Notes under the pieces: model-generated
Seen by the model: only the letters and a program-made list of their open reading frames with translations
Database searches by the model: none
What the model was told of the DNA's origin: nothing
Translations under genes and position numbers: made by a program
NCBI GenBank assembly: GCA_035716045.1
Contig: DASTKI010000165.1
Span: 80-64,079, forward strand
From: Ktedonobacterales bacterium
GTDB taxonomy: Bacteria; Chloroflexota; Ktedonobacteria; Ktedonobacterales; JADMIN01
Direction of reading: 5' to 3'
Length of the DNA stretch: 64,000 bases
Shown: one piece after another, positions 1 to 64,000 of the stretch
How positions within the stretch are numbered: the stretch's first letter is position 1
How the letters are laid out: each line of letters starts with the position of its first letter

Positions 1-782
1 AACGGGCTCCAGCCGTAGAACAGCGCGCCCGCCAGCCGCCGCTCCGGCGCGATCCGCCCCAGAATCGCCCACACCAGCGCCACATTCACCAGATGCGCCA
101 GTAGCCCCACTAGCTTGAACAGCGCCACATACGCCGCCAGCCCACCGCCCAGGGCCGCCGCCAGCCGCGCCACCACATCCGACAGCCCCAGCCACACCGG
201 CCCGTAGACCGACCGCGTCGTCTGCCAGTACACCAGCGACAGGAACGGATCGCGCGGGAAGTCCGCTGGCGTCGCGATCAGCGGGTTCGCGTGATGCAGC
301 GCGCTGATGCGCCCGTAGAGGATATAGGAGAAGACATCATCTGAGGGCAGCGACGGCAGCAGCGCCAGCGTCACCCCCATCACCGCCGCCCCACCCAGCG
401 CCAGCCACAGCCCCCATCGAACGCCGCCCGCAGTGGTGCGGGGAGCTTGCGAAGGCAGGCTTGGCGGCGGAACGCCCTTAGGCGGTGTTTCAACCGCCCG
501 CGCCTCCCACGCCCGCCAGACTGCCAGCCCCCAGGCGCAGATCGCCCCCACCAGCAGCGTCGCGAACAGCGCCAGTTGCGGCCATCCCTGCGACGGCGTC
601 ACGCTCGCGTCCACCAGCGCCGCGCCGAACACCGTCCGCGCCGGCCAGAGCAGCCACGGCCACGCCCGCGCCAGCGGCGAGATCGTCTGTGTCACCCCAC
701 CCAGCGGCGCTACCGCGAACAGCGCCAGCAGAAATGCCTCGATTCCCGCCCCTGCCAGGATGACCCGTCGCCACACCGCCAT
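1..782 (-). CDS. Integral membrane GT-C-type glycosyltransferase (DUF2029/GT87-like), partial; the C-terminus runs off the window
   Basis: Reverse-strand ATG at 782 opens a frame with no stop down to position 1 (absent from the ORF track because it is open-ended). Own translation: MAVWRRVILAGAGIEAFLLALFAVAPLGG...SDDVFSYILYGRISALHHANPL...YGPVWLGLS. It is multi-TM and has the SxDVxxYxxxGR loop motif typical of this mannosyltransferase family. Confidence 0.55.
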   Translation of the reverse strand, partial: MAVWRRVILAGAGIEAFLLALFAVAPLGGVTQTISPLARAWPWLLWPARTVFGAALVDASVTPSQGWPQLALFATLLVGAICAWGLAVWRAWEARAVETPPKGVPPPSLPSQAPRTTAGGVRWGLWLALGGAAVMGVTLALLPSLPSDDVFSYILYGRISALHHANPLIATPADFPRDPFLSLVYWQTTRSVYGPVWLGLSDVVARLAAALGGGLAAYVALFKLVGLLAHLVNVALVWAILGRIAPERRLAGALFYGWSP

Positions 783-788
783 CCGCTT

Positions 789-822
789 CTCCCTCTCCCC
801 ATGGGAGAGGGAGCCAGGGGCC
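789..822 (+). repeat. Family A palindromic repeat (ccctctccc-loop-gggagaggg plus G-rich tail), copy 1
   Basis: ctccctctccc/cat/gggagagggag forms a perfect 11-bp stem followed by ccaggggcc. It lies between the stop of 833..2599 and the start of 1..782. Confidence 0.85.
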
Positions 823-832
823 GCCGCCCGCC

Positions 833-2599
833 CTATCGCCGCCACGACTGCCCGCCAGGCCCACCACCTGGCCCCTCCGGCGCGGATGGCCACAGCGGCG
901 CAGCTCCTTGCTGCGCGCCCGGCGACCCCGGCTGCGGCGTGGGCGGCTGCGCGCCCGACCATTGTGCGGGTCGCCTGCCCTCCGCGGGCCACAGCGGCGC
1001 GCCCGGCGCCTGTACGGGCGGCGCGGGTTGAGCGGGCGGCGCCTGTCCTGGGCGCGCGCCCGGCGGCGGAGGCTGCCCCACTCCTTGTGGCGCTGGCTGT
1101 GGCGTTGGTGGCTGCCATGGAGCCGGGGGAGCGGGCGTGGATTGCGGCGGTTGCCACGGCCCGCTCGGCGGCTGCGCAAGCTGGCCACCCGGCGGCGTCA
1201 TCGGCTGGGATCCCACCGGGCGGGCGGGCGGATTGCCAATGGACGCCACCGGCCCCATCGCCGCCCTGGCGCCCTCACCCGCCGGCGCGCCTCCCGGCGT
1301 TGCCTGTGGCTTGCGCGACCCCATCCGCACCCAGATCGCCCAGCCGAACAGCGCCATCGCTCCAGTCTGCGTGATCCCCAGCAGAATCGCGTCCAGCCGC
1401 CCAACGCTCTGTAGCTGGATGTATTGCGAGAACGTCCCCGCCACCAGCAAGAACGCCAGCGACAGCACCGGCCAGCGCCACAGCCCCGACCGCCGGTCGC
1501 GCAGCGTGGAGAACTCCCAGACCACGATAAAGATGAACGGCTCCAGATAGTAGTAGGGCCACACCTGCTTGCTCAACATCGGCGTCGCCAGCGCGCCCAA
1601 CGCCACCAGCGCCCACACGTCCTCGTCACGCGCCGTCAGTCGTAGCCGCCGCGCCGCCAGCCACGTCACTACCGCTACCACCAGGATCACGGCATACATG
1701 TCCAGCCGCCGCGCCGCCGCGTCCACCAGATACCGCAGATGGTTGAGCGTCCCATCCGGCGAGCCCGTATACGCGAACAGCGCCCAGATCGAATCGCTGC
1801 CGATCTGCGCGCTGCCGCGCCACGAGACGAAGGTATACATCGCGTCCGCCCGGTCGAAGAGGAAGAACGGCGCCAGCCCCAGCGCCGCCACCAGCGCGCT
1901 CACCCCACCGAACGCCGCCAGCGTCCGCCATGCCCGCGTCAGCAGCAACAGCAGCCCCAGCGCGATCAGCGGGATCTGCGCCGTCGTCCGCGTCAGGAAC
2001 GCCAGCCCCGCCAGCAGACCCGCCAACTCCGGCCTATTCCGCTGCAGGAGCAAGACCGCCCCGAGCAGCAGGCACAGCATCAACGGCTGCTCGACGTGGT
2101 ACCAGATCGAATACGTCTGCCATGTCAACGGCGAGAGCGTCACCAGCGCATAGACCAGCAGCCGCTGCGCCTCCGGCGCGCCAGGATACAGCCGGTCCAT
2201 CACGCGCAGGCACAGATAGCCCAGCGCCGGGACCAGCACGATGAACGGCAGCGTTACGAACGTGATCAGCTCGCCATAATTCCCCGCGAACCCCAACGTC
2301 CGCGCCAGTCCCAGTAGCGGCGTCATCAGGAAGATGCTCAGCGGCGGATTGTAGTTTGGATACGTCAGGTCAGCCCGCACCGCGTACATCTGCCACACCT
2401 GCCCGCGCAGGATGTAGTCCGCCGACTTCAGGAAGAAGTTCGTCAGGTCGCTGTCAGCGATCGTCACTACGGCCCGCGTGCCGCGCACGATCGAGGTCGC
2501 GCCCAGCAGCAGGGAGATCGCCGTGACCAGCGCGAACATCCAGCGCGGCGCCCGCACGGGCACATTGGCGGAAGCGGCATCTGGGGCGGGTGATCGCAT
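833..2599 (-). CDS. Polytopic membrane protein, probable GT-C glycosyltransferase, with a long Pro/Gln-rich C-terminal tail
   Basis: ORF 833..2875 trimmed to ATG 2599 (MRSPAPDAAS...). The upstream extension reads through two family A repeats and is not credible. The body has at least 10 hydrophobic segments. The last ~190 aa are low-complexity PPxxPWQPP-type sequence. Confidence 0.6.
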   Translation of the reverse strand: MRSPAPDAASANVPVRAPRWMFALVTAISLLLGATSIVRGTRAVVTIADSDLTNFFLKSADYILRGQVWQMYAVRADLTYPNYNPPLSIFLMTPLLGLARTLGFAGNYGELITFVTLPFIVLVPALGYLCLRVMDRLYPGAPEAQRLLVYALVTLSPLTWQTYSIWYHVEQPLMLCLLLGAVLLLQRNRPELAGLLAGLAFLTRTTAQIPLIALGLLLLLTRAWRTLAAFGGVSALVAALGLAPFFLFDRADAMYTFVSWRGSAQIGSDSIWALFAYTGSPDGTLNHLRYLVDAAARRLDMYAVILVVAVVTWLAARRLRLTARDEDVWALVALGALATPMLSKQVWPYYYLEPFIFIVVWEFSTLRDRRSGLWRWPVLSLAFLLVAGTFSQYIQLQSVGRLDAILLGITQTGAMALFGWAIWVRMGSRKPQATPGGAPAGEGARAAMGPVASIGNPPARPVGSQPMTPPGGQLAQPPSGPWQPPQSTPAPPAPWQPPTPQPAPQGVGQPPPPGARPGQAPPAQPAPPVQAPGAPLWPAEGRRPAQWSGAQPPTPQPGSPGAQQGAAPLWPSAPEGPGGGPGGQSWRR

Positions 2600-2690
2600 A
2601 TTGTCTGTTATCCTCGCACTCCGCGCCGTCCACAACCCGCTCCGCCCTAACAAGCGAATGCGCGCCATCTCCTGCCCGCTTGCGTCGCGG

Positions 2691-2727
2691 CCCCTCTCCC
2701 CACAAGGAGAGAGGTAGGGGGTGAGGC
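2691..2727 (+). repeat. Family A palindromic repeat, copy 2
   Basis: cccctctccccacaaggagagaggtagggggtgaggc. Confidence 0.85.
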
Positions 2728-2862
2728 CCGGCGCCCCATGCGACCGCGCGCGCTCCACGCGCGCAGCCGACATCCGAAGCGAGTGTAGCACACCTCTGGC
2801 CAGCCGCGCGCGCCGCCTGCCCCATCGGGCCAAACTCGCCAAATCCCGCGCCCACAAAAAGG

Positions 2863-2899
2863 CCCCTCTCCCCAAAGGGAGAGGGGGTTGGGGTGAGGT
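2863..2899 (+). repeat. Family A palindromic repeat, copy 3
   Basis: cccctctccccaaagggagagggggttggggtgaggtc. Confidence 0.85.
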
Positions 2900-2905
2900 C
2901 TGCCC

Positions 2906-3493
2906 CTACCATACCCGCGGCAGCCGCTCCGCCAGCGCGCGCCGCCATTCCGCCGACGCGTCCGCCCGCACCAGCCAGCCGCCGACACCCAGCGCCAGCC
3001 CGGCGCCTGCGATCCACACGCTCCAGGCGATCTCCTCTGGCCCCGGCGTCGCCAGCAGTTGCAGCACATCAGGCCCGAGCCGCATCGCGGCGCCCGCCAG
3101 CCCGCTCTCGGGATATGTCCGCCACCATATGCCCACCGCCACGATCAGCGCCACCACTACCCCCACCAGGCGCAGGCCTGGCCCGCGCCAGAATACCGCC
3201 CGCGCCTGCCACGTCGCCATGCGCCGCATGCGCGCGCGCGCCAACTCAGCCGCCCGCTGCGCCTCATAAGCCGCCACGCGCCGCATGATCTGGTCCGCCA
3301 GTTCCGATGGGACCTGCGCCCGCGCCATCGGGTCCGCCTCGCGCAGCGCCGGCTCCGCCAGCCGCAGCCGCGCCAGGTCCCGCCGACACCCAGCGCACCC
3401 CGCCAGGTGGCGCTCCAACTGGAGCGCCCCGCGCGCATTCAGCCGCTCATCCAGATACAGGTTCATCAAGACGCCAGCGCGCGCATGCCTCAT
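2906..3493 (-). CDS. Anti-sigma factor (zf-HC2 type, single TM)
   Basis: N-terminal LDERLNARGALQLERHLAGCAGCRRDL matches the HxxxCxxC anti-sigma zinc motif. There is a central TM (LVGVVVALIVAVGIWW). The ATGA start/stop overlap with the upstream sigma gene (3490-3493) suggests translational coupling. Confidence 0.75.
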   Translation of the reverse strand: MRHARAGVLMNLYLDERLNARGALQLERHLAGCAGCRRDLARLRLAEPALREADPMARAQVPSELADQIMRRVAAYEAQRAAELARARMRRMATWQARAVFWRGPGLRLVGVVVALIVAVGIWWRTYPESGLAGAAMRLGPDVLQLLATPGPEEIAWSVWIAGAGLALGVGGWLVRADASAEWRRALAERLPRVW

Positions 3494-4335
3494 GACCGCT
3501 CCTCCTCACCCGGCGTCTCCGCCATCCCTGACGCCTCGTGCCCACGCTCGAACCATGCGCGCAAACCCGCCTCGATGGAGTCAATCGTCGCTTGCAAGCT
3601 GGCGCGCAGATCATCCGCGCGCGACAACCCCTCGTCGCGCGCGCGCTCCAGGTCGCTCAGCCGCTCTTTAAGGAGCGCCCGCGCCCGGAAGAGGTGCGTC
3701 TTCACCGTCCCAATCGGCACGCGCATGACCTCGGCGATCTCCTCGTAGCTCAGCTCCTGCAAGTGCCGCAGCACCAGCGCGTAGCAGTATTTCGCCGGCA
3801 GCAGCGCGATCTCCGCGCGCACCGCCTCGCGCACCTCCGCCTCCGCGGCGCGCGCCAGCCCGCTGGCTAGCGCCCCCTGCTCACGCGCGCGCTCGGCGAC
3901 CATCTCCGCCCGCGCCGCCTCATCGCGCCGCCGCCCCTCGCTCACCTTCAGACAATGCCGGTACGTAATGCGGTACAACCACGTCGCGAAGCGCGCCTCC
4001 TCACGGAACCGCCCTAGCCCCTGCCACGCCGCCAGAAACACATCCTGCGTCGCTTCGCTCGCCTCCTCAGGATCCCGCAGCATCCGCAAGGCAAGCGCGT
4101 ACACCTGCCGCTGGTGCAGCCGCACCAGCGCCCCAAACGCCTCCTGATCGCCCGCACGCGCCCGGCCGATCAACGCCGCCTCGCTAGCCACCAGCGCGTC
4201 TCCGCGCGCCGCGTCGCCAGGGCGCGGCAGCGAGACGCCATCGAGGCCGCCCGCCGTCGCCATATAGCTTGTCACCCACTCATCCATACCGGGATGGAGC
4301 GGCTGACTCGAAGAAATGTTTCGCGCGTCGTCCAA
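3490..4335 (-). CDS. ECF-type RNA polymerase sigma-70 family factor
   Basis: Region 2 (QEAFGALVRLHQRQVYALALRMLRDPEEASEATQDVFLAAW) and region 4 HTH (LSYEEIAEVMRVPIGTVKTHLFRAR). The true start may be an internal Met (4287 or 4263). Confidence 0.85.
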   Translation of the reverse strand: MDDARNISSSQPLHPGMDEWVTSYMATAGGLDGVSLPRPGDAARGDALVASEAALIGRARAGDQEAFGALVRLHQRQVYALALRMLRDPEEASEATQDVFLAAWQGLGRFREEARFATWLYRITYRHCLKVSEGRRRDEAARAEMVAERAREQGALASGLARAAEAEVREAVRAEIALLPAKYCYALVLRHLQELSYEEIAEVMRVPIGTVKTHLFRARALLKERLSDLERARDEGLSRADDLRASLQATIDSIEAGLRAWFERGHEASGMAETPGEEERS

Positions 4336-4402
4336 CTCGCCTGCCTGCGTCTCTCATGACCGCTCGCCACGCTACTCGCGCCGAACCCGCCCCTCCACGC
4401 GC

Positions 4403-4440
4403 CCCCTCTCCCTGTGGGAGAGAGGGCCGGGGGTGAGGTC
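4403..4440 (+). repeat. Family A palindromic repeat, copy 4
   Basis: ccccctctccctgtgggagagagggccgggggtgaggtc, upstream of the sigma factor gene. Confidence 0.85.
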
Positions 4441-4640
4441 GCCCCCATCGTACACCATCTGGCATACCATGGCTACCAAGGGAGCGCGGCTACATAGTCT
4501 TTCCATGCTCACGGACAGCGGACCTTGCGCAAGCGCGGCGCCTTACGATACGGATGCGCCGCGCAACGCCACATCCCATTCACCCATGCGCCACGAGCGT
4601 GGCTCTCGCGGAGGGATACGCAAACACAGCGCGCCATCAT

Positions 4641-5291
4641 TCAGCCAGCGCCCTCGGCATCCGCAGTGGCATGTTCCTCAAGCGCTGATCGCAGGAGCGC
4701 GCTCGCCGACCAGCCCATCAGTTCGACCGCCTCCTCACGGGATAGCCCGGCGACATCCGTCAGCCAGACGAGCGCCTCGATCCCTACGGCGCTCCTGATC
4801 GCGAGCGCGAGCCTGTGGAGTTGCGGCTCCGGCAGCCGCCCGCGCAGCGGCGCGAGCGCCTCCTCGATCCAGACGACCGCTCGCCCTGTGCGGAACGGCA
4901 AGTCGGGGCGCGCGGCGCCAGCGCCGTCGTCGGCCTCGTCACGCTCGAGTGAGAGCCGGAGTTGGGCGCGCAGTTCTGGCTCATGCTCGACGATCAGGCG
5001 CCCAAGCGCTTCGACAGCCGCCGCCAGGCGCGCCTCCGGGTCCTGCGACGTGTGCTCCGGCAGGAGCGACGGCGCCGTGACCTGAGGGAACGTCGCAACC
5101 AGCAGCGCGCGCTGGTTCGGGAAATAGCGATACGCGGTCGTGCGCGACACCCCAGCCGCGTCGGCCGCCTGCTCAACCGTTGGCGTCACGCCCTGGGAGA
5201 GCAGCTCGCGCGCGGCCTCGACGAGTGCCCGGCGTGTGCGCGCTTTCTGCTGGACACGCCCAGTGCGCTCATATGGCATTGACATACTCAT
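4641..5291 (-). CDS. TetR family transcriptional regulator
   Basis: The 406-aa ORF 4641..5861 trimmed to MSMSMPYERTGRVQQKARTRRALVEAARELLSQGVTPTVEQAADAAGVSRTTAYRYF (TetR HTH). The upstream part of the ORF is antisense to the cupin gene. Divergent from 5379..5864. Confidence 0.85.
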   Translation of the reverse strand: MSMSMPYERTGRVQQKARTRRALVEAARELLSQGVTPTVEQAADAAGVSRTTAYRYFPNQRALLVATFPQVTAPSLLPEHTSQDPEARLAAAVEALGRLIVEHEPELRAQLRLSLERDEADDGAGAARPDLPFRTGRAVVWIEEALAPLRGRLPEPQLHRLALAIRSAVGIEALVWLTDVAGLSREEAVELMGWSASALLRSALEEHATADAEGAG

Positions 5292-5378
5292 GATGATAGT
5301 ATAACATACCATCATGGTACTTGAGTCCCATGTTCTCGTTGATGCCCCCTCTAGCAGTCGAAGAGAAAGGAACCAGCC

Positions 5379-5864
5379 ATGAGTGGCGCTCCGCTCATGC
5401 TCGCCGCGCGCGATGGCGAGAACCTCTTCTATGACGGCGGCCTCTTGACGTTCAAGGCCACTGGCGCCCAGACCGACGACGCGCTGTTGCTGTTCGAAGT
5501 CCATATGCCTCAGGGCAAGGCCACCCCGCTGCACGTCCACCCCGATGCGGACGAAACCTTCTATGTGCTCGATGGCGAGGTGCGGGTACACGTCGAGGGC
5601 GCGGATGACCGGACCGTCTCCAAAGACAGCGTCGTCATGATTCCTCGTGGCGCGGCCCACGCCTTCATGGTCGTCTCGCAGGTCGCGCACCTGCTGGTAA
5701 TCATGACGCCAGCCAGCACGATCAGCGAAACCTTCTTCCGCCTGGCCGGTGAGCCCGCGCCCGACCCCACGCTGCCGCCGCCACCATCCAACATGGAGCG
5801 CTTCGCCGCCGCCGCCGCGCAATCGGGAATGAAGGTCCTCGGCCCGCCGCCATTCGGCCACTAG
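5379..5864 (+). CDS. Cupin domain protein
   Basis: PLHVHPDADETFYVLDGEVRV...IPRGAAHAF matches the two cupin motifs. An AGGAA-type RBS (gaaaggaacc) precedes the ATG. Confidence 0.8.
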   Translation: MSGAPLMLAARDGENLFYDGGLLTFKATGAQTDDALLLFEVHMPQGKATPLHVHPDADETFYVLDGEVRVHVEGADDRTVSKDSVVMIPRGAAHAFMVVSQVAHLLVIMTPASTISETFFRLAGEPAPDPTLPPPPSNMERFAAAAAQSGMKVLGPPPFGH

Positions 5865-6233
5865 GTGAGCCCGGCCCTCCGGTGGCGGCCGGCGGCGCCG
5901 GCGGCGGTCCCTGCCGCTCCAGCCACAGCGGATTCCCGCTCATACCGCGGCGACACGAAGTCGAAGATGGCTGGCTATGAGCTGTGGCCCCACCCAGCAT
6001 GGCCAGTCATGGCACAGGATGCGGTTCGCTTGGCATGTACCCTGATTTCACATGAGCCCTGCCCCACGTGTCGCTGCGATACCGAAGCAAATCTCCGGAT
6101 TAGGTGGACGCCGCGGTGTGATCGCATGAGACGCTCGAGCAAACGCTCTCATCTTTGATTCAAGCGCTTGCCGAGGCCGAAAGCGCGCTCTACCGCGGCG
6201 TGGCAGAGCCAGTCGCGGTGCTCCCCCAGGCGC

Positions 6234-6272
6234 CCATGTCAGCCCACCATGTCAGCCCACCATGTCAGCCCA
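6234..6272 (+). repeat. Perfect 13-nt x3 tandem repeat (ccatgtcagccca) in the leader of the secreted-protein gene
   Basis: Counted directly: three identical units at 6234-6246, 6247-6259 and 6260-6272, just upstream of the RBS aggaagag and GTG 6296. Confidence 0.95.
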
Positions 6273-6295
6273 ATACAGAAAGGAAGAGACTTTCC

Positions 6296-6853
6296 GTGAA
6301 GCGTTTGTTCCTTGGGAAGCGTTTGTTTCTTGGCAGTCTGCTCGCTGTGACGCTAGTCGCCGCCCTGGCGATCAGCCGCGTCCAGGCGGCACATGCGGAT
6401 ACCACGAATCCCGACTTCGGCAGCGTCTTGTCGGCGATTGACCGCACCCAGCAGACCAATGCAACCCTCGCGAGCCTCTCCGGTGTCGTTGCAGGCGATA
6501 TCAGCCTTGTCAATGTGGCGCCACTCCTTCCGCCCAATCCGATCCTTCCGCCCAATCCGATCCTTCCGCCTAGCCCGATCCTCGCGTTCCATGAGGCAGT
6601 GGCCCGCAACGCAGTCGATATCCTGACGCTGCGGACAACGTTCACTAACCTGAATGTCCTCGAGCAGTCGAACTGCACAGACTGCACGCTGGGAACCCTT
6701 GACGGGTATCTCAGTGACCACGGTATCGCCTTGAATGACGTGGTCACGGCCGACCTGTCCGGCGCGCGGCTCACTGTGTACTACTTCATTCCTACGGAAC
6801 CCTGCGTTCAAAACCCGCTGAGCGCCTGCGACGAGCCGGGACTCAGCGGCTAG
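6296..6853 (+). CDS. Secreted hypothetical protein with internal tandem repeats
   Basis: GTG 6296 is in frame with ORF 6155..6853 and preceded by gaaaggaagag. Signal-peptide-like KRLFLGKRLFLGSLLAVTLVAALAISRVQAAHA. An 18-nt duplication gives KRLFLG x2 and an 18-nt x3 repeat gives PPNPIL/PPNPIL/PPSPIL. Locally lower GC. Confidence 0.55.
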   Translation: MKRLFLGKRLFLGSLLAVTLVAALAISRVQAAHADTTNPDFGSVLSAIDRTQQTNATLASLSGVVAGDISLVNVAPLLPPNPILPPNPILPPSPILAFHEAVARNAVDILTLRTTFTNLNVLEQSNCTDCTLGTLDGYLSDHGIALNDVVTADLSGARLTVYYFIPTEPCVQNPLSACDEPGLSG

Positions 6854-7083
6854 CGCTGGCTAGCGGCGCGATTTGGGAGCCGTGAGCGGAGACTTCCAGC
6901 CCGGATGGTGCGCGAGTAGCGGGACGCACGAGCATATCATTGGATCGAGGCTGGACCGAGGCGCCCGGGAGGAGGCGTAGGCGCGCTCATCGCCCGCTAC
7001 CCACCCGAAGAGGCCTGAGCCACTGCCTCAAAGCGACCGCTCCGCGCAAACAGGCAAGCGCGACCCGAAGAATATCTGAACAA

Positions 7084-7121
7084 TCGAACGGCCCTGAGAG
7101 CATGCTCTCAGGGCCGTTCGA
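7084..7121. repeat. 38-nt perfect palindrome (possible terminator or operator)
   Basis: tcgaacggccctgagagca|tgctctcagggccgttcga; the two arms are exact reverse complements. Intergenic, with no T-tract. Confidence 0.9.
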
Positions 7122-7459
7122 TGTCTGAGAGCGACCAGGCGGGATTTGGTGGACGCCGAGCGCCACCCATCCGATCCAGATCGCCGCTGCGCGCTGTACT
7201 ACTGCTGATATACTGAAGGGTCGGTTTTCACAAATCATCTGGCGCGCCATCGTGTCGCTGTCAGGAAGAAGGAGCCGCCGCCATGCGCCCGCCCGCGACC
7301 ATCATACTGCTCAACGGCGTGCGGTACGCGACTTCATCGCCCATCACGCCCCCACGGCGTTTGGTCTCCTCCGCCAATCGCCGCCCCCACTGCCGTAGGG
7401 ACAGGACCAGGCGCCACATGCTCTTGAGATGATCGCGCGGATGGAAAGGAAGAGAGGCG

Positions 7460-7975
7460 ATGCAGTTCCCGGCGATCGTCATCGTTCCTGCCCAGAGCAA
7501 CAATGTCGTGGCGGATGTCACGCGCCTGATGGAACCATATGATTTCGCGCGAACCGTACCGCCGCGCAAGGAATATGTGCCGCAAGATGAGCTCGACTAT
7601 CTGCTCGAGGTCTACGGTCCGTACGGGCTCCACCGCGACAACGTGGAGGCGGTCGTGGCCGAGCTGGAAGAGGATACAGGCTTCGAGTGTGGACACGATG
7701 AAGGCGGATTCTGGTATATGACCACGGACAATCCCCAGGGCAAGTGGGACGGTTGGATGCTGCAGAGCCTGCAGACCGACTCCTGGCCGGCCACGGCGGC
7801 TCTGCCCGAGCGTCTCAATCCCGCTGCCATCGTCACGCCAGATGGCATTTGGTATGACTTAGAGGCGCGGTGGGACATGAGCGACGAGCAGAAAGAGGCG
7901 CTGCGGGCACGCGCCGCCGAACGCCTGGCGCAGTACCCATCTCATCTGGCAGTCCTGTTGCATTGCCACAGCTAA
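7460..7975 (+). CDS. Hypothetical protein
   Basis: 171-aa ORF with an RBS (ggaaaggaagagagg) before the ATG, acidic soluble composition and no antisense competitor of similar quality. No family recognised. Confidence 0.55.
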   Translation: MQFPAIVIVPAQSNNVVADVTRLMEPYDFARTVPPRKEYVPQDELDYLLEVYGPYGLHRDNVEAVVAELEEDTGFECGHDEGGFWYMTTDNPQGKWDGWMLQSLQTDSWPATAALPERLNPAAIVTPDGIWYDLEARWDMSDEQKEALRARAAERLAQYPSHLAVLLHCHS

Positions 7976-8054
7976 GCTACCAGCCATTCAGGCTCCCGAG
8001 CGGCTTAGTCAACGCATCACCAGTAGCTGTAGCGCTCGACTTCCGAAAACGCTT

Positions 8055-9410
8055 TTAGCCCTCCAGCAGCAGCGACTCCGGATCCTCCACCAGCTCCTTG
8101 ATGCGGACCAGGAAGCGTACCGCCTCGTTCCCGTCCACAATGCGGTGGTCGTACGACAGTGCGACGTACATCATCGGATGGACGACCACCTGCCCATTCA
8201 CCGCGACCGGGCGCTCCTGGATCTTGTGCATGCCGAGGATGCCGACCTGCGGCCCGTTCAGGATCGGCGTCGAGAGCAGCGAGCCGAAGACGCCGCCGTT
8301 GGTGATGGTGAACGTGCCGCCGCGAATGTCCTCCAGGCTCAGCTGGTTCTTGCGCGCCTTATCGGCGAAGACCGCGATGCGTCGCTCGATCTCGGCGAAC
8401 GACATCCGGTCCGCGTCGCCCAGCACTGGCACCACCAGCCCCTCCTCCACGCCGACCGCGATACCGATATCGTAATGGCGCTTCAGCACCATCTCATCGC
8501 CCTGGATCTCGGCGTTCAAGCGTGGGAAGGCCTTCAGCGCGCCGATCACCGCCTTGGTGAAGAACGACATGTAGCCCAGGCTCACGCCGTAGCGCTCCTT
8601 GAAGGCGTCGCGCCGTCGCTTGCGCACCTCCATCACCGCTGACATGTCAATCTCATTGAACGTCGTCAGCATCGCCGCCGTATGCTGCGCCTCCACCAGC
8701 CGCCGCGCGATGGTCTGCCGCCGCCGCGACATCCGCACCCGCTCCTCCCGTGGCGCCACCGCCGCAACCGGCGCGCTGACGAGCGGCTGAACGGGAGCTG
8801 GCGCTGGGCGTGCCGCGGGTTGTGGCGCTGGGTGCGGCATGGGCTGCGGCGTGGGCTGGGCAGGCTCAGGCGCCACGGGCGCGGCCTGCGTGGTGGTAGT
8901 AGTAGTGAGCGCCTCATGGCCCGCGAGATACGCCTCGACATCCTCCTGCGTGATCTTGCCTCCCGCGCCGGTCCCGCTGATCGCATGCAGGTCCACATGC
9001 CGCTCGGCGGCGATGCGCCGCGCCACCGGCGTCGCGCGCGCGCCGTTCATCGGCTGCGCCTCCGTGGCCGCCTCCGCGGGGGCTGGGGTCGCCGCTTGAG
9101 GTGGCGCTGCGGTCATCGGGACTGAAGTCGCCGCGGCGCCATCGCGCGTGGCGGACGCCTCGCGCTCCGGCTGGCCCTCGCTCACCCGCGCCAGGACCTC
9201 GCCCACGCCGACCGTCTCACCCTCGCCCTTGACGATGCTGGCGAGCGTCCCATCGCCCGGCGAGGTCACCTCGACATTGACCTTGTCCGTCTCCAGCTCC
9301 ACCAGCGGCTCGCCTGCCGTCACCGCGTCGCCCTCGCCCTTGCGCCATTTGCCCACCGTCGCCTCGACGATGGATTCGCCAAGCTGCGGGACCGTGATCT
9401 CAGTCAACAT
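8055..9410 (-). CDS. sucB: Dihydrolipoamide succinyltransferase (2-oxoglutarate dehydrogenase E2)
   Basis: Trimmed to [22 protein letters not shown]. Lipoyl motif [12 protein letters not shown]3-binding domain [33 protein letters not shown], and catalytic [10 protein letters not shown]. Confidence 0.9.
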
Positions 9411-12300
9411 ATTGTCCCTCGCGTGTCTCCACGCTGGCCGGCCGCTCGCCGCCGAGCGCCTCGCCCATGATTCTCGCCTGCTCCGCCGCGTGCGCATCGG
9501 GCAGGCCCTCCGCCGTGCTCGCTCGCTCGGGCCGGCCCACATAACGCAGCGTTACGCCCGCCGGCAATTGCGCCGCCAGCCGCGGCGCGATATAGTTCCA
9601 CGCCGCCATGTTGCGCGGCTCCTCTTGCAGCCAGACCACCTCGCCCAGATGCGGATAGCGCCGCAGCGTCGCCGCGAGCGCCGCCTCGGGGTATGGGTAC
9701 AGCTGCTCCACCCGCGCCACGGCGACCCACTCGCGCGATTCCGGCTGCCCGGCCATCGCCGCCTCCAGGTCCACCGCCACCTTCCCGCTGCAGAGAATCA
9801 GCCGCCGTACGGCCTCCGGCCGCGCGCGCGCATCATCCAGAACAGGCTGAAACGCCCCTTCAGTCAGGTCGCGCAGGCTCGATCCCGCCTTCGGATGCCG
9901 CAGCAGGCTCTTGGGCGTCATCACGATCAGCGGGCGCGGCGCCACGGCGAGCAGCTTCGCTTGCGCCCGCAGTAGGTGGAAGTACTGCGCCGCCGTCGTG
10001 CAGTTCACCACACGCAGATTGTCCTCAGCCGCCAGCTGCAGATAACGCTCTAGCCGCCCGCTCGAATGCTCCGGCCCCTGTCCCTCGTAGCCATGGGGCA
10101 GCAGCAGAGCAAGTCCTGGTAGCTGCCGCCACTTCGCCCGCGCCGCCGCGATGAATTGATCAATCAGCACCTGCCCGGCATTGGCGAAGTCGCCAAACTG
10201 CGCCTCCCATAGGACCAGCGCGCCTGGCGCGTGGACGCTGTAGCCATACTCGAAGCCCAGCGCCGCCGCCTCCGAGAGCGGGCTATTGTAGATCGCGAAC
10301 GAGGCTCGCGCCTGCGGCAGCGCCTGCAGCGGGATGTAGACCTCGCCCGTCTCGGCATCGTGCAGCGCGTCGTGGCGCTGGCTGAACGTGCCGCGCTCAG
10401 TGTCCTGCCCCGCCAGCCGGATCGGCGTGCCGTCCGCCAGGATCGCCGCGAAGGCCAGCGTCTCGGCAAGGCCCCAGTCAATCCCGCCCGGCTTCTCGAT
10501 CGCCTCGCGCCGTCGCGCCAGCAGCCGCTCCAGCTTGGGATTCGGCGTGAAGCCCTCCGGGCGCGCCAGCAGCGCCTCGTTATAGGCCCGCAGCGCGTCC
10601 GCGGACGCCGCCGTCTCCGCGCTCACCAGCGCGGGCGACTCTTCTAGCGTCGCCTGCTCCTCAGGCACATTCCCCGCCAGCAGCTCGGCGTGCGCCCGCT
10701 TCAACCGCTCCTGCGCCTCGCTCAGCATCGCCTCAGCGTCCTGCGGCGTGGCGACGCCCTCCGCCTCTAATGCCTCCGCGTAGAGCGCCCGCGTGGTCGG
10801 ATGTCCAGCGATGGCGGCGTAAAGGCGCGGCTGCGTGAATGCCGGCTCGTCGCCCTCGTTATGGCCCCAGCGCCGGTAGCCGATCAGATCAACCAGGAAG
10901 TCCTTGTGATAGCGCTGGCGGTAGGCGTGGGCCAGCGCGACCGCGCTGAGGCAGGCCTCGGGATCGTCGGCGTTGACATGGATGATGGGGATCTCGAAGC
11001 CCTTGGCTAGGTCGCTCGCGTAGAGCGTCGAGCGGCCCTGCTCGGCGGCGGTCGTGAAGCCGATCTGGTTGTTGGCGATGATGTGGACGGTTCCACCCGT
11101 CTGATAGCCCGGCAGCCGCGAGAGGTTGAGCGTCTCGGCCACTACCCCCTCGCCGGGGAACGCCGCGTCGCCGTGGATGGTGACGCACAGCGCCTTGTCC
11201 ACGTTCTGCCGCGGCGCGCCGCGCTCGCCGCGCCGCTCCTGCGCCGCCCGCGTGAAGCCCTCCACGACCGGGTTGACGAACTCCAGATGGCTAGGGTTGT
11301 GCGCCAGCGTCAGCGCCACCTGGGCTAGCTCACTCTCGCGCACCGTCCGTCGCGCGCCCAGGTGATACTTCACGTCGCCCGTCCAGCCGTAGTTGATGCC
11401 CGCCGAGCCCTCCGATGGGACCATCTCCTTGTCCGGCGCCGTGTGGAATTCCGAGAAGATCTTCACATACGGCTTGCCCAGGATGTGCGCCAAGACATTC
11501 AGCCGCCCGCGATGCGCCATGCCGATCAGGACCTCGCGCGTCCCGACCTCGGCCGCGTCGTGGATCAGCGCGTCCAGCATCGGGATCAGCGTGTCCGTCC
11601 CTTCGATGGAGAAGCGCTTCTGGCCAACGAATGCGCTGTGCAGGAAGCGTTCGAATGCCTCAACCTCCGCGAGCCGCCGCAGCAATTCGCGCCGCTCGTC
11701 CACCGCCAGCGGCTGGCGGAACACGCCCGATTCGACTGCGTCGTGCAGCCAGCCCCGCTCCTGCTCATCCTGGATGTGGGCGAACTCGTAGCCGAGCGTA
11801 TCGCAGTAGATCGCGCGTAGGCGGTCAATCGCCTCTAGCGCATCGCGCGCGCCGCGCGTATCGCCGCTGGGCCAGACGATGCTCGCGGGCAGCCGCGCCA
11901 GCGCGTCCTCGGTCAGCCCATTCGCTGCCAGGGTGAGCGTCTCTTTCCCTGGCGGCGGCGCACCCAGCGGATCGAGCCGCGCCGCTAGATGCCCGTACTG
12001 CCGGATCATGCGCGCCAGCTTCGCCGCCCCCACGACGACCCGGATCTCCCCATCCGTGACGCCCGCACCCGCCCTGGGCGCGACCGCCACAGGCGCGGCA
12101 GGCGTGGGATACGTGGGTGGCGCGCTCTCCACCGCGACGCTAACACGTGGCGGAGAAGCCGCCCGCTCGAAGAACGCGCGCGTCGTCGCGTCAACTGATG
12201 AGGGGTCTTGCAGGTAGCGCTCGTAGAGCTCCTGCGCATAGCCCGCGTTCGGGCCAAAGAAGGTATCCCAGCCATCCATGGGCGCCAATCCCCATCCCAT
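9400..12300 (-). CDS. sucA: 2-oxoglutarate dehydrogenase E1 component
   Basis: 966 aa. N-terminus [24 protein letters not shown], ThDP-enzyme length and motifs ([21 protein letters not shown]). Overlaps the sucB start by 11 nt. Confidence 0.92.
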
Positions 12301-12666
12301 CCGTCCTCACGCGAGATCGCGCTGTACCATCACGCCGCGCGCCTTCCCGAGCAGGACCATCTTTAACTATACCACCAGCGCCCCATACCGCCTGCCGCTT
12401 CCCTCACAATCGCATAACAAACGGGCGGTATGACTCGGCCTATTTCGCCATCCAGACCGACACCGTCTCTCCACCAGGGCTACCAGGGCGTCACCGCCGC
12501 CACGACCACCATCTACCCGCCCGGAAAAAAGTCAGGACTCGCCTCCTCCGTCAAGCTCACCACCTGAGCCGGAACGATCTACCTGTCACCCATCGTGGCC
12601 AGCGAAAGCAGCCTCTGACTGGCGCCCCGCCCCGTCCGCCACCGCCTTCGTGTCCCAGCCCGCGCA

Positions 12667-12713
12667 GGGGGCTTCGCGGCCGCCAGGCCCTTAGCCACGG
12701 CTTCAGCCGCCCG
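12667..12713 (+). repeat. Family B repeat (gggcttcgcggccgccaggcccttagccacggcttcagccgcccg)
   Basis: Near-identical to the units at 17607-17730. Abuts the stop codon of 12716..15061. Confidence 0.8.
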
Positions 12714-12715
12714 TC

Positions 12716-15061
12716 TCACCACCCAGCCGACAGCGGCGGCGTGATCGTCGCCGCGTCAAGCTCCGCCTGCGTGGGGCGCGCCAGCCCTGGCCCATATTCT
12801 CGCGAGAGCGGCAGGACCACCAGATCGAGGAACAACTCCTTCGCCGTCTCCAGCGTCAGCCCGCCAATCTGTGGCCGCCACCAGCTATGCGTCTCGCGCG
12901 AGACGATCACGCCCGGCGCCACATCCGCCCGCGCGCCCGATGGCAGCGGCGCCACCACCACCGCGCCCTCGCCCGCGACCCAGCTTCCCGGCGCGCAGGT
13001 CGCCCGCGCCGAGAGCGGCTTCCCGCCCGCTCCCTGGAACAGGAAATGGAAGTGATAGAGCGCCACCGCTGGCCCCGGCGGCGCCGAGCGCAGCGCCGCC
13101 CACAGCGTCACCAGCCGCGCCGGCAGCCCGCCGCCCGCTGGCAGGATGAATGCCCGGTCCAGCCGCAGCTCCCCATTCACCACCGCCAGCCCGCTCGCGC
13201 GCGGCCCCTCCGGGTTCGGCGCGACCGCCACTAGTGGATACGTCGCGCCCCGCGCTAGCGCCAGCCTGCCGATCTCGCGCGTCCCCGGCGCGCTCAGCAG
13301 CGCGCGGATCGCCAGCCCCGACCCATCCATCACCAGCGTCGGCGCCGCCCCATCCCCAGCCGGCGGCGTCAGCGCGCAGGCATCCGAGGTATACGCCGTC
13401 CACAGCGGCCCGCCGCCCGCCAGATTGTTTCCCCGCTGCGCCCAGTACAGCCCCATGAAGGGGTCGCCGGGATCGCCCGCCAGGAAAACCTGACGCGCAT
13501 GCAGCGCGACCGCCGCGCGCCCCGTCGCTGCCATCGCTGCCATATAGCTCGTCGTCGGGATTGCCCCCCACGTCGGCGCGGGCGACTCCCCGCTCGCCAG
13601 CGTCAGCGCGAACGCCCCCGTCAGCGCCACCTGCGCCACGATCACCACTCCCGCCACCGCCGCCATCGCCCCACCCGGCGCCGCCCGTCCCAACCTCCCC
13701 AGCCGTCCCAACCGCCCCAACCATGCATGCCATCCCCCCTCTCCTCTCCGGAGAGGGGGCCAGGGGAGGCCCCACACCCACCGCGCCGCCCGCCGCGCCT
13801 GCCCCGGCAGCCCCGCCACAAACGCGCCGACCGCCACATACAGCGGCGGCGTCACCACAAACGCATAGTGGACGTAGATCGGGCTCGCATGCCGCAGCGT
13901 CAGCGCCAGAAACACCGCAGGCGCGCCCACGACCAGCAGCCGCGCCCGCCACACGCGCCACCGCTCCCGCTCGCCTTGGGCCAGTTGAGGCCGCGAGAGA
14001 ATCCCCCAACCCTTCCTCGTCTCTCCCTCTCCCACGGGGAGAGGGGGCCGCCGGGGGGTGAGGTCCCGCAACGGCCGCCCTATCACCATCAGCGCCAGCC
14101 ATCCCAGGCTCAGCGCCACCAGCCCATCGAGCGCCGGCTCCAGCCAGGGCAGCGCCCGCGCCACCGCCGCATACCGCGTATCCGTCCCCAGCCAGTCCCA
14201 TGGTCGCGGCCCTAGCGCCGCGCTGATCTGCTGGACAGCCTGCCCGTCCAGGGCCCGCGGGGTCGCCAGATACGCCAGATAGATCGGCAGGTCATAGCCA
14301 TGGCTGGCCACCTCGAAGAGCGTGGTTGGGATATACAGCGCCAGCGCGCCCGCCACGCCGAGGTAGAAGTCGTACCACGTCACCGCCTCCCAACCCATCG
14401 CCAGACCCACCACGCTCAAAGGCAGTAACGCCGCCGTGATCGGGTGGACCTGGACCGCAGCCGCCATCAGCAGCGCATGGGGGATGAACCAGTGCCGCCG
14501 TCGCTCGACCATCCCCAGATGCAGCGTATAGAGCGCGCCGATGACCAGCGGCAGCACCAGACACTGCTGCCAGATGAACCCGCCCAAGTACGTATCATAG
14601 AGCGCCGTCGCGAACAGCAGCCCGCCCGCCAGCGCCGCCCACCGCCCAAACGCCCGTTCCGTCCAGATATACAGCAGCCCCACCGCCACCACATTCGCCA
14701 TCGCCTGGACCAGCGTCCATCGCTGCGGGTCATTGGCGAAGGGGTACAAGAGCAGCGTGTAGAGCGAAGTGTTCAGCGCCAGCAGCGAGTTATAGATCCC
14801 CGTCCCCGGCAGCAGATGATCGTGCGCCGCCCGCGCCACCTCCAGATACAGCAGCGCGCTATCGCTATAGAACGGCGACCGCCCCAGCCAGGAGAGCCGC
14901 AGGAACGCGCCCACCGCCAGCGTCAGCCAGAACTGCCACTGCCGCGCCCACCCCGGCGTCCGCGCCCCCAGCCATGCCGCCGCGCGCCATCCCCACGCGC
15001 CCCACACCCGCGCCCGCGCCTTCCACGTCACCGCGTCCTTCACCGCCGCCATCGCTTCCAT
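12716..15061 (-). CDS. Polytopic membrane glycosyltransferase (GT39/ArnT-like N-terminal half) with a large extracytoplasmic C-terminal domain
   Basis: 781 aa. The N-terminal half has many TM segments and an early SPFYSDSALLYLEVAR loop typical of PMT_2/ArnT-type GT-C enzymes. It contains two in-frame family A repeat insertions and a GRLGRLGRLGR tract. Confidence 0.65.
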   Translation of the reverse strand: MEAMAAVKDAVTWKARARVWGAWGWRAAAWLGARTPGWARQWQFWLTLAVGAFLRLSWLGRSPFYSDSALLYLEVARAAHDHLLPGTGIYNSLLALNTSLYTLLLYPFANDPQRWTLVQAMANVVAVGLLYIWTERAFGRWAALAGGLLFATALYDTYLGGFIWQQCLVLPLVIGALYTLHLGMVERRRHWFIPHALLMAAAVQVHPITAALLPLSVVGLAMGWEAVTWYDFYLGVAGALALYIPTTLFEVASHGYDLPIYLAYLATPRALDGQAVQQISAALGPRPWDWLGTDTRYAAVARALPWLEPALDGLVALSLGWLALMVIGRPLRDLTPRRPPLPVGEGETRKGWGILSRPQLAQGERERWRVWRARLLVVGAPAVFLALTLRHASPIYVHYAFVVTPPLYVAVGAFVAGLPGQARRAARWVWGLPWPPLRRGEGGWHAWLGRLGRLGRLGRAAPGGAMAAVAGVVIVAQVALTGAFALTLASGESPAPTWGAIPTTSYMAAMAATGRAAVALHARQVFLAGDPGDPFMGLYWAQRGNNLAGGGPLWTAYTSDACALTPPAGDGAAPTLVMDGSGLAIRALLSAPGTREIGRLALARGATYPLVAVAPNPEGPRASGLAVVNGELRLDRAFILPAGGGLPARLVTLWAALRSAPPGPAVALYHFHFLFQGAGGKPLSARATCAPGSWVAGEGAVVVAPLPSGARADVAPGVIVSRETHSWWRPQIGGLTLETAKELFLDLVVLPLSREYGPGLARPTQAELDAATITPPLSAGW
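13734..13775 (+). repeat. Family A repeat, copy 5, in-frame inside CDS 12716..15061
   Basis: cccccctctcctctccggagagggggccaggggaggcccc, translated on the minus strand as ...GLPWPPLRRGEGGWH... Confidence 0.8.
14022..14064 (+). repeat. Family A repeat, copy 6, in-frame inside CDS 12716..15061
   Basis: ctctccctctcccacggggagagggggccgccggggggtgaggtc, translated on the minus strand as ...RDLTPRRPPLPVGEGETRKG... Confidence 0.8.
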
Positions 15062-15171
15062 CCCTCACTCCGCGCGCCATCCCCACTCCTTATATCTCCC
15101 CCCTTGATTGTGCCAGACCCGCTCGCTTCCCGCAATGCCCCGCTAGCCTCCGCCAACCCGCTCGCACGGCT

Positions 15172-15214
15172 GCCCCGCTTCCCGCAAGAAGAGGGGTAGG
15201 GGGCGAGGCCCCTC
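15172..15214 (+). repeat. Family A repeat, copy 7 (diverged)
   Basis: ccccgcttcccgcaagaagaggggtagggggcgaggcccctc. Confidence 0.7.
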
Positions 15215-15291
15215 ACAACAGCGAGCGCCCCAGCCACAAAGAGCTGGAGCGCTCACACATCACGTCGCGCGCCGGGCGGATGATGCTATAG

Positions 15292-16011
15292 CTAACTGGG
15301 CAGACCGCGCCGATCTCGGTCGCGCTCGCCCTCGCCCCCGCGCGAGCGGTACAGCATCCACAGCAGGTACGCGCCCACCGCGATCAGCGCCACCGGCCAC
15401 AGCATGCCAAGCGCCTGGAGGACACCGACGCCCCCAGGACCGGCCAGGATAGCCAGCGCGACGACCAGCAGGATGCCACCGGGAATAGACGGCCACCAGT
15501 GGAAATGCCCCTCCGCCATCTGCGACAGCGGCATGATCGCCAGGAAGCCCAGCGCCAGGCCCAGCACGACGATCCCGCCGCGCGCTTCACCATTCGCCGT
15601 CACGAGCAGCGTCTGCTGCGCGAGCGTGCCCAAACCCAGGCCAGTCAAGATGCCGCCAGGAATCATTAGCCCACCGCTGCGCTGCAGGTAGCCCCATACG
15701 ATGAACATCACACCTAGCACGGGTAGCACGAGTGTTCCGATCAGCGCCGAGTTCCAGATGTTCGCCGCCAGCGCCATCAGGCCGAGCACGACGAGCATTG
15801 CGCCCCAAACGCCCCGGTCTATGTTCTTGCGCCGCCGCTCCGCTTCGGCCCTGGCCGCCGCCTCAGGCTGGGTGGTCTCAGGCCTGGCTACCTCAGGCTG
15901 GGCCGCCTCAATCCGCGGCGTGGGCTGAGCCGTCTCAGGTTGAGCCGCCTCAGGCTGGATCACCGGAGCCTGCGCCGCCTGGAGCCGTGTTTCTTCGTCT
16001 TGCCCTAACAT
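15292..16011 (-). CDS. Membrane protein with an N-terminal AQPE-type repeat region
   Basis: ORF 15292..16089, probably starting at MLGQDEE (ATG 16011). Repeats AAQPETAQPTPRIEAAQPEVARPETTQPEAA are followed by about 6 TM segments. Confidence 0.55.
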   Translation of the reverse strand: MLGQDEETRLQAAQAPVIQPEAAQPETAQPTPRIEAAQPEVARPETTQPEAAARAEAERRRKNIDRGVWGAMLVVLGLMALAANIWNSALIGTLVLPVLGVMFIVWGYLQRSGGLMIPGGILTGLGLGTLAQQTLLVTANGEARGGIVVLGLALGFLAIMPLSQMAEGHFHWWPSIPGGILLVVALAILAGPGGVGVLQALGMLWPVALIAVGAYLLWMLYRSRGGEGERDRDRRGLPS

Positions 16012-16184
16012 GATTGCGCCTGCTTTCCACTCGTCCGCCAGCGGCGCCTCCCGCCTGTCTGGACGGAGTTGGGATATCCACCACCCCACTCATCATTCAG
16101 CGCGGCGCCACGTCACAGGCGCGTCACGGCCACACCGCGCCAGCGCACGAACGGAGCGCAACCATCCTCGGCGCGCTTGCCCCG

Positions 16185-17516
16185 TCATCGCGCGCCCAGC
16201 GCGCCGGCCAGCGACGGGAAGAAGCCCGCCAGCGCCACCGGCGCCAGGCACACCCACAATGCGAAGATCAGCGCCATCCACAGCCGCGACCGCTTCGCCA
16301 GGCCCACCAGCAGCGGCGCCGCCCAGAGCAGCGCCAGCAGGCTCCCAGTCGAGAGCCGGAAGGCCGAGATCATGTACCATGACGCCGCGCGCAGCAGCAC
16401 ACAGAAGAAGAGGCTTTGCAGCGCCAGCGCCCAGAGCTCCGGCGCCGCCGGCCGCCGCCACAGCCCCCACACCGCCAGCCCCAGCAGCAGCGCGCCTGGA
16501 ATCCCGACGAACAGCGCCGACGCCCACAGCGACGGCGCCCACGGCCACAGCGCCGCCAGCCCCTGGAACGGGACCAGCGTCGGGACCAGCTCGGACGGCA
16601 CACCCTCCGACCCCATCCAGACCAGCACGAATCCCTTCCAGGCCAGATACGGCGCCATCACCCCCGCCAGCCACAGCGCCGGACGCCACGCCGCCTCGAT
16701 CACCCCGTACGCCGACCATTCATGGCCGCGAATCCGCGCCCCGCGCCCGCGCGCCGCCAGCCCGCCGCTAATCGCCGCGCCAAGCGCCAACGCCAGCGGG
16801 AACGCCGCCGCCGTCTCGCGCGTCAGGATCGCCAGCGCGAACGCGACGCCTGGCCACAGCCACACTCGCCGCTCTCCCCGCTCCCACAGCCACAGCCCCA
16901 GCGCCACCAGCGCGTACGCCAGCGGCTCCGTCACATCGGCGTGCAGCGCCGCCAGCGTACCCGGAAACGCAACGTAGATGAGCGTCAGCCACGGCGAGAG
17001 CCTGCGCCGCCGCAAGACATCCCCCAGCGCCAGCGCCGTCCCGCCGATCGCCAGCCAGTTGATCAACAGCATCACCCATGGGACCAGCCACGGCTGGCCC
17101 AGCGCCAGCGCCCGCGCCAGCATCGGGTATAGCGGCCGCGACAGGCGATAGGCGGGCTCATCCATATACGCCGCCGCATGCGCCGGGTCTATCGCGAAGA
17201 AATAGTAGAACTGCCCATCATAGCCAATCCCGTCAGCCGGATATCCGTGATACGACGGATCGTAGCGAATGACCGCGCTGGCGTCCCCGCCCTTCGCGAG
17301 AAACTGCCGCCCGATATGCAAAAAGTCCCGCACATCCCCGCCCAGCGCCAGATACGCCCCCAGCAGCGCCCCCACCCCCACGAACACCACCACCGCCGGC
17401 CCCCACGCCCCACGCGCCCACGCCGCCAACCGCCAGCCGCGCGCGGACGCCACCCGCGATGAAACCGGAGAAGCCACGACCACCCGCCCTTTGCTGACAT
17501 CCATGCGTCTCTCCAC
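16185..17516 (-). CDS. Polytopic membrane protein, probable GT-C-type glycopolymer/glycosyl transferase
   Basis: 443 aa, more than 10 TM segments, periplasmic-loop motif GIGYDGQFYYFFAIDP. Functional assignment is tentative. Confidence 0.55.
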   Translation of the reverse strand: MERRMDVSKGRVVVASPVSSRVASARGWRLAAWARGAWGPAVVVFVGVGALLGAYLALGGDVRDFLHIGRQFLAKGGDASAVIRYDPSYHGYPADGIGYDGQFYYFFAIDPAHAAAYMDEPAYRLSRPLYPMLARALALGQPWLVPWVMLLINWLAIGGTALALGDVLRRRRLSPWLTLIYVAFPGTLAALHADVTEPLAYALVALGLWLWERGERRVWLWPGVAFALAILTRETAAAFPLALALGAAISGGLAARGRGARIRGHEWSAYGVIEAAWRPALWLAGVMAPYLAWKGFVLVWMGSEGVPSELVPTLVPFQGLAALWPWAPSLWASALFVGIPGALLLGLAVWGLWRRPAAPELWALALQSLFFCVLLRAASWYMISAFRLSTGSLLALLWAAPLLVGLAKRSRLWMALIFALWVCLAPVALAGFFPSLAGALGAR

Positions 17517-17606
17517 GCATCCCGGCCAACTCTAGCATCTCGCCGCCGACCTGGCAACGCCCCCAAGCAGGCTTCAGCGGCACAAGACGCGATCGCCGAG
17601 AGATTT

Positions 17607-17730
17607 AGCCCGCGAAGGCGGGCTTCGTGGCCGTCAGGCCCTTAGCCGCGGGTTCACCCGCCCGGCCCTGGCGGGCTTCGCGGCCACCAGGCGAGCGGAG
17701 CGAAGGGGCCCAGCGAGTTCACCCGCCCGT
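17607..17730 (+). repeat. Family B repeats, two adjacent units
   Basis: agcccgcgaaggcgggcttcgtggccgtcaggcccttagccgcgggttcacccgcccg followed by ggcgggcttcgcggccaccaggcgagcggagcgaaggggcccagcgagttcacccgcccg. Same orientation as the copy at 12667. Confidence 0.75.
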
Positions 17731-17877
17731 CGCCCTCATCACTCCCGCTTGACAGAACACCACACCTGCTACAAAATGCGCATAAACTCCGATGCGGAGC
17801 GGCGCGGCGGCGCGCGCTCCAGGCCGCGTGAGACGCTCGCTAGCAGGCGCCATCGCTGGCGCGGGAGGTGACATCCC

Positions 17878-19626
17878 ATGACCCAGACCACTACAGCCAC
17901 CGACACAGCTGGACAGAATCGCGGCTCGCTCTCCTGGAGCTACGTCAGCGGCGTCAGCGATACACCTCTGCTCGGCGTCACCATCGGCGACCTCTTCGAC
18001 GCCACCGTCGCCCGCTTCCCCGACCGCGAGGCCCTCATCTCACGCCACCAGGATCTCCGCTATACCTGGCGCGAGCTACAGGACGAAGTCAACCGCTGCG
18101 CTCGCGGCCTCCTGGCCATCGGCGTCAAGAAGGGCGACCGCGTCGGCATCTGGGCCCCTAACCGCGCCGAGTGGGCCATCACCCAGTTCGCCACCGCCAA
18201 GATCGGCGCGATCCTCGTCAACATCAACCCCGCCTATCGCCTCCACGAGCTCGAATACGCTCTCAACCAGTCTGGCTGCTCCACCCTCGTCTTCTCCCCC
18301 ATGTTCCGCACGACCAACTATACCGAGATGGTCATGACTCTCTGCCCGGAGCTCAACTCCTGCGCCCCCGGCCAGCTCGACAGCCACCGCATCCCCCACC
18401 TGCGCCACGTCATTCGCATGGGGACCGAGCGCGCCCCCGGCATGTGGGTCTGGGGCGAGATCCTGGAGCGCTCCAAAGAGATCAGCTCCGCCATCCTCGC
18501 CGAGCGCCAGGCCGAGCAGGAGTTCGACGACCCGATCAACATTCAGTACACCAGCGGCACCACTGGCAACCCCAAAGGCGCGACGCTGAGCCACCACAAC
18601 ATCCTCAACAACGGCTACTTCGTCGCCCGCCTGCAAGAATTCACCGAGAACGACCGCCTCTGCATCCCCGTCCCCCTCTATCACTGCTTCGGCATGGTCA
18701 TGGGCAACCTCGGCTGCGCCACCCACGGCGCCACCATGATCTATCCCGCCGAGGCCTTCGAGCCCGCCGCCACGCTCGAAGCCGTTCAGGCCGAGCGCTG
18801 CACCTCGCTCTACGGCGTGCCCACCATGTTCATCGCCGAGCTGGCCCATCCCGACTTCGAGCAATACGACCTCTCCAGCCTGCGCACCGGCGTCATGGCC
18901 GGCTCGCCCTGCCCTGTTCAGGTCATGCGCCAGGTCATTGACCGCATGAACATGCGCGACGTCGAGATCTGCTACGGCATGACCGAGACTAGCCCCGTCT
19001 CCTTCCAGACCCATACCGACGACCCGCTGGAGAAGCGCGTTGGCACCGTCGGCCAGATTCACCCCCACGTCGAGGTCAAGCTCGTTGACCCCGCCACCGG
19101 CAAGGTCGTCCCGCGCGGCATGCCCGGCGAGCTGCTCACCCGCGGGTACTCCGTCATGATCGGCTACTGGGAGAACGCCGACGCCACCGCCAAGGCCATT
19201 GACGGCGCCCGCTGGATGCACACCGGCGACCTCGCCACCATGGACGCTGACGGCTACGTCAACATCGTCGGCCGCCTCAAGGACATGGTGATTCGCGGCG
19301 GCGAGAACATCTACCCCCGCGAAGTCGAGGAGTTCCTCTACACCAACCCCAAGATCAGCGACGTGCAGGTCATCGGCGTCCCCGACGCCCGCTACGGCGA
19401 GGAGTTGATGGCCTGGGTCAAGCTGAAGGACGGCGAAGTCGCCACCACCGAGGAGCTGCAAGACTTCTGCCGCGGCCAGATCGCCACCTACAAGATCCCG
19501 CGCTACTGGAAGTTCGTTGACGGCTTCCCGATGACCGTCACCGGCAAGATCCAGAAGTTCCTCATGCGCCAGCAAGCCATCGAGGAGCTCGGCCTCCAGC
19601 ACGCCGCCACCATCCAGACCGCCTGA
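17878..19626 (+). CDS. AMP-dependent acyl-CoA synthetase/ligase
   Basis: 582 aa. AMP-binding signature [20 protein letters not shown], plus [21 protein letters not shown] and a C-terminal GKIQKF. RBS gggaggtg. Confidence 0.9.
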
Positions 19627-19660
19627 CGCAGCGGACAGTATCCCACCTCCGCTCACCAGC

Positions 19661-19748
19661 CGCTCTCCCCTCTCCTCCCAGGAGAGCGGCCACAGGTGAG
19701 GCCCCTCATCTCCCCTCCCCCCATGGGAGAGGGGCCGGAGGTGAGGTC
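19661..19748 (+). repeat. Family A repeats, copies 8 and 9 in tandem (possible terminator of the acyl-CoA synthetase gene)
   Basis: ccgctctcccctctcctcccaggagagcggccacaggtgaggcccc followed by tcccctccccccatgggagaggggccggaggtgaggtc. Confidence 0.85.
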
Positions 19749-19774
19749 GCGCCCCGCTTGCGCCCGCCCGCCGC

Positions 19775-21259
19775 ATGCCCGCCGTCTTCATCTCCTACCG
19801 CCGCGCCGATAGCGCCAGCACCGCCGGTCGCATAGACGATCAACTCGTCGCCCGCTTCGGTCGTGCGCATGTCTTCAAGGACGTGGACTCCATCCCGCCC
19901 GGCGTGGACTTCGAGCGCTACATCGAAGACGCCATCCGCCGCTCCCACGCCGTCCTCCTCATCATCGGCCCCCGCTGGCTCAGCGCCTCCGCCGGCCTCT
20001 TCCGCCGCCGCCTCGACGACCCCGCCGACTTCGTGCGCGTCGAGATCGAGATCGCCCTGCGCCTCGGCGTCCCGATCATCCCGCTGCTGGTGGAAAACGC
20101 CGCCATGCCGCCCGCCGCGCGTCTGCCCGCCTCCCTGCGCCCACTCGCCACGCTCAACGCGCTGCCCGTCCGTCCCGACCCCGACTTCCACCGCGATATG
20201 GAGCGCGTCCTGCCCGCCATCGAGCGCCTGATGGCCGGCCCGCCTCCCACCCCGCCCATGCCCTCTGAACCCACGCCGCCAGCGCCCACCCTCACACAAG
20301 CGCCCGCCATCCCTACCACGCCCGAGCAGCCACCAACCCGCCAGCCGCCAGATGAACCAACACTCCCCCCTACCCTGCCCGCCGCGCCTCCCCTCTCCCC
20401 GCAAGGAGAGGGGGCAGGGGGTGAGGCCACCCATAAGCGCCCCGCCATCGCCCTTACCCAGCGGATGGGCGTCAAGCCCTCCCGGAGCCCCGCGCTGGGC
20501 AGGCTGGTGGCGACCATCTCCGCTCTCGTCCTGATCGCTGTCACTGTCCCTCTCCTTCTCAGTGCGCAGCCATCCCCTCTCACTGCGATCTTCACTGATA
20601 CCAGCGCCACCTCCACCGCGAGCAGCGGTACTGTCACTACGCAGGCCTATGCCACCAGCTTTGCAGCCACGCAGACCGCCCAGGCGATCGACCGGGCCAA
20701 GGAATACAAGCCTACCGGTGTTGGACCATGCGATACCGCTGAAGGTGAGAAATATCAACGCCCCGATAACCCGTACTACTGGTCCTGGTCCCACGATAAG
20801 GGCCATGCGGTAACCTGCGCACCCGGGAATGTGGCCAAGCTAACCGGCAGTGGAACACTTACGTTCTACGGCATTCCTGCCGGCTTTCCATCCGAGTTCA
20901 AGGCCACGCTTACACTGTCCTTCCACGCCACCGCAGGTGATGGCTCCTCCTGCTTCTACCTCTATGTCGGCACGGACGTTTCCCCCGACATCCCTCCCTT
21001 TGTCAGATTCTGCGATAACGGAACCTGGTGGCCCAGAGGCGCTACCTCGCAGCGTTGCTGCGTCTCAGCATCCGGTACGTTGGACTTCCTCGTGATCGTC
21101 ACCACCAACACCATCGCGATCAGCGTCAATGACCATGTATTGCTCTCCGGGACAGACTATTCCCGGACAGTGAGTTACATTTCCATCCAGGGGCAGGACA
21201 TCGCGACCGGCGGCTGGCTCGGCGCCTCCAACTTCGACCTCAAGCCCACCACGCCATGA
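19775..21259 (+). CDS. TIR domain protein with a single TM and an extracytoplasmic C-terminal domain
   Basis: N-terminus VFISYRRADSASTAGRIDDQL...VFKDVDSIPPGVDFERYIEDAIRRSHAVLLIIGPRWL...FVRVEIEIAL matches the bacterial TIR_2 pattern. A Pro-rich linker containing family A copy 10 in-frame follows, then TM LVATISALVLIAVTVPLLL and a ~230-aa lower-GC beta-rich domain with Cys pairs. Confidence 0.8.
   Translation: MPAVFISYRRADSASTAGRIDDQLVARFGRAHVFKDVDSIPPGVDFERYIEDAIRRSHAVLLIIGPRWLSASAGLFRRRLDDPADFVRVEIEIALRLGVPIIPLLVENAAMPPAARLPASLRPLATLNALPVRPDPDFHRDMERVLPAIERLMAGPPPTPPMPSEPTPPAPTLTQAPAIPTTPEQPPTRQPPDEPTLPPTLPAAPPLSPQGEGAGGEATHKRPAIALTQRMGVKPSRSPALGRLVATISALVLIAVTVPLLLSAQPSPLTAIFTDTSATSTASSGTVTTQAYATSFAATQTAQAIDRAKEYKPTGVGPCDTAEGEKYQRPDNPYYWSWSHDKGHAVTCAPGNVAKLTGSGTLTFYGIPAGFPSEFKATLTLSFHATAGDGSSCFYLYVGTDVSPDIPPFVRFCDNGTWWPRGATSQRCCVSASGTLDFLVIVTTNTIAISVNDHVLLSGTDYSRTVSYISIQGQDIATGGWLGASNFDLKPTTP
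20389..20427 (+). repeat. Family A repeat, copy 10, in-frame inside the TIR gene linker
   Basis: cccctctccccgcaaggagagggggcagggggtgaggcc, translated as PPLSPQGEGAGGEA. Confidence 0.8.
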
Positions 21260-21297
21260 CCTCACCCACGCCCCACCATGCCGGCTTCACCAGCGCC

Positions 21298-21323
21298 GTG
21301 CGCCAGCCATTCATGGCTGCGCC
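21298..21323 (+). repeat. Family C repeat (gtgcgccagccattcatggcNgcgcc)
   Basis: Lies between the convergent TIR and MCP genes. Confidence 0.8.
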
Positions 21324-21339
21324 CACCGCCCGCTCACCG

Positions 21340-23517
21340 CTACTCGCTGGACCCCGCGGACGGCCCATCGCCGTATGGCCGCGTTGGCGCGCCTAACCGC
21401 CTGCGCCTCATCGCGGGCGTCTCCGGCATCGTCTCCTGCAAGAGCGCCGCCTCATCCGAAGCGGACAGCGCTGGCGGCTTCGCAATGGATGGCAATAGCG
21501 TCGTTTCCACCATATCCGCTGATTCCACCGGCGTCCGCGCCAAAGGCATCACCACCGTCGGCTGCTCGGAGGCGTCACCCACCGCCACATCGGGCGCGCC
21601 CACCGGCCATTCATGGCCGCGCCCCTCACTCCCAGCGTGCGCCAGCCATTCATGACCGCGGCCCTCACTCCCAGCGTGCGCCAGCCATTCATGGTCGCGC
21701 CGTTCCCCCGCCGTGTCCCCGCGCCCGGCGACCACTGGACGGGCTGTCGGCTTCAGATGCCCCGTCAGCCCACCCGGCTCCGGAAGCCAGCGCGTCATGC
21801 GCGCGGCGGCTGGTCGCTCTGGCTCTAGCGCAGGCGCCTCGATCTCCTGATCATGCTCCCGCAGGCGGAACTGCGCGATCTGCTCCTGCAGCGCCTGCGC
21901 CAGGTCCACCAAATAGTCCATCGAGGCCCGCGCCTGCTCCATGCTATCCCGCGTCTGCGTCGAGACCGCCGCCAGCTCCTGGATCGCCTCCACCACCTGC
22001 GAGGCCACCCCCGCCTGCTCTATCGCGATATCGCTGATCTGCTGGATCGCCCCCGCCATCCGCTGGGTATACCCATCCACCGCCTCCAGCGCCGAGCCCG
22101 CCCGCGCCACCAGCTCCGACTGCAAGACCACCTCTTCCGCGCTGTGCTCGATCTGCCGCGCCACCTGCCCCGTCTCGTTCTGCACTGCCTGGATGCGGGC
22201 GTGGATCTGCCGCGTCGCCTCCGCGCTGTTATTCGCCAGGCTGCGCACCTCATGCGCCACCACCGCGAAGCCGCGCCCGTGCTCCCCGGCGCGCGCCGCC
22301 TCGATCGCCGCGTTCAGCGCCAGCAGATTCGTCTTAGCCGCGAAATCCTCCACCACGCGCACGATCATGCCGATATCCTGCACCGTCTCGCCCAGCCGCT
22401 TGACCTTCTTCGTCGTCTGCAGCGTCAGCTCGCGCACCCGCAGCATCCCCTCCGACGCCACCTCCGCGTCGTGGCTCCCATCCCGCGATACCTCGCTCGC
22501 CACCTGCGCCAGCCCGCTCGACTCCCCCGCCGTCGTCGCGATCTGCCGGACGTTCTCCGCCATCCCCTCTACGACATGTGACAGCTCGAGAATTCGGTCC
22601 GCCTGGTCCTGCGCGCCCTCCGCCAGATAGGTCGCCGCCGCCCGTACCTCGCTCGCGTGCTGGTTCACCATCTCGCTCGCCGAGCGCACCTCCAGCAGCA
22701 GCCCATTCAGCGTCAGCAGCAGGTCATTCAGCGAGCTTGCCAGCGGCGCCAGCCCCACGCTCAGCGGCGGCGCGGGCTGGCTCAGGTCATGGTCGCGCGC
22801 CAGCTCCAGGCTCCGCCGCAGCAGCGCCAGCCCCTCATCCAGCATCCTGCGCTCTTGCTCGCGCTCGGCGAACAGGCGGCTCGTGTCAATCGCCAGCGCC
22901 GCCTGGTCGGCGAACAGCTCGATGATCTCGATTGTCTCCAGCGTGGGAACCTGCCGGTCCTCCGGCTGATCGAGCGACAGCAGCCCCAGCAGCCGCCCCG
23001 TCCGCGGGCTAACCAGCGGCGTCAGCAGCACATCCTCCGGGTCCCACTCATCGGGCGCCCCGGTCGCTGGCTCCGGAGGCGGCTCCACCACGCCGGTCGC
23101 CGGGATCACCTGGCTGTCCTGATGCGGGATGAAATACGAGCGGCTGCGGCGAAAGCGCGCCTGCATGCCCGCCCGCAACTCCTCTAGGCGCGGTGGCCGT
23201 TCCAGCAGCTCGCGCTGGTTCGCCGGGCTCAGGCCCGTCGTCGCCACCACATCCATGAACTCGCTATCCTGCCGCGCCAGGTTCAGCGCCGCCACGCGAA
23301 AGCCCGTCGAGCCGCTCACCGCCTCCACCACTTGCGCGCAGATCCGCTCGATCCCCATCTCCGCCCGCAGCGCCGCCCCCAGCCGCACCATCTCCTTCAC
23401 CTGGCGCATGCGCCGCTCCGCGTCCCGCGCCGCTCCCAGCGTATGCGCGGCGCCTGCGTCCCCAGCGTCCCGCCCGTCCCCAGCGTCTCGCTTCGACCAG
23501 CGCGGCCCAGTTGTCAT
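21340..23517 (-). CDS. Soluble GAF-domain methyl-accepting chemotaxis protein
   Basis: MCP signalling hairpin [34 protein letters not shown]-terminal GAF-like region (...[41 protein letters not shown]). Start trimmed to ATG 23517 because the longer ORF reads through a family C repeat. The C-terminal tail contains in-frame family C repeats. Confidence 0.8.
21595..21702 (+). repeat. Family C tandem array (39-nt period, ~2.7 units) inside the MCP C-terminal tail
   Basis: Units gtgcgccagccattcatgaccgcggccctcactcccagc. On the minus strand they read in-frame as [13 protein letters not shown] repeated. Confidence 0.85.
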
Positions 23518-23597
23518 GCGCCTCGCCTCCCTCTCGGCCCGTACCCGTGCGGCCTCTCGTCCACTATGCCCGCCATGCCTGGCTTCGCTCAGCCGCC

Positions 23598-23622
23598 GTG
23601 CGCCAGCCATTCATGGCCGCGC
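23598..23622 (+). repeat. Family C repeat
   Basis: gtgcgccagccattcatggccgcgc, upstream of the MCP start. Confidence 0.8.
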
Positions 23623-23726
23623 GGCGCCTGCGCACCCTCCAGGCCCTAAAGGGCCGGGGCACGGTACGCAACCTTAAAACGTACTGGGGGCAGAGGCCTG
23701 GGGCATTTATGCCCTAAGCCCGCGCC

Positions 23727-23752
23727 GTGCGCCGGCCATTCATGGCCGCGCC
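23727..23752 (+). repeat. Family C repeat
   Basis: gtgcgccggccattcatggccgcgcc, just downstream of the DinB-like gene stop. Confidence 0.8.
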
Positions 23753-23763
23753 GTCCCCTCGCC

Positions 23764-24303
23764 CTACGATCGCGCCAGCGCCTCCGTCAGCCAGTCTACA
23801 TGCTGACCATCGTGCCGCGCCATCTGCTTGAACAAGCCGCGCACCGTCCCAGGGGGAAACGGCGAATGCGGCGACTCCTGGTCCAATTGCTCATCGCTGA
23901 GCGACGCCAGCAGCGCCAGCGTCGCCTGCCGTGTCTCGCCCAGCCGCACCAGCAGCGCCGCCACCGGCTCGTCGCGATACTTCGCCAGCGCCCGCTCGTT
24001 CGACGCATTGGCCACGCGCGCCACCGCCTCGTGCGTCAGCGAGCCAGCTTCTGTATAAAATCCCGCGGGATCATCGGCCCCCGCCAGCGTCCGCTTCACC
24101 GCGCCCTGTAGATACCGCTCCACACCCAGCGCATGCGCCAGATGGTCTTTGACCCGCCACATCGCGCCGCCCGGTATCTCGCTCGGCGTCACGGGCCGCT
24201 CCATCTCCTCCGGCGTCCGCGCCGCAATCCACCGCTCCAGCCGCCCCCGCTGCTCTGTCAACGCCGCGAGCAACGCCTCGCGCGTCGGCGCCGTATCAGT
24301 CAT
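23764..24303 (-). CDS. DinB-family (four-helix bundle metal-binding) protein
   Basis: Trimmed to MTDTAPTREALLAALTEQRGRLERWI. His-containing helices KDHLAHALGVERYL and MARHDGQHVDWL are typical of DinB_2/MDMPI_N-like proteins. Confidence 0.7.
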   Translation of the reverse strand: MTDTAPTREALLAALTEQRGRLERWIAARTPEEMERPVTPSEIPGGAMWRVKDHLAHALGVERYLQGAVKRTLAGADDPAGFYTEAGSLTHEAVARVANASNERALAKYRDEPVAALLVRLGETRQATLALLASLSDEQLDQESPHSPFPPGTVRGLFKQMARHDGQHVDWLTEALARS

Positions 24304-24563
24304 CGTAGACTCCCCTTCACGCTGCATGGCTGCTCCCGCGCCAACGCGCCCGCCAGGCCCCATGGCGACCTGCCGCCCGCGCGGCGACATCGAATGCGCG
24401 ACCGCTGGCTCGACTGTAGCCGCTCTCGATCGGGAGAGAGCGACAGGCCAAGTCACGCCACCCTCCAGTATGGCACACCTACCAGTGGAAAAAGTCAGCG
24501 CCACGAAGACGGCATGTCCTCGTGGCGCTGAATGAGCGGCCAGACTGGCCCGCGCGCTTCCCC

Positions 24564-25592
24564 CTACTGGCCGGGGAAGTGGCACGCCGCCTGGTGATTC
24601 ACGCTCGTCCCTGGCTTCACTTCCAGCGGCGGGACCTTCTCGCGGCAGATCGCCTGCGCCTTCCAGCAGCGAGGGTGGAACGGGCAGCCCGACGGCGGGT
24701 TCACCGGGCTTGGCACGTCACCCGTCAGGATGATCCGCTTCCGCGTCTTCTCCAGGTCGGGGTCAGGGAATGGGCTGGCCGAGAGCAGCGCGATGGTGTA
24801 CGGATGCTGCGGATTCAAGTACACCTCATCCGCCGTGCCAAGCTCCACGATATGCCCCAGATACATCACCGCGACCCGCGTGCTGATATGCTTGATCGCC
24901 GACAGGTTATGGGCGATGAACATGTACGTTAGGTTGAACTCCGCTCGCAGTTCCGCCAGCAGATTCAACACCTGCGCCTGGATGGACACATCCAGCGCCG
25001 AGATCGGCTCGTCAGCCACGATGAACTTCGGATTCAGCGCCAGCGCCCGCGCGATGCCGATGCGCTGTCGCTGCCCGCCGCTGAACTCATGCGCGTAGCG
25101 GTTCAGAATGTTCGGGCTCATCCCCACCACCCGCAACAGGTAGCGGATGCGCTCGTCCATCTGATCGCGCGACCCATAATTGAAGTTGGTCAGCGGCTCG
25201 GCGATCACCGTGCCCACCGTGAAGCGCGGGTCGAGCGAGCTATATGGGTCCTGGAAGACCATCTGCATATCGGCCCGGCGCTGGCGCAGCCTCTCCGGCC
25301 GCATCGTCACCAGGTCCTCGCCCTCGAAGAACACATGGCCCGCCGTCGGCTTGATCAACTGCAGCGCCGCCCGTCCCAACGTCGACTTGCCACAGCCGCT
25401 CTCACCCACCAGGCCCAGCACCTCGCCGCGCTTGACCTGTAGATCAACCCCATCCACCGCCTTGACCGAGGCCACCGTCCGGCCGAACAGCCCGCCGCGA
25501 ATGGGGAAATGGACCTTGAGGTCCCGAATGTCTATCAGCGTTTCGCCTAGCGCGGGGGAAGCCGCATTAGGCTGAGGCAACGTCGTCTCCAA
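24564..25592 (-). CDS. Oligopeptide/dipeptide ABC transporter ATP-binding protein (OppF/DppF-like)
   Basis: Walker [10 protein letters not shown], signature FSGGQRQRIGIARAL, Walker B FIVADEPISALD, and a C-terminal oligopeptide-type extension with CPFHPRC. Confidence 0.9.
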   Translation of the reverse strand: METTLPQPNAASPALGETLIDIRDLKVHFPIRGGLFGRTVASVKAVDGVDLQVKRGEVLGLVGESGCGKSTLGRAALQLIKPTAGHVFFEGEDLVTMRPERLRQRRADMQMVFQDPYSSLDPRFTVGTVIAEPLTNFNYGSRDQMDERIRYLLRVVGMSPNILNRYAHEFSGGQRQRIGIARALALNPKFIVADEPISALDVSIQAQVLNLLAELRAEFNLTYMFIAHNLSAIKHISTRVAVMYLGHIVELGTADEVYLNPQHPYTIALLSASPFPDPDLEKTRKRIILTGDVPSPVNPPSGCPFHPRCWKAQAICREKVPPLEVKPGTSVNHQAACHFPGQ

Positions 25593-25692
25593 CGGGAGTC
25601 GCTCCCTTCACCATCGTAACCTGCTCATAACGCCTCGTGATGCGCGTCAGGTCGCGCTTCTCAGGCCCCGCGCGCCCGCCTCACCGTGTGGT

Positions 25693-25725
25693 CGCGTCAT
25701 ATCGCGACCGTCGCGATATGACGCG
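25693..25725. repeat. 33-nt perfect palindrome in the intercistronic gap of the ABC operon
   Basis: cgcgtcatatcgcgac c gtcgcgatatgacgcg; the arms are exact reverse complements (checked base by base). Confidence 0.9.
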
Positions 25726-25750
25726 GCGCGCCGGGCGCGGTCCCGCCGGA

Positions 25751-26722
25751 TTAGAACGGATAGAAACATGCCGCCTGCTGGCCCGGACCCACCGTCTCCA
25801 GGATCGGCAGCTCCGCCCGGCAGCGTGGCTGCGCCTTGCGGCAGCGCGGCGCGAACGGACATCCCGGCGGCAGATTCACCAGGTTCGGCGGCTGCCCGCC
25901 AATCGCCGCGAGCTTCGTCCCAGGCGCCATATCGGCCCGCGGCACCGCGTTCAGCAGCGCCTGCGTATACGGGTGCGCCGGGTTCTTGAACAGCGTTCGC
26001 GTCGGCGCCGACTCCACGATCCGGCCCGCGTACATCACCGCCACCCGGTCGCACGTCCCCGCTACCACGCCCAGGTCGTGCGTGATCAGCAGCGTCGCCG
26101 TATTGAACTCCTGCGCCAGGCCCTTCATCAGGTCCAGCACCTGCGCCTGAATCGTCACATCCAGCGCCGTCGTCGGCTCATCCGCCACCAGCAGCTTCGG
26201 ATTGCACGACAGCGCGATGGCGATCATCACGCGCTGCCGCATGCCGCCGCTAAACTCGTGCGGATAGTGGTTCAGCCGCCGCCGCGCCTCCGGGATGCGC
26301 ACCAGGTCGAGCATCTGCGTCGCCCGGTCCATCGCCGCCCGGTCATCCAGCTTGAGGTGGGTCTTCACCGCCTCAGCGATCTGGAACCCGACCGTATACA
26401 CTGGATTCAGCGACGTCATCGGGTCCTGGAAGATCATCGCGATCTTGCCGCCGCGCAGCTTGCCGAGATCGTCCTCCGGAATCGCCGTGATGTCGTCGCC
26501 CTGAAACAGGATCTTGCCACCGACGATCTTCCCGGGGGGACTCTCGATCAGCCGCATCAGCGAGAGCGAAGTCACACTCTTTCCGCAGCCGCTCTCGCCC
26601 ACCAGGCCGAGCGTCTCACCCTCATCAATGTGAAACGTCACGTCCTCCACAGCTTTCACGACTCCCCCACGAGTGAAGAAGTGCGTCTGCAAGTGCTGGA
26701 CGTCCAGGAGCCGTTCTGCCAT
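25751..26722 (-). CDS. Oligopeptide/dipeptide ABC transporter ATP-binding protein (OppD/DppD-like)
   Basis: Trimmed to [15 protein letters not shown]. Walker [11 protein letters not shown], signature [15 protein letters not shown], Walker [14 protein letters not shown]-terminal CPFAPRC. Confidence 0.9.
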
Positions 26723-26914
26723 GCTCGATGTCGCTCCGTCGCTCGCCCCTCCGCCAGCCGCGAGCGGCTCAGCGGAAGGGCATTTCGCCGATTGACGCCA
26801 CATACGCGCCTCGCGCGCATCTGGCGTATACGCCGGACAGGCTCGCCGCCCGCCCGCGCCGGAGAGTCCCCCAGCGCCAACGGGCAGGCGCCCGCCATAT
26901 CATCTTGCCCCGTC

Positions 26915-28036
26915 TTAGTCTTTCGTGCGCGGATTGAAAGCGTCCTGCACGCCATCGCCCACAAAGGAGAAAGCCAGCACCAGGATGGCTAGCACGAGCG
27001 TCGGCCAGACCACCTCCCAGGGATTCACGTAGATCTGCTGGATGGCGTCGTTGATCATCAGCCCCAGGCTGGAACCCGGCGTCTGCACGCCCAGCCCCAG
27101 CAGCGAGATGATCGCCTCGGCGACGATCGTTACCACCATGTCCAGCACCGCCGCCACCACGACGATATTGAACAGGTTGGGCACGATGTGCTGCACGATG
27201 ATGCGCACGTTCGAGCTGCCCACCGTCCGCGACGCCTCGATGAACTGCTGTTCACGCAACTGTAACGTCTGCCCACGCACGAGCCGCGCCATGAACGGCC
27301 AGACCGCGACGCCTAGGGCTAGCGCCACCAGGATCAGCCGCCCCGGCAGGCCAAACCTGTTCGAGAAGGCGGTGCCGAGGGTCGCTGCCGCCAGGATGGC
27401 GAAGAGCAGGCCGGGGAAGGCGAACATAATGTCGGTGAAGCGCTCCAGGAACATCGCCAGCCAGCCGCCATAGTAGCCAGCCAGCGTGCCGATGGTGACG
27501 CCCAGGCCCACATCGAGAATCTCCACCAGGATGGCGACCTCGATCGAGACATTGACGCCCGCCATCAGCCGCGCCAGAATATCGCGCCCGATCGCGTCGG
27601 TCCCCAGCGGATGAATGATGGAGAAGGAGGGGTATAGGTCCTGCCGGCTGGTATCGGTCTGCACATAGTTATGATATTGCGCGGGGGTGAGCACATCCGT
27701 GCCGGTCACGCCGCCGGTGATATTGGGGCCTACCCGCGTATAGATCAGCGGGCCGACATAGGCCAGGACAACAATCGTCAGTGTGATCGCCGCGAAGATC
27801 ATCGCTCGGCGGTCGCGTCCGAGGCGCCGCAGCGACGCCTGCGTCGGTGAGAGCGACTGGCCTTCCGTGACCAGCTCAACTCCAGCCGCCTGACGATCGA
27901 GGGTCGCCTGCGATGGCGCCTCCATGACCCCAGGATCTAGCCCGCCAATCGCGTTAATCGTCTCCGGCGTGGTCGCCATCCCGCCCCCGATAGTATCGAG
28001 CGCCTGTGCGTTTTCCGGCGTCTCGTCAATCTTCAT
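26915..28036 (-). CDS. ABC transporter permease (OppC/DppC-like)
   Basis: BPD_transp_1-type core (EASRTVGSSNVRIIVQHIVPN EAA-loop) and 6 TM segments, with a long N-terminal extension. Confidence 0.85.
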   Translation of the reverse strand: MKIDETPENAQALDTIGGGMATTPETINAIGGLDPGVMEAPSQATLDRQAAGVELVTEGQSLSPTQASLRRLGRDRRAMIFAAITLTIVVLAYVGPLIYTRVGPNITGGVTGTDVLTPAQYHNYVQTDTSRQDLYPSFSIIHPLGTDAIGRDILARLMAGVNVSIEVAILVEILDVGLGVTIGTLAGYYGGWLAMFLERFTDIMFAFPGLLFAILAAATLGTAFSNRFGLPGRLILVALALGVAVWPFMARLVRGQTLQLREQQFIEASRTVGSSNVRIIVQHIVPNLFNIVVVAAVLDMVVTIVAEAIISLLGLGVQTPGSSLGLMINDAIQQIYVNPWEVVWPTLVLAILVLAFSFVGDGVQDAFNPRTKD

Positions 28037-28192
28037 GCCTCTATCCTCCTCTCATCCCGGACCATCCCGACCCCGCGCCAGGGTGTTCCTGGCGGAGTCT
28101 GGCGCTGCGGTGAAAGCCCGTGACTATGGTGAATGCCATCAGCGCATCGCATGAATGGGGCCTTCGCCTCTGAGCGAGAAGCCCCATCCATC

Positions 28193-29206
28193 CTATGAGA
28201 CCTTAATGCGCGGGTCTACAATGCCGTAGACCACGTCAGCGACCAGATTCATCAGCGCAACCGCCACCGCCAGCAGGATGCCAATACCCTGCACTACTGG
28301 GAAATCGCGCGCGACAATCGCGTTGATGCCTTCCTGGCCAACACCAGGGATGTTGAAGAGGTTTTCGGTAATGAACAGGCCCGTCACCACAAAACCAATC
28401 GCCGGGCCGAGAATCGTGATCAGCGGCAAGACCGCGTTGCGGAATGCATGCCGCCAGAGGACGATGCGCTCGTTCAAGCCCTTCGCCCGCGCCGTTCGCA
28501 CGTAGTCTTGTCGTAGCACCTCGATCAGGCTCGTGCGCGTAAAGCGCAAATAGAATGCGAAGCTCGTCACGCCGGTAATCGCGATCGGCGCGATCATCGT
28601 GTCCCACGTGCCCCAGCCCGACGGCTGCAAGTGCGGCAGCCCGTTATTGCTCAGCTGTACCATCGCCAGTTGGTAGAAGGGGATGATCACAAAAATCGGC
28701 ACGGCGAACATCACCAGGCCGATCGTCTGAATCACGGTGTCATAGCGCGTGTTGGCCCGCACGGCCGCCAGCATTCCCAGCGGCACTCCAATCACCAGCG
28801 CCACCACGATGCTGCTCAGTCCCAGCGTCATCGAGGCTGGCACGTACAGTCGGAGGATGTCCCAGACATCACGCGTCCGATCAACCCAGGACGGGCCAAG
28901 ATCGAAGTGCAGCAGGCGATAGAGGAAATTGCCATACTGCGTATACCAGGGGAGGTCAAGCCCATATAAGTGGCGCAGCGCTCTAGCGTTCTGAGGTGTG
29001 TAATGCTGCCCGAGCTGGGCTATCACCGCGTCGCCCGGAGCGAAATAGCCCAGGATGAACGTAATGAACGTTACACCCAGAACGACGAAGAGAAGACCCG
29101 CAAGCCGGCGCACCAGGAATTGGGGTCCCAATCGGAAACCGGTGAAGACCAGGAACGCCAGGACGACCACCGCGGTGATGATCGCCGGAAGATCCGAGAG
29201 GTTCAT
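28193..29206 (-). CDS. ABC transporter permease (OppB/DppB-like)
   Basis: 337 aa. Motif QDYVRTARAKGLNERIVLWRHAFRNA (EAA loop) and 6 TM segments. Confidence 0.9.
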   Translation of the reverse strand: MNLSDLPAIITAVVVLAFLVFTGFRLGPQFLVRRLAGLLFVVLGVTFITFILGYFAPGDAVIAQLGQHYTPQNARALRHLYGLDLPWYTQYGNFLYRLLHFDLGPSWVDRTRDVWDILRLYVPASMTLGLSSIVVALVIGVPLGMLAAVRANTRYDTVIQTIGLVMFAVPIFVIIPFYQLAMVQLSNNGLPHLQPSGWGTWDTMIAPIAITGVTSFAFYLRFTRTSLIEVLRQDYVRTARAKGLNERIVLWRHAFRNAVLPLITILGPAIGFVVTGLFITENLFNIPGVGQEGINAIVARDFPVVQGIGILLAVAVALMNLVADVVYGIVDPRIKVS

Positions 29207-29400
29207 ACGTCACCTTTCGTCCATCAACTGAGGCTCCAGCCTGCGCGTTCAGCCCAGCGCGTTCAGCGTGGCGCTTTCTTGCGCGAATGACTAGCTTGCC
29301 TCACCGCGTGTTCACGCCACCCCGGCGCCAGGCTGTCGCGCCGGCTTGGGGATTGCCGGCATCGGCGCCGCGTCGAGGGCGCCCGGCGTGATTGTGTCGC

Positions 29401-29409
29401 ATTATAGCA
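29401..29409 (-). promoter_or_regulatory. Candidate extended -10 promoter element (TGcTATAAT) for the ABC operon
   Basis: Plus-strand attatagca reverse-complements to tgctataat, about 190 nt upstream of the first permease start. No convincing -35. Confidence 0.35.
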
Positions 29410-30091
29410 TACACAGGGCCACGAAAACGCTTCGTTCCGCGTCATCTTCATTGGGCGCGACCGGCCTACAAGGCCGGACTACGAGACCAGCCTACGATGC
29501 TCACGCGGCTAAAGAAACCCGCCGCTCCTCCATAACGGCCGCCAGCGGTCGTCCGGTCATCCCATCGCCCACCCGCTGGACAGCGCGCCATCGCCAATAA
29601 CCACCAACCGCTTTGCCGACCGATGGCCCGTCGCCTCCTGCGCCCAACTCTGCTCAGTGGACAACCCCAAAGGGCGCCAGACGCCACATCCGCCCGGTCA
29701 CTGTAGCCACCGCCAACTGTGAGCTATCCGCCGCCACCGCCGCAGAGCCCAGCGTCACCGCTGAGAGCCATGTGAACGGGCCTCGCACCTGCCTTGACGC
29801 GAACGCCCACGCTAGTTTTACAACGGGTTCAGCGCGCTCGCCCGCGCCAGCATCCTGAGAGCGCGTCCTATTGAGTCCATTGAGCCCGACCAGTAGTCAG
29901 GCGAACCCCTCCGAGGGCGCGCGGCAGCCTGTGGGGATGAGGGGATGAGGGGGCCTCCAGGCCATTCGATGCGGTGTCACACCAGTTTCGATCGGGTTGT
30001 TGGCGCCCACGCGAGACTCGCGCTCCCTACCGCCTCCGTGCGCCGGTCCTTCAGGGCTGCGCCAGCCCAACGCGAATCGGCGCCAGAAGTA

Positions 30092-31288
30092 TCAGTTCAG
30101 CAGCGAAGAAGTCGGCAGATAGAACGTCACGAACTTACTCTCCGGAGCGTTCTGTCCGGCCCCGCGCGCGATCACATCCAGCACATCCGCGTTCGCCCCC
30201 AGCGGCGCGCGCAAGCCCGCCGTGGGGTCTACCCCGGCGATCCGCGTGGAGAGCCGGGTAGGGCGCAGCGCGGCCAGCGTCGTCGGCCTCAGCGCCGCGG
30301 CGACCTGCGTGAGCGCATAGGATGTCATCCCATCGCGCTGGTCGCCCGTGATCCAGAAGATAACCCCATCGCGCTCGAAGATCAGCAGGCTCCGGGTACC
30401 GCGCTGCCAGGTCTGGCGTCCACCCTGCGTCACGACCCACATCCCATCCACATACACCGCCGGCTGCCCATCCACGCTCGTCTTGGTCGCCGAGCCATTC
30501 TGCACGGCCAGCAAGACCGCGAGGTACTGACTTGAAAGCTGGAACTCCCGAATATCCAGCAGCCCCGTGCCGCCCTTCGTCACAGCGGCTGGCGTTTGCT
30601 CTGGCTGCGCCGACTGCCCTGGCTCCATCAGCGCGTACTGGAGGTCCAGAATCTGCCCGTTCGACCATTCCTGCTGGTCCAGCAGATTCATTCCAATATA
30701 GGCGTACGGCCCTAGCGCCTGTCCCGGCCATAATACCGGCATCGGCGCGCCCTGCCGCGCCAGCGGCCCCAGGCGCTTGATCGCCTTCGACACATTCGTC
30801 GGATAGCTGTCAATCTGCTGCGCGCCTGACTGCCCCAGCAGCAACCGCAGCCCCTCCGCGAAGGATGGCGTCGCCAGATACACGCTGCCGACGACTAGCG
30901 CCATCAGCAGGGAGAGCGCCGCCAGCACCGGCGCGCCCGCCCGGCGCGCCGGCTCCGTCAGCGCGCGCAGCGTCATGCCCTCAGGCAGCCCCAGCGGCCC
31001 GCGACGTGGCGTCAGCGGGCGAAGCGGAAGATCGAGCCGCCGCATCACGCGATAGATCAGTTTGCGGGTATAGCCTTTGCTCAGCGGCGCGCGCAGCTCA
31101 TCATCGAGCAGCGTCTGCACAAAGAGTGGCGGCAGAGTCTCATCCTCGATCGGAAACAACTCCCGCAACTCCGCGGCGAATTGCCTCTCCTCAGGACTGA
31201 AGTCCTCTGGCCACTGCTGCCCGTCATGCTCCTGGGCCTCGTGGACCTCAGGAAACTCCGGGCTGTCTGAGCGCTCGAACCCGCTCAT
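30092..31288 (-). CDS. Putative anti-sigma factor / membrane-anchored extracytoplasmic protein
   Basis: Trimmed to MSGFERSD (ATG 31288). Single TM APVLAALSLLMALVVGSVYL after a ~110-aa cytoplasmic segment. Lies immediately downstream of, and overlapping, the ECF sigma gene. No zf-HC2 motif. Confidence 0.5.
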   Translation of the reverse strand: MSGFERSDSPEFPEVHEAQEHDGQQWPEDFSPEERQFAAELRELFPIEDETLPPLFVQTLLDDELRAPLSKGYTRKLIYRVMRRLDLPLRPLTPRRGPLGLPEGMTLRALTEPARRAGAPVLAALSLLMALVVGSVYLATPSFAEGLRLLLGQSGAQQIDSYPTNVSKAIKRLGPLARQGAPMPVLWPGQALGPYAYIGMNLLDQQEWSNGQILDLQYALMEPGQSAQPEQTPAAVTKGGTGLLDIREFQLSSQYLAVLLAVQNGSATKTSVDGQPAVYVDGMWVVTQGGRQTWQRGTRSLLIFERDGVIFWITGDQRDGMTSYALTQVAAALRPTTLAALRPTRLSTRIAGVDPTAGLRAPLGANADVLDVIARGAGQNAPESKFVTFYLPTSSLLN

Positions 31289-31898
31289 AGGTCTGCTCCT
31301 CGAGGGCGTCGCGCAGCGTTTTGCGCGCTCGCCAGAGACGCGTATCAATAGCATGGCGGGTGAGGCCCGTCTTCTCGGAGATGTCCTCAGTGCTCGCCAG
31401 CCGGAAATACCGCATATAGACGAGATAGCGGTCAAGCTCTGGCAACGCTTCCAACGCCGAGCGAAGCTCCTCTCGCCGCTCACGCTGTTCGAGAAGACCT
31501 TCCATGTTGTGGTCCGTCAGATGGGATGGTGGGCGCTCGCCAGCGGGCGTCGAGCCCGATCGCGCGCCCGTCCCATCACTATCCAGCGAGGTCACGGTCG
31601 CCTGACGGCGCCGCAGCTGGCGCAGACGGTCCAGCGCGATATACTTCGCCCGCATCGTCAGCCAGGTCCGCAGCGAACCACGAGTCGGGGTGAACGTCTC
31701 GATCTCCTGCCACGCGGTGACAAAGAGATCTTGCGCGCACTCCTCGGCGTCCTGGGCTGTTCCCGTTCCATTCAGGAGCGCCCGAATGAAATAGGTGATC
31801 TCGCGCGCGTACTGCCGCATCAGCGCTTCGAGCGCTCGCGGATTGCGCGCGATCAGCCCCGCGTACAGAGCGTCATCAGGCCAATCATCTTGCACCAC
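31248..31898 (-). CDS. ECF-type RNA polymerase sigma factor
   Basis: Region 2 (AEECAQDLFVTAWQEIETF, RTWLTMRAKYIALDRLR) and region 4 (LASTEDISEKTGLTRHAIDTRLWRARKTL). Confidence 0.85.
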   Translation of the reverse strand: MVQDDWPDDALYAGLIARNPRALEALMRQYAREITYFIRALLNGTGTAQDAEECAQDLFVTAWQEIETFTPTRGSLRTWLTMRAKYIALDRLRQLRRRQATVTSLDSDGTGARSGSTPAGERPPSHLTDHNMEGLLEQRERREELRSALEALPELDRYLVYMRYFRLASTEDISEKTGLTRHAIDTRLWRARKTLRDALEEQTYERVRALRQPGVS

Positions 31899-32727
31899 GT
31901 CACTCCTGAAAGGCGCCTGACTTCTTCCCTCGCTGGCGCCATTGCCAGCGAACGCGCCATCCCGCCTATCACCGCCCTCCCACGCGCATCAGTCGCGCGC
32001 GATAGAGGCGTCAGCGTGCTGGCTCAGCGAGGCCGCCGGAACGGGTTCCGCCGGGTTCCGCGCGTCTCGCGGCTCTCGGGATGGTCAGTGACTACGGTGT
32101 CATGCCGTCCAATGTGTAGGTCTGACTGGTGGGGCGCATAGCCCGAAGACCGCCTGAATGGCTATCTCTTGTGACATACTACGTCACACCAGAACCATAT
32201 CTCACCCCCGACCGGCCTCATCCCCCATCTGGCTATGCCGCCAGTCCCTCGCCCGGGGCGCATCCGCGCCCGAAGCGCTGGGAGGTTGGTGATGTGAGCG
32301 GCCGTGGCATTGACGGACCACGGGCGACGAGCCCACGATTCTTCGCTGGTTACAGGATGTATCCAGCGTCTCGGAACTACCCGCCGCGATTCCATAGCGC
32401 CCCAGGCGCCATATCTAGGCCATCCCGGCTATACGGGCTATCCAGGCTATCCAGGCGCCGCCTACCCCACGGACAAGCCCACGGACAAGCCCATGCGCGC
32501 ACCCTCACGCGACATCGCGTGAAGCCCTAAAGCCACATCAAGCTGAAAATAGCCTGAGATCGCTTGGGACGCTCCCCCGAACGGCGCGAGCGCGGCAGGG
32601 CGGCGTCGTTAGGTACGCGTATTCTGAAGGAGTCACAGCCTTTCTGTCAAGTGGCCAGCGCGACGAGCCGCTGGACCGGTGACCCGCGCGCGGCGCCGAT
32701 CCCGGACGCAGCCGTGGCTATGCCCCG

Positions 32728-33213
32728 CTACGCCCTCGCCTTCGGCTCCTCACGCACATCCGCCACCAGACCACCCGTCATCCGCGCCAGCTCGGCGGGC
32801 GTCGTCTCGAATACAGCATTCGGCGTGCCTGCCGCGGCCCAGATCGTCGCGAAATCCATCAAATCCTGATCTATCACCGTGCGCAGTGTCTCCGCATGCC
32901 CCACCGGCGGCACCCCGCCAATCGGATATCCCGTCGCCCGCCGCACAACCTCCGCGTCCGCCCGCCGCACAGTCGCCCCCAGCAAGCGCGCCAGCTTCCC
33001 CGTATCCACCCGGTTCACCCCCGAGGCGATCACCAGCGCGGGCGCATCCCCCACCAGAAACACCAGGCTTTTCGCGATCTGCGCCACCGACGTCCCAATC
33101 GCCGCCGCCGCCTCAGCCGACGTGCGCGTAGACGCCGCGAGCTCCATGGGCTCCGCCATCACACCGCGCTCGGCCAGCGCCGCCCGCACACGCTCCACGT
33201 TCGGATGCCCCAT
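32728..33213 (-). CDS. YbaK/EbsC-family aminoacyl-tRNA editing (deacylase) domain protein
   Basis: 161 aa. IAKSLVFLVGDAPALVIASGVNRVDTGKLA...GYPIGGVPPVGH is typical of the YbaK/ProX fold. Confidence 0.75.
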   Translation of the reverse strand: MGHPNVERVRAALAERGVMAEPMELAASTRTSAEAAAAIGTSVAQIAKSLVFLVGDAPALVIASGVNRVDTGKLARLLGATVRRADAEVVRRATGYPIGGVPPVGHAETLRTVIDQDLMDFATIWAAAGTPNAVFETTPAELARMTGGLVADVREEPKARA

Positions 33214-33518
33214 CCCTTCACCTCTCGTCTCGCCATCTCAACACCCCATCGCCTCCCAGGCCCCATCCCCACGCTCAGCGGTTATACCACGCCATCACCC
33301 ACCCGCCCGACCTGTCACCCATCCCAGGCCCCATCAGCTGTGGCCCGCGCCATACCCACCCGCGCCTACCGCATGCTATGCTCACCATGCGCTCAACCGA
33401 CTCTCGCGCGTCATAGTAAGTGAACGCGCCACAGAGCGCGAAGCCAGAGCTTCGGGGGAGTCTCGCGAACGCGCGGCGAGCGCGAGCGCGCGGCGCGCAA
33501 GCGCGGAGGAGTGATGAG

Positions 33519-34544
33519 ATGAGCATCGCGGCGCGGACGTCACAGCTATCGCGACCATCTGATGCGGGGCGCTCTGCGGCCCGCGCGCGGCTCGGCGCGA
33601 CAGGCGCCATCATCGCGCTCTGCGCCTTGCTCGCCGCCTGCGGCCCAAGCGGCGGCTCCTCCACCACCGGCGGCGGCGCCACCGCCACCGTGGGCGCCAC
33701 CGCGAGCGCGTCCGCCACCGCCACGACTGCGCCCACCTCGACCCCGCTCGCCACCGCCTTCCACGTCTCCCCCGCCAACACCGCCGGGCTCTGCAATGGC
33801 TCCTTCGGCCCCAACGCCTCCTCGGTCTACGCCTTCAGCAAGACAGTCTACGCTGAGGCCGCCTTCGCCCTCAGCTACCCATCGTACGCCATGCCCTCCG
33901 GCGCCGGGTTCAAGCCCTTCAAGCTCGGAAACAGCATGGACTTCCCCGTGCTCGACCAGGTCTTCGGCGGTTCTCCCAGCGCCAACCCCGCTATCTCGCA
34001 GCCGGGCGGCATCCTCTTCTCGGTCTGCAACAACGGCTCGCAGTCCATCACCGTGAGCGGCGTCGGCATGGCCATCACTCACGTCACATCTCACGCCAGC
34101 CCGATTGACACCTGGCAGCCCTGCGACGGAGCCTACCAGCCCAGCGTCGGCGTCACCGGCGGCGGCTGCGGCGGCGCCGTCCTGGCCGACGAAGACATGC
34201 GCGCCACCTTCGCAGCCAGCGCGGGCGTGGGCGCGACCACCAGCGCCACCATGATCAGCGCCAACGGCCCCAACGGCTATAGCCCGCTGCCCGTTACCCT
34301 CAAGCCCGGCCACACGCTCCAGATCACCGTCGCTGTCACCATGCCCACTACGCCGGGAATCTACACCCTCGCTCTCACCGTCAAGGCCACCGGCGTCAGC
34401 GGCCCCGCCGCCTACGCGCCCCTCACGCCGCAGCTGTTCGCCGCCACCGCTCACAAGTGGAATGGTCAGAACTGCAAAGCTTCCGCTATGCTCAGCCAGA
34501 TCCCCACCAAGGCCACCTCGTCCTACTTCATCTGTCCCAAATAG
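33519..34544 (+). CDS. Hypothetical lipoprotein
   Basis: Start moved to ATG 33519. Lipobox ALLAACG follows a hydrophobic segment, then a Ser/Thr/Gly/Ala-rich linker and a Cys-containing beta-rich domain. Confidence 0.6.
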   Translation: MSIAARTSQLSRPSDAGRSAARARLGATGAIIALCALLAACGPSGGSSTTGGGATATVGATASASATATTAPTSTPLATAFHVSPANTAGLCNGSFGPNASSVYAFSKTVYAEAAFALSYPSYAMPSGAGFKPFKLGNSMDFPVLDQVFGGSPSANPAISQPGGILFSVCNNGSQSITVSGVGMAITHVTSHASPIDTWQPCDGAYQPSVGVTGGGCGGAVLADEDMRATFAASAGVGATTSATMISANGPNGYSPLPVTLKPGHTLQITVAVTMPTTPGIYTLALTVKATGVSGPAAYAPLTPQLFAATAHKWNGQNCKASAMLSQIPTKATSSYFICPK

Positions 34545-34624
34545 CGCCTGGCGCAAACCATGCTGGGCTGGCTACACTTTGAGGGTAGCCAGCCCGCTAC
34601 CATCCAGCCAGGAGTCAAGCCGCC

Positions 34625-34993
34625 ATGAGCCAGCCCGACAACACCAGAACCGCCAGCCCGGAGATCAGCATCGAAGACTTCCAGCGCGTAGATATCCGCG
34701 TCGGGTGTATCCTCTCCGCCGAGCCGCTGGCGGGCGCGCGCAAGCCCGCCTACGCCCTGCGCATCGACTTCGGCCCCCAAATCGGCGTCAAGCAGTCCAG
34801 CGCCCAGGTCACGGCCCACTACACGCCCGAAGCGCTCGTCGGCTCGCTCGTCCTCGCCGTCGTCAACTTCCCGCCGCGTCGGATCGCCGGCTACCGCTCC
34901 GAAGTCCTCACCCTCGGCGTCCCTGACGAGAACGGCGACGTCATCCTCATCGCCCCGCGCGCCGGCGCGCCCCTCGGCGCCCGCCTCTTCTGA
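34625..34993 (+). CDS. tRNA-binding domain protein (CsaA/EMAP-type)
   Basis: IEDFQRVDIRVGCILSAEPLAGARKPAYALRIDFGPQIGVKQSSAQVT...VVNFPPRRIAGYRSEVLTLG matches the CsaA pattern. Confidence 0.8.
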   Translation: MSQPDNTRTASPEISIEDFQRVDIRVGCILSAEPLAGARKPAYALRIDFGPQIGVKQSSAQVTAHYTPEALVGSLVLAVVNFPPRRIAGYRSEVLTLGVPDENGDVILIAPRAGAPLGARLF

Positions 34994-35087
34994 AGATCAC
35001 GCGGCTATGAGCGCAGAAGGACTTGCCGTCCCCCAGCCCTTGTTCAGAGCCAGGGAACGGCAACGGTAGCGATGGGGCGCTGGAATA

Positions 35088-35897
35088 TCAGCTTCTGCGC
35101 CTGCGGATGAAAGGCACGAGCATCGGCGTGGCTCGCTGGTAGGCGACATAGTCCTCGCCAAGGGCGGCGACCAGGTCGCGCTCCTCCAGGAAGCGCACCG
35201 CAAGCAGGATGTAGGCGGTCAGCGCGAGGGCGAGCAGCAGATGACCAGTCGTCATCTGTGGCGCCGCCCAGAACGCGATCAGCAAGCCCAGCATCATTGG
35301 GTGGCGTATCAGCTTGTAGAACAGCGGCGTGCGGAACGGCAGGCTGGTGTACGCCTTGCGCCGCCAGGCGAGATAGACCTGGCGCAGGCCCAGCATATCG
35401 AAGTGGTTGATGAGAAAGGTCGAGACGAACGCCAGCAGCCAGCCCGCCACTGATAGACCCAGCAACGCGCCCGCGGCCAGCGTATTATCCACACGCCAGA
35501 TCACGGCTGTCAGTGGACACCACTGCCAGCTGAGCAGGAGCAGAGACAGGCCCGCCACGGCCACGTACACGCTTCGCTCGAGACTGTGTGGAACGATGCG
35601 CGTCCACCACGCCTTGAACCCGGGCCGCGCCATCAGGCTATGTATCCCCGCGAAGAACGCAAGCAGTCCCGCGTCAATCGCTACTGCGCTCCACACCGGC
35701 GTCGCCAGCCCCGCGTCAATACCCTTCGGCGCGCCCACGCCCTCCACAAACCAGACGAAATACAGGAATCCCGCCAGACCAGTCACGTAGCAGATAACCC
35801 CGATAAGCAGCGCCAGCGTCGCGCCCACGCGCGTCGCCAGCGACGGAGCCTGGTCCGCGCTGGCGACCCATGGTGCACGCTGTGATTCCACGCTCAT
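35088..35897 (-). CDS. Membrane methyltransferase of the ICMT/PEMT (MddA-like) family
   Basis: Multi-TM protein with C-terminal motifs FLINHFDMLGLRQV...PLFYKLIRHPMMLGLLIAFWA...LEERDLVAALGEDYVAYQ. Confidence 0.65.
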   Translation of the reverse strand: MSVESQRAPWVASADQAPSLATRVGATLALLIGVICYVTGLAGFLYFVWFVEGVGAPKGIDAGLATPVWSAVAIDAGLLAFFAGIHSLMARPGFKAWWTRIVPHSLERSVYVAVAGLSLLLLSWQWCPLTAVIWRVDNTLAAGALLGLSVAGWLLAFVSTFLINHFDMLGLRQVYLAWRRKAYTSLPFRTPLFYKLIRHPMMLGLLIAFWAAPQMTTGHLLLALALTAYILLAVRFLEERDLVAALGEDYVAYQRATPMLVPFIRRRRS

Positions 35898-35945
35898 GTG
35901 TTCATCCCTCCCTCATGCCGAAAATAACGAGAGTCAGGTTGCGCG

Positions 35946-38051
35946 CTAGAGCAACTCGGCAATACAGGCGGCCGCGCGAGCCGCTCCGCCCGGCTCGACA
36001 TCGCGGTACCTGACCTCCCGGCCTAACTCCTGCGCGATGGCATCCGCGATGATCTCTGGCGAGGCCGTGTCATACTCCATGCGCCGCCCGGCGCCGTAGC
36101 GATCAAGGCGGTAGCTGACCTGATACCACTGCTCGAAGTGGCGGCGCAGCGGGAAATAGAGGAATGGCCGCCTGGCGGCTGTCAGCTCCATGCACGTCGT
36201 CAACCCACCCTGCACGATCGCCAGATCGCAGGCGGCCAGATGCTGGTAGAGATCGGGGACATACCCGCGCGCTTCCAGCCCGCTCAGGGACGGCAGTGAC
36301 GCCAGATCGATGCGCGGGCCGGTGACGACGATCATGCGCAGCGCGGGCACGCGGCGCTTCGCCTGGGGATACGCCGCGACCACCCGCCGCAGCAGCGCCT
36401 CCCCAACACCCGACCCGCCAACAGCCACGACACAGACCTGCTCGCCGGGCTGGTAGCCGAGCCGCGCCCGCAGCGCCTCCCGGTCGCCCGTCTCGCTCAC
36501 ATCGAAGCCGGTAATGTAGCCGCAGAAATCGTAATGCCGCTCGGTCCACTCGCGAATGGACGGCAAGCCGGGGCCAAAAGAGCCTGGTGGGATATCGTCG
36601 GGATCGCCCACGAAGATCGCCCGGTCGCGAATGCGCGGCAGGCGCTCGACATGCTCGATCATCTCGGCGTTGAAATCGGCGACGAGCATCGCCTCGCGCT
36701 CTCCGCCCTCCGGCGTGGGCAGCGCGCCGACGAAATCCGTCAGCCACGCGAAGGCCGCGCGCTTCTCCTCGGGATTCTCGTGGAGGAAGAAGTCCAGCTC
36801 CCAGGCCTCGTCGCCGATCCACAGATCGTACGGCGTCTCGCGCACGACATCGTGGAAGAGCATGTAGTTCGCGGTCATGATGGCGTCCATCCGGCGGAAG
36901 GCCTGAAAGATGTTCAGGTCGTGCTCGGCCGCTTCGCCCTCCAGATGGCGCGACTCGCTGGCGAGCAGCGCGCTCGCCGGATGGATGCGCTCGTGGCGTG
37001 CGGCAAGCGCCTGCGTCACGGGATGCTGCGCCAGCCAATCAATCTGCAAACCGGGCCGCAGCTTGCGCAGCTCATCAGCGATCGCCAGGTCACGCCGTAC
37101 ATGCCCAAGCCCGATGGGCGAAGACACATATAACGCGCGCAGCGGGCGCTTGCGCACGGGCGCCCAGACAGCGCGGCGCGGCGTCTGCGGCGTAATGAAG
37201 TCTCGCAGCAGCAGATTGACTTGCACTGGATCGCGCCCATGCGGCGCGTGGCCGCCGCCCTCGATGACGGCCAGCGACCCACCCGTCCACTCGGCCAGCG
37301 CCTCCGCTGTGGACAGCGGGACGACCCGATCCTCGGTCCCATGAATGACCAGCGTTGGGCAGCGCACGCGCCGCGCGTACTCCTCCACCGTCCTCCGCGA
37401 GACACGATGCGGCGCGAGAATGGTCGCGATCAGCGTCTGAGGCGTCGTCTCCAGTCCCCAGCCCACGCAATCTTCGATCTGCTTGCTGGAGTGCGGCTCA
37501 CTGAACACCTGGCCGAAGAAGAACTCGACGAAGCCGGGATAATCCTTGAGCCAGTAGTGGAGGTTGAACTTGGCCCAGCCCTCTTCAGTATCGAGCGGCT
37601 TGGTAAAGGAGTAGGTCGGCCCGACGGGCGGGACAGATGGGTCCTGCGGTATGGGCAGTTGCGGGCCGATGAAGACCGCGCCGGCGACGCGCTCAGGATG
37701 CTCCGCCACGAGAAACAGCCCCCAGTTGGCCCCTTTGGAGTGCGAGACGATCACCGCGCGCTCGACGCCCACGGCGTCGAGCACCGCTAGCGCGTCAGCG
37801 GCGAACTCGCTATCCGTGTACGCCTCCGGCTGCTCAGGGCAGCTCGACCGGCCATTGCCTCGCCCATCGAAGGCAACCACGCGACAGTGGCGCGCCAGAT
37901 CGGGGATTTGCGCGCGCCAGGAGGCCGAGTGCGCGATAGACCAGGGCGGCAGGAGCAGCACAGTTGGCTCCCCCGCGCCGAATACCTCGTAATAAATCGA
38001 GATCCCGTCACGGGTAACGACCCCCTGATGGTCAGGCTCACGCGCGCGCAT
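35946..38051 (-). CDS. Fusion protein: N-terminal alpha/beta hydrolase plus C-terminal GT-B fold glycosyltransferase
   Basis: The N-terminal ~290 aa have VLLLPPWSIAHSASW, nucleophile elbow VSHSKGA and C-terminal GGHAPH. The C-terminal ~400 aa have the GT-B nucleotide-sugar half (VAVGGSGVGE...DLAIVQGGLTTCMELTAARRPFLYFPL). One uninterrupted 701-aa frame. Confidence 0.75.
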   Translation of the reverse strand: MRAREPDHQGVVTRDGISIYYEVFGAGEPTVLLLPPWSIAHSASWRAQIPDLARHCRVVAFDGRGNGRSSCPEQPEAYTDSEFAADALAVLDAVGVERAVIVSHSKGANWGLFLVAEHPERVAGAVFIGPQLPIPQDPSVPPVGPTYSFTKPLDTEEGWAKFNLHYWLKDYPGFVEFFFGQVFSEPHSSKQIEDCVGWGLETTPQTLIATILAPHRVSRRTVEEYARRVRCPTLVIHGTEDRVVPLSTAEALAEWTGGSLAVIEGGGHAPHGRDPVQVNLLLRDFITPQTPRRAVWAPVRKRPLRALYVSSPIGLGHVRRDLAIADELRKLRPGLQIDWLAQHPVTQALAARHERIHPASALLASESRHLEGEAAEHDLNIFQAFRRMDAIMTANYMLFHDVVRETPYDLWIGDEAWELDFFLHENPEEKRAAFAWLTDFVGALPTPEGGEREAMLVADFNAEMIEHVERLPRIRDRAIFVGDPDDIPPGSFGPGLPSIREWTERHYDFCGYITGFDVSETGDREALRARLGYQPGEQVCVVAVGGSGVGEALLRRVVAAYPQAKRRVPALRMIVVTGPRIDLASLPSLSGLEARGYVPDLYQHLAACDLAIVQGGLTTCMELTAARRPFLYFPLRRHFEQWYQVSYRLDRYGAGRRMEYDTASPEIIADAIAQELGREVRYRDVEPGGAARAAACIAELL

Positions 38052-38134
38052 GCCGTTCCCCTCCCTCTCTCGCCTCCTGGCCGGCGCCTGCCCGGCGCTT
38101 CCGCGAGGACTCTGACGCCACGAGAAATGCCGCG

Positions 38135-38809
38135 CTACACAGCTTGCCCTGTCCCTCCGACCGACGGATCAGACAGGCCTGCTTCCCGATCGAGGCGCGT
38201 CAGCAAGTCCTGCATGGCCTGCAATGACTCCTGGAAATGCCCCTCCTCCTCGGATATCCCCACCAGCATCGCGAACTCTATCCCCGCCCAGAAGCCCACG
38301 ATCCAGGTCGCGATGACATCCGAGGAGAATGGCAGCTCGACGTGATAGGCGGCCAGCGCCTCGTGCACCGCTGCGTGCACCACACGCCGCCACTCCAGCA
38401 GGCGCGGCTTCACATCCTCACGCAGCGTCCGGTTCGAGATGCTCGCCGCCCAGAGCTCCAGCTGCACCCGCACGAAGCCGGACGCCAGGTCTTCTTCATA
38501 GAAGGCGCGCGCCATCGCCCACTTCTCGGCAAAGCCGCCCGGCGCGGCGTACATGCGCTCCTGGCGCGCGATCAGCGCGCGGTTGGCCTCATCGAGCGCG
38601 GCGATGACGAGCCGGTCTTTCGTGCCAAAGTAGTAATGCACGAGCGCATGGTTCACTCCGGCCTCAGCTGCGATCTCGCGTGTGCTCAGCCGCGCATAGC
38701 CGTCGCGCGCGAGCAGCGTCATAGTCGCGGCGAGCAGCTTCGCCCGCGTCTCGAGCGTCGCTTGCGATTCAGGCGCTGAATTCATGCTCGGCCTTCCCTT
38801 GTTAACCAT
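38135..38809 (-). CDS. TetR family transcriptional regulator
   Basis: HTH LLARDGYARLSTREIAAEAGVNHALVHYYFGTKDRL. Confidence 0.85.
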   Translation of the reverse strand: MVNKGRPSMNSAPESQATLETRAKLLAATMTLLARDGYARLSTREIAAEAGVNHALVHYYFGTKDRLVIAALDEANRALIARQERMYAAPGGFAEKWAMARAFYEEDLASGFVRVQLELWAASISNRTLREDVKPRLLEWRRVVHAAVHEALAAYHVELPFSSDVIATWIVGFWAGIEFAMLVGISEEEGHFQESLQAMQDLLTRLDREAGLSDPSVGGTGQAV

Positions 38810-39011
38810 CGGTTCAACCAGTGGTTAACAAGATACATGAGCAAGGGGCGCTGTGTCAAGAGTTGGCGCGCGCGCCTGTGTCGCTCTCCGCTCCCGATCT
38901 CGTCGCACCTGGTTGCGCCTCTGCCATCTCTCATGATAGACTTCGCGCCGTCTGGCGGGTCATACGCTCTGCAAGCGCCTAACTGGACATCGCACGGAGA
39001 GGAGTCACCTC

Positions 39012-39494
39012 ATGCGCCTGCTCGCCACCGCCTGCGACGCCAACCACTATGACCTCACCCGCGATGACCAGCCGGTCGCCAGCCTGCGCCTCAAGGTAGG
39101 TGGCGCTGGACGCATCGAGCTAACGGATGGCGCCGCGCTCCTCCTGCGCCGCGAAGATGCGCTCGGCGCGCGCTACGTTATCACCTACGACATGCCCACC
39201 GGCGCCGAGCCGCCCGCGCCTCTCCTGCGCGCCACGCGCTCCAATCCTCTATTCAGGAGCTACGCTGTCACCATTGATGGCCGCCAGTTTACGTTGCGCG
39301 CCCGGTCGCCCTGGCATGGCGACTACCAGCTCGACGAAGGCGGCGCCTTGGCCGGCCTCATCACGCCCGCAGGCCAATCGCGCAACGCCAGCGCCACCCT
39401 CCCCGACGATCTCCCGCAGGACGCCGCCCTCGCGCTCTTCTGCCTCATCCTCACCATCTGGCGGCAGGGATACGCCCGCGTCGACACCTTGTAA
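39012..39494 (+). CDS. Hypothetical protein
   Basis: 160-aa ORF preceded by ggagaggag, upstream of the GT39 gene. A hydrophobic C-terminal segment may be a TM. No family recognised. Confidence 0.5.
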   Translation: MRLLATACDANHYDLTRDDQPVASLRLKVGGAGRIELTDGAALLLRREDALGARYVITYDMPTGAEPPAPLLRATRSNPLFRSYAVTIDGRQFTLRARSPWHGDYQLDEGGALAGLITPAGQSRNASATLPDDLPQDAALALFCLILTIWRQGYARVDTL

Positions 39495-39524
39495 CCTCTG
39501 CCGTATGTATCACCGGAGGAACCG

Positions 39525-41090
39525 ATGTCATCCCTGAGCGATACCACGACGCCATCTCTCGCCACACGCCTACGGTCCGCGCTAACCAGCGATCTCGCTC
39601 CCGCCGCTACCCTGGCGCTGCTCATCTTCATCGCCCACATGCTCATGGCCGGGAACTACGGCTACTTCCGTGACGAGCTGTACTACCTCGTGGCCGGGAT
39701 GCGTCTCGCTCCCGGCTATGTAGATTTTCCGCCCATGATCGCCCTGCTCGCCGCCCTGACCCATCTCATCGTGCGCGACAACCTCGTCGCCATCCACATC
39801 ATCCCCGCCCTCGCCGCCGCCGCGCTCGTCTTCATCACCGCCCTCATGGCCCGCGCGCTCGGCGGCGGGCGCTTCGCCCAGACCCTCGCCGCGCTCGGCA
39901 GCGCCGCCAGCGTCGTCTTTCTCGCCACCGGCTCTATCTTCTCCATGGACATCCTCGACGCCCTCTGGTGGGCGCTCGGCGCCTACGTGCTCATCCAGCT
40001 CGTTCGGCGCGACGATCCGCGCCTGTGGCTGGCCTTCGGCCTTGTCGCCGGGCTGGGCCTCACGACCAAGCTCACCATGCTCTTCTTCGGCTTCGCCATC
40101 TTCACTGGCGCCCTTCTCACCTCGCGCCGCCGCGACTTCCGCACACCTTGGCCCTGGCTCGGCGGCCTGATCGCCTTCGTCTTCCTCCTCCCCTACCTCC
40201 TCTGGAACGCCGCCAACGGCTGGCCCACAGTCGCGTTCTGGGGTCATTACGGCGGCCTCACCGGCGGCGGACCCATCGGCTTCCTCGCCAACCAGATCCT
40301 CGCCGTCAACCCGCTCAACATCCCGCTCGTCATCGCGGGCCTCGTGTTCTACTTTCGCGGCGCCGCTGGCAAACCCTGGCGTATGCTTGGCTGGTCCTAC
40401 GTCATTCTCTACGTCCTGCTGACTCTCATCAACGCGAAGACCTACTTCCTCGCCCCCGCGTATCCCATGCTCTTCGCCGCCGGCGGTGTCCGACTCTCTG
40501 AGGCCTTCACCTCTCCCCGCTGGCGCTGGGCGCGGCTGGCCTATCCCACCGCCATCGCCTTCTTCGCCATCGCCCTCGCGCCGCTCGCCATGCCGATCCT
40601 CCCGCCTGCCACATTCGTCGCGGACTACGGCTGGCTGACCGGCGCAGGCAACTCCGCCGCCGGTCAGGGGCAGGCCACCATGCCGCAGTACCTCGGCGAC
40701 CGCTTTGGATGGGATACGATGACCGCTGACGTCACCCGCGTCTACGATAGCCTACCGCCCGCCGAGCGCGCCCAAGCCTGCGTCTTCACCGCCAATTACG
40801 GCGAGGCCAGCGCCCTTACTCTGCTCGCCGCTCCCGGCAGCCTCCCGCCGATCATCAGTGGGCATAACACCTACTGGCTCTGGGGTCCCGGCTCTTGCTC
40901 CGGGCGCGTCATCATCGCCGTCGGCATCCCTCGCTCCGACCTGGCGCAATCCTACGCCTCCATCACCTCCGCTGGAGTTGTCCGCTGCATCTACTGCCAG
41001 CCCGAGGAAAACGGAGCGCCCATCTACATCTGCGCCGGCCCTAAGCTCGCCGTCCCCGCCCTTTGGCCTCGCGTTCGCCGCTTCAACTGA
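39525..41090 (+). CDS. GT39/GT83-type (ArnT/PMT-like) membrane glycosyltransferase
   Basis: 521 aa. First-loop motif GNYGYFRDELYYLVAGMRLAPGYVDFPPM, more than 10 TM segments and a C-terminal soluble domain. Confidence 0.8.
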   Translation: MSSLSDTTTPSLATRLRSALTSDLAPAATLALLIFIAHMLMAGNYGYFRDELYYLVAGMRLAPGYVDFPPMIALLAALTHLIVRDNLVAIHIIPALAAAALVFITALMARALGGGRFAQTLAALGSAASVVFLATGSIFSMDILDALWWALGAYVLIQLVRRDDPRLWLAFGLVAGLGLTTKLTMLFFGFAIFTGALLTSRRRDFRTPWPWLGGLIAFVFLLPYLLWNAANGWPTVAFWGHYGGLTGGGPIGFLANQILAVNPLNIPLVIAGLVFYFRGAAGKPWRMLGWSYVILYVLLTLINAKTYFLAPAYPMLFAAGGVRLSEAFTSPRWRWARLAYPTAIAFFAIALAPLAMPILPPATFVADYGWLTGAGNSAAGQGQATMPQYLGDRFGWDTMTADVTRVYDSLPPAERAQACVFTANYGEASALTLLAAPGSLPPIISGHNTYWLWGPGSCSGRVIIAVGIPRSDLAQSYASITSAGVVRCIYCQPEENGAPIYICAGPKLAVPALWPRVRRFN

Positions 41091-41123
41091 CGCCTCTGCC
41101 TCAAACCGCCCGGCGCGAGATGT

Positions 41124-41168
41124 GCCCCCTCGCCTGCGCGCCGAGACGAGAGGATTAGGGAGTGAGGC
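41124..41168 (+). repeat. Degenerate family A-like repeat
   Basis: ccccctcgcctgcgcgccgagacgagaggattagggagtgaggcc. Confidence 0.5.
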
Positions 41169-41283
41169 CACGTTGGGGTCATGCGGAGACAGGAGTCGCG
41201 CTGTGCAATCAGCCGTCACGCCGAAACCGCGCCAGAGCTATGCCCTTCGCGCGGTATGAGAAGCTATGAGAAGCCATGAAAAT

Positions 41284-41325
41284 CCCCTCTCCCGTGCGCG
41301 GGAGAGGGGGTCAAGGGTGAAGGAC
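41284..41325 (+). repeat. Family A repeat, copy 11, abutting the stop of the KGG gene
   Basis: cccctctcccgtgcgcgggagagggggtcaagggtgaaggac. Confidence 0.8.
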
Positions 41326-41526
41326 TCACCCGCTCGCCAGCGACTCGCTCTCGTCATGGCGGCCCGACGCTCCTCCTTTGCGGCCCGCCTGGCGCGCCTC
41401 GTTGCTGTCCCACTCATGCGCTGTGCCATGCAGATGCGCCGCGCGCCCGCCCTTGCTGGCGATCTCGCGCTGCTTCTTGGGGTCCATCGCCGCGAATCCC
41501 CGGCGGCGGGTTTTGCGTTCCTGCAT
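41326..41526 (-). CDS. KGG-repeat general stress protein (YciG-like)
   Basis: Trimmed to MQERKTRRRGFAAMDPKKQREIASKGGRAAH...EARQAGRKGGASG (two KGG motifs). Confidence 0.7.
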   Translation of the reverse strand: MQERKTRRRGFAAMDPKKQREIASKGGRAAHLHGTAHEWDSNEARQAGRKGGASGRHDESESLASG

Positions 41527-42022
41527 CGTGCGCCTTACCTCTCGCTCCAGACGCCATCGCGCGCTCCAGCGGGGAACCCTCCCCCCAACGAGCGCCTGCG
41601 GGCCGAGTTGCCTGTATGGCGTAGCCGCCCTCGCGCACGCAACATCCATGCCGAACCACGCGCCGCGCCGCGCGCCGCCCAAGAAAACACGTGAAAACAA
41701 GAGCGTGACTTGGCATGGCGCGTGCTTGCTGGCGGGTCGTCCGCGCTACGTGATAGCATGCGGCTATCGTCCCGAAATCCCGGCCAGCAGCCGGCGGAGC
41801 CTGGTAGCGCGTCACGCTGGATCGCCTCAGGCGCCGCCCGCAACGTTCACCCCCGCCACGTAGCCCTTCCCCGGCCCCGTCTGGATGCGGGCGCCCGTGG
41901 GCCAGGGCGGCGGAGCCAAGGCGCGACGTCGCGCGATGTCAAGACGCCAGGGCGAGCCTGGGTCCGCTCCCATGCCGCCAGGCGTCGCCATGAGGAACCG
42001 GATACAGATTGAGGAGAGTACT

Positions 42023-42532
42023 ATGGGACGCTCCAGCACGGGATCACGTGGCCAGGCCAAGCGGCAGCGCCGCATCACCCAGGACCTCGTCCTGGAACGG
42101 CTCACCCTCGAAGATAGCGACTGGCTCCTGCGGACCTCCGCCGGTATGATGAAGCTCGAGCCCGCCGCGCGTGACGCCGTTCTCGTCCGCAGGATCGCCT
42201 TCCGCTACCGCCCCGGCAAGATGGGCATCGCCGACGCCCTCGACGCCGTCGAGGACCTTTTCGCCCCTTTCGCCGCCCTCGGCGCCGTTATCGAGCCACG
42301 CGACGACTGGGAGATCATTGATGAAGAGGCCGAGGCGGGCGCGCTCGCCTCCCTCGGCCCCTCCGCCAGCTTCGCCGAGGCCATGCGCCGCACCATGCTG
42401 CGCCAGCGCCGCATGCCCGACGGCGTAGACCTCATCGTGGACGCCGTCGTCACCTTCGACGCCGAGGTCAGCGACCTCGCCGCCGCCGCGCTGCACTGGC
42501 TCACCCTCGGCCTGCGCGCGCGCGAACCGTAA
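42023..42532 (+). CDS. Hypothetical protein
   Basis: ATG 42023 with RBS gaggagag, 169 aa, acidic and soluble. No family recognised. Confidence 0.5.
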   Translation: MGRSSTGSRGQAKRQRRITQDLVLERLTLEDSDWLLRTSAGMMKLEPAARDAVLVRRIAFRYRPGKMGIADALDAVEDLFAPFAALGAVIEPRDDWEIIDEEAEAGALASLGPSASFAEAMRRTMLRQRRMPDGVDLIVDAVVTFDAEVSDLAAAALHWLTLGLRAREP

Positions 42533-42573
42533 CTACCCGCACGCTCAGTATCCCCACTGCCAGGAGAGACCGC

Positions 42574-43398
42574 ATGCGCGTAATGATCTGGGCCGACATG
42601 GAGGGCATGGCTGGCATCGAGGTCTGGGAGCAGGTCACCGGCGGCCATCCTCAGTACGAGGAAGGCCGCCGCCTGATGACCGGCGAGGTCAACGCCGCCG
42701 TGCTCGGCGCGAAGGCCGCGGGCGCCGATGACATCATCGTCGTGGACTGCCACGGCGCGGGCGGCTCCTACAGCTTCAAGACGCTGATTCCCGACAAGCT
42801 GGAGCCCGGCGCGAGCTACGTGCTCGGCTACCCCTGGCTGCGCTATGTCGAGCCGCTGCGCGCTGGCTGTGACGCCTGCCTGCTCATCGGCGCGCACGCC
42901 ATGGCCGGGACGGCGAACGGCGTCCTCTGCCATACCGTCAGCAGCGAGGCGTGGTACAACGCCCGCATCAACGAGACGCTGGTAGGCGAGAGCGGACTGG
43001 AGGCCGCCGTCTTCGGCGCATTCGACGTCCCCGTCGCCTTCGTCTCCGGCGACCGCGCCACCTGCGACGAGGTGACGGCCCTACTCGGCCCTAAAGTCGT
43101 GACCGCCGAGACGAAAGAGGGCCTGGGCCGCTTCTCCGCCCGCACCCTCAGCCACGCCGACGCCTGCGACCTGATCGAGGCGCGCGTGCGCGAGGCGCTG
43201 GAGCGACACGACTGGCCCGACCCCTGGAAGCCCGCCCAGCCGATCACCTTCACCGTCGAGCTCGCCGCCCCCGACCATGCCCAGTCCTATATCGGTCGCC
43301 CCGGCCTGGAGGTCGTCAACGCCCGTACCGTCATCGCTCGTGGCGCCCCCGACCACACCTTCTGGGACATCTGGGACAACTTCTGGTATCGCCGCTGA
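42574..43398 (+). CDS. D-aminopeptidase, peptidase family M55 (DppA-type)
   Basis: MRVMIWADMEGMAGI...VVDCHGAGG...IGAHAMAG matches the M55 metal-ligand pattern. Confidence 0.8.
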   Translation: MRVMIWADMEGMAGIEVWEQVTGGHPQYEEGRRLMTGEVNAAVLGAKAAGADDIIVVDCHGAGGSYSFKTLIPDKLEPGASYVLGYPWLRYVEPLRAGCDACLLIGAHAMAGTANGVLCHTVSSEAWYNARINETLVGESGLEAAVFGAFDVPVAFVSGDRATCDEVTALLGPKVVTAETKEGLGRFSARTLSHADACDLIEARVREALERHDWPDPWKPAQPITFTVELAAPDHAQSYIGRPGLEVVNARTVIARGAPDHTFWDIWDNFWYRR

Positions 43399-43878
43399 CA
43401 GGCGCACCCGGCAGGCGCGCGCCACAGCTGAGCGACGGCGCCAGACGATTCGCGTGACGAATGGCGCCCGTAACGCTCGCCGTAACGAGTCCGTTACGGG
43501 CTCCCCCTAGAATGATGGGAGAAGGATGGGAGAGAAGGAAACCTCTTCTGTCCAGGGCGCTCGTCGTTCGTGTCGTCGCGCTCGCCCAGACGTAGCCCGT
43601 TTGCGCCGTTTCCCTGTTTGTCCCCGGGCGACCATCTCCGCGGCCACGACGCGGATGAGGAGCGCATGATGCCAGGTCCAGGTTCGGCAGGCATATTCCG
43701 ATACGCCGGCTGGTCAGCATAGCGATCGCCGTCCTGACGGTCGCCGGTTTCCTGGTATGCTTCTTAGGTTCGCTGATCTGGCTCTTCGGCCTGGGGCCGG
43801 CTTCTCGCCACCGCGGTGATGGATTACGGCGCATCCCTATCCCACTGAGCGCGCTCGCGAGGGAAAGGATGGAGAACC

Positions 43879-44307
43879 ATGTTTACTCGGGCCATGCGAT
43901 GGACGTACCTGGTGTGGGCGTGGATCATTCTGGCGGCAGTGATCGTGCAGTTCTTCCTTGCTGGGCTGGGAGTCTTCGCTGGCGTGAGCAACTTTCAGAC
44001 GCACGCGAATTGGGGCTACACGCTCTTCTTCGTCATGCTGCTCTGGCTCGCGCCTGCGTTCGCCGCCCGGCTTCCGTGGGGGACGATTGGCCTGACCGCC
44101 CTGGCGCCCGTCCTTGTCCTCCTCCAGTCAGTCTTCATCGCGATGTGGCATGGCGGCTTGCCCGCCGTGGCGGCGCTACATGTCGTGAACGGCCTGGCCA
44201 TCTTCGCGCTGTCAGGCTTCCTGGCGCTTCAGGCGAGGCAATATCTCACCACGCATCTCCCCGCGCATGAGCCCGCATCCATGGACGCGGGCGCGTCAAC
44301 AGGATGA
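43879..44307 (+). CDS. Small 4-TM membrane protein, function unknown
   Basis: 142 aa with four hydrophobic helices. RBS ggaaaggatggag lies upstream. Confidence 0.55.
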   Translation: MFTRAMRWTYLVWAWIILAAVIVQFFLAGLGVFAGVSNFQTHANWGYTLFFVMLLWLAPAFAARLPWGTIGLTALAPVLVLLQSVFIAMWHGGLPAVAALHVVNGLAIFALSGFLALQARQYLTTHLPAHEPASMDAGASTG

Positions 44308-44578
44308 CCCGAATGCCGTGACACGTGAGGCTCCGCGAACGATCGCGCCGCTTGCGCCCATGCCGGCGCATCACAAGGCTCGTGGATGGCGTAGAGCATG
44401 GCGCGCCAGCATACTCGAGCGCGTCATGCTCCACACCGCCTCATCGCGCCATAGTCGCGCGCCTAGCCGTACTCCACTCTTGGCGTCACGCCCGCCCGCT
44501 GGGCCACTGCGGCCGCAAAGACTGCGCCAGGCGACTCCCCGGACGCGAGCGACGCAGCGCCGCCCACATCACGCCCGG

Positions 44579-44719
44579 CTAGTGGCTGAATCTCACCGCG
44601 TCGGTGTTGCCGCCGCAGATGATGACGCCGACGCGCTCGCCCGGCGCCGACTGGTACTTGCCGGAGAGGAGGGCGGCGATGCCGCCTTTGCCGTTTAGAT
44701 GCGTTGGCGCTAGAACTGG
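44579..44719 (-). pseudogene. Displaced remnant of a threonine-dehydratase 3' end (attR-like copy)
   Basis: Own translation ...NGKGGIAALLSGKYQSAPGERVGVIICGGNTDAVRFSH* compared with the intact gene end ...GGATAFAALLSGKYQPAPGERVGVIICGGNTDAVAFHH*. 54 nt are identical (caccgcgtcggtgttgccgccgcagatgatgacgccgacgcgctcgcccggcgc). Confidence 0.75.
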
Positions 44720-44803
44720 CATAGCGCGGGCTCATTGCGGCGCCGCCTCGCATGATATGCTATACCCATCGTTCCCGCCATCCGCATCGAGGAGAGAAAC
44801 GCG

Positions 44804-45034
44804 ATGGGCGCACTGCCAGACCGCATCGTCATAGATCCCGCGATCAATCATGGCAAACCCGTCATTCGCGGCCTGCGCTATCCAGTCGAGACATTGCTCG
44901 AACTGTTGAGCGCTGGTATGACGATTGACGACATCCTCGCGGACTATGAAGACCTAGAACGTGAAGATGTGCTTGCCGCGCTGGCCTTCGCCGCGCGCCT
45001 CACACATATCCAACGTATAGAATCCATCGCATGA
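44804..45034 (+). CDS. DUF433-family antitoxin-like protein
   Basis: IDPAINHGKPVIRGLRYPVETLLELLSAGMTIDDILADYEDLEREDVLAALAFA is the canonical DUF433 pattern. Confidence 0.85.
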   Translation: MGALPDRIVIDPAINHGKPVIRGLRYPVETLLELLSAGMTIDDILADYEDLEREDVLAALAFAARLTHIQRIESIA

Positions 45035-45047
45035 TTGGCTCGGTGGC

Positions 45048-45401
45048 ATGAGGTTTCTGGTGGATGCGCAACTGCCTCGCCGGATCGTCTATCGCATGCG
45101 CGAGACGGGCCACGATGCGTTGCATACACTGGACCTGCCGCATGGGAACCGTACGCCTGATGCGGAGATCATCGCGATTGCTTCGCGTGATGATCGTATT
45201 GTCGCAACAAAAGACGCCGACTTCGTGAACTCGTTTGTGCTGCTGCGCCAACCACCCCGCTTGCTCTTGATCTCCACTGGCAACATCAAGAACGCTGATC
45301 TGGAAACACTACTGCTATCACAGATGGCGAACATTGAGGCCGCATTCACCACATGCGATTTCGTCGAGCTGACCCGCCAGGCGCTTGTCCTGCGCGCGTG
45401 A
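45048..45401 (+). CDS. DUF5615-family PIN-like putative toxin
   Basis: MRFLVDAQLPRRIVYRMRETGHDALH...DAEIIAIASRDDRIVATKDADF. Starts 14 nt after the DUF433 gene, the usual two-gene arrangement. Confidence 0.85.
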   Translation: MRFLVDAQLPRRIVYRMRETGHDALHTLDLPHGNRTPDAEIIAIASRDDRIVATKDADFVNSFVLLRQPPRLLLISTGNIKNADLETLLLSQMANIEAAFTTCDFVELTRQALVLRA

Positions 45402-45450
45402 GCACGCGCCTATTTGATAGAGCCCTGGCCTTCGGCCCGAACAACGCCGC

Positions 45451-46395
45451 TCAGTGGTGGAAGGCCACCGCGTCGGTGTTGCCGCCGCAGATGATGACGC
45501 CGACGCGCTCGCCCGGCGCTGGCTGGTATTTGCCGGAGAGGAGGGCGGCGAAAGCCGTCGCGCCGCCTGGCTCGGCCACCAACCGCAGCGCCTTCCACAG
45601 CGCCTCTTGCGCCGCACGGATGTCGTCGTCACTCACCAGCGTCACGCCAGAGACATACTCTTGCGCCAGTGGGAACATCAGCGAGCCGACCTGGCGCGGG
45701 GCCAGTGAGTCGGCGGCGATGCTGCCGGTGGGCGCGTCCACCGGATGGCCCGCCTCCAGCGCGTTGTAGAGCGTCGGCGCGCCCTCCGGCTCGACGCCAA
45801 CAACCTTCACCGCGCCGCGATACCACGCCGCGACGCCGCCGATCAGCCCACCGCCGCCAACCGCCACGAGTAGCGTATCAATCGCGCCGTCCTGCTCCTG
45901 CAGCTCGCGGCCCAGCGTCCCCTGGCCCAGCAGCGTCTCCACCTGCTCGAAGGGATGCACAGGGAGCGCGCCGCTGCGCACGCGGAACTCCTCGCTGGCG
46001 GCGTGCGCGTCAGCAAAGCGCTCGCCCGTCACGACCAGCTCCGCGCCCAGTTCGCGGATGCGCGCGATCTTGGCCGGCGAGGAGATGGTAGGAACGAAGA
46101 TCGTCGCCGGGACGCCGAGCCGTTGCGCGGCGAACGCCACCGCCACACCGTGATTGCCGCCCGACGCCGCCACCACGCCCGCCTCGGGAATATCACGCAG
46201 CAGCAGATTGGCGAAAGCCCCGCGCGCCTTAAACGAGCCCGCGTGCTGCAGCAACTCCAGCTTCACCGCCAGCGGCCCGGCGGGCAGGCCGAAGTCCTGG
46301 CCATCCACCGCGATGAGCGGCGTGCGGCGGATGTAGGGGGCGATGCGCTCGTGGGCCTCCGCGATGTGCTCCGGCGCGATCGGCGATTCGGTCAT
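45451..46395 (-). CDS. Threonine/serine dehydratase (PLP-dependent, fold type II)
   Basis: PLP-lysine motif LQHAGSFKARGA, glycine loop ASGGNHG, 314 aa. Confidence 0.85.
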   Translation of the reverse strand: MTESPIAPEHIAEAHERIAPYIRRTPLIAVDGQDFGLPAGPLAVKLELLQHAGSFKARGAFANLLLRDIPEAGVVAASGGNHGVAVAFAAQRLGVPATIFVPTISSPAKIARIRELGAELVVTGERFADAHAASEEFRVRSGALPVHPFEQVETLLGQGTLGRELQEQDGAIDTLLVAVGGGGLIGGVAAWYRGAVKVVGVEPEGAPTLYNALEAGHPVDAPTGSIAADSLAPRQVGSLMFPLAQEYVSGVTLVSDDDIRAAQEALWKALRLVAEPGGATAFAALLSGKYQPAPGERVGVIICGGNTDAVAFHH

Positions 46396-46430
46396 GTCGT
46401 CTCCATTGACTATTCGTGGCTATTCGGTCG

Positions 46431-47162
46431 CTACTCAGCGGGCAGGCGGGCGCTCTCTTCGAGCAGGCCGCCCTCGCGCAGGTGGGTGATGTCGTTGAGG
46501 GCCATCAGCAGGCGGCGCTCGCCCAGCGCGCGCGCCACCGAGACGCTGGTATTGGCGGCAGGGAAGAAGTAGTCACGGTCGAGGCTGAGGATGCTGGCGA
46601 AGAAGGCGTTGATCGCGCCGCCATGCGAGAAGACCGCCACCCGCTCGCCGGGGTGCGCCGCGTGGATACGCGCCACCGCCGCGTTCACACGCGCCCGTAG
46701 CGCCTCAGATGGCTCGCTGCCCGGGATCACGCTCCACTTGCCCACCTCCACGGCGATGCCAGCGATCTCGCGCAGGCGCTGGCGCAGCAGCTTCGCTACC
46801 GCCGCCGGGTCGGTCAATCCCTCCACCTCGCCGCCGACCGGCCCCAGCTCCACCTCACGCAGATCGTTGTCGAGCTGGACTTCCAGCCCCAACGTATCGG
46901 CCGTCGGGCGGGCAGTCTGCACGGCGCGGCCCGTCGGACTGCTGTAGATCGCCGTGGGCTTGTAGAGCGCCAAGCGCCGCGCCAGCGCCTGGGCTTGACG
47001 TCGTCCCAGGTCGCTCAGCGCCTGCGCGTCATAATCGCCCATCACGATCTCGTCCTGGTCCGGCAGGGCGTCGCCATGCCGCACGAAATAGATCTCCGTC
47101 CCGCCGCTCTTCAGGCCCAGGAATGGGTCGCGCGCCTCGCGCCCGGTCTCGTCAGATGCCAT
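46431..47162 (-). CDS. Histidine phosphatase family protein (PGAM-like)
   Basis: RHG motif EIYFVRHGDALP, plus LSDLGRRQA and a C-terminal SHGG. Confidence 0.8.
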   Translation of the reverse strand: MASDETGREARDPFLGLKSGGTEIYFVRHGDALPDQDEIVMGDYDAQALSDLGRRQAQALARRLALYKPTAIYSSPTGRAVQTARPTADTLGLEVQLDNDLREVELGPVGGEVEGLTDPAAVAKLLRQRLREIAGIAVEVGKWSVIPGSEPSEALRARVNAAVARIHAAHPGERVAVFSHGGAINAFFASILSLDRDYFFPAANTSVSVARALGERRLLMALNDITHLREGGLLEESARLPAE

Positions 47163-47253
47163 GTATCCTCACAAGTACAAGCAATGTATGCGCGGCGCCC
47201 GTTGCGCCGCAGCCAGCGCGGCCATAAATGGCCGGGATTCCCCGCCCCTCACC

Positions 47254-48354
47254 CTAGAAGCGCTCCTCGCCCCGGCAGACGCCCAGCGCCCGCGCAGCTA
47301 GCATCGGCACACCCGCATCTAGCGTCTTGAAGAACGGGTCGTCGGTGGTCCCGGCCAGGTGGCGCTTGTAGCTGCCCTCCAGCAGGATCGCCAGCTTCCA
47401 GATCGCCAGCGCCACGTAGAACGCCAGGTGGTCTACCTGCCGCCCCGTGCGCGCCGCGTAGCGCGCGATCAACTGGGCGCGCGTCGGGAAGCCAGGCTGC
47501 GCCGTCACATTCCATGAGGCGTCGCCCAGGTGGCGCAGCGGCCCCGCGTCGGGGTCGCCCGGCTCGCGCCAAAAGGAGAGCAGGTAGCCAAGGTCCGCCA
47601 GCGGATCGCCGAGCGTCGCCATCTCCCAGTCGAGGATCGCCAGCGCGCGGGCGGGCGGCTCCGGCGCGAAGATCAGGTTATCCAGCCGGTAGTCGCCGTG
47701 CACAATCGTCGCGGGCGGCGACTCAGGCAGATTGGCCGCCAGCCAGGCCGTTGTCGCGTCGAGATCAGGCAGCGGGCGCGAGCGCGAGGCGTCGAGCTGG
47801 CCCGTCCAGCGGCGTAACTGCCGCTCCAGGTAGCCCGCTGGCTTGCCCAGGTCGGCCAGCCCCACCGCCTGCCAGTCTACCGCGTGCAGGTCGGCCAGCC
47901 GGTCTATCAATTCCTCACCCAGACCCATGCGCGCCGCCACATCCTCCTCGAACGCGGGCGGCAGCCCGGCGCGGATCACTACGCCCTCGATGCGCTCCAT
48001 CAGGTAGAAGGGCGCGCCGATCACGCTGGCGTCATCGCACATCAGCACCGGTTTGGGAACAGGGACATTCGTATGCTCCAGCCCGCGCAGCACGCGATAC
48101 TCGCGCCCAACGTCATGCGCCGTAGGCAGCAGCGGCCCGCGCGGCGGGCGGCGCAGCGCCCAGCGGCTCGCCCCGCGCGTCACAAAGAACGTCTCGTTCG
48201 AGTGCCCCCCGCGAATGCGCTCCACCTGCAGCGACGCCTCGGCGTCCGGCCCCGGAATCTCCCGCGCCAGGTAGCGCCCCAGCGCCACTGGGTCCACCAG
48301 CGGCGGCTGCGCCGTTCCCGCTGGCGCTTCGCGCGCGTCGTGTGTCTCGCTCAT
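47254..48354 (-). CDS. Phosphotransferase (APH/choline-kinase-like) family protein
   Basis: Trimmed to MSETHDAREAP. Catalytic loop IVHGDYRLDNLIF, then ILDWEMATLGDPLADL. Confidence 0.8.
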   Translation of the reverse strand: MSETHDAREAPAGTAQPPLVDPVALGRYLAREIPGPDAEASLQVERIRGGHSNETFFVTRGASRWALRRPPRGPLLPTAHDVGREYRVLRGLEHTNVPVPKPVLMCDDASVIGAPFYLMERIEGVVIRAGLPPAFEEDVAARMGLGEELIDRLADLHAVDWQAVGLADLGKPAGYLERQLRRWTGQLDASRSRPLPDLDATTAWLAANLPESPPATIVHGDYRLDNLIFAPEPPARALAILDWEMATLGDPLADLGYLLSFWREPGDPDAGPLRHLGDASWNVTAQPGFPTRAQLIARYAARTGRQVDHLAFYVALAIWKLAILLEGSYKRHLAGTTDDPFFKTLDAGVPMLAARALGVCRGEERF

Positions 48355-48666
48355 GCGCCGCCACCCCGCTCTCGTCGCGTACGGCCACTGGTCCACATGG
48401 ATTCGCACATCCAGTATACGCCAGCCCGCCGACGCATGAGCGACCCGCGCCTACCAGACCGGTGAGGGACAGAAGGGCCAGCCCGCTTGGGCCGGGCGCT
48501 TGACGCCGCGCGCGTTTGCTTGCATGATGCGTCATATGCTCATCAATCAGCGCGCGCTCGCTTGCCACGAACGGCGTCTCATGGCGTGGGCGCCAGCTGG
48601 ACACGCAGCCCCTCGCGAGTAAGGCGCTATGCGGGTGGGGGAAACAAGACGAGGAGGCGCCACCGC

Positions 48667-49281
48667 ATGCTGGACATCACGACCTTTACCCGGACACCCT
48701 TTCACGTGCTCTATCTCGTGCGCCACGGGCAATACCAGCGCGCGTTCTCGCCGCCCGAGACACCCGACGGCCCGCTGACCGAGCTGGGCGCGGCGCAGGC
48801 CGAGCTGACTGGGCGGCGCCTCGCGCGGCTGCCCATCTGCGTCATCCACCACAGCACCCTCATCCGCGCGCGCCAAACAGCCGAGATCATCGCCCAATAC
48901 TTCCCGGATGTCGAGTTACGTCCTTCGCCGTTGCTGCGCGAGTGCCTGCCCACCGTCCCGCCCGCCTACATCCCCTACCTGGAGGGCGCCTCACCCGCCG
49001 ACTTCGCCCAGGGCGACCGCCAGGCGCGCGAGGTCTATCGCAAGTGGTTCAAGCCGCCCGCAGCGGACGCGACCGAATCCACGCGCGAGATCGTCGTCTC
49101 CAGCGGCAACCTCATCAGCTACCTCGTCGCGCGCACGCTCGGCGCCACCGGCAAGCAGTGGGTCGCCACCAGCATTCAGCACTGCGGCGTCACCGAAGTC
49201 GCGCTCGGCGGCCCGCGCAAGACGCTGCTTCTGCGCCACAGCGACACCGGCCACCTGCCCCCCTACCTCCAGACCATCTGA
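48667..49281 (+). CDS. Histidine phosphatase family protein (PGAM-like); its 3' end is the island integration site
   Basis: Trimmed to MLDITTFTRTPFHVLYLVRHGQY (RHG motif), plus LTELGAAQA and HHSTLIRARQTA. Ends ...LLLRHSDTGHLPPYLQTI*. Confidence 0.75.
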   Translation: MLDITTFTRTPFHVLYLVRHGQYQRAFSPPETPDGPLTELGAAQAELTGRRLARLPICVIHHSTLIRARQTAEIIAQYFPDVELRPSPLLRECLPTVPPAYIPYLEGASPADFAQGDRQAREVYRKWFKPPAADATESTREIVVSSGNLISYLVARTLGATGKQWVATSIQHCGVTEVALGGPRKTLLLRHSDTGHLPPYLQTI

Positions 49282-49424
49282 TGGGAGATGCGCTAGCCAT
49301 ACGTCATCCGCAACGCTCCTGCGCGCATGCCTGCTAATTCTTCGTCATAATAGAAATGTCTCATCGCATAACTTGACTCTTTGCAGCGATAAGTTGTAAA
49401 CTTCCAGCGGTATTCTGCTCCCGT

Positions 49425-49453
49425 GTGACAGAGTATGCTCTACTATATATAGT
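49425..49453 (+). promoter_or_regulatory. Candidate sigma-70-type promoter for the island plus-strand gene pair
   Basis: GTGACA (49425-49430), 17-nt spacer, TATAGT (49448-49453), in an AT-rich stretch about 200 nt upstream of ATG 49653. Confidence 0.3.
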
Positions 49454-49652
49454 GCGGCCAGGTTCAGTATGACACCAATTCAATGAGGAGGGAGAATTGA
49501 TGTAGATCGGGCGTCCCCCGCCTCAATGAGCCCGCGTTCACGCTCCCACTCGCAAACGCTCCTGAGGCAGTCCCCGCTGGACAACCTCATGCGCCACCCA
49601 ACGGACAGATGTACGAAACGATACGCCCGCAACAACGAAGGAGGGGCTCATC

Positions 49653-50885
49653 ATGGTCAATAATCCACCACGCGCAGCCCGCGCAGCCCAGCAGCCCGGC
49701 GCTGTAACGATAGGAATCGAATTATCCGCCACACACAAGCGCATCTGCGCCCTACCCGTTGGAGCCGAGCCGAATAAAGACGAGTCCAACATTGAGAAGC
49801 GGCTTAAATTCCTCGACAGTAAAGCTGACCCCTGGGCTTCGCCCCCATTTGCGCCTCTCGGGAGTCTCATTCCCCGGCAAACGACAGAGGTTATCCAGTT
49901 TGTCAACGCCTTTATCAAGACCAGCAATATCAACCCAGATGACGTCACCGGCGTGGGTGTGGCCATCGTCGCCAGCTTCGCACCACACACGGGCATCGCG
50001 AGCGTCACCCGAGCGAGCGATCTCGAGCAGCAACTATCCACCATTTTCAAGAAGGCCACCCGCGTGCGGTGCTTCAACCGGTCCCAAATCTCTTGCTTGC
50101 TGGAGCGCGGCCAAGGAATGGCGGCGGGCCTACGAAATGACGACATGGTCTACATTACTGTCAGCAACAACATCAATCTCGGCGTCATTCAACAGGACGC
50201 GCGCGGCGATGGATGGAATTGGGGCAACGCGGGCGGCATCCCCCATATCCCTTTGACGCAGAACCGGCTCACTGACGTAGCGAGTCGAATGAACCCGCCG
50301 CTCGAATTGGCCCTCCCCAAGGAGGTATGCCCTGTTTGCGGTGAACTGCTCTGCCTGACCAACCTCGCCTCTGGCCGCGCCATCGTCACCGCCGCCCGGC
50401 GCGCGATCTCCGGGGCCACGCCCACGAAGATCATTGACATGATGCGGGCAAGACCGAACTCCGCGCACGCCCAGATCATTCCACCTGATTCGGGTGGAAG
50501 TGTCGCGATTTCTCCAGCCATCCAGGGTGTGACCTCGATAGATACGCGCGCGGTCATCGAAGCAGCGGAAGATCAGGATCCTATCGCGCTCCAGATCATT
50601 CGCCAAGCCGGGCTGGCCCTGGGGCTCGTCATAGCGCTTCGGGTCATTCCGAGCTTCAACCCATTCATCGTTACATTGGGCAGCGCTGGGGCCAGAAGTG
50701 ACACCCTGCTCGATGTGGTCAGACAGGTCGCGGTCAGTGTACAGGGCGGCTTGATCCGACATCCCACCGGCGGCGCGAATGTGGCCGTCAATTTCCTCCC
50801 GACGGCGTTCCCCGGCTATACGGGCCTGCTTGGCGCCGCCTGGTGCATCCAGGCGATGAGCGACGAGGAGATACCCTTGTTCTGA
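49653..50885 (+). CDS. ROK/ASKHA-superfamily protein with degenerate phosphate-binding motifs
   Basis: RBS gaaggagggg. ROK-type zinc motif CPVCGELLCLTNLASGRAI, GNAGGIPHIPL (compare GxAGEIGH) and adenosine-motif-like FIVTLGSAGA. However, phosphate-1 is IGIELSATH (not DxGGT) and phosphate-2 is ITVSNNINLGV (not GTGIGGG). Confidence 0.65.
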   Translation: MVNNPPRAARAAQQPGAVTIGIELSATHKRICALPVGAEPNKDESNIEKRLKFLDSKADPWASPPFAPLGSLIPRQTTEVIQFVNAFIKTSNINPDDVTGVGVAIVASFAPHTGIASVTRASDLEQQLSTIFKKATRVRCFNRSQISCLLERGQGMAAGLRNDDMVYITVSNNINLGVIQQDARGDGWNWGNAGGIPHIPLTQNRLTDVASRMNPPLELALPKEVCPVCGELLCLTNLASGRAIVTAARRAISGATPTKIIDMMRARPNSAHAQIIPPDSGGSVAISPAIQGVTSIDTRAVIEAAEDQDPIALQIIRQAGLALGLVIALRVIPSFNPFIVTLGSAGARSDTLLDVVRQVAVSVQGGLIRHPTGGANVAVNFLPTAFPGYTGLLGAAWCIQAMSDEEIPLF

Positions 50886-50897
50886 TCCGGACGCGCA

Positions 50898-53174
50898 GTG
50901 GCGTGTGAGGGCGAGACGATCGCGGCTCCCGCCGCCGCGCGGCATATCCAGCTTGCCATCCCCTATCGTTTATTGCTAGTGAGCGATTGGTTACAGCGAA
51001 TGACACGATATGCGCTCCTCGCGGCATGCGCTGGCGCTCAGAGCGCGCCATCTGAGCGCCGATTGAGGTTTGCGGAATCTGATATCACCGAACTGCTGCT
51101 GCCATGGTTGCTTGAGGACCCCGCATGGAGAGACGGCGGAGACATAGCCCTGTGCGGAGTGAGCGCGCCAACGACGGCGACAAGTGGCGTCAGGCAGATC
51201 GCTGATCGCCATTTCCTCGCCGAATTGAAGCGAATCGTGTCGCACGCGGAGGATGACGACTTCGTTCTCATCTACTTCTCTGGACACGCAGTCTTGCGCG
51301 AGATCCGCGGCGTTGAGAAGACCTGCCTGGAGTTTCCATCCACTTGGGTCCCGATTGATGAGGTTCGCAACACCTGTCGAGAGAATATGCGCGGCGCCGC
51401 TATCCTCTTAACGCTTGATTGCTGTTATCCCATATCCGGCGATGCAGAGCCGGAGAAATCCCGTCTCTCCAGGATCATATCCGCATTGGGCTCACTCATT
51501 CAGGAAGCGGACATCGAGAGAGCCAATAGCCACCACTCAGGTTCGCTCGTATATATTGGCGCCTGTTTGCCTGGCCAGGAGTCCTTCGAATCGAATCGCG
51601 AGCAAAGCGGCTACTTTCTGAGCGCGTTCATCAGAGGTTGCGACGGAGGCGGCGAGTCACTTCCCTCCGTGGATGGCGGTGTGGTGACAACCGGCAGTCT
51701 CATCCAGTTCATTCAATGTGACCTGAGAGGCTGGCAGATTCCCGTCGCGTACAGCGCAGACCCATTGGGACTTCGACTGAAGGAGCTCAGCGCGTGGCAA
51801 GGGCCACGACACGACTGGAACGGGCCATCACATCCAATCATGCTGAACAGCGAGCGGTGCAGCAGACTCGGGCGGAAACTGATGGCGCGTTCGGAATTCG
51901 TGGTCAAGTCCAGTGCGCAGCCAAAGTGGTCCACCAGTCAGTTTCTCAGCACGCGTGACCTGTTTGTGCAAAGCTGCGCATCTGTTTTACCCCCATTGGG
52001 CGCCCGGCTAACGTTGGAGGTAGGCTTCACCAATCAGACGCTCACGTTCGTTGAACAGTGTCCCGCGCATCTCAATCCTGTGGAAGCGGAAAAAGGCCCA
52101 CGCTATCTCGTCGAGAGCAAGCCGCCAGTAGTCATGGCGGAGGGCGCATACAACATCTCGCTCACGGAGCACAAGAATCATGGCCATAATGAACAACTCT
52201 TGGTTCTGTCCCAACATACACCGCAACCAACCCTGTATGTGTATCGCGGCTTGAAGACAACCTTGGCTATTGATGATCGCGCCCCACGAAAGCTGGGACC
52301 AGGCACGAGTTCCGCGCTCCATCCGGCGTCTGGCAGAGTATTCGCCCTCGATTCGGGGGGCGCCCTCACCGTGTGGCCACTCGAACAGTCAGAACGAGCC
52401 GCGCCTGTCTCGTGGGCAGGGCATCAAGCGTCGTGGATGGCGCTGAGCGAAAATGCGTTTGCGGTGGCGGCGGACGGTGATTCCGTGTATTTTTGGAGAC
52501 TGAACTCGGCCTGGACACAGGAAATCGGTTTGCGCGCTCTCCCCCAGGCGCCCCAGGGCTTGGGACGGATCCAGGCTCTTGCCGCAAAGTCGGAAAAGGC
52601 CGTCAATTCCTGGGCGCCTGGAACTCATGTCGCCGCCGGATTTGGCTTTGGAGCCGTCTCGCAAGGAGCGCTACTCCTGTGGAACACCGAGCCAGGGTCA
52701 AACACACAATTCAGCCCACCGCAACTCGTTGCGACTGAACACCATTCAGTTGACGCCATCGCGTTTTCGGATGATGGCGGGCGGCTGGCCTTTGCCGCGG
52801 GCCCCATCGTGCGCGTGAAACAGCGAGCCAAAACAGGAGATTACGGAAGACGACAAGTCGTGCTGGACATATCAGACTATATAAAGACTCCGCCACCGCC
52901 AGCCGGCGCGCCCCAATTAGCGATAACTCGTCTCGCATTCTCGCCGAGGATATTTGCGGGATCCGTGCTGGCGATTGGAACGAATTATGGTGATGTGCTG
53001 CTGTGGGAATATCGAAGGCACAGACCCCCTGTATCGCTACCCAGCGACCGCGCCCTCGTTCAGGACCTCTCGATAGAGGCATGGAACCGTTATGAGGCGC
53101 GCCTCATCGTGAGAGGCGCCAAGAGCGTGGAAGTCTGGGCGCTGGCCACGCAGAGAGTAGCACGTGTACGATAA
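50898..53174 (+). CDS. Caspase-like (peptidase C14) protease fused to a WD40-like beta-propeller
   Basis: His-Cys dyad contexts FVLIYFSGHA (His codon 51285-51287) and AAILLTLDCCYPISG (Cys codons 51420-51425). p10-like SGYFLSAFIRGCDGG...DGGVVTTGSLIQFIQ. The C-terminus has at least 5 repeats ending in aromatic-W (LTVWPL, VYFWRL, LLLWNT, VLLWEY, VEVWAL). The start is either GTG 50898 or ATG 51000 (MTRYALL). Confidence 0.75.
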   Translation: MACEGETIAAPAAARHIQLAIPYRLLLVSDWLQRMTRYALLAACAGAQSAPSERRLRFAESDITELLLPWLLEDPAWRDGGDIALCGVSAPTTATSGVRQIADRHFLAELKRIVSHAEDDDFVLIYFSGHAVLREIRGVEKTCLEFPSTWVPIDEVRNTCRENMRGAAILLTLDCCYPISGDAEPEKSRLSRIISALGSLIQEADIERANSHHSGSLVYIGACLPGQESFESNREQSGYFLSAFIRGCDGGGESLPSVDGGVVTTGSLIQFIQCDLRGWQIPVAYSADPLGLRLKELSAWQGPRHDWNGPSHPIMLNSERCSRLGRKLMARSEFVVKSSAQPKWSTSQFLSTRDLFVQSCASVLPPLGARLTLEVGFTNQTLTFVEQCPAHLNPVEAEKGPRYLVESKPPVVMAEGAYNISLTEHKNHGHNEQLLVLSQHTPQPTLYVYRGLKTTLAIDDRAPRKLGPGTSSALHPASGRVFALDSGGALTVWPLEQSERAAPVSWAGHQASWMALSENAFAVAADGDSVYFWRLNSAWTQEIGLRALPQAPQGLGRIQALAAKSEKAVNSWAPGTHVAAGFGFGAVSQGALLLWNTEPGSNTQFSPPQLVATEHHSVDAIAFSDDGGRLAFAAGPIVRVKQRAKTGDYGRRQVVLDISDYIKTPPPPAGAPQLAITRLAFSPRIFAGSVLAIGTNYGDVLLWEYRRHRPPVSLPSDRALVQDLSIEAWNRYEARLIVRGAKSVEVWALATQRVARVR

Positions 53175-53236
53175 GCGCTGGCCGTAGGCATCCGCCTAGA
53201 CGAGCCTCGCGGAGGCCCATGCTGATGTGTTGGCGG

Positions 53237-53749
53237 CTACCGCAGGAGGGCCACAAACAACTGCAGCGCTGCGATAACCAGCGAAGCCAGAGAAACGATG
53301 ATACCGAACTTCGCTATGCGCAGCGAAGTTCGTTCCGCTTCCGCATCCCGTTTCTCCAGGTTCACCTCCTGCTTGATCACGAAGAGCTGAATCACGACCG
53401 GATCTGATTGGGCTGGCTCCTTGGTTATTGTTCCATGCGGGTGACGCTCAGCCAGCTTCGCATTGATGTAGTTGGCGATTGTGTCGCTGTCATCGAAAAC
53501 CTTCCCGACCGATTTCTTTGTCGCATCGCCAAGCAGGAGGTTGTCCACAGGCTCGCTGGTCTGGTCGCTCAGCCTTTTCAAGTGCTCATCAATGACGCTG
53601 GCTCGGGCCTTGAGAGATCCTCGGAAATATCGTGCGACAAGAAAAGCGATCGCCGAGACCGTTAAGGAGATGAGGAATAGATACACGGAAAGAAGCTGCG
53701 AAGACAACATATACCCCCCGCCAAGACTCTTGGTTAGCTGGATAATCAT
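53237..53749 (-). CDS. Hypothetical 2-TM membrane protein (terminal TM helices flanking a charged soluble segment)
   Basis: TM1 LLSVYLFLISLTVSAIAFLVA and TM2 FGIIVSLASLVIAALQLFVALL. AT-rich island codon usage. Alternative start at ATG 53710. Confidence 0.5.
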   Translation of the reverse strand: MIIQLTKSLGGGYMLSSQLLSVYLFLISLTVSAIAFLVARYFRGSLKARASVIDEHLKRLSDQTSEPVDNLLLGDATKKSVGKVFDDSDTIANYINAKLAERHPHGTITKEPAQSDPVVIQLFVIKQEVNLEKRDAEAERTSLRIAKFGIIVSLASLVIAALQLFVALLR

Positions 53750-53886
53750 TGCACGCCAGGAATCAATAATGGCGTGCAGAAGTACAAACCAAAGCGATAT
53801 TTCAACGAGGTAATCGCGTCATGGATCTTCTCCGCGAGCCACACGTCTCGCGCGTACCTCACCACATATCTACCGGTTTGCTGAAT

Positions 53887-54306
53887 TCACCTTTCTGTAG
53901 AATTATTGGTATGCCCCACGACCACATCGAGCGCGCCCTGCTCATCAAGCCAGAGCCCGATTACGCTCTCATGTGTGCCCAGCGACACAACCTGCTGAAC
54001 GCAGCGGCGAATTTGAGCAAGATGCTCCGCCTTAGTCGCTGGATTGGCTGAACATGGAGCATGCCCGACAACCGCAACAACTCGTGAGCGATGTGACTTA
54101 GCGCTCTCTTGAAGGCAGGTCTTGACCATAATCCACTCGGGGCTTACTTCTTCTGCGCTGAGTCTCTTGTCTGGTCCAAAGAGAGAGATATTGTCTACAT
54201 AGTCTGCATTGTATTGTTTTCGCATCCAGGTGGAGACTGGTTCCTGCACAAAGCCATCAGAGCAGTTGATCACTGCGACAAATCGTTCTGTTCCCACTGC
54301 GTACAA
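53887..54306 (-). CDS. Hypothetical small protein with CSD...HxxC motif pair (possible beta-carbonic-anhydrase-like zinc site; speculative)
   Basis: 139 aa. VAVINCSDGF and VVGHAPCSA lie about 67 residues apart, reminiscent of the beta-CA CxDxR...HxxC pattern but lacking the Arg. Start is TTG 54306 or GTG 54297. Confidence 0.45.
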   Translation of the reverse strand: MYAVGTERFVAVINCSDGFVQEPVSTWMRKQYNADYVDNISLFGPDKRLSAEEVSPEWIMVKTCLQESAKSHRSRVVAVVGHAPCSANPATKAEHLAQIRRCVQQVVSLGTHESVIGLWLDEQGALDVVVGHTNNSTER

Positions 54307-54360
54307 CTTTCCACTATACAGAGTGCGCGATACGCCAGCAGCGCAAGAATGACAAGAAAG

Positions 54361-54369
54361 AATATAGCA
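54361..54369 (-). promoter_or_regulatory. Candidate extended -10 element (TGcTATATT) for the island minus-strand gene pair
   Basis: Plus-strand aatatagca reverse-complements to tgctatatt, about 55 nt upstream of the ORF start. Confidence 0.3.
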
Positions 54370-54405
54370 TACAGTATTTGAAAGCGCCAGCGCTATGGCA
54401 GGTTA

Positions 54406-54457
54406 TTCTACGTCACAGCGATACTGGCCATCTGCCCCCTACCTCCAGACCATCTGA
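54406..54457 (+). pseudogene. Displaced, frameshifted copy of the histidine-phosphatase 3' end (attR-like)
   Basis: Aligned base by base to 49229-49281: 5 substitutions, all at third codon positions and all G/C to A/T, plus a 1-nt deletion in the C6 tract. The last 27 nt are otherwise identical through the TGA. Confidence 0.8.
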
Positions 54458-54509
54458 GCCGCAAGCCCTTGACGGCTGCTGTGGTCGGTGGCCAGGCGCA
54501 GACCTCATC

Positions 54510-54540
54510 CCCTCGCCTCTCTGCTTGAGAGGCGAGGGGG
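54510..54540. terminator. Perfect 13-bp stem / 5-nt loop hairpin (family A-related), candidate bidirectional terminator
   Basis: cccctcgcctctc tgctt gagaggcgagggg. Lies between the phosphatase 3' remnant and the convergent cupredoxin gene. No U-tract. Confidence 0.5.
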
Positions 54541-54610
54541 CATCAGACAAGCGAACGCTGGGTAGCGAGCGCTCGTAGCTATCAAACTGGCTATCAAACC
54601 GGATGTGGGG

Positions 54611-55051
54611 TCACTTGACCGTGATGCTCATACGCATGCCCGCCTCGTAGTGTCCAGCCTTATGGCAGGCGAACTCGAGCGTTCCCGCTGCGGCCGCCTG
54701 GGTGAATGTGTAGACCCCCGTCTTCAATTGCCCAGGATTCACATCCTCGATTTCGAAGAGGCGCGCCGCGTCTATCTCTTCCTCGGACGCTTGGCCGGTG
54801 GAACTGGGTACCGCCATCAACTCATGCTGCGTCTGACCGCTATTGGTCACGACAAAGCGATAAGGGACCCCAACGGTAAACTCGGTCTGTGACGCTTTAA
54901 TGGCGAAATCAGTGAGAGTGATCTGGACCTCAGTAGCTTGCTTTGTGGGGCTGGGAGCGCCTGAGCTCGGAGTGGTTGTGGTCGCGCCACATGCCGCGAC
55001 AGCAAGCAAGATGAGGAACAGACTACTCGTGAGCAGGAGACGCGCTTTCAT
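54611..55051 (-). CDS. Cupredoxin-like (type-1 copper) lipoprotein
   Basis: Trimmed to MKARLLLTSSLFLILLAVAACG (lipobox). C-terminal copper ligand motif EFACHKAGHYEAGM. RBS ggaggtg. Confidence 0.75.
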   Translation of the reverse strand: MKARLLLTSSLFLILLAVAACGATTTTPSSGAPSPTKQATEVQITLTDFAIKASQTEFTVGVPYRFVVTNSGQTQHELMAVPSSTGQASEEEIDAARLFEIEDVNPGQLKTGVYTFTQAAAAGTLEFACHKAGHYEAGMRMSITVK

Positions 55052-55516
55052 CGTAGCACCTCCGAAAGGCGAAAGGCCGAGAGGAGACATCGCCCCCCCA
55101 GCGTGGTGTCCCACAAAGGCCCCTGATGGGCCAGACGCGGGTAGAGTTGACCTCGACATAGTCCGTTCATCGCGCAGGGAGCTACGGCGGCTCCCTTGAA
55201 GTGACGTAATGGAGCTGGTCACAATATGGCGCCATCGCTCCATAAAGGGGATGCTCGTTGCAGCCGAAGCGCGGCACAGGCGCGCTCGCTCGCAAACAAG
55301 CAGTCTGTACTGCTCACGGACTGGAAATCAGGGACTGCAAATAGTAGCGCCAGAGCGGCATTCGCACGCAGGCGCTGTGCCAAGTGATGCGCAGATAGCG
55401 GGAGCCAGAAATGCGCGGCGCGATTGCGCCAGGACACACTTCTGACTCCCGATTGGTGACGCGCGAGGCTGGCGATCTGGCCAGCGCCAGCGCCATATAG
55501 AGTCTCCAGCGCATCC

Positions 55517-55831
55517 TCAGGACGCGCTGGCCGCCTGCGTGTGCGCCTCGCGCGCCCGCTGTTCGACCTTCGCCTGCCAGTCCCTCGTCTGCCGCCGCTC
55601 GAAGCGCACGGCGAAGAGATAGTGCATCGTCAGGCCGATGCCCCAGCCAACCAGCGGGAACACGAACCAGAGGAAGCCTGGCACAAACACCAGGTTGATG
55701 ACGATCAACAGGATGTTCACCAGCACATAGACCGCCGCGTGAACGTAGAAGCTGGTGCGCCCTTCCTCGACCCGCACCTGAGCCTCGGCGCGCTCATACT
55801 CTGACACCGTGATGGGTTCATTCATGCTCAT
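55517..55831 (-). CDS. 2TM-domain membrane protein
   Basis: FYVHAAVYVLVNILLIVINLVF...WFVFPLVGWGIGLTMHY matches the 2TM (PF13239-type) pattern. The start is at one of the clustered Met codons (55846, 55831 or 55825). Confidence 0.7.
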   Translation of the reverse strand: MSMNEPITVSEYERAEAQVRVEEGRTSFYVHAAVYVLVNILLIVINLVFVPGFLWFVFPLVGWGIGLTMHYLFAVRFERRQTRDWQAKVEQRAREAHTQAASAS

Positions 55832-55924
55832 CACCCCCTCTCTCACCTATGTTGTCGCATCCACGACTCACGCGCATCACACATGGGCAGAGGGGGTTTA
55901 CACAGGAAAGTCACGGGCGCCTGG

Positions 55925-57358
55925 CTAGTTCTGGACAGAACCTGCGCTGGCAGGCGCGCTCTGCGCCACGCGCTCGACGTGGATCGCCCGCGCCGCGTGG
56001 CCGTCTCCCTCCTTGCGCCCGGTCACGCGCAAGAGATCACCAGCGGTGACGCGCGACAGCGTGCTCAGGAGCGACTGGCTCTGCCCCGAGCCATCGTCGA
56101 ATGTCGTATCAGGGCTGATGCTGAAGCGCATGACGCGCCCATTCTTGACACGCGCGGCGGTGAGCGATTCGACGCCGACCTCCAGCGCCGTCACGCGCCA
56201 CCGTTTGCCCTTCTGGCCGCCTTTCCCGCCTTTGGACGCCTTCCGCTCCACAGAGACGGGTTCGCCAGCCTCACCAGCCTCACCAGCCTCGGCGGACTCA
56301 GCGGATTCGAGCGGCTCGACAGATGTGGCGGCTTTGCTGGCTGCGGCGGCGCCCTTGGCCGGGACAGGCTCCAGCTCAGGCTCGGGCGAGATGGTCGCCA
56401 GGCGGGCGGGCTTGAATAGTTCGCCGCTGTACGTCTTCGGCACAAGCATCGTCACCGCGCGCGCCAGGATCGAGAACTCGTAGATCGTGCCCGCCGGTGT
56501 GGGCTTCTCATGTTTCAGCTTGACCGAGCCGCCATCCACCTGGAGCGGCAGTGTGACCGGCGCGGCGATCCTGACATGGGACGCGCGATAGAACTGCGCG
56601 ACGTCCGAGCTTGGCTGCCGCTGGCACAGGAGCGAGCCCAGCAGCCGCCCGGCGCTGAGCGGCCCCGTCGCCGTAATCAGGCACACATCGAATAGACCGT
56701 CATCGGCGAACGCGTTGGCCGTGAGGTTGGTCATGCCAGCGTAGCGCCGCGTATTGCTGATAATGATCTCCGAGACGCGCCCGCGCCAGTGAAGATCGTC
56801 CAGCTCGACACGAACAGGGACGGCCCTGGCCTCCGGCAGCGCCTGGAGCGTGGCCAGCCCGATGGCCGCCGGGCCGATGCGATTCTTGAGCGGCTTGCTT
56901 ACATGATCAATGATCGCCCCGTCCAGCCCCACGCCCGCCATCAGGACGAAGTGATTCTTGTGCTTGCCGTTGACAGTGACCTCTCCGACGTCCACCCGGC
57001 GGCGCTCAGAAGCGACGAGCTGCATGGCGGCCATTTGCAGCCGCGACGCGACGCCGACTTCGTGCGCCCAGACATTGGCGGTGCCGCCCGGCAAGACGCC
57101 CACCGCCGTCTCCGTCCCCAGCACTCCCTCCACCAGCTCGTTGAGCGTGCCATCGCCGCCGCAGTCCACGACGACATGGCAGCCATCGCGCGCCGCCTCG
57201 CGCGCCAGCTCGGTGGCATGGCCGCCATGCAGCTTCTGCCGCACGGAAACATCCCAGCCCTGCTCGCGCAGGATGCTCAGCGGCTCCGAGAGGTCCACGC
57301 CCCCACGGCCTGAGCGCGGATTGGTGATCAGGCGCGCCTTGATCGCGCTTTGCGTCAT
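55925..57358 (-). CDS. Diacylglycerol/lipid kinase family protein (YegS/DAGK catalytic domain) with a C-terminal extension
   Basis: RLITNPRSGRGG...VVVDCGGDGTLNELVEG...GVLPGGTANVWA. The ~170-aa C-terminal extension includes a GEAGEAGE tract. Confidence 0.85.
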   Translation of the reverse strand: MTQSAIKARLITNPRSGRGGVDLSEPLSILREQGWDVSVRQKLHGGHATELAREAARDGCHVVVDCGGDGTLNELVEGVLGTETAVGVLPGGTANVWAHEVGVASRLQMAAMQLVASERRRVDVGEVTVNGKHKNHFVLMAGVGLDGAIIDHVSKPLKNRIGPAAIGLATLQALPEARAVPVRVELDDLHWRGRVSEIIISNTRRYAGMTNLTANAFADDGLFDVCLITATGPLSAGRLLGSLLCQRQPSSDVAQFYRASHVRIAAPVTLPLQVDGGSVKLKHEKPTPAGTIYEFSILARAVTMLVPKTYSGELFKPARLATISPEPELEPVPAKGAAAASKAATSVEPLESAESAEAGEAGEAGEPVSVERKASKGGKGGQKGKRWRVTALEVGVESLTAARVKNGRVMRFSISPDTTFDDGSGQSQSLLSTLSRVTAGDLLRVTGRKEGDGHAARAIHVERVAQSAPASAGSVQN

Positions 57359-57397
57359 CTCAGCTCTCCCCTCATGGGCATGTGTCAGCGCCCCGCG

Positions 57398-59104
57398 TCA
57401 GGCGACTCGAATACGGCGATACCGCGCCTGCGCGAGCGAGTAGACCCCGTATGCGAGCAGCCCCAGCGCGATCACCGCGAGCAGGACGCTGCCAAATGGC
57501 TCGCGCAGCGCCACCTCCAGCGCTCCCGACAATCCCTTCGCCTGGCTGGGATCATGCCGCAGGGCCGCGACGATGAAGAACGCGCCGATGATGGCGAAGA
57601 CGCACCCCAGGGAGGTGTATCCCACCCGGCCAAGTAGGACCACGCCCGCCCGCACGTTGTCTGGAGCCTGGGTCAGGTCGAGCTGCCTGCGAAACTCGGC
57701 GCTGTACGCCCGGTAGAACAGCGCGCCCGCGACACCCAGCGTGACCACCCCAACCAGGATGACCAGCGCCACACCTCCCGGCGCGTTGAGCAGGCGAGCC
57801 GTCCAGTCGTGCGCCTGGGCGTTGGAGCTCTTGCCGCCGCTGCTCTTGCCGGTCGCGAGCTCAAAGGCGAGCAACGCCAGACCGCCATAGATCACGCCGA
57901 TCGCGGCGTAGCCGAGCCGGGCGATGACGCCCTTGGCGTCCGTCCCGTAATGTTCCGTATCGAACACCGCCTGGACCAGACACCACAGCCCGTAGCCGAA
58001 CCAGCCCACCGCGGCCAGGATGAGCAGGAACGCCCCGAAGGGCTGATGGTAGATCACCCGCGTCGCGCCCGCCTGGTCCGTGAGGCTGCCGCCAATGTGG
58101 AGCGCGGCGGCCATCGCCAGACCGCCGATGATCAAATAGACGACCCCTTTGGCGGCATAGCCAGCATGGGCAAGCGTCGTGACAACTGGGCTATCGGCGG
58201 CGCGGCGCGCCGTGCGGGCGGTGTCCTCCGCGACCTCGTCGCTCGTGCGCGTCTCACTCTTAGGCATCCGTACCCTCCCCAGCGCCTGATAGATCAGGAT
58301 GACGACGACAAGCGCCATGCTCCCTAGCAAATAGCTCGCCAGCACATCGCTCGGCCAGTGCTCGCCCTCCAGCAGGCGCGACAGGCCAATGAAGACGAGA
58401 AAATAGAGGCAGACCGCCTGCACGACCCGAATCCAGGGCGTCCAGCGCGGATGGATGCGTAGCTCTTGCAGGGAGAGGAACAGCAGAAATCCATAAAACG
58501 CCGTCACATGCGAGACATGCCCCGACGGAAAGCTGCTCAGCCCGATATTCTTGACCGCATGGATGTGGACATTATTCGGGCGCGGGCGCGCCACCCAGCC
58601 ATTCAGCGCGAAGCTCGCGCCATCGGCCAGGAAGCCAGCGATGAGTGTCGCCACCGCATACCGCCAGCGCCGGAAGATCACGAATGTGAGTATGACGGCG
58701 AAGACGATGATCCCCGCTGGCGTTGGCCAGTTGGCGTCGCTGGCGAAGTTGATGAAGGCCACGACCGCTGGCGCTTTGATGCGCTGAATCAGCAGCAGCA
58801 GCCCGACATCGCCGGGAAACAGGGTGGAGGAGTGGGCGCGCAGCGTGAGCGCCATGCCCAACACGGCGGCGAGCGCCAGGACCCACAGCGCTGCGACGAT
58901 GGCGACGCGCCTCCGGCTGTATGGCAGCCAGCCTGATCGAGCGCCGGGCTGTTGTGACGCCTCCGCCCCGGTGGAGGTGACTGTATCAGTATCGAGATTC
59001 GCCACGATTGCCCCTTTCAGCGGTGCGGGCATAGACTCCGCCGCCACGCGCGCGTGACGCCGACCCGTAGCGGCGCGCCCGTCAGGAATGGTGGCGTGGG
59101 TCAT
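57398..59104 (-). CDS. PAP2-family phosphatase fused to DUF1206-type membrane repeats
   Basis: PAP2 motifs RPRP, SFPSGHV and SRLLEGEHWPSDV, followed by three GYAAKGVVYLIIGGLA-like repeats. The start is uncertain (ATG 59110, 59104 or 59032). Confidence 0.7.
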   Translation of the reverse strand: MTHATIPDGRAATGRRHARVAAESMPAPLKGAIVANLDTDTVTSTGAEASQQPGARSGWLPYSRRRVAIVAALWVLALAAVLGMALTLRAHSSTLFPGDVGLLLLIQRIKAPAVVAFINFASDANWPTPAGIIVFAVILTFVIFRRWRYAVATLIAGFLADGASFALNGWVARPRPNNVHIHAVKNIGLSSFPSGHVSHVTAFYGFLLFLSLQELRIHPRWTPWIRVVQAVCLYFLVFIGLSRLLEGEHWPSDVLASYLLGSMALVVVILIYQALGRVRMPKSETRTSDEVAEDTARTARRAADSPVVTTLAHAGYAAKGVVYLIIGGLAMAAALHIGGSLTDQAGATRVIYHQPFGAFLLILAAVGWFGYGLWCLVQAVFDTEHYGTDAKGVIARLGYAAIGVIYGGLALLAFELATGKSSGGKSSNAQAHDWTARLLNAPGGVALVILVGVVTLGVAGALFYRAYSAEFRRQLDLTQAPDNVRAGVVLLGRVGYTSLGCVFAIIGAFFIVAALRHDPSQAKGLSGALEVALREPFGSVLLAVIALGLLAYGVYSLAQARYRRIRVA

Positions 59105-60974
59105 TCGCATCCGCTGCGCCAATGTCAGGAGCCGTCGCCAGCTCATTCGCGGTCGGTTTGGGCAGGGCGCGTGACGCCGCCTCAGCCTGCCGGCTCTTGG
59201 CCCGCCAGTACAACTCCAGCACTCCACCCAGATACATGGCGCCGATCAGATAGCCCGCAACGACATCGCTGGGCCAGTGGGCGCCAAGGTAGACACGCGA
59301 TGCGCCAACCAGCGCGATCAGGGAACCGCCCGCGGCCGTGATCGCGCGCCGCAGCGCCGATGGCCGTAGGTTCGCCAGCGCCGCCGCCACCAGAAACCCG
59401 AGGGAGCTGACGTAGAACATCACATGGCCGCTGGGGAAGCTCGGCTCCCGGATCAGCCGCAGCACGCGCACGCGAGGCTCGGTTGGGCGCTCTCGCCGCA
59501 CGATGCGCTTGAGGACAAAGTTCAGCCCGCTGACGCTCCCGGCGAGCAGCAGGTAGAGCGCCTCCAGGTGGAAGCGAGCGCGCCAGAGGGCGAGCGTTAT
59601 CCCGGATATGACCAGGGTCGCTGGCCCCGGAAATCCCGCCCAGGCCACCCCGCGCCAGAACCGGTCCATGCGCGCCGACCGCGTGCGCTGGAGCGTCTGG
59701 GTGATCGCCAGGTCGCCGGGAAGGATGCTGGCGCGGCGCGCCGCGACCCCCGTGGCGACCGCCACGCCAGCGGCGCCGAGATAGAGCGTGCGGATCAGCG
59801 CGGCGCGGCGCGCGGCGCGGCGCGGCGGCTCCGTGACGTCCCGCACGGCGCTTTCGAGCGCGGCGCTCCCCGCCGCGACAACGGCGGCGGGTGAAGGCGG
59901 CTTGGCGGGCGAGCGTTTCAGCATCGAGGCGAGCGCCCGCCACGCCGTTCGCCATGGCCGCGCCTCGAGCCGCGCGGGCGCGGGGAGCGCCGCCAGCCGG
60001 AGCGCATGCGGCAGGACGTAGGCTTCGATACGCCGCCAGCGCCCCTCAGGACCGCAATCGCCATCAACATGGCCATCCACTTCCATGGCCCACGTCGCAC
60101 GCGATGAAGCGCCATCCGGCTCCACAACCACGCTCCTGGCGCGATACCGCCGTACCCGCTGGTCGTAGGCGCGGCGCCCGCCGATGCGGCGAATGACATG
60201 GGCCAGCAGCTCCAGGGGGCGGAAGCGCTCGTAGACCACGACATCGAGCAGCCCATCATCCATGCGAGCGCCTGGCGCGACGTTCATGCGCATAGCGATG
60301 GCGGGCGCGTTGCACAGCAGGACATGCAGGGCATGAAAGTGGTGGGCGCGACCATCCAGCCTGAGCGTCAGTGGCGCCGGCTGATACCGCGCGAGCGCCT
60401 GTCCTACCTGGATGGCGGCCGCTGGAGCCGCCAGGCTGTTCTGCTTGACGGACTCGCCGATGCCCATCAGTTCGGACAGCATCCCGAATCCCGCCGCTTC
60501 GATGAAGATCGTGTCGCCAATGCGCGCCAGGTCCAGCGGGCGAAAGCGCCCCGTGCGCAGGGTCTCGGCGACGCCGTCGAGCGCCGCGTCCGCGTCCATC
60601 GGCACGCCAAGCGCCGCGGCAATGTTGTTCATCGTGCCAGCGGGCAGAATACCTAGCGCCGCGCCCGCGCCCGCGCGGCTCGCGCGCCAGAGCCCCCTGG
60701 CCACGTCATGAATGGTTCCGTCGCCGCCCACCGCGACTACCACCCGGGCGCCATCCAGCGCCGCGCGCTCCGCGACCGCCGCCAGGTCGTCGGCGGCGCC
60801 AAGCGCGATCACCTCGCCATCCAGCCCGCGCCGCCGCAGCGCCGATTCCAGCGCGTCGGCGGCGAAAGCGCCCTCGCCTGTCTGGTGGGCGCTTTCGTGC
60901 ATGAGCGCGACAACTCGCCGGGACGCGGGCGCGCTCCTCGGCGCAGGCGCCGACGATGACGCGTGTGGTTGCAT
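59082..60974 (-). CDS. Fusion protein: N-terminal DAGK-type lipid kinase plus C-terminal PAP2 lipid phosphatase
   Basis: Trimmed to MQPHASSS (ATG 60974). Kinase motif VVVAVGGDGTIHDV...GILPAGTMNNIA. PAP2 motifs RRERP, SFPSGHV and SRVYLGAHWPSDV, all in one frame. Confidence 0.8.
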   Translation of the reverse strand: MQPHASSSAPAPRSAPASRRVVALMHESAHQTGEGAFAADALESALRRRGLDGEVIALGAADDLAAVAERAALDGARVVVAVGGDGTIHDVARGLWRASRAGAGAALGILPAGTMNNIAAALGVPMDADAALDGVAETLRTGRFRPLDLARIGDTIFIEAAGFGMLSELMGIGESVKQNSLAAPAAAIQVGQALARYQPAPLTLRLDGRAHHFHALHVLLCNAPAIAMRMNVAPGARMDDGLLDVVVYERFRPLELLAHVIRRIGGRRAYDQRVRRYRARSVVVEPDGASSRATWAMEVDGHVDGDCGPEGRWRRIEAYVLPHALRLAALPAPARLEARPWRTAWRALASMLKRSPAKPPSPAAVVAAGSAALESAVRDVTEPPRRAARRAALIRTLYLGAAGVAVATGVAARRASILPGDLAITQTLQRTRSARMDRFWRGVAWAGFPGPATLVISGITLALWRARFHLEALYLLLAGSVSGLNFVLKRIVRRERPTEPRVRVLRLIREPSFPSGHVMFYVSSLGFLVAAALANLRPSALRRAITAAGGSLIALVGASRVYLGAHWPSDVVAGYLIGAMYLGGVLELYWRAKSRQAEAASRALPKPTANELATAPDIGAADANDPRHHS

Positions 60975-61080
60975 GTTGGCCCCTTCATAATGCGCCCACC
61001 AGGCAGGCCCCATGTCGCGGCGTGTAGGCGTCGCGGCGCGGCTATTCCGCTGCGCTCTTCCGTAGCGCAAATGCGGCGCC

Positions 61081-61132
61081 ACCCGCCTTCGCCACCCGCC
61101 TTCGCCACCCACCTTCGCCACCCACCGTCGCC
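61081..61132. repeat. 13-nt x4 tandem repeat upstream of the kinase-phosphatase fusion gene
   Basis: acccgccttcgcc acccgccttcgcc acccaccttcgcc acccaccgtcgcc. Confidence 0.9.
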
Positions 61133-61390
61133 GCATGGCTCGCTCGTGGCGTCCGGGCTCGCGCTCTCACGGCCACATCACAGCGGCGCGCTCACATTCA
61201 CAGACACGTCACAGCACGGCCGAAATGCGACTTTTGTCGCGTCATACGGCGAATGCCGCCAACTACTGTGGACGGTAGGGGGCATGGCTAGCTGGCGGCG
61301 CGATCTCGCCCGCGGCAGGACGCTTCCCCCTGGATACGCCACCGAATTCGATCATCACCGATTTCGATCACCGACGAGGGGGAACATCTC

Positions 61391-62557
61391 ATGAGCATCC
61401 ATCCTGGGCCGATCCCGACCAGAGAGCGCGAGGACGCATCTCCCGTCTCACAGCCGCTCGCGCCAATCAGCGCGCCGCCGAACGGCGCGGCGCCCGCTAC
61501 CCAGCCTGGCGCGCTGCGCAAGGAATGGGATGCCATCACACGTCGCGACGCTACCGCGCTCAAGCACATCTTCGTGGGCGCGCTGAGCGCCATTCTCGTC
61601 TTCACTGTGGCGATGGGCGCCTACGCCGCCTTCACGGGCGCTCCCGCCTCGACGGCGGCCCCATCCGGCTCGTCCGCGTCATCGGCGTCATCGGCCAAGG
61701 TGGCTCAGGTCGCCGTCCCCAAGTACCAGCCCTACAACGCGCAGCCGGCCGCAGCGCCCAGCGGGCCGACCGCCAATATCACGCTGACCGTCAAAGAGGG
61801 GCTGGTCACAATCGCGCCGAACGTCGCCTACAACGCCTGGACCTTCGATGGCACAATCCCCGGCCCGATCCTGCGCGTGCGCCAGGGGCAGACCGTCAAC
61901 TTCACGCTGATCAACGATGGGAAGATGGGCCACTCGATAGACTTCCACGCGGCTCAGGTCGCGCCGAATGTTGACTACCGGCCCATCCCGGCGGGCGACA
62001 AGATCAGCTTCACCTTCACGCCCAAGTACCCCGGCGTCTTCATGTACCACTGCGGCATGTCGCCGGTGATGGACCACATCGCCAACGGCATGTACGGCGC
62101 GATCATCGTGGACCCGGCGAATGGCTGGTCGTCCGCCAAGGAGTACGCGCTGGTGCAGAGTGAGTTCTACACCCAGAAGGGCGCCGACGGCTCCTACAGC
62201 CTGGACCAGAAGAAGATGATGTCCGCGATGCCTGACTACGTCGTCTTCAACGGCTACTCCGCCCAGTACGTCAGCAACCCGCTGACCGCGAAGCCAGGCG
62301 AGAAGATCCGCCTGTTCATCGTCAACGCCGGGCCGACCGGGTTCTCGGCCTTCCATGTGATCGGCGCGATCTTCAGCGACTACTACCCTGACGGCAACCC
62401 CGCCAACCATATGGTCGGCGCGCAGACGATCACCATCCCGCCCGGCGGCGGCGCGGTCGTCGAGCTGACGATCCCCGACAAGGGCTCGTACAACTTCGTC
62501 ACCCACTCCTTCGCCGCCGCGATGTCTGGCGCGATCGGCGCCATCAAAGTCGGCTAG
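61391..62557 (+). CDS. Membrane-anchored two-domain copper protein, copper-containing nitrite reductase (NirK)-like
   Basis: GHSIDFHAA (compare NirK HNxDFHA), FMYHCGMSPVMDHIANGMYG (H-C...H....M ligand spacing) and second-domain AFHVIG. N-terminal TM plus a Ser/Ala-rich linker. Confidence 0.7.
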   Translation: MSIHPGPIPTREREDASPVSQPLAPISAPPNGAAPATQPGALRKEWDAITRRDATALKHIFVGALSAILVFTVAMGAYAAFTGAPASTAAPSGSSASSASSAKVAQVAVPKYQPYNAQPAAAPSGPTANITLTVKEGLVTIAPNVAYNAWTFDGTIPGPILRVRQGQTVNFTLINDGKMGHSIDFHAAQVAPNVDYRPIPAGDKISFTFTPKYPGVFMYHCGMSPVMDHIANGMYGAIIVDPANGWSSAKEYALVQSEFYTQKGADGSYSLDQKKMMSAMPDYVVFNGYSAQYVSNPLTAKPGEKIRLFIVNAGPTGFSAFHVIGAIFSDYYPDGNPANHMVGAQTITIPPGGGAVVELTIPDKGSYNFVTHSFAAAMSGAIGAIKVG

Positions 62558-62790
62558 TCCGCAGCTGAAGCCCTACCTCACCAAGGCTTCACATCAGCGC
62601 GCCCGCCCATCCCGCCATTGCCCCCCGGCGGCGGTGGGTGGGCGCCACTTGTATGCGGGCTCCACCCCATCCCTCCCACGCCCCCTCCGCGGCGCGCAAG
62701 TAGACAGCCTGTGTATACTGGGAATACACCCTGGGCGCGTGGCCTTCCGTTCGGGGCTGTGACGCCTGAATGGCCGAGGAGACGACGCCC

Positions 62791-64000
62791 ATGCAGCCAG
62801 CGCCCGCGGCGAAATGTCCAGTCTGTGAGAGGCCGGTCTACGCCGACTCAGCGGGCTTTCTAGAATGCGCCTGCGGCTGGGGCGGGCCGGGTGATCCAGC
62901 CGAGGCGGCGCGCGGGCTCTCGCGCGCGGTGACGCTCTTCGACCGCCGGATGGCGGCGCGCATCGCCTGGCGCGACCTCAAGCGCATTACCGAAAACAAA
63001 GGCGCCACCAGCCCGCGCGGCCCGCTCTACCTGCTGGCGCTGCTAGCGCTGAGCACGCTGGTCTATCTCGCGCTGGGCGCGTTGATCGCGGGCGCCATCG
63101 GGCTGATGGTCTACTATGTCACGGACGGCCTGTGGGTAGGCGTCGTCCTCGACGCGGTCGTTCTCCTCTATCTCTACACAGCGCTCTTCGGCTTCCCCAC
63201 CCGCTCGCGCGCCATCGTCGCGCCGCTCTCCGCCTATCCCCGCCTGGAGGCGCTGACGCGCGAGGTAGCGGGGCGGGTGAAGGTCAAGCCGCCGCGCTGG
63301 GTGATCCTCGTCCCTGGCGCGAACTTCTTCATCTCGCGGCGGATGCTCTGGGGCAAAGCGCTCCTGCCGCAAACCGTGCTCGGCGTCGGCGTCGCGGGTC
63401 TGGCGCTGCTCTCCGAGCAGGAGCTGCGCGCGCTTCTGGCGCATGAGCTGGCCCACCACCGCTACGCCCACACGCTCAGCGCGCTCTACTTCGGCTATGC
63501 GGAGCGCGCGCTCCACAGCGTCATCAGCGCCGCGCGGCAGGGCATCGAGACGAACACCCGCGGAACCCGCGGCGTTCATGGCATGAACGATGTCGGCCTG
63601 AACGTCGGTATCATGCTCGCGGTGGTCGTCGTCTGGATTGTGACCCTGCCGCTGCGGCTGCTCTGGGTCACCTTCCACCTGCTGCGCCTGCGCATCAGCC
63701 GCTCGCACGAGTTCCAGGCCGACGCTGAAGCCGTGCGCATCTACGGCACGGAAACGTTCATCAATATGGAGACGGGCGTCTTAGCGGCCGCGGCCACCAT
63801 GCGCGGCGCGGGCGAGGGGCTGCTCAAGGCGATGCGGCAGCGCGACACCCCCAACTTCTTCGCCGAGCTGCGCCGTCACTACGCCGAGCTGCCCGCGGAT
63901 TATCTGGGCGAGATGCGCATGAAGGCCACACGCGAGTACCGCACGCTACTGAGCACGCATCCCATCATGCCCGACCGCATCCGCGCCGCGCTGATCGAGG
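62791..64000 (+). CDS. M48-family (HtpX-like) zinc metallopeptidase with an N-terminal zinc ribbon, partial; runs off the window
   Basis: ATG 62791 after gaggag. Own translation MQPAPAAKCPVCERPVYADSAGFLECACGW..., TM segments and the HExxH motif LLAHELAHHRY (around 63435). No stop before 64000, so it is absent from the ORF track. Confidence 0.7.
   Translation, partial: MQPAPAAKCPVCERPVYADSAGFLECACGWGGPGDPAEAARGLSRAVTLFDRRMAARIAWRDLKRITENKGATSPRGPLYLLALLALSTLVYLALGALIAGAIGLMVYYVTDGLWVGVVLDAVVLLYLYTALFGFPTRSRAIVAPLSAYPRLEALTREVAGRVKVKPPRWVILVPGANFFISRRMLWGKALLPQTVLGVGVAGLALLSEQELRALLAHELAHHRYAHTLSALYFGYAERALHSVISAARQGIETNTRGTRGVHGMNDVGLNVGIMLAVVVVWIVTLPLRLLWVTFHLLRLRISRSHEFQADAEAVRIYGTETFINMETGVLAAAATMRGAGEGLLKAMRQRDTPNFFAELRRHYAELPADYLGEMRMKATREYRTLLSTHPIMPDRIRAALIE

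Follow-up and report, generated by a model that had tools for sequence, protein, structure and literature searches.

The window considered here, that is, the whole 64,000-nucleotide stretch of a Ktedonobacterales bacterium that was analyzed, carries at 49282-54434 a segment of 5153 nt that directly follows a histidine phosphatase gene and is bounded by two copies of a direct repeat (Table 1). Its content is four intact ORFs arranged as two convergent pairs, the other ORFs being overlapping shadow ORFs, and a search among its ORFs found no integrase, transposase or recombinase gene. The ORF list and Pfam agree on this point with an earlier reading made from the letters without database searches (the sequence-only reading), which had described the same arrangement.

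Table 1. Features at the locus, in window coordinates.
Feature	Position	Strand	Evidence or remark
Histidine phosphatase gene (His_Phos_1), putative insertion target	48667..49281	+	Pfam PF00300, E 1.6e-20
Left direct-repeat copy, attL-like	about 49229..49281	+	Last 17 codons of the phosphatase, host-like GC3
AT-rich non-coding islet leader, 5' of the ROK-like gene	49282..49652	.	GC about 0.43-0.57
ROK-family probable pseudokinase, 410 aa, constant 5' partner of the caspase gene	49653..50885	+	Pfam ROK, E 1.9e-16
Caspase (C14) / linker / 7-bladed beta-propeller protein, 724 aa	51000..53174	+	HMMER, AF2, Foldseek
Orphan 2-TM protein, 170 aa	53237..53749	-	Hydropathy
Pro_CA_2 family protein, 139 aa, beta-carbonic-anhydrase-like	53887..54306	-	Pfam PF20393, E 1.8e-33
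Right direct-repeat copy, attR-like	about 54405..54457	+	Frameshifted, lower-GC remnant of the phosphatase 3' end, then 23-nt exact core
Perfect 13-14-bp GC-rich hairpin just past the right repeat	54508..54540	.	RNAfold -30.7 kcal/mol

The GC content of the segment (0.573) is the minimum among all 5153-nt windows of the 64 kb (median 0.671), with a profile of 0.50-0.63 across about 49.3-54.4 kb versus 0.68-0.71 in the flanks. Tetranucleotide distance is likewise maximal over it (37-47 versus 14-30 in the rest of the window), and GC3 lies at 0.51-0.71 in its four genes versus 0.83-0.89 in host genes. This sliding-window profile bears out the low-GC island that the sequence-only reading had placed after the phosphatase, but not the recovery of GC that it had placed after about 54460: a cupredoxin gene outside the right repeat also has a GC3 of 0.64, and GC still stands at about 0.59-0.60 up to about 55.4 kb.

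The same reading had described a direct repeat made of the last codons of the phosphatase as bounding the block, and this we find as well. The copies (49230-49281 and 54406-54457), about 52 and 51 nt long, share 47 identical positions with five mismatches and a 1-nt deletion, and their final 23 nt are identical; the window holds these two copies only, where shuffles lead one to expect 0. All five mismatches are synonymous third-position changes, G/C>A/T in the right copy. At the left junction the phosphatase gene regains its complete 3' end, and the product from ATG 48667 (204 aa) is an exact match to a called gene on the Logan contig L015, the sole other contig with the phosphatase gene, in which the site is occupied. 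A search of JGI metagenome contigs for a 29-mer representing the empty junction gave no match. The combination by which integrative islands are recognized, direct repeats at a gene's 3' end together with foreign composition, is present here and supports the view, already taken from the letters, that the islet was acquired horizontally and lies where the phosphatase ends. Since neither an integrase nor an empty site was found, it is the repeat and the composition that speak for the manner of insertion, and both are consistent with site-specific integration.

A terminator-like hairpin (arms 54509-54521 and 54527-54539) is displaced to just outside the right repeat. It probably served as the phosphatase terminator before the insertion, one that the convergent cupredoxin gene uses as well. 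An Rfam search of the leader gave no match. Three sigma-70-like hexamer pairs occur at 49373-49497, which is not above chance (1.9 +/- 1.6 in shuffles), and a search for promoter-like hexamers for the minus-strand gene pair found none, so that the promoter-like region earlier proposed for each pair is not upheld. A toxin-antitoxin-like module (DUF5615/PIN-like) lies 4 kb away.

The larger plus-strand gene encodes a caspase domain (about aa 1-262, 51000-51785; His96 codon 51285-51287, Cys142 codon 51423-51425), a disordered linker (aa 264-337) and a propeller (about aa 385-720, 52152-53159). It most likely starts at ATG 51000, which is the NCBI call and the start of all homologues, with GTG 50898 as the alternative. 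The gap to the ROK-like gene is therefore 114 nt and not the 12 nt previously given on the basis of the GTG, and the catalytic cysteine previously given as C175 is the invariant C176 of the 758-aa numbering, or C142 of the 724-aa protein. The dyad motifs G95-H96 and D140-x-C142 are invariant in all nine aligned family sequences, so the His/Cys conservation on which the earlier assignment hung is present. In the AF2 model, strands E88-95 and E134-142 precede His and Cys, the N-terminal domain has a pLDDT of 80-93, and Foldseek WD40 matches confirm the propeller; the C14 caspase-fold plus WD40 protein of the sequence-only reading thus stands.

Against Pfam PF00656 the window protein has no match at E<=0.1. 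An exhaustive HMMER search matches it to P0006, P0007, P0008 and others at E 4e-49 to 2e-11, and since it is these homologues that exceed the PF00656 gathering cut-off (21.4-40.5 bits), its C14 membership is transitive. Against NCBIfam caspase_w_EACC1 (NF047832) it scores 29.3 bits (E 5e-7), which does not reach the cut-off of 140 bits; seven of the nine family caspases match this model at E<=0.001 (best E 1.6e-20), as their best NCBIfam match. Neither component of the pair has a TM helix, which argues for a cytoplasmic location. Taken together, sequence and model support a cytoplasmic C14 caspase-fold protease with a beta-propeller, for which activity is predicted; the Asp140-x-Cys motif suggests Arg/Lys specificity at P1, and the propeller does not look like an obvious "effector". 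The caspase family is very rare and patchy: a set of 1.84 billion representative proteins contains about 10 clusters of it.

The ROK-like protein passes the PF00480 cut-off of 22.9 with 60.9 bits, as do its counterparts in L001 and L007, while those in L008 and L009 fall slightly under it at about 20 bits. The family profile matches ROK kinases and regulators in the PDB (2qm1, 1z05, 3eo3, 2aa4) at E 1.6e-11. A zinc site (H198/C226/C229/C234) is invariant across the partner family and aligns with the corresponding motif in 1z05 and 3eo3, but its His-to-Cys spacer has 27 residues (9 in 1z05) and its CxC has become CxxC. An Arg occupies the position of the catalytic Asp (N142-R143; NDAN has become NR(S/T)Q in the family, NRSQ in the window), the DxGxT phosphate-1 motif is degenerate (IELSAT, E23), the phosphate-2 glycine loop has changed from GTGVGGG to SxNINLG (SNNINLG in the window), the sugar-binding Glu is lost from GE(V/L)GH, now GG(I/L)PH (GGIPH in the window), and the Glu following the third zinc-motif Cys is also gone. 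These substitutions are conserved throughout the partner family. Because the catalytic Asp, the sugar-binding Glu and the phosphate-2 loop are lost and the phosphate-1 motif is degenerate, the protein is probably a pseudokinase, and the motifs suggest that nucleotide or ligand binding has been lost; its structure model has a pLDDT of 34. The earlier description of a degenerate ROK-like protein is therefore apt, with the zinc site kept and the kinase residues lost. A ROK sugar kinase was rejected on the same motifs, the catalytic Asp, both sugar-binding Glu and the phosphate loops being gone. Pfam finds no winged-helix/HTH domain in the protein, the ROK match beginning after about 17 non-HTH residues, and an Mlc/NagC-type ROK repressor was rejected because this N-terminal DNA-binding domain is missing.

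The survey of gene neighborhoods shows that the ROK-like and caspase/beta-propeller genes are a strictly linked two-gene module. A ROK-like gene lies immediately 5' of the caspase gene, on the same strand, in 8/8 distinct homologous loci inspected (L001/L002, L007/L021, L008, L009-11, L019, L020, JGI 3300047160 and the window), with intergenic gaps of 56-296 nt and partners of 360-465 aa. The generic caspases of L012-L018 have no ROK-like partner upstream. Identity ranks run in parallel for the two proteins (54/31/24/22% for the ROK-like protein versus 45/23/24/22% for the caspase). Low-GC islets hold the pair in three genomes: the window, L021 (GC 0.44 versus 0.62-0.70) and L009 (0.29-0.43 versus about 0.47, with a 19/20 direct repeat). 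Fragments of IS630-like transposases border it in L001, and its neighbors in L009-11 and L021 are genes of housekeeping function (secG, PDH, metH, isocitrate/isopropylmalate dehydrogenase and D-Ala-D-Ala carboxypeptidase). The pairing was not found in the literature or PADLOC models searched, which agrees with the earlier remark that it was not recognized from any described defense system.

The sequence-only reading had grouped all four genes of the islet into one module; our data reduce its core to two. The former "Cys/His protein" belongs to Pro_CA_2 (PF20393; 115.9 bits, cut-off 30, covering profile positions 3-124 of 125, with Cys15 and His82-x2-Cys85), and searches on plasmids, phages and viral contigs did not find it. 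The 2-TM protein has two hydrophobic helices (aa 20-38 and 150-168) that enclose a charged, helical central part; a search of 5.8 billion proteins returned a 99% copy of itself and nothing else, the Pfam match to 8xMP is weak (E 0.016), and PADLOC gave none. A single conflict system comprising the caspase-WD40 protein as sensor-protease, the ROK-like protein as accessory, the 2-TM protein as membrane effector and the Cys/His protein as fourth component would account for the islet and foreign composition that all four genes have in common, and for the presence of dissimilar small multi-TM proteins beside the pair in L007/L021 and L008. We consider it improbable: no homologue of Pro_CA_2 or the 2-TM protein lies beside the pair in any other inspected locus, one being an independent Pfam family and the other an ORFan, and the two genes are convergent to the pair and have lower GC3 (0.51 and 0.66 versus 0.63-0.71). 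We thus read both genes as passengers, while the 2-TM protein could be an effector. The small multi-TM proteins adjoining the pair elsewhere are a 158-aa protein in L007/L021, with a weak PycTM match (E 3e-4), and another of 158 aa in L008; those of the window, L007/L021 and L008 show no mutual sequence similarity.

The conflict or defense role that had been proposed for the locus finds no direct backing in our searches. The four islet proteins have no significant match in PADLOC and none in PHROG, phage, plasmid or viral-contig searches, and no known defense gene adjoins the pair, the neighborhoods being mixed and, in L009 and L021, flanked by housekeeping genes. A defense function of the pair is suggested by analogy. 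The same observations leave some room for a mobile regulated-proteolysis module that serves the physiology of the host itself (development, sporulation or stress signaling in filamentous Ktedonobacteria) and is not directed at invaders, all the more as multicellular bacteria widely carry orthocaspases with WD40 domains, their role being unknown (PMC5756287). This is unlikely in our view, given the rarity and patchiness of the family, the low-GC islets and IS fragments around the pair, and the fact that the nearest caspases are of the EACC1 type, predicted conflict systems. The order of the genes, their strict linkage and mobility, and a partner that has lost catalysis would also suit an addiction module that stabilizes the islet, with the ROK-like protein as stoichiometric inhibitor or preferred substrate of a toxic caspase, and a second toxin-antitoxin-like module does lie nearby. 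However, a zinc-containing ASKHA protein of this size far exceeds a typical antitoxin, the intergenic gaps show no sign of translational coupling, and there is no DNA-binding domain for autoregulation, so we regard such a module as very improbable.

We favor, with reasonable though not high confidence, an islet that arrived by site-specific recombination and whose core is an EACC1-like operon of a ROK pseudokinase and a caspase-propeller protein, the other two genes being passengers. The integrase-less islet would have entered at the last codons of the phosphatase, and the incoming DNA would have brought its own phosphatase 3' end from a lower-GC host. The ROK-fold protein may serve as a constant subunit for sensing or regulation, one without catalysis that keeps a structural zinc site, and, by analogy with EACC1-caspase systems, this 5' partner would either restrain the caspase or activate it upon a cue, while the propeller might recruit a target or aid sensing. 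Proteolysis, either as auto-processing of the linker or as cleavage of a cellular target, could then result in growth arrest, cell death or a signal. The Pro_CA_2 and 2-TM genes would have been co-transferred and would not be conserved parts of the system.

Caspase-family proteases with sensor partners are a recurring link between bacterial immunity and eukaryotic cell death. To our knowledge, most predicted bacterial caspase systems, including those of the EACC1 type, remain untested. We tentatively propose that the pair could be an undescribed, self-contained and mobile two-gene system for regulated cell death or against invaders in filamentous Chloroflexota, derived from the EACC1-caspase lineage by exchange of a membrane sensor for a cytoplasmic ASKHA one, and traveling as a 4-5-kb integrase-less islet, often with an unrelated small multi-TM protein as possible effector. 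If so, this would be the first ROK-fold protein recruited as trigger or regulator of a caspase, and would add a new class of partner: a sugar-kinase fold that contains zinc, is no longer catalytic and stays strictly linked to the protease across 22-54% identity. The hypothesis is simple and lends itself to testing, since it concerns no more than two proteins, both soluble. Given that a compact integrase-less islet carries the same module in three compositionally different genomes, how do such minimal islets move?

Among known systems, the orthocaspases with C-terminal WD40 domains of Gloeobacter and other cyanobacteria (PMC5756287) are prokaryotic p20-only C14 proteases, and share with our protein the p20-type domain, the His/Cys dyad, the D-x-C motif, the lack of a canonical p10 and the C-terminal propeller. 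They are described as stand-alone genes, whereas here a ROK-like neighbor is obligatory, and this clade is marginal for Pfam C14, the window protein being undetected by it. The ROK family (PF00480; GlcK, NanK, the GNE kinase domain, Mlc/NagC repressors) has the same ASKHA fold and a zinc motif of His and three Cys, but our proteins differ in the missing winged-helix domain, the lost catalytic residues and the altered zinc motif. In bacterial gasdermin systems and type IV Thoeris, where a partner activates a caspase-like protease, a caspase-family protease is likewise governed by the product of a neighboring gene, or acts upon it, as a cell-death switch; they differ in that no gasdermin, TIR or CARD-like gene is present here, and the ROK-like partner, having lost its catalytic residues, is not a plausible source of a nucleotide signal.

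The closest relative is the EACC1-caspase system, a two-gene conflict system predicted computationally, without experimental test, as System 4 of Kaur, Burroughs, Iyer & Aravind (2020, eLife; PMC7159879), where a mechanism is also proposed. It shares with our pair the two-gene operon, the constant 5' partner, the 3' gene with an N-terminal caspase and C-terminal domains, and the occurrence in multicellular or filamentous bacteria. Its C-termini are variable, including superstructure-forming repeats, whereas here the same beta-propeller always recurs, which is not a diversifying effector set. Its partner is a single-TM domain of about 100 aa, in contrast to a soluble ROK-fold probable pseudokinase of 360-465 aa, in a pair without a TM helix. 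The EACC1 domain (PF19953) has no match in the four islet proteins, the upstream gene being ROK-like in all eight loci of the family; the nearest outgroup locus, L016, serves as a positive control, since it has an EACC1 gene upstream of the caspase and is a true EACC1-caspase pair. As the window clade falls far under the NF047832 cut-off and yet has this as its closest NCBIfam model, it is related to the EACC1-type caspases and not a member of them. Given this proximity and the outgroup, we read the module as a variant of the EACC1-caspase system in which the membrane partner has been replaced by a cytoplasmic ROK pseudokinase.

The ROK-like gene and the caspase/beta-propeller gene of the low-GC islet appear to form a conserved two-gene module. 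In every caspase-propeller relative with available upstream DNA, a ROK-like gene lies directly upstream on the same strand, at a distance of 56-296 nt (8/8 distinct loci, window counted). The partners at two of these loci, L008 and L009, score ~20 bits, under the Pfam ROK cut-off, and align over their full length with the other partners. An HMM of the partner family detected all pair loci and nothing in the seven generic-caspase loci L012-L018, which are our negative controls, being the sole returns when genome and metagenome contigs were scanned with the family alignment. Pairwise identities of the ROK-like and caspase proteins drop in parallel, as expected of co-inherited genes; word-indexed searches gave one relative each for the two proteins. 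We regard the linkage of the two genes as a core module as highly likely. A sequence-only reading of this DNA had asked whether the two genes co-occur and had not recognized their pairing from any described defense system; they do co-occur, and the literature searches yielded no account of ROK and caspase proteins being associated, their matches to "ROK" being to the author name Rokas.

Features of the window and of related loci (positions refer to the respective contig)
Feature	Position	Strand	Details
Window, 76-aa ORF	44804-45034		precedes the DUF5615/PIN-like ORF
Window, DUF5615/PIN-like (Mut7-C) toxin-type ORF	45048-45401		Pfam E 2e-25
Window, second histidine phosphatase gene	46431-47162	-	His_Phos_1, E 2e-38
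Window, exact repeat, left copy	49259-49281		23 nt, end of targeted phosphatase gene
Window, islet	49282-54434		5153 nt
Window, ROK-like gene	49653-50885	+	Pfam PF00480, 60.9 bits
Window, caspase/propeller gene	51000-53174	+	NCBI HEU0027820.1 / VFQ25_11950, 65.6-kb contig
Window, 2-TM gene	53237-53749	-	two hydrophobic helices
Window, Pro_CA_2 gene	53887-54306	-	full-length Pfam PF20393 ("putative carbonic anhydrase"), E 1.8e-33
Window, exact repeat, right copy	54435-54457		23 nt
Window, perfect GC-rich hairpin	54508-54540		13-14 bp, -30.7 kcal/mol; between right repeat and convergent cupredoxin stop
Window, CopI-like cupredoxin gene	54611-55243	-	outside right repeat
L001/L002, upstream ROK-like gene			462 aa
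L001, DDE_3 C-terminus	1-339		upstream of pair
L001, HTH_38/HTH_29 N-terminus	4842-5132		downstream of pair, same strand as DDE_3 piece
L007 and L021, upstream ROK-like gene			451/465 aa
L007, small multi-TM neighbor	5049-5525
L008, upstream ROK-like gene			374 aa
L008, small multi-TM neighbor	1712-2188
L009-L011, upstream ROK-like gene			384 aa
L009, direct repeat	8526-8545 and 12674-12693		19/20 nt, 4148 nt apart
L009, long repeats	12087-12628		caspase stop to right repeat
L016, EACC1 + caspase genes	282-2255
L019, L020, upstream ROK-like gene			present
L021, islet	8300-13000		~4.7 kb
JGI 3300047160, upstream ROK-like gene			363 aa

The window caspase protein has no direct Pfam C14 match, and a PDB sequence search returned spurious nanobody matches only; its sub-threshold matches are to the PADLOC "caspase" profile (E 1e-3) and the NCBIfam "caspase, EACC1-associated type" (E 5e-7). 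When a profile built from this protein and its single close relative was run exhaustively with HMMER against 1.84 billion representatives, just 10 proteins came out below E 1e-10. Seven homologs (P0006, P0007, P0008, P0010, P0011, P0012 and P0013) score above the Pfam Peptidase_C14 gathering threshold; they are 632-707 aa long, except P0010, a 315-aa partial, and all but this partial show WD40/beta-propeller matches. The window protein would accordingly be a C14 peptidase by transitive assignment, through homologs that pass the Pfam cut-off. In the 724-aa form, G95-H96 and D140-x-C142 are invariant in an alignment of nine sequences. The AlphaFold2 (AF2) model (mean pLDDT 66.5, N-terminal domain 80-93) has the alternating strand-helix order of a caspase fold in that domain, with His and Cys each following a strand; beyond it, aa 264-337 form a disordered linker that leads to the C-terminal propeller. 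Foldseek with the whole model retrieved only 7-bladed WD40 propellers (target TM-scores <=0.66), a propeller-dominated result that provides no separate support for the fold of the caspase domain. The caspase-WD40 identity proposed earlier is supported, with a correction to the dyad: of H130 and C175, numbered on a 758-aa form, the His is right and the invariant Cys is C176. That longer form begins at GTG 50898. Since all homologs and the NCBI call begin at ATG 51000 or its equivalent, this is probably the start, and the gap to the ROK-like gene is then 114 nt rather than the 12 nt first proposed.

The S1 pocket of metacaspases is the basis for linking an Asp in the D-x-C motif to cleavage after Arg or Lys, and the invariant Asp here suggests, by analogy, Arg/Lys P1 specificity for this caspase. 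Such specificity accompanies the D-x-C Asp in metacaspases and orthocaspases (PMC5756287). A basic motif in the disordered linker, LGRKLMA, is conserved with the closest homolog and could, speculatively, be an auto-processing site.

The 5' protein had been called a degenerate ROK-like protein, and its family bears this out. A profile of the partners matches ROK proteins of known structure (2qm1 glucokinase, E 1.6e-11; also 1z05 and 3eo3), and structural work has established the functional roles of the ROK motifs. An invariant Arg (N142-R143) takes the place of the catalytic Asp in N-D-x-N, S-x-N-I-N-L-G that of the glycine-rich G-T-G-x-G-G-G loop, and Gly that of the sugar-binding Glu in E-x-G-H; the Glu that normally follows the third Cys ligand of zinc is Thr or another residue, and the N-terminal D-x-G-G-T reads I-E-L-S-A-T in the window protein. 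The zinc ligands H198, C226, C229 and C234 are invariant, with a 27-residue spacer from His to Cys and CxxC in place of CxC. There is no HTH domain in the protein, and an AF2 model from a two-sequence alignment reached pLDDT 34. Conservation of these substitutions throughout the family makes the partner look like a specialized non-catalytic pseudokinase and not a decaying gene, and the protein may also have lost ligand binding.

Within the window, part of a contig from a Ktedonobacterales MAG, the islet is foreign in composition. GC is 0.68-0.71 in the flanking DNA and 0.50-0.63 between the repeats; no other equal-sized stretch of the 64 kb has a value as low as the islet's 0.573 (median 0.671), the tetranucleotide deviation also peaks there, and GC3 is 0.51-0.71 in its four genes vs 0.83-0.89 in neighboring host genes. 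These measures substantiate the low-GC island described earlier, and the segment is very probably acquired. The return of host-like GC, which had been placed at the right repeat (~54460), occurs only at ~55.4-55.9 kb, because the cupredoxin gene directly beyond the repeat also has a foreign-like GC3 (0.64); this may reflect more than one acquisition at the insertion site. Farther upstream, a second histidine phosphatase gene lies ~1.5 kb from the targeted one, with an APH-family kinase gene between them, and a low-GC patch (44804-45401, 0.56-0.58) ~4 kb upstream of the island holds two ORFs that look like a toxin-antitoxin-like pair.

The bounding repeat of the last phosphatase codons was also as first described, with an exact core of 23 nt that has just two copies in the window; the similarity runs over 52/51 nt (47 identities, 5 mismatches, 1-nt deletion). 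At each of the five mismatches the right copy has A/T for G/C at a third codon position; all are synonymous and keep L-R-H-S-D-T-G-H-L, which marks this copy as what is left of a lower-GC form of that coding sequence, brought in by the island. A chance repeat within a native low-GC region was rejected on this pattern and on the 0 copies expected in shuffled sequence. We infer from the sequence that the repeat is the signature of an element whose attachment site resembles the 3' terminus of the targeted gene and whose crossover falls within the core. The hairpin beyond the right repeat is probably the original phosphatase terminator, parted from its gene by the insertion, and probably common to the phosphatase and the convergent cupredoxin genes. 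No integrase or transposase was found among the ORFs and Pfam matches of the islet, as the sequence-only reading had stated, and an Rfam scan of it gave nothing credible. The diagnostic empty junction would read CACCTGCCCCCCTACCTCCAGACCATCTGA joined directly to GCCGCAAGCCC; a diagnostic 29-mer had no match across JGI metagenome contigs, and the site is occupied in the only other contigs of the same sample series, among them L015, which carries the phosphatase gene.

The pair also sits in minimal low-GC islets elsewhere, which with the window makes three compositionally distinct genomes. In L021, the pair and two small TM genes (158-aa 3-TM, weak PADLOC PycTM match, E 3e-4; 54-aa 1-TM) occupy a sharply bounded segment of GC ~0.44 within flanks of 0.62-0.70, around which no convincing repeat was found. 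In L009, the GC of the pair is 0.29-0.43 vs ~0.47, and a direct repeat brackets it; the space from its caspase stop to the right repeat copy is filled by long repeats in two pairs (141 nt, 93%; 114 nt, 80%; ~290 nt spacing). The closest homologous pair, in L001, lies between IS630-like transposase fragments in an arrangement that resembles a composite transposon. Such contexts are in line with an accessory module that moves laterally.

How much of the islet belongs to the system, and what the system does, can be weighed together. The sequence-only reading took all four genes as one conflict module, and four genes are indeed present. The Pro_CA_2 protein has Cys15 and His82-x2-Cys85, as in beta-carbonic anhydrases, and the 2-TM protein has as homolog only its own 99% copy; word-indexed searches gave no relative for it. 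No homolog of either lies beside the pair at other loci, so the conserved unit is two genes, not four. Small (158-170 aa), non-homologous multi-TM proteins adjoin the pair in three of the five contexts with visible flanks (window, L007, L008). BLASTP found no homology among those of different loci, their 8xMP and PycTM matches are weak and sub-threshold, and literature searches on PF20393 and 8xMP gave nothing relevant; they may be a recurring, sequence-unrelated membrane partner, or a coincidence.

As to function, less likely rival readings are the four-gene system, a physiological proteolysis module and a toxin-antitoxin-like addiction pair. Housekeeping genes directly flank the islet in L009 and L021, and the sole defense-type genes (DndH/HerA-like, HTH-M78) are 8-9 kb away, in L021. 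No islet protein has a significant PADLOC or PHROGs match, and no phage, plasmid or viral-contig match was found for the islet. The defense label is not established; a conflict context is still the most likely single setting for the module, and we hold it tentatively. The islet would have inserted by site-specific recombination without a recombinase of its own, and its core would be a regulator-protease module in which the ROK pseudokinase gates the caspase, the propeller gives target or signal recognition, and proteolysis leads to arrest, death or signaling.

The closest known counterpart is the EACC1-caspase system. The NCBIfam model "caspase_w_EACC1" is the best match for seven of the nine family caspases (best E 1.6e-20), while the window caspase reaches 29 bits, far under the 140-bit cut-off. 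The top-scoring non-family caspase, in L016, has an EACC1 gene upstream (PF19953, 26.5 bits; cut-off 23.6); this genuine two-gene system, on a low-GC metagenome contig, is the best relative outside the ROK-linked clade. In the account of EACC1 by Kaur et al. (2020; PMC7159879), a constant 5' component with a single TM is proposed to sense a signal and switch on the caspase at the N-terminus of the 3' product, which then deploys its variable C-terminal domains. Our pair shares the two-gene layout and a related caspase in the 3' gene, but has a soluble ROK pseudokinase as its 5' component and, at the C-terminus, a fixed beta-propeller instead of variable domains. With the same layout and a swapped 5' partner, it appears to be a variant of the EACC1-caspase type, itself known from prediction only, and a rare, coherent and testable addition to caspase-based two-gene systems.

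Follow-up and report, generated by a model that had tools for sequence, protein, structure and literature searches.

The window, as the whole stretch of 64,000 nucleotides analysed here is called, comes from a Ktedonobacterales bacterium and carries a gene for a protein related to ROK sugar kinases (P0001), followed on the same strand by a gene for a caspase-like protease (P0002; Table 1). The ROK-like open reading frame is a real gene, with a ribosome-binding site (GGAGG) 8 nt 5′ of its ATG. In P0002 a His-Cys dyad is predicted in YFSGHA (51273-51290) and LDCCYP (51414-51431), and confidence in the AF2 model is moderate for the caspase core (residues 1-143) and the propeller (430-720) and low for the middle third (mean pLDDT 60.8). 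The N-terminal M-[AT]-R-[HY]-A of its homologues sets the start of P0002 at ATG 51000, not at GTG 50898. The intergenic gap is therefore 114 nt rather than 12 nt. Linkage to the caspase gene, claimed in a first-pass annotation made from the sequence alone, was borne out at eight loci.

The two-gene module moves horizontally. In the window it occupies a 5.2-kb low-GC island bounded by a direct repeat of 23 exactly matching nucleotides, the copies of which are spaced 5176 nt apart and extend to ~53 nt with third-position differences. GC content falls from 0.68-0.72 to 0.51-0.63 within the island, which lies in an insertion hot spot, and the region is absent from congeners. In locus L007 transposase fragments flank the pair, and in G005 the pair is also found on a low-GC island. 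The genes flanking the pair in the window include no known defence gene. The three sigma-70-like matches upstream of the ROK-like gene are the only promoter-like sites between 49200 and 54500, and all are on the plus strand; they are weak evidence because their count does not exceed the shuffled expectation. The 170-aa island protein with a transmembrane helix at each end matches no Pfam or NCBIfam family and is a possible third component of the module. Small proteins of like architecture adjoin the pair in L008, L052/L053, and L054; as a homologous third component they were rejected, since the architecture alone is common and they have no significant sequence similarity.

Table 1. Features of the ROK-like/caspase locus, in window positions.
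Feature	Position	Strand	Basis or remark
Left direct-repeat copy: last codons and TGA of histidine-phosphatase gene	49259..49281	+	Left edge of island
Three sigma-70-like promoter matches	49373..49497	+	Promoter-like site scan
P0001, ROK-fold pseudo-kinase gene, 410 aa	49653..50885	+	Pfam ROK, AF2 model, Foldseek
Altered phosphate-1 loop IGIELSATH (canonical IGxDxGGT), residues 20-28	49710..49736	+	Alignment
N142-R143, catalytic Asp of ROK ND motif replaced by Arg	50076..50081	+	Alignment
Altered phosphate-2 loop VSNNINLGV (canonical (G/S)TGxGGG), residues 170-178	50160..50186	+	Alignment
GNAGGIPHIPL, residues 191-201; zinc ligand His198 kept, sugar-binding Glu lost (G195)	50223..50255	+	Alignment
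Zinc motif C226-x-x-C229-x4-C234 (CPVCGELLCL, residues 226-235); terminal sugar-binding Glu replaced by Thr236	50328..50357	+	Alignment
D279-S-G-G, invariant D-x-G opening a beta-hairpin in the long insert after the zinc motif	50487..50498	+	Alignment, AF2
Adenosine motif TLGSAGA (canonical xGGG), residues 341-347	50673..50693	+	Alignment
P0002, 724 aa: caspase-like protease, middle region, C-terminal beta-propeller	51000..53174	+	Partner gene
170-aa protein, TM helix at each end	53237..53749	-	Candidate third component
139-aa island gene, putative carbonic anhydrase (Pro_CA_2)	53887..54306	-	PF20393, 115.9 bits
Right direct-repeat copy: displaced 3′ end of phosphatase gene	54435..54457	+	Right edge of island

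Fold and zinc site of the ROK-like protein

P0001 had been described as a look-alike of the ROK family, and sequence profiles, structure prediction, and structure searches agree. It matches the Pfam model PF00480 (ROK) with 60.9 bits (E 1.9e-16; cut-off 22.9), and its AF2 model (pLDDT 87.8, pTM 0.88) has the two-lobe ASKHA/ROK fold. A Foldseek search of this model against the PDB reached the E. faecalis glucokinase 2qm1 at E 3.7e-20, and the profile of the ROK-like family matches the same protein at E 3.4e-23. The top 50 Foldseek matches are ROK kinases and repressors, along with a few entries from structural genomics whose labels say no more than putative sugar kinase or regulator. The assignment of P0001 to ROK, far above chance, is thereby confirmed. 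The best partial NCBIfam matches are NagC and Mlc; as annotated earlier, however, P0001 has no N-terminal winged-helix domain, for the Pfam match includes no HTH, and in the AF2 model the first 14 residues are disordered and the ROK fold sets in at residue 18. Neither an EACC1 nor a TM match was found with Pfam, NCBIfam, or the AF2 model, which shows a soluble ROK fold. Relative to ROK sugar kinases P0001 carries extra inserts at residues 36-54, 200-225, and 253-297.

The His/Cys3 zinc site is intact, and its ligands H198, C226, C229, and C234 are invariant in all 18 family members. The zinc motif had been recognised in the first-pass annotation, which overlooked that its actual form is CxxC...C rather than CxC...C, a spacing one residue longer than the canonical one throughout the family. 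The His-to-Cys loop, 27 residues in P0001, is also longer than the canonical GHx9-11. In the insert that follows the zinc motif, D279 and G281 are found in 18 of 18 members, and the AF2 model places the hairpin at residues E283-297. The insert is missing in 2qm1; an Asp equivalent to D279 is found in P0057, a canonical kinase from the same order. Neither a displaced DxGGT phosphate loop nor a site of caspase cleavage is supported as a reading of D279-x-G-G; both were rejected because the Asp occurs in canonical P0057 and is invariant in TIR-linked members.

Catalytic and ligand-binding residues

Motif equivalences were taken from residue-level alignments with 2qm1, with P0057, and with ten canonical ROKs. 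All five motif strings quoted in the first-pass annotation were located in P0001 by residue and window position, and both phosphate-binding loops, which it called non-canonical, do fall outside the range of the ten canonical ROKs. The phosphate-1 string IGIELSATH aligns with IGIDLGGTT (2qm1) and IGVDLGGTQ (P0057), so that E23-L-S-A-T27 stands in place of the DxGGT of active ROK kinases. Position 23 is Glu in 13 family members and Asp in one, against Asp in all ten canonical ROKs; position 25 holds mixed small residues with a single Gly, and position 26 holds Ala, Gly, or Ser, where Gly is found in ten and nine canonical ROKs, respectively. The canonical Thr (ten of ten) is often kept in the family, as Thr27. 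For phosphate-2, VSNNINLGV aligns with LGTGVGGGI and VSTGIGGGV (2qm1 and P0057), and S171-N-N-I-N-L-G177 replaces GTGxGGG; Asn173 is found in 12/18 members and Asn175 in 14/18, compared with Gly in all ten canonical ROKs at both positions. In the adenosine motif G343 is invariant, position 344 is Gly in 16/18 members and Ser in P0001, and position 345 is Gly in no family member vs eight of ten canonical ROKs.

The catalytic base of ROK kinases is the Asp of an N-D motif, which corresponds to Asp517 in human MNK. In P0001 this Asp is lost: N142-R143 aligns with DNDAN (2qm1) and GNDAN (P0057), and position 143 is Arg in 15 family members and Thr in one, whereas it is Asp in all ten canonical ROKs. 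The sugar-binding Glu residues of GExGH and of GCxE are likewise replaced, by Gly195 and Thr236, respectively. Within the family, position 195 is mostly Gly (nine members; Glu in two), position 197 is Arg, Pro, or Ala, and position 236 is Ser, Thr, His, Trp, Tyr, or Met, where the ten canonical ROKs uniformly have Glu, Gly, and Glu. The replacements by Arg143, Gly195, and Thr236 had been overlooked earlier. R30 and E151 are conserved in the family.

Judged by these residues, P0001 is predicted to have lost sugar-kinase activity. The family may still bind nucleotide to some degree, which is conceivable because phosphate-1 has Glu in place of Asp and often still Thr27, and most members retain the GG of the adenosine motif. 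The carboxylate of Glu23 and Thr27 in many members, the adenosine GG in most, the conserved R30 and E151, and purifying selection on the new residues could even be those of a small-molecule kinase or ATPase that is active despite its non-canonical motifs, and whose substrate might be, e.g., a non-sugar or a residue of the partner protein. This is very improbable, however, with the general base replaced by Arg in 15/16 members, both phosphate-cradling glycine loops replaced by bulkier Asn/Leu, and three of three acidic sugar ligands lost; moreover, the same genome keeps canonical ROK genes, whose match to the model starts at its position 2, at the DxGGT loop.

The ATP-binding motifs had been called eroded; they are altered, but erosion is not what the family displays. 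The replacement residues are themselves conserved (E23 in 13/14 and R143 in 15/16 members, with N173 and N175 as given above), and a dN/dS of ~0.26 between the G005 and G018 orthologues of the ROK-like gene indicates purifying selection. The site is therefore remodelled rather than decaying, its cleft rebuilt for another job. It is hardly credible, and already contradicted, that P0001 is a decaying ROK relic which stands beside a caspase gene by chance. P0001 does have the most degraded adenosine motif (GSA), and one relative, in L071, has an in-frame stop, but the open reading frames are intact, the fold is predicted with high confidence, the replacements are conserved over 18 sequences, and chance accounts poorly for the adjacency and co-occurrence described below.

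Partner genes, family, and distribution

Look-ups by identity and whole-genome searches yielded 14 loci with a readable neighbour, and a partner gene is found beside the ROK-like gene at 13 of them and is missing at one. A homologous caspase-propeller gene lies directly downstream at eight loci (the window, L007, L008, G005, L052/L053, L054, L071, and G018, the last split over two contig ends), which fits the earlier expectation that homologues of P0001 would adjoin caspase genes. These caspase-linked loci form six clusters at 50% identity and reach down to ~21-25% identity. P0002 is 44% identical to P0004, the neighbour of the nearest ROK-like homologue, and gives sub-threshold matches to NCBIfam caspase_w_EACC1 and PADLOC caspase. 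Three loci have a TIR-RCC1 partner and one a TIR-FGE partner, and at one the partner is an AAA_5/McrB-type ATPase, an NB-ARC-TPR gene lying upstream. Models matched by the TIR partners are ThsB_TIR/TIR_2 and the TIR models of PADLOC. Gene spacing is tight: the two genes overlap by 13 nt in G005, and several loci have 3-26 nt between them. PADLOC-DB 2.0 gave no match for four ROK-like proteins, and for the partners it gave generic weak matches to caspase/TIR domains.

The ROK-like family is monophyletic (SH-aLRT 95) and comprises ~16 clusters at 50% identity. Pairing with TIR or AAA-type proteins instead of a caspase, which goes beyond the earlier annotation, is the property of a clade nested inside the caspase-linked members (support 100). 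A further clade, P0010/P0015/P0019, shares the N-R substitution, and P0010, the member examined, is solitary among housekeeping genes. The ROK-like gene has a patchy spread, being found in 2/13 genomes of the genus and 4/169 of the order, and in the congener G426 a different partner type stands next to it. The family is small and mostly known from metagenomes and uncultured bacteria, and its general importance may be limited for that reason. Matches at 100-134 bits in the phylum scan, considered as intermediate family members, proved to be fully canonical ROK kinases, e.g., P0057. A search of genome contigs with the caspase-clade alignment found only canonical ROK genes in unrelated phyla, and scans of metagenome and viral contigs returned no confirmed relatives.

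Phyletic co-occurrence, a check proposed in the first-pass annotation, gave an exact match: of 401 genomes of the phylum, three have both the caspase partner and the ROK-like gene and none has one alone, for which the chance probability is ~1e-7. The identities of ROK-like pairs and of partner pairs also co-vary (r = 0.93, exact Mantel 7/720), largely owing to one close pair. Such co-divergence, together with an upstream and tightly coupled or overlapping gene order that is typical of toxin-neutraliser pairs, could point to an antitoxin-like inhibitor, where the ROK-like protein would hold the caspase or TIR head inactive and its loss or titration would free the effector. ROK folds can act by protein contacts alone, and the fold matches of P0001 include Mlc, which binds EIIB (PDB 3bp8), and the methicillin-resistance factor MecR2 (PDB 4ija). 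We nevertheless consider inhibition quite improbable. Antitoxins are usually far simpler than a 400-aa protein with a zinc site and a conserved internal cleft, a single fold would need to neutralise unrelated caspase, TIR, and AAA domains, and in the TIR-FGE loci the genes are convergent and not co-transcribed.

Proposed role and comparison with known systems

A family that is nearly always found beside a caspase-like or TIR gene suggests a new two-gene conflict module, and the general marks of such modules are present, i.e., a constant component with swappable heads, a patchy spread, and mobile or variable islands. We put at about even chances the reading of P0001 as a non-catalytic regulatory or ligand-binding subunit of this mobile module. 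The ROK-like family would be the constant member, and the second gene would supply an enzymatic head of the immunity or cell-death type (a caspase-like protease, a TIR, or once an AAA/McrB-type ATPase), which mostly carries a fused sensor domain of repeat or lectin-like type (WD40, RCC1, FGE-sulfatase). Most likely, the ROK-like protein would bind its partner and serve as a clamp that has no catalytic activity and is gated by a ligand or nucleotide; the ASKHA lobes, by opening and closing, would fix the threshold at which the caspase or TIR head becomes active. The residue losses, adjacency, and co-occurrence support the earlier suggestion of a pseudo-kinase, i.e., a non-catalytic partner of the caspase-WD40 gene. 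Physical interaction of the two proteins, ligand binding, the direction of control, and a part played in programmed cell death or defence against phage are inferred; P0001 could serve its partner as chaperone, sensor, substrate, or inhibitor.

The partner proteins carry sensor-like domains of their own, so that the need for a further sensor is not evident, and these domains also fit a substrate or latent effector. On that account, the partner would sense the trigger through its propeller or lectin domain and activate the ROK-like protein, by site-specific cleavage in caspase pairs and by a TIR-made nucleotide in TIR pairs. The ROK-like protein would be the constant executioner and would work by a new activity or by sequestration. 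The 5′ position of the ROK-like gene beside a caspase-type protease is that seen in EACC1-caspase modules (PMC7159879), and the arrangement matches protease-effector modules in which MBL, alpha/beta-hydrolase, Pepco, or EACC1 partners are unleashed by proteolysis (PMC12642450). The conserved cleft residues R143, N173, and N175 could build a new active or binding site, and cleavage could occur in the long family-specific loops and inserts, some of which have low pLDDT (residues 271-273 and 374-376). However, a cleft without base and glycine loops suggests no plausible toxic activity, protease, NADase/cyclase, and AAA ATPase heads would mean three activation modes for one target, and ROK/ASKHA is absent from the protease-associated partner domains in PMC12642450. 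We consider a latent effector unlikely.

The dead ROK fold could also be a receptor for an immune small molecule, either an ADP-ribose-type TIR product or a nucleotide-sugar, which we hold to be distinctly unlikely. The ROK cleft may be pre-adapted for such molecules because a sugar-kinase cleft holds ADP beside sugar; Arg143 with Asn173 and Asn175 would grip the diphosphate, and closure of the lobes would activate the neighbouring caspase or TIR protein. In mammals, hexokinase and NAGK are sugar-sensing components of innate immunity upstream of inflammasome and caspase signalling. If true, this reading would add a new class of receptor to bacterial immunity, parallel to hexokinase/NAGK sensing.

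In bacterial immunity and programmed cell death, pairs of genes that combine an unchanging partner with exchangeable caspase or TIR heads are an established theme. A sugar-kinase (ASKHA/ROK) fold as such a partner was not reported in Kaur 2020 and 2021, in a 2025 protease-effector preprint, or in keyword searches, and a ROK-like family with caspase/TIR neighbours is apparently undescribed in the literature searched. If the partnership is functional, it would represent a new regulator or receptor fold for bacterial caspase and TIR signalling, a clean natural case in which a metabolic enzyme became a pseudo-enzyme whose rebuilt cleft is conserved, and a compact two-gene system directly testable in E. 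coli.

With ROK sugar kinases (2qm1, S. griseus GlkA 3vgk, human N-acetylmannosamine kinase 2yhw/2yhy) P0001 shares the two-lobe fold (Foldseek E 1e-20 to 1e-16), the zinc site of one His and three Cys, the C-terminal helices, and the dimer-type core. Their DxGGT and GTGxGGG are replaced by E-L-S-A-T and S-N-N-I-N-L-G, and their GExGH, GCxE, and CxC by GGxPH, LCxT, and CxxC; unlike ROK kinases, which are encoded with sugar metabolism genes, P0001 is encoded with caspase or TIR genes. Mlc/NagC-type repressors (1z05, 1z6r, 3bp8) and S. aureus MecR2 (4ija) likewise use ROK folds for regulation or protein contacts and not for catalysis, but Mlc/NagC-type repressors have a winged-helix DNA-binding domain of ~80 aa, which P0001 lacks, and a different genomic context. 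Mlc and NagC keep most sugar-site residues.

Among conflict systems, the EACC1-caspase two-gene system (Kaur et al., 2020; PMC7159879), for which proteolytic activation has been shown (PMC12642450), likewise has a constant 5′ gene followed by an N-terminal caspase-like domain with a variable C-terminal region, in mobile or variable regions. The best NCBIfam match of the partners' caspase domains is "caspase, EACC1-associated type" (NF047832), although P0002 (29.2 bits) and its homologues (20.9-37 bits) stay far below the cut-off of 140 bits and so outside that family. EACC1 is a small single-TM protein, whereas the 5′ gene here encodes a soluble ROK fold of 400 aa, and in the ROK-like family a TIR or AAA can take the place of the caspase head itself. 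Thoeris and other TIR-based defence systems (ThsB-type sensors; in type IV a TIR signal activates a caspase-like protease) share the TIR models with the ROK-like loci, one family of loci in which TIR and caspase heads appear interchangeable; but the ROK-like loci lack a ThsA-type (SIR2/Macro/SLOG) effector, their other gene is a dead ROK, and they match no PADLOC system model. In protease-effector modules (PMC12642450) a protease cleaves an adjacent partner and thereby activates it. At the eight caspase-linked loci the two genes are adjacent and P0001 would be the candidate target of such cleavage, although ROK is missing from the partner domains of that paper. Finally, in combining a His-Cys dyad with a propeller at the C terminus, P0002 is built like the prokaryotic orthocaspase/metacaspase-WD40 proteins known from multicellular bacteria, and in the 401-genome sample its subfamily is found solely beside the ROK-like gene.

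A ROK fold with replaced catalytic residues

P0001, the ROK-fold protein encoded immediately upstream of the caspase gene, is the product of an intact open reading frame (410 aa) with GGAGG 8 nt 5′ of the ATG. A first-pass annotation made from sequence alone had assigned it to the ROK family; Pfam (PF00480, 60.9 bits against a cut-off of 22.9, E 1.9e-16) and an AF2 model computed from a 17-sequence family alignment (mean pLDDT 87.8, pTM 0.88) agree. The best 50 Foldseek matches of the model in the PDB are ROK kinases or repressors (e.g., 2qm1, 2yhy, 3vgk, 3vov, 1z05, and 5f7q; E 4e-20 to 8e-11), barring a few structural-genomics entries labelled only as putative sugar kinase or regulator. The Pfam match starts only at profile position 34, so that the N-terminal DxGGT part is unaligned. 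In the model the fold begins at residue 18, after a disordered stretch (residues 1-14), so that a winged-helix domain is absent, as the annotation had stated, and P0001 is without the DNA-binding domain of ROK repressors.

All motif strings quoted in that annotation are present (residues 20-28, 170-178, 191-201, 226-235, and 341-347). Three alignments at residue level showed the same departures from the canonical motifs. One compared a family profile with Enterococcus faecalis glucokinase 2qm1 and human MNK, another aligned P0001 with P0057, a ROK kinase of the same order whose motifs are all canonical, and the third tallied residues column by column in 18 family members and 10 canonical ROKs. 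The zinc motif of the family also has one additional residue between its first two cysteines.

ROK motifs and their replacements (tallies: family members versus canonical ROKs)
Canonical	P0001	Family versus canonical
IGxDLGGT	IGIELSAT	E13/D1 versus D10; S/A/G versus GG
xNDxN	FNRSQ	R15/T1 versus D10
(S/G)TGIGGG	SNNINLG	N12 and N14 versus G10 and G10
GExGH	GGIPH	mostly Gly (G9, E2) versus E10; His kept 18/18
CxCGxxGCxE	CPVCGELLCLT	three Cys 18/18; Glu lost 18/18
GGG	GSA	position 345 never Gly in family

The phosphate loops are thus non-canonical as quoted (Glu for Asp, Asn for Gly), whereas the replacement of the catalytic-base Asp by Arg and the loss of both sugar-binding glutamates had gone unnoticed. 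The roles of these residues are known from structures of ROK kinases such as human MNK. As read from the alignments, it is these two changes that argue most strongly against kinase activity. An unusual active kinase seems highly improbable; P0001 belongs to the ROK superfamily by fold and sequence, yet its sequence lacks each of the catalytic motifs that mark a ROK kinase.

Among 1.84 billion representatives searched with phmmer, P0001 had 48 matches, the top ~16 forming a distinct group with the same substitutions. The family is monophyletic (SH-aLRT 95, canonical ROKs as outgroup). It has conserved replacement residues (E23, R30, R143, S171, N173, and N175) and an invariant D279-x-G281, which opens a beta-hairpin within a long insert after the zinc motif. 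P0057 has a long insert at this place and an Asp equivalent to D279, which hints that an insert-bearing canonical kinase of this type may have been ancestral to the dead family. The orthologues in G005 and G018, two genomes of one genus, share 62% identity, with dN/dS ~0.26 at a dS of ~1, near saturation. Canonical ROK genes are also kept in the window's own genome, with model matches from position 2, the site of the DxGGT loop. Conserved replacements, dN/dS, and retained canonical ROKs together indicate a pseudo-enzyme under selection rather than a decaying one; the "eroded" pseudo-kinase of the annotation therefore stands as a pseudo-enzyme but not as an eroded one, and a chance relic is hardly credible.

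A recurrent caspase partner and its replacements

The partner, P0002, starts at the ATG at 51000 (homologues begin M-[AT]-R-[HY]-A) and comprises a caspase-like domain carrying a His-Cys dyad (YFSGHA, LDCCYP), a central region whose prediction is poor, and a C-terminal propeller. The only close homologue of P0001 is P0003 (52% identity, on a JGI metagenome contig); the gene after it encodes a protein sharing 44% identity with P0002, and transposase fragments flank the pair. Homologues of P0002 also lie downstream of more distant family members, at 21-33% identity (P0007, P0055, P0018, P0021, P0008, and P0022); the genes overlap by 13 nt for P0055 (G005) and lie at two contig ends for P0022 (G018). 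The P0008 gene, on a metagenome contig, is broken by an in-frame stop immediately ahead of the SKNIN loop, reflecting either a pseudogene or an assembly error, and the caspase gene downstream looks intact.

Other neighbours are found in a well-supported clade (support 100) that branches from within the caspase-linked members. TIR fused to RCC1 repeats occurs three times, at gaps of 3-37 nt, and P0014 is convergent with TIR fused to an FGE-sulfatase domain. In a possible three-gene form of the module, the P0009 gene (JGI contig) lies between an upstream 1006-aa NB-ARC and TPR STAND protein and a 703-aa AAA_5/McrB-lid ATPase. The P0010/P0015/P0019 clade carries an N-R substitution; the neighbourhood of P0010, the one member looked up, holds no evident partner. 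That of P0012 is uninformative because the contig ends too early. Across the 14 loci with a readable neighbouring gene, the tally is 8 caspase-propeller, 3 TIR-RCC1, 1 TIR-FGE, 1 AAA/McrB, and 1 none, which upholds the proposed linkage to the caspase gene. In congener G426, a family member identical to P0014 over the aligned stretch is likewise convergent with a TIR and FGE-sulfatase gene, beside a TetR regulator and two ABC exporters, at a locus different from the window's ROK/caspase site.

Phyletic co-occurrence, proposed earlier as a check, also holds. In an evenly drawn sample of 401 phylum genomes, the caspase partner occurs in exactly the three with a strong ROK-like member and in no others (chance probability about 1 in 1e7). 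Identities among the ROK-like proteins, taken pair by pair, track those among their partners (Pearson 0.93, Spearman 0.69, exact Mantel 7/720), one close pair dominating. In four loci the ROK-like/caspase pair is accompanied by small proteins of 144-170 aa that have TM helices at their termini and a charged central part; they show no significant sequence similarity to one another (best E 0.03), and could be either a third component or neighbours by coincidence.

A variable genomic site

The pair lies on a stretch of GC 0.51-0.63 (0.68-0.72 outside), edged by a direct repeat (23 nt exact, ~53 nt imperfect) that duplicates the 3′ end of a histidine-phosphatase gene. Synteny with two congeners (G426 and G436) extends to the phosphatase stop codon and resumes with a homologue of window ~61400, marking everything between as a variable hot spot. 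This segment, from the phosphatase to a NirK-like gene, is missing in both; G426:C87 has 0.5 kb there, and G436:C4 an unrelated 4.6 kb with a YkuD-domain protein and an ECF sigma factor. This insertion hot spot also holds a cupredoxin-like gene and a DAGK/PAP2 cluster. Elsewhere in the window, the 3′ end of a PALP (threonine-dehydratase-like) gene is duplicated ~0.8 kb away, both copies matching one single place in G436, as in the duplication that edges the ROK/caspase island. The G005 pair likewise occupies a low-GC patch (0.36-0.40 versus 0.44-0.54). The family is found in 2/13 genus genomes (with different partner types), 4/169 of the order, and 3/401 of the phylum sample.

Coordinates of features
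Feature	Sequence	Position	Strand	Remark
ROK-like gene (P0001)	window	49653-50885	+
Caspase-propeller gene (P0002)	window	51000-53174	+	724 aa
Small TM protein	window	53237-53749	-
Putative carbonic anhydrase	window	53887-54306	-	139 aa; Pfam Pro_CA_2, 116 bits; island gene
Direct repeat	window	49259-49281; 54435-54457
Hot spot	window	49282-61360
PALP 3′-end copies	window	44565-44679; 45444-45545
Small TM protein	L008	5049-5525
Small TM protein	L052	6682-7116
Small TM protein	L054	1712-2188
P0008 gene	L071	1-827
P0057 gene	L051 (G129)	4930-6027
ROK-like and convergent TIR-FGE locus	L060 (G426:C39)	6535-9263

A proposed conflict module with a pseudo-kinase subunit

The family loci combine a constant component, interchangeable immunity-type heads (caspase, TIR, or AAA), sensor-like tails of repeat or lectin type, tight coupling, patchy spread, and an island setting. 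Such a combination is typical of conflict modules, for defence or programmed death, a function that we infer from comparative genomics only. The missing catalytic residues and the recurrent caspase adjacency support the earlier reading of P0001 as a non-catalytic partner. With about an even chance of being right, our preferred view is that the ROK-like protein would be the module's non-catalytic constant subunit, a ligand- or nucleotide-gated clamp, bound to the partner, that sets the threshold for the partner's activation. This role would be that of the STAND, MoxR, or Hsp70-type NTPases in related systems (Kaur et al., 2020, PMC7159879). The main rival draws on recently characterised protease-effector modules, in which the gene beside the protease encodes a latent effector activated by cleavage (PMC12642450). 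By that analogy the partner protease would cleave and activate the ROK-like protein. The sensor domains that the partners carry speak for this reading, and the absence of any readable toxic activity in the ROK-like protein speaks against it; we consider it unlikely. An antitoxin-like inhibitor appears improbable.

The ROK-like proteins matched no PADLOC model, and a literature search linking ROK with caspase, orthocaspase, TIR, or anti-phage activity gave nothing relevant. ROK/ASKHA partners are unmentioned in Kaur 2020, Kaur 2021, the 2025 protease-effector preprint (PMC12642450), and a 2026 domain-centric defence screen. The family loci would represent a known kind of system, the constant-partner/variable-effector conflict module, with a pseudo-kinase partner apparently previously unreported in the literature searched. 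The EACC1-caspase two-gene system is alike in layout, but its 5′ gene is unrelated to the one here, and against the EACC1-type caspase model (cut-off 140 bits) the partner caspase domains score only 21-37 bits.

Follow-up and report, generated by a model that had tools for sequence, protein, structure and literature searches.

The locus and its genes

The window, i.e. the whole stretch of 64,000 nucleotides that we analysed (Ktedonobacterales bacterium, contig DASTKI010000165.1), contains an island of low GC content (49282 to 54457; GC ~0.52-0.62 vs ~0.68 outside) that carries a cassette of two genes on the forward strand. The first one (49653 to 50885) encodes a 410-aa, catalytically degenerate protein of the ROK family (ASKHA fold), scoring 60.9 bits with the Pfam ROK model against a cutoff of 22.9. 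The second one encodes a protease fused to a beta-propeller and probably spans 51000 to 53174 (724 aa plus stop codon). A direct repeat of ~52 nt, exact over its last 23 nt (49259-49281 and 54435-54457), bounds the island and duplicates the 3' end of a His_Phos_1 gene (48487-49281); no integrase ORF was seen inside the island. The gap between the first repeat and the ROK-like gene (49282-49653) holds three sigma-70-like matches (49373 to 49497, forward strand), a weak candidate for the cassette promoter (3 matches found vs 2.3 expected after shuffling, over the whole region).

The protease gene had been described as the ORF 50898-53174. This forward frame is real and gives 758 aa as read from the GTG at 50898, but the start did not hold: the GTG is only the mechanical start of the ORF, and the likely start codon is the ATG at 51000, giving 724 aa. 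The NCBI model from a Ktedonobacterales MAG (P0001, VFQ25_11950) is also 724 aa long and 100% identical to the window protease, and the homologues (P0002 and six more distant proteins) all begin at an aligned Met matching ATG 51000, with M-x-R-Y/H-A-L-L as their common N-terminus. We use the 724-aa numbering unless stated otherwise; it is 34 lower than the 758-aa numbering (H96 = H130, C142 = C176).

A divergent C14 protease domain

By profile homology, the N-terminal ~250 aa is a divergent C14 peptidase domain of the metacaspase/orthocaspase type (aa 1-251; 51000 to 51752, forward strand) that also takes in the p10-like, C-terminal portion of the fold. The window protease itself has no PF00656 match at E<=1 in a Pfam search, its best NCBIfam match (caspase_w_EACC1; 29 bits, E 5.6e-7) is below the cutoff of 140, and the PADLOC caspase model matches it at E 1e-3. 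Its relatives P0003, P0004, P0005, P0006, P0009, P0010 and P0011 do reach the PF00656 gathering score (P0009 exactly, at 21.4), and are linked to the window protease at E 6e-49 to 3e-12. A profile of 23 sequences headed by the window protease matched AtMC4 (E 5.7e-20), Yca1 (E 8.6e-17), TbMCA2, GSU0716 and MALT1 (range: E 6e-20 to 4e-8). This larger profile was required for metacaspase matches in the PDB, where sequence searches with the single protease or with profiles of 2-3 sequences returned spurious nanobody or racemase matches only.

The original prediction of a caspase-family N-terminus with a His-Cys dyad agrees with the alignment of this profile to metacaspases, in which both residues occupy the conserved C14 catalytic positions and are invariant. 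The His of YFSGHA (H96, H130 in the 758-aa numbering; codon 51285-51287, forward strand) is found in 23/23 sequences and aligns with the SGHG His of solved metacaspases. Its position had been given correctly; for the Cys, both adjacent codons of TLDCCYP (51420-51425) had been given and the first of them had been chosen for mutation. The catalytic Cys is the second of LDCC (C142, C176 in the 758-aa numbering; 51423 to 51425, forward strand), so that the C175A mutant proposed earlier targets a non-catalytic residue. C142 is invariant too (23/23) and aligns with Cys139 of AtMC4 in DSCHSG, a column in which entry 6w8r (C139A) has Ala; P0004 and P0011 have A or T instead of the first Cys of LDCC.

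An acidic S1 pocket is predicted, comprising Asp28 (51081 to 51083), Asp140 (51417-51419) and Glu197 (51588-51590), all encoded on the forward strand. Asp28 is invariant in the 23 sequences, Asp140 is conserved in at least 90% of them and Glu197 does not vary among the 8 full-length members. When the 23-sequence profile is compared to solved metacaspases, D28 and D140 fall on the aspartates of their ND and DxC motifs. An acidic S1 pocket is a trait of non-caspase C14 enzymes (PMC5756287), and from it we infer a P1 preference for Arg or Lys: a protease with the His96/Cys142 dyad and such a pocket would be expected to cleave after these residues.

The window protein is probably an active cysteine protease of family C14. 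That it might instead be an inactive pseudo-protease acting only as a scaffold is highly improbable in our view: pseudo-orthocaspases exist (PMC6426788) and the sequence is very divergent, falling below the Pfam C14 threshold, but known pseudo-variants have their dyad replaced, and here the His, the Cys, the S1 aspartates and the Gly preceding the catalytic His, which is conserved among the relatives, are all kept.

The AF2 model of aa 1-140 (pLDDT 73-93) alternates beta and alpha elements, with one strand (88-102) preceding the His and another (134-142) preceding the Cys. This order of secondary structure fits the caspase-hemoglobinase fold; in Foldseek, the matches listed for the full-length model were all propellers. 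There is no prodomain, since the C14 domain begins at residue 1, with MTRYALL as its first strand, and the accessory domain is C-terminal. The protein resembles the metacaspases (AtMC4, 6W8S; Yca1, 4F6O; TbMCA2, 4AF8) and MALT1 in profile homology (E 6e-20 to 1e-9) and in the SGH(G/A), DxC and ND-motif Asp signatures, but differs from the solved metacaspases in having neither a type-I prodomain nor a long type-II p20-p10 linker, and in its fusion to WD40 repeats.

The linker and the propeller

The five repeats that had been listed as ending in a hydrophobic residue and Trp (LTVWPL, VYFWRL, LLLWNT, VLLWEY and VEVWAL) are all present in the translation, and AlphaFold models built on an 8-sequence alignment (mean pLDDT 67-69) indicate that the C-terminus is a WD40 propeller, as had been proposed. 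Six WD40-type blades are well modelled (aa 437-720; 52308 to 53159, forward strand; pLDDT mostly 75-95), five of them ending in a hydrophobic-W strand. All 50 matches listed by Foldseek have a beta-propeller fold, and most of them are WD40-repeat proteins (probability 1.00, best E 7e-12, TMt up to 0.74), and the second model, covering aa 286-724, has a pTM of 0.74. At the sequence level, all WD40 models remain below threshold for the window protease (WD40_Prp19: 22 bits vs a cutoff of 320, E 7.5e-5; PF00400: no match). PF00400 is passed by the relatives P0005, P0009, P0010 and P0011 and not by P0006 (20.3 bits), and an exhaustive homologue search reaches WD40 proteins with E values down to 1e-17.

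Between the protease and these six blades lies a region that had been read as a discrete middle domain of ~180 aa, possibly the substrate or effector part of the protein. It was correctly noted that residues ~300-470 (758-aa numbering) match no family and no PDB sequence, but in the models this stretch is a linker followed by strands that continue the propeller. The linker (aa 252-323; 51753 to 51968, forward strand) is rich in Arg and Lys, has pLDDT <50 in both AlphaFold models, which suggests that it may be disordered, and varies in length among relatives in the 8-sequence alignment. It is followed by two putative, divergent N-terminal blades (aa ~324-430; 51969 to 52289, forward strand; pLDDT 31-69), with DSSP strands at 324-329, 336-344, 347-354, 384-393, 396-405 and 411-416 in the two models. 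The model of aa 286-724 gives its best and longest alignments to 8-bladed propellers (TMq 0.52-0.54 over 430-475 columns), compared to a TMq of 0.43-0.47 over 335-362 columns for 7-bladed ones. The assignment of the middle region to blades comes from the models only, because hhalign detected no significant similarity between this region and the six clear blades. A propeller of ~8 blades is hence our provisional count, and the disorder of the linker is equally provisional.

The middle region is most likely, judging from the models, a linker of low confidence followed by two additional, divergent blades and not a separate substrate or effector domain. We find it unlikely that the system works as a single protein in which these ~180 aa are a distinct substrate or effector lying between protease and sensor. 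The lack of family matches would suit such an arrangement, as would the conservation of the linker with P0002 (~45%) and the autoprocessing sites that its Arg/Lys-rich sequence could harbour; against it, aa 252-323 are modelled with pLDDT <50, the strands of aa 324-430 extend a propeller for which 8-bladed templates fit best, no independent fold was matched, and relatives differ in both the length and the sequence of the region, which has no enzymatic or pore-forming signature. An Apaf-1-like NTPase in this position was also considered and rejected: the region is too short and all-beta, a reading of aa 252-436 found no Walker A motif, and Pfam and NCBIfam gave no NTPase family match. Like Apaf-1-like and caspase-NACHT-WD40 STAND proteins, the window protease combines a caspase-type domain with a WD40 sensor, but it lacks the NTPase found between them in caspase-NACHT/NB-ARC-WD40 STAND proteins, its intervening ~185 aa being too short and modelled as linker and beta-blades.

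Altogether, profile alignment and models revealed neither a non-caspase fold at the N-terminus, nor a His or Cys away from the catalytic positions, nor a C-terminus devoid of a propeller. Orthocaspase-WD40 proteins are usually read as proteases regulated through their repeat domain, and the architecture described here is consistent with this mode of regulation. The resemblance to described WD40 orthocaspases (Trichodesmium TeMC9, Gloeobacter paralogues; Asplund-Samuelsson 2012, Klemencic & Funk 2017) extends to the N-terminal C14 domain with its His-Cys dyad and acidic S1 pocket, the missing prodomain and the C-terminal WD40 propeller, WD40 being the accessory domain seen most often in bacterial caspase homologues (10.9%; PMC3501461). 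Unlike them, the window protease lies below the Pfam thresholds for both domains, has ~8 predicted blades, two of which are unrecognisable by sequence, and falls in a tiny clade in which a ROK-like partner encoded upstream is obligatory. No ROK partner is mentioned in PMC3501461 (0 occurrences of ROK) or in the passages of PMC5756287 that were consulted.

A degenerate ROK-family partner

The subfamily is tiny, with 9 full-length cluster representatives among 1.84 billion. A word-indexed search for homologues yielded no more than 2 full-length proteins, a profile of 8 sequences drew mostly WD40 kinases, and a profile scan of genome contigs returned only three distant caspase-domain loci, from Proteobacteria, and 0 family members. 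In 10/10 gene contexts (the window, L001, L003/L015, L004, L005-7, the P0009 contig, L008/L016, L009 and L013/14) a ROK gene lies immediately upstream of the protease, 39-296 nt away and on the same strand. Protease identity across these contexts is 14-45%, falling to ~14-25%, and the GC content of the loci ranges from 45% to 67%. No other neighbour is common to the 10 contexts, and we found no conserved third gene, the 150-170-aa ORFs beside several cassettes showing no mutual similarity. The identity matrices of proteases and ROK partners are congruent (Pearson 0.85; Mantel p ~6e-4), a correlation over 8 pairs that is largely driven by two close pairs. The caspase-WD40 architecture itself is well known; what is new here is a tiny protease subfamily and its always-adjacent ROK-family gene. 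From sequence, protease and ROK-like gene look like a two-gene protease-partner cassette that is apparently undescribed.

The conservation of this pair bears directly on whether the protein is a stand-alone orthocaspase-WD40, devoted to housekeeping or developmental proteolysis and functionally unrelated to its ROK neighbour. Caspase-WD40 proteins are common and usually come without a described partner (PMC3501461), and some relatives sit amid core metabolic genes, but adjacency, strand and order are maintained in all contexts at these identities, with no other common neighbours and with congruent divergence, and the ROK partners have family-specific changes in common, which makes functional independence very unlikely. 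As to the surroundings, transposases, a resolvase, TraG and a CHAT gene adjoin the cassettes of relatives, and none of the PADLOC defence-system models fits the cassette. Since other relatives are found among ordinary chromosomal genes (in L005: PDH, SecG and MetH), context does not imply a defence role everywhere.

The partners are 374-465 aa long across the family, and a profile of 7 of them matches ROK kinases and regulators of solved structure (E 2e-24). With these proteins (glucokinase 2QM1, Mlc 1Z05/1Z6R, human ManNAc kinase 2YHW) they share the fold, the zinc site (His and CxxC...C) and the GG and GAA motifs of the C-terminal part; none of the zinc ligands (H198, C226, C229 and C234) varies among the full-length partners (8/8). 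The catalytic residues are not kept: in the same 8/8 proteins the catalytic ND has become NR or NL, with Arg or Leu in place of the Asp, and DxGGT reads (I/V)E(L/I)xxT, i.e. E-x-x-x-T, with Glu in place of the phosphate-1 Asp. The phosphate-2 glycines are degraded, and the window clade has also lost the Glu of ExGH. All partners carry a family-specific insert with an invariant Asp-x-Gly and an invariant Arg. The sequence I-D-x-R-A-V, in a loop of the ROK-like protein, holds an invariant Arg. With neither the catalytic Asp of the kinases nor the canonical ATP-phosphate motif left, the partner should not be a sugar kinase. Neither the ROK-like protein of the window nor the partners in other contexts gave a family match for an HTH domain, in contrast to the N-terminal HTH of ROK regulators, and a role of the ROK-like gene as transcriptional repressor of the protease was rejected on this ground. 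No toxic activity of the partner is evident.

The ROK-like gene (49653-50885) is a better candidate for substrate, effector or co-sensor than the middle region of the protease, because it is conserved next to every relative. We favour, with a probability of roughly 0.55, a mobile cassette whose second gene encodes a C14 protease with a propeller of ~8 blades and whose pseudo-ROK partner is the substrate. The cassette would be self-contained, horizontally mobile and made of two genes. A flexible linker of ~70 aa would join the protease domain to the WD40 propeller, which would most likely serve for recognition and regulation; the pseudo-ROK protein, most likely the dedicated partner of the protease, would be a latent effector or regulator freed by site-specific cleavage. 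The substrate role is favoured because in known modules the effector lies just upstream of the sensor-fused caspase-like protease: effectors encoded upstream of such proteases, including those fused to beta-transducin repeats, become active once cleaved (PMC12642450).

The cassette resembles protease-effector defence modules (EACC1-, Pepco-, MBL-, alpha/beta-hydrolase- and gasdermin-protease pairs; PMC12642450, PMC7159879) in its patchy distribution, its mobile contexts and a partner that is conserved beside the protease and diverges with it; among NCBIfam models, the protease comes closest to the caspase type associated with EACC1. It differs from them in the nature of the partner, a degenerate ROK/ASKHA fold instead of a recognised effector family (Pepco, EACC1, MBL, alpha/beta hydrolase, CATASP, MPE, Csx30, CalpT, gasdermin). 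ROK is not among the ten partner families of PMC12642450 and is absent from PMC7159879 as well. Tentatively, and with less conviction than for the favoured reading, we raise the possibility of an undescribed class of two-gene conflict or cell-death systems, in which a former sugar-kinase fold would have become a latent effector, cut for instance at its invariant Arg, or a trigger-sensing subunit.

A sensing role can also be conceived without cleavage of the partner. The ligand of the ROK-like protein would be a small molecule or a foreign protein; by docking on the propeller, the ROK-like protein would switch on the protease, which would cut other proteins of the cell or the invader, in a broad, PCaspase-like manner. 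ROK domains bind ligands in regulators such as Mlc and NagC, the top faces of WD40 propellers commonly bind partner proteins, the partners of L009, L013 and L016 keep the sugar-site Glu-x-Gly-His (those of L009 and L016 also the GC-x-E residues), and a caspase-like protease devoid of an effector is reported to provide defence nonetheless (PMC12642450). Yet neither the ExGH Glu nor the P2 glycines persist in the window clade, so sugar sensing is not family-wide although adjacency is, and we regard this arrangement as doubtful, if worth keeping in mind. The substrate reading is the one we retain, with its putative defence or cell-death output.

Caspase-WD40 fusions are common in multicellular-type bacteria but, to our knowledge, hardly any has had its substrate or trigger established. 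If neither cleavage nor activation takes place, the locus would come down to a further divergent orthocaspase-WD40 protein, carried by a small genomic island. If either does, an ASKHA/ROK pseudoenzyme would join the short list of protease-controlled partners, representing a new fate for the sugar-kinase fold. The co-diverging, catalytically dead ROK-fold protein gives this caspase-WD40 clade a concrete candidate substrate or co-sensor.

An intact catalytic dyad in a divergent C14 domain

The protease ORF predicted at 50898-53174 (+ strand, 758 aa) is present in the mechanical ORF list. Its identical NCBI protein (P0001, VFQ25_11950, from a Ktedonobacterales MAG) is 724 aa long, and the Met encoded at 51000 is the first residue of P0001 and of every homologue. 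Judging by these sequences, the start needs correcting from 50898 to 51000, giving 724 aa. We number residues on the 724-aa protein; the numbering of the original prediction is higher by 34.

A word-indexed search of 5.8 billion proteins recovered only the protein itself and one homologue (P0002, 44% identical), and a search with a domain profile also brought in P0003 (Ktedonobacteraceae, "caspase family protein"), which scores above the PF00656 threshold. Exhaustive HMMER over 1.84 billion cluster representatives yielded no more than 139 matches at E≤1e-3; besides the protein itself and P0002, these include six full-length relatives (P0004, P0005, P0006, P0009, P0010 and P0011; 632-707 aa, E 6e-49 to 3e-12). 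Each of the six attains the gathering score of PF00656, with P0009 lying right on it (21.4), and each has WD40-type matches, the PF00400 gathering score being passed by some only. The window protein itself had no Pfam Peptidase_C14 match even at E≤1; its best NCBIfam match was "caspase, EACC1-associated type" (aa 98-186, E 5.6e-7, 29 bits), sub-threshold, as was a PADLOC "caspase" match (E 1e-3).

An alignment of 23 N-terminal domains (A6) has D28, G95, H96 and C142 as invariant columns. Its profile matched the solved metacaspase structures AtMC4 (6W8S, E 5.7e-20) and Yca1 (4F6O, E 8.6e-17), and also AtMC9, TbMCA2, GSU0716 and the paracaspase MALT1 (around E 1e-9). The two motifs on which the dyad had been proposed are where they were predicted: YFSGHAVL runs from 51273, with its His codon at 51285-51287, and TLDCCYP from 51411, with two Cys codons at 51420-51425. 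In the profile alignments YFSGH(A/G) falls over the metacaspase SGHG motif and the second Cys of LDCC over the Cys of DSCHSG, so the His-Cys dyad is intact and at the catalytic positions. By this alignment the catalytic Cys is C142 (codon 51423-51425; C176 in the earlier numbering), and the AtMC4 C139A entry has its Ala in the same column. P0004 and P0011 have Ala or Thr in place of the first Cys of LDCC, and hence the C175A mutant originally proposed would miss the nucleophile.

The p10-like segment noted in the original prediction belongs to the same C14 fold, since the PF00656 match of P0004 reaches model position 223 of 233. By alignment, the metacaspase counterparts of D28 and D140 are the Asp residues in the ND and DxC motifs, respectively, and that of E197 is the acidic position in the QTSAD-type segment. 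Cleavage after Arg/Lys by non-caspase C14 enzymes is due to an acidic pocket (PMC5756287), and by analogy we infer a P1 Arg/Lys specificity for the window protease.

A C-terminal propeller and a probable linker

All five hydrophobic-W strand ends on which a C-terminal propeller had been proposed are found in the translation. In a full-length AlphaFold model (from an 8-sequence alignment, mean pLDDT 67), the N-domain is confident, aa 252-337 fall below pLDDT 50, aa 338-430 form medium-confidence strands and aa 437-720 are confident and all-beta. Foldseek against the PDB returned, among the matches listed, only beta-propellers, mostly of WD40 repeats, with probability 1.00, bearing out the WD40-like assignment; the best TM-scores among them were for ODA16 (TMt 0.74), Tako8 (0.67; labelled 8-bladed in the output) and Rsa4/NLE1. 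ODA16 and Rsa4/NLE1 are 8-bladed too. When aa 286-724 were modelled separately (pTM 0.74), the strands fell into eight groups; among the matches listed, the longest and best alignments of this second model were to TBLR1, Rsa4/NLE1 and Tako8 (TMq 0.48-0.54, 415-488 columns), against TMq 0.43-0.47 and 335-362 columns for the seven-bladed RACK1 and G-beta.

Six blades are well modelled within aa 437-720, five of them with the W motifs, and the strands at aa ~324-430 make two further blades at low to medium confidence. On these two, hhalign gave no signal, and Pfam matches in relatives begin no earlier than the equivalents of aa 395-435. Aa 252-323 form an Arg/Lys-rich linker of low model confidence and variable length among relatives. 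No Walker motif or family match was found in the middle region. From the models we conclude, at moderate confidence, that a linker and divergent, propeller-extending blades make up the "unassigned middle domain", and at the same confidence we reject the proposal that it is a discrete substrate or effector domain. Caspase-WD40 is a well-described architecture, and no accessory domain is more frequent in bacterial caspase homologues than WD40 (PMC3501461; PMC5756287); this makes the window protein a new, very divergent example of a known architecture.

A mobile island carrying the cassette

The cassette lies in a 5.2-kb low-GC island (49282-54457; GC 0.52-0.62 vs about 0.68) flanked by a direct repeat of ~52 nt (49229-49281 and 54406-54457); its two copies match exactly over the final 23 nt (49259-49281 and 54435-54457). 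Through this repeat a His_Phos_1 (histidine-phosphatase) gene (48487-49281) has its 3' end present twice, stop codon included, and the island looks like an att-like insertion that regenerated the gene end. No integrase or transposase was seen inside it. It also holds, both on the minus strand, a 170-aa membrane-protein ORF (53237-53749; hydrophobic stretches near both ends, no family except a weak 8xMP match) and a Pro_CA_2 'putative carbonic anhydrase' family gene (53887-54306, 116 bits), neither of which is kept beside the cassette in other contexts.

Among the contexts of relatives, the L001 cassette adjoins transposase fragments, and the L016 cassette transposases and a CHAT-domain gene. 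In L013, a Ktedonobacteraceae-type cassette lies between a serine resolvase (2029-2607) and a TraG/TrwB-like type IV coupling protein (8981-10417), pointing to an integrative or conjugative element as its carrier. Other relatives, such as that in L005, sit among ordinary chromosomal genes.

Downstream of its cassette, the metagenomic contig L016 encodes at 10041-13786 a 1051-aa protein without Pfam family, a 186-aa CHAT (caspase-like) protein and then the transposases, placing a second caspase-type gene close to a ROK-caspase-WD40 cassette. A second insertion of like style occurs in the window, where the 3' end of a minus-strand PALP-enzyme gene (45451-46395) recurs as a 99-nt direct repeat (44581-44679 and 45453-45551, 92% identity) that encloses a DUF433 and DUF5615/PIN-like pair (44804-45034 and 45048-45401, + strand), a probable toxin-antitoxin cassette. 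Downstream of the island runs a set of minus-strand lipid-phosphate genes: a DAGK_cat/YegS-like kinase (55925-57358), a PAP2 phosphatase fused to three DUF1206 repeats (57398-59227) and a further 684-aa ORF (59082-61136) overlapping the PAP2 gene end.

A co-diverging pseudo-ROK neighbour

Immediately upstream of the protease lies a ROK-family gene (49653-50885, + strand, 410 aa, Pfam 60.9 bits). Every retrieved context has such a gene 39-296 nt upstream of the protease on the same strand: those of P0002 (L001), P0004/P0156 (L003/L015), P0005 (L004), P0006 (L005-7), P0009, P0010/P0158 (L008/L016), P0011 (L009) and P0163, the full-length form of the P0003 cluster (L013/14). Pfam ROK scores are sub-threshold in L004 (19.8 bits) and L005-7 (20.3 bits). 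The retrieved contexts share no other neighbour, and small ORFs flanking several cassettes show no relationship to each other. The eight complete pairs lie on contigs of 45-67% GC. Across them, the identity matrix of the ROK proteins is congruent with that of the proteases (Pearson 0.85, Mantel p about 6e-4), largely through two close pairs.

The partner profile matched solved glucokinase 2QM1 (E 2e-24), Mlc-like 1Z05 and human ManNAc kinase, and the zinc ligands (His and three Cys) are invariant. The ND motif, whose Asp is the catalytic residue of the kinases (D517 of human ManNAc kinase), is NR or NL in all eight complete partners; in the same eight, the DxGGT Asp is Glu (first strand aligned by eye) and the phosphate-2 glycines are eroded, more in some than in others. 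The ExGH glutamate is degraded in the window clade. No HTH was found in the partners. Loss of the ND and DxGGT Asp rules out a kinase and absence of an HTH a ROK repressor; the partner looks, from its motifs, like a pseudoenzyme retained for binding or being acted upon.

The partners share an insert (aa 270-300 in the ROK-like protein of the window), outside the alignment to solved ROK structures, with an invariant Asp-x-Gly. After it comes I-D-x-R-A-V, whose Arg is family-specific and invariant within (I/F)(D/Y)xR(A/S/G)(V/I). It is pure speculation that an Arg/Lys-specific protease might recognise or cut the partner at this Arg.

The ROK pairing is absent from the ten partner families of PMC12642450, and the word ROK from the survey of Kaur et al. 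(PMC7159879) and from Asplund-Samuelsson et al. (PMC3501461). A search for "ROK family" with caspase or metacaspase in open-access full texts found nothing relevant, absence there being no proof.

In the mechanism we propose, the protease would be active and Arg/Lys-directed, its propeller would mediate recognition or regulation, and the pseudo-ROK protein would be its dedicated partner. The main rival gives the ROK-like protein the role of sensing subunit and places the protease targets elsewhere. We favour the pseudo-ROK protein as a substrate or latent effector of the protease, by analogy with, e.g., the Ktedonobacter EACC1-caspase pair, whose caspase type is the one that the window protease most resembles in NCBIfam.

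Follow-up and report, generated by a model that had tools for sequence, protein, structure and literature searches.

An apparently foreign spare gene end borders an integrase-less island behind a phosphatase gene of a Ktedonobacterales bacterium

Insertions described at gene ends

The element e14 and phage 21 reportedly reside in the 3' end of the icd gene of E. coli (Hill et al. 1989; Campbell et al. 1992); an integrase is encoded there, and the working icd gene ends in element-derived sequence.

CIMEs, as well as elements of the ICESt1/ICESt3 type at the 3' end of fda, have been reviewed (PMC5704250; PMC7563491), and a CIME is defined by the att sites of the integrase of a cognate ICE or IME (PMC5704250; PMC7563491). 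Nobusato et al. (2000, Gene 259:99) and Furuta, Abe & Kobayashi (2010, PMC2853133) dealt with a further class, insertion with long target duplication, which was described for restriction-modification units and is read as a duplication of the target itself (PMC2853133). In this class, accessory genes form an insert of less than 20 kb between direct repeats of more than 30 bp, mobility genes are lacking, and the site is empty in a related genome; the repeats are of variable length and often span the stop or start codon, so that the target gene survives (PMC2853133).

The locus analyzed here lies in a window of 64,000 nucleotides (the whole stretch of DNA that was studied) on contig C165 of the MAG G000, which is 76% complete and consists of 252 contigs with a total of 3.97 Mb. 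Among the described classes, insertion with long target duplication comes nearest to this locus. The insert measures 5.1 kb, the repeat 52/53 nt, no mobility gene is present and the related genome G002 has an empty site, so that every feature named in the Furuta paper is found here apart from the R and M genes. Unlike the class as described there, half of the distal repeat copy consists of codons of a foreign orthologue and not of target-derived sequence. The island resembles a CIME in having attL/attR-like repeats at the 3' end of a protein gene and no recombination or transfer genes of its own, but no cognate integrase or element was found in the searches reported below, and the targets of comparable insertions are many unrelated genes. 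With e14 and phage 21 it shares a gene-3'-end copy of its own, mainly synonymous differences and a displaced fragment at the far junction; at the phosphatase locus, however, the working end is of the native type and the foreign codons lie in the unused distal copy.

The locus also resembles homology-facilitated illegitimate recombination in that foreign DNA was apparently captured via the homology of one conserved gene with no dedicated recombinase. Under that process, however, the distal copy should be native throughout and the right junction illegitimate. At the phosphatase locus this junction falls within an identical block, and the arm next to it is foreign.

Taken singly, the case adds little beyond the work of Nobusato and Furuta with their colleagues and the icd literature. 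What it brings is a spare gene end beside an integrase-less island that is neither a target duplication nor a decayed native end, but part of another organism's gene, brought in with the cargo. From such a foreign gene-end arm, the direction of insertions of this kind and their history can be read. The case also supports the notion that conserved gene ends can be landing pads for accessory genes via host recombination alone, the cargo being a rare caspase-like/ROK-like pair at this locus and a toxin-antitoxin pair at a second one, at the PALP gene.

The phosphatase gene end, its copy and the island between them

The resident gene (48667..49281, + strand) encodes a histidine phosphatase (His_Phos_1, PF00300, E = 1.6e-20). 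Its open reading frame, 48487-49281, opens at a TTG at 48487, while the ATG at 48667 is the likely start. Gene ends were compared with those of G002, G007 and G009, three species of the same genus as G000. The orthologues in these genomes are 204 aa long, show 86-91% identity, share the same terminal peptide and lie in the conserved order PALP-HisPhos-APH-HisPhos. The PALP and first His_Phos genes are just 35 nt apart in G000, and in G009 a 464-aa membrane transporter-like gene without repeats lies between the two (L030 6287-7681).

The phosphatase gene end is present exactly twice in the 3.97-Mb assembly. Base-by-base reading and a repeat search gave ttctgcgccacagcgacaccggccacctgcccccctacctccagaccatctga for the proximal copy (49229-49281, +), which comprises the native last 17 codons and the stop, and ttctacgtcacagcgatactggccatctgccccctacctccagaccatctga for the distal copy (54406-54457, +). 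The copies mismatch at 49233, 49236, 49245, 49248 and 49254, all of which are third-codon positions (the TGA stop occupies 49279-81). From the proximal to the distal copy ctg becomes cta, cgc becomes cgt, gac becomes gat, acc becomes act and cac becomes cat; every one of the five changes is synonymous and every one goes from G/C to A/T. The final 27 nt are the same in both copies except for the C tract, which is C6 in the proximal and C5 in the distal copy. Similarity ends at the stop codon, beyond which the proximal copy runs on with tgggagat and the distal copy with gccgcaag. Each copy can accordingly be divided into a left arm, located at 54406..54431 (+) in the distal repeat, and a core, which spans 49255..49281 (+) in the gene, contains the 18-mer TACCTCCAGACCATCTGA and recurs one C short, with 26 nt, at 54432..54457 (+).

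The probability that all five mismatches fall on third positions is P = 0.0019 for random sites and P = 0.0065 when only G/C sites are mutable, and the mismatches are unevenly distributed between arm and core (P = 0.023-0.029 for heterogeneity). In frame, the distal left arm still encodes VILRHSDTGHLPP. Homology starts at 54406, or possibly at 54402 given two conservative first-position changes (gtt att vs ctg ctt, V-I vs L-L); with this extension the peptide reads (VI)LRHSDTGHLPP.

An earlier note on this DNA had described five synonymous third-position G/C to A/T differences followed by a 27-nt core with one C missing, and had placed the end of homology exactly at the stop codon. Our re-reading agrees on both points, and no difference was found outside synonymous sites. 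The note began the distal segment too far to the left, at 54378, which is only the TTG of a 66-aa ORF (54378-54578, +) opened by the missing C. This ORF is in the frame of the distal arm, reads through the old stop owing to that missing C and is most likely a chance ORF.

Between the repeats lies an island of 5.1 kb (49282..54405) with a GC content of 0.50-0.63, compared with about 0.70 in the flanks. Its first gene encodes a ROK-family-like protein of 410 aa (49653..50885, +; PF00480, E = 1.9e-16) and is preceded by promoter-like sites at 49373..49453 (+), of which three were found vs 0.2 expected, by consensus match only. It is followed by the gene of a caspase-like/WD40-like protein of 758 aa (50898..53174, +), a weak assignment based on matches to the NF047832 caspase family (5.6e-7), the PF24814 WD40 family and a PADLOC caspase. 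On the opposite strand are the genes of a 170-aa protein (53237..53749, -), for which no match was obtained in Pfam, NCBIfam, PADLOC or PHROGs, and of a 139-aa Pro_CA_2 protein (53887..54306, -; PF20393, E = 1.8e-33), the promoter side of which adjoins the distal repeat.

The 758-aa protein is absent from the other 168 genomes of the order, save for two matches of 28-29%, and had no match at E <= 1e-20 among 400 genomes of the phylum. Its single homologue among 5.8 billion proteins (L027; 44% identity) is also preceded by a ROK gene and is encoded on a short contig with 57% GC. There, the gene pair lies between the C-terminal part of an IS630-type transposase (1-339) and the N-terminal part of an IS21-type one (4842-5132), both identified by eye. 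No phosphatase fragment was found on the contigs of this homologue, and the protein search returned no close homologue of the Pro_CA_2 protein.

Judged by its composition, the island is foreign. The flanking direct repeats bound a segment of foreign composition that is missing from the relatives, as is expected of an att-flanked element. The distance between the phosphatase and multicopper oxidase genes is 0.43 kb in G002, 1.35 kb in G007, 4.6 kb in G009 and 12.1 kb in G000; since this spacing varies so widely across the four genomes, the DNA 3' of the phosphatase gene is evidently a variable hotspot. G002 represents the empty site, without a second gene-end copy.

To the right of the distal repeat, the flank of the island (54458..54545, +) contains a GC-rich hairpin (about 54509-54540) without a T run, as read from the sequence. 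This stretch could not be aligned to the relatives, the downstream DNA of which is also mutually different. The adjoining CopI-like cupredoxin gene (54611-55243, -) has a GC3 of 0.64 and looks foreign, and the right flank of the island may itself have been acquired. Further degenerate copies of the core, as expected under tandem accretion, were not present between the island and the multicopper oxidase gene.

Codon usage and the relatives' sequences indicate which of the two copies is native. The proximal bases at the five variable sites are matched 5/5 by G009 and by G007 and 4/5 by G002. Third-position GC (GC3) amounts to 0.81-0.89 in native genes and 0.51-0.71 in island genes; it is 11/12 in the proximal arm and 5/12 in the distal arm. 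The latter value has a probability of P = 2.7e-4 given a native GC3 of 0.87 and is in keeping with that of the adjoining Pro_CA_2 gene (GC3 0.51). By these measures, the gene-proximal copy is native in type. The distal left arm, in contrast, is a fossil that stems from the end of an orthologue in an AT-richer genome. Its GC3, the relatives' bases at the five sites and the peptide kept in frame show that the arm is foreign and goes with the island.

These results uphold the view of the earlier note that the distal left arm was once coding DNA of an orthologous phosphatase in an AT-richer genome, and also its suggestion that the arm is element-derived, given that the arm shares the low GC3 of the island and the island is absent from the relatives. 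The note had further pointed out that a duplicate in island-free relatives would speak for a local tandem duplication; in these relatives the gene end is single-copy. An icd-type reading of the phosphatase locus, with the native end displaced, was ruled out by codon usage together with the relatives' sequences.

A foreign arm next to a native proximal copy argues against simple target duplication, one-sided illegitimate joining and icd-type displacement alike. The first of these, a local duplication of the gene end at insertion in the manner of a transposon target duplication, with later divergence, would explain why the insert is flanked by direct repeats. Copies made in this way would start out identical, and five clustered, unidirectional and synonymous-only differences are not expected of them; the island-free relatives lack the duplicate as well. 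The repeat search and Pfam revealed neither a transposase nor terminal inverted repeats at the island, and a diverged repeat of 52 nt is not what a transposon leaves as its target-site duplication. We therefore regard a local duplication as hardly credible.

The reused 18-nt site and the search for a recombinase

The G009 genome carries a 2.5-kb insert at the same site, bounded by the exact 18-mer TACCTCCAGACCATCTGA. Its cargo, a YkuD-domain gene, has the phosphatase gene on one side and a degraded fragment of a phosphatase gene on the other (L030, G009:C4:134000-153999, 10874-13418). Among 45 family genomes, the 18-mer was found only in G000 and G009, twice in each, and the corresponding site differs by 2 nt in each of two island-free relatives. 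The phosphatase fragment, located left of the distal 18-mer in G009, was originally about 270 nt long. It has undergone non-synonymous changes, contains a 19-nt palindrome and has a deletion with a TACCTC microhomology at either side. No arm, cargo or attP sequence is shared between the G000 and G009 inserts. Since the fragments differ in length, the homology boundary is variable, unlike that of one attP family. Taken together, the comparison indicates that the 18-nt site is reused, but not by one element family. The YkuD-domain gene is single-copy per genome of the genus and has elsewhere another conserved downstream neighbour, namely in G000, G002, G006, G001, G011 and G012.

No recombinase or transposase was detected among the island ORFs with Pfam, NCBIfam, PADLOC and PHROGs. 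The whole 76%-complete MAG yielded three matches to PF00589 and one to PF00239, none of them on C165. No tRNA or Rfam RNA gene is present at the insertion site, and integration of the dif/Xer type was rejected as the core, inspected by eye, has no dif-like palindromic organization. Neither the core with a C5/C6 tract nor the degenerate pattern HSDTGHLPPYLQTI* had a match in the metagenome contigs scanned, and the scan of genome contigs for the core gave G009 as the sole match.

The earlier note had proposed to look for elements that carry the arm sequence beside an integrase; only the G009 site was found, and it has no integrase. Apart from this insert, the core occurs neither in the rest of the 76%-complete MAG nor in the 45 family genomes. 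The statement in the note that the recombinase is no longer present is correct insofar as none is encoded on the contig, but nothing indicates that the island ever had one. Likewise, its reading of the 27-nt segment as a site-specific crossover core can be followed as to an exchange within the last 27 nt, which we also infer, while the supposed site-specificity was not borne out.

Site-specific integration would involve a tyrosine or serine integrase, since deleted or acting in trans as in the CIME situation, and an attP core equal to the last 18-27 nt of the phosphatase gene. We consider it possible but doubtful. The sharp identical core in direct repeats, its size, which is that of an attB, and its end at the stop codon all suit such an event, as does the occurrence of the same 18-mer around an independent insert in G009 when two island-free relatives are 2 nt off each. 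Moreover, the MAG is incomplete, and integrase-less att-flanked remnants are well documented (PMC5704250). This reading is weakened by the lack of recombinases in the island and on the contig, and by the fact that the four candidates in the MAG would have to serve eight or more such loci at unrelated sequences. The G000 and G009 inserts share neither arm nor cargo and differ in their homology boundaries, and a 770-nt TA cassette and a 630-nt insert are too small ever to have been self-mobile. In addition, the homologous but diverged stretch flanks the core on the side that an integrase would not require.

We give about an even chance to the reading that host homologous recombination joined the island, with the gene-end copy as a portable homology arm. 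The foreign arm and the native proximal copy imply that the incoming DNA would already have had the order 'core - island - arm - core'. Hence a ready-made cassette would have arrived, the right end of which consisted of the last ~17 codons of the phosphatase orthologue of an AT-richer organism. Its form on arrival, either circular or linear with a gene-end copy on each side, and the joining enzyme are matters that we infer. The cassette would then have been joined to the chromosome by a reciprocal exchange, located in the last 27 nt of the resident phosphatase gene. In the first option, a circle would integrate in Campbell fashion by RecA-type recombination, and in the second a linear 'gene end - cargo - gene-end copy' would enter by two ordered crossovers in the same target, a dedicated recombinase being required in neither. 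The resident gene would remain intact, and the distal copy would become a hybrid of the foreign left arm with the native core, stop and downstream DNA.

In accordance with host recombination, the diverged homology is found 5' of the identical block, where recombination in the longest identical stretch would leave it. The 27-nt core could be the site of exchange, or that of a later gene conversion; if it is a conversion tract, it is silent on the position of the exchange, which counts against this reading. So does its length, since 27 nt of identity are at the lower limit for RecA-dependent exchange, which needs about 30 bp in E. coli (as cited in PMC2884548). Furthermore, an identical block of ~25 nt is also of typical attB core size, the use of one 18-nt site in two species looks site-specific, and with a MAG completeness of 76% a trans-acting recombinase could sit on an unbinned replicon.

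Gene-end duplications across the genome and genus

A k-mer scan of the G000 assembly revealed at least seven loci with a second copy of a gene's terminal 50-180 nt, situated 0.6-7.6 kb downstream of the first. The genes concerned are those of the phosphatase, PALP, ileS, an IclR regulator, a membrane protein, a HAD hydrolase and carB, and the cargo between the duplicated ends is of lower GC. The family-library scans covered both islands on C165; for the other five loci ORF translations were inspected by eye, and nothing recombinase-like was seen. Summed over the loci, the mismatches are distributed 18/19/47 over the three codon positions (P = 6e-5; P = 9e-4 without the phosphatase locus). The smallest inserts with this architecture measure 630 nt and 770 nt, the latter being the TA cassette at the PALP gene.

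The PALP (threonine-dehydratase-like) locus (44579..45545, -) is situated 4 kb from the phosphatase locus. The gene end at 45545-45451, corresponding to the last ~32 codons, recurs 870 nt downstream at 44680-44579. The two copies have an identical core of 54 nt and enclose the TA cassette, in which the family scan identified a DUF433/PIN-like (DUF5615) pair (44804-45401). Alignment with the relatives showed that the right arm of the distal copy and the DNA downstream of it match native G009 sequence, while the working PALP gene has the foreign tail AVAFHH*. A single exchange inside the core would be expected to give just such a reciprocal product. The PALP locus thus follows the icd pattern, but without an integrase. 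The only motif common to the phosphatase and PALP cores, the hexamer CATCTG found by eye, is within chance.

In G002 (L032, G002:C87, 5592-7200), a low-GC insert (GC 0.44-0.60) follows the PALP stop codon. It carries the same DUF433 gene and, in the place of the PIN-like toxin, which is missing, a HAD-like hydrolase gene; a distal PALP copy is likewise missing. The DUF433 genes of G002 and G000 show 85% nucleotide identity, like the flanking genes.

At carB, G000 and G009 each have three copies of the gene end, whereas G002 and G007 have two each, and the cargo between the copies differs. Those of G000 are located at 1401-1852, 2508-2687 and 5837-5912 of L058 (G000:C103:1-6000), and those of the relatives in L049, L050 and L051. 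The oldest distal copy has one junction common to three species. In all four species the insertions at the carB end are stacked, which resembles the accretion of CIMEs at one site. The ileS 3'-end copies (about 1078-1149 and 2368-2440 of L059, G000:C97:12500-17000; L052 in G009) enclose the gene of a 370-aa membrane protein; the insert is common to G000 and G009 with 87.8% nucleotide identity, and the duplicated segment extends about 45 nt beyond the stop codon. The insert at the IclR gene is specific to G000; its 32-nt core is the same in both copies and different from all three relatives, suggesting that identical cores reflect recombination or gene conversion and not conservation.

Host homologous recombination is favoured as the route for the phosphatase island because the same architecture recurs at many unrelated sequences in a genome with very few recombinases, because inserts as small as 630-770 nt show it, because the left homology boundaries vary, and because the diverged homology is on that side of the core on which it does not help to rebuild the gene. 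The recurrence of this recombinase-less architecture at no fewer than seven unrelated genes in G000, and in sister species, argues for a homology-driven route.

The other loci also bear on an assembly artefact, in which the assembler would have threaded a segment of a 57%-GC organism into the contig via a shared 27-nt word. The MAG is fragmented into 252 contigs, the core has about the length of an assembler k-mer, and the one-base difference in the C homopolymer could be an error. However, threading of this kind requires a core on either side of the segment, which still presupposes a real element whose ends resemble the phosphatase gene. The same architecture was found in G009, a MAG of 20 contigs, and genomes that were assembled independently again show the structures at ileS and carB. 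An artefact is, in our estimation, very improbable.

Only slightly less remote is homology-facilitated illegitimate recombination, or 'long target duplication', in which a linear donor piece with the 3' part of the gene and the cargo would have made a left crossover in the gene and an illegitimate right join 52 nt before the resident stop, so that the distal copy would be native and have decayed since. Experiments have demonstrated this process (de Vries & Wackernagel 2002 and Prudhomme et al. 2002, cited in PMC2884548), and Furuta et al. 2010 described the repeat class. It would suit genus-like distal copies such as the phosphatase fragment of G009, the stacked carB ends with their variable left boundaries and the ileS copy that continues ~45 nt past the stop. 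At the phosphatase locus, by contrast, the distal arm with its GC3 of 5/12 (P = 2.7e-4) is not native, and under neutral decay one would expect neither that all five changes fall on third positions (P = 0.0065) nor that the 27 nt after them stay untouched (P about 0.02-0.03).

If host recombination is the general route, recombinase-free cassettes of this genus might spread by means of a portable right-hand 3'-end arm and RecA, behind the orthologue in any related genome; we put this forward as a tentative proposal. The downstream DNA of the target would then be irrelevant to placement. Each passage would update the arm nearest the stop to the current host, its far part being a fossil of earlier hosts, and the phosphatase locus shows a gradient as described by this proposal. 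Since some crossovers would make the arm the working gene end, the arm would be under purifying selection, which would account for the synonymous-only differences. With its recurrence at seven or more loci and the stacking at carB in four species, the pattern may be a main route of gene gain in the lineage.

Two further repeat structures were noted in G000. On contig C9, a 53-nt repeat of the 3' half of a tRNA (15690-15742 and 18922-18974) surrounds a 3.2-kb island that encodes an HNH-like protein (motif identified by eye) and has no integrase-sized ORF. On contig C47, a perfect 83-nt direct repeat (8755-8837 and 11126-11208) surrounds a lower-GC segment of 2.3 kb with two genes. The latter repeat comprises intergenic DNA together with the initial 15 nt of a gene and is thus a 5'-end counterpart of the gene-end duplications.
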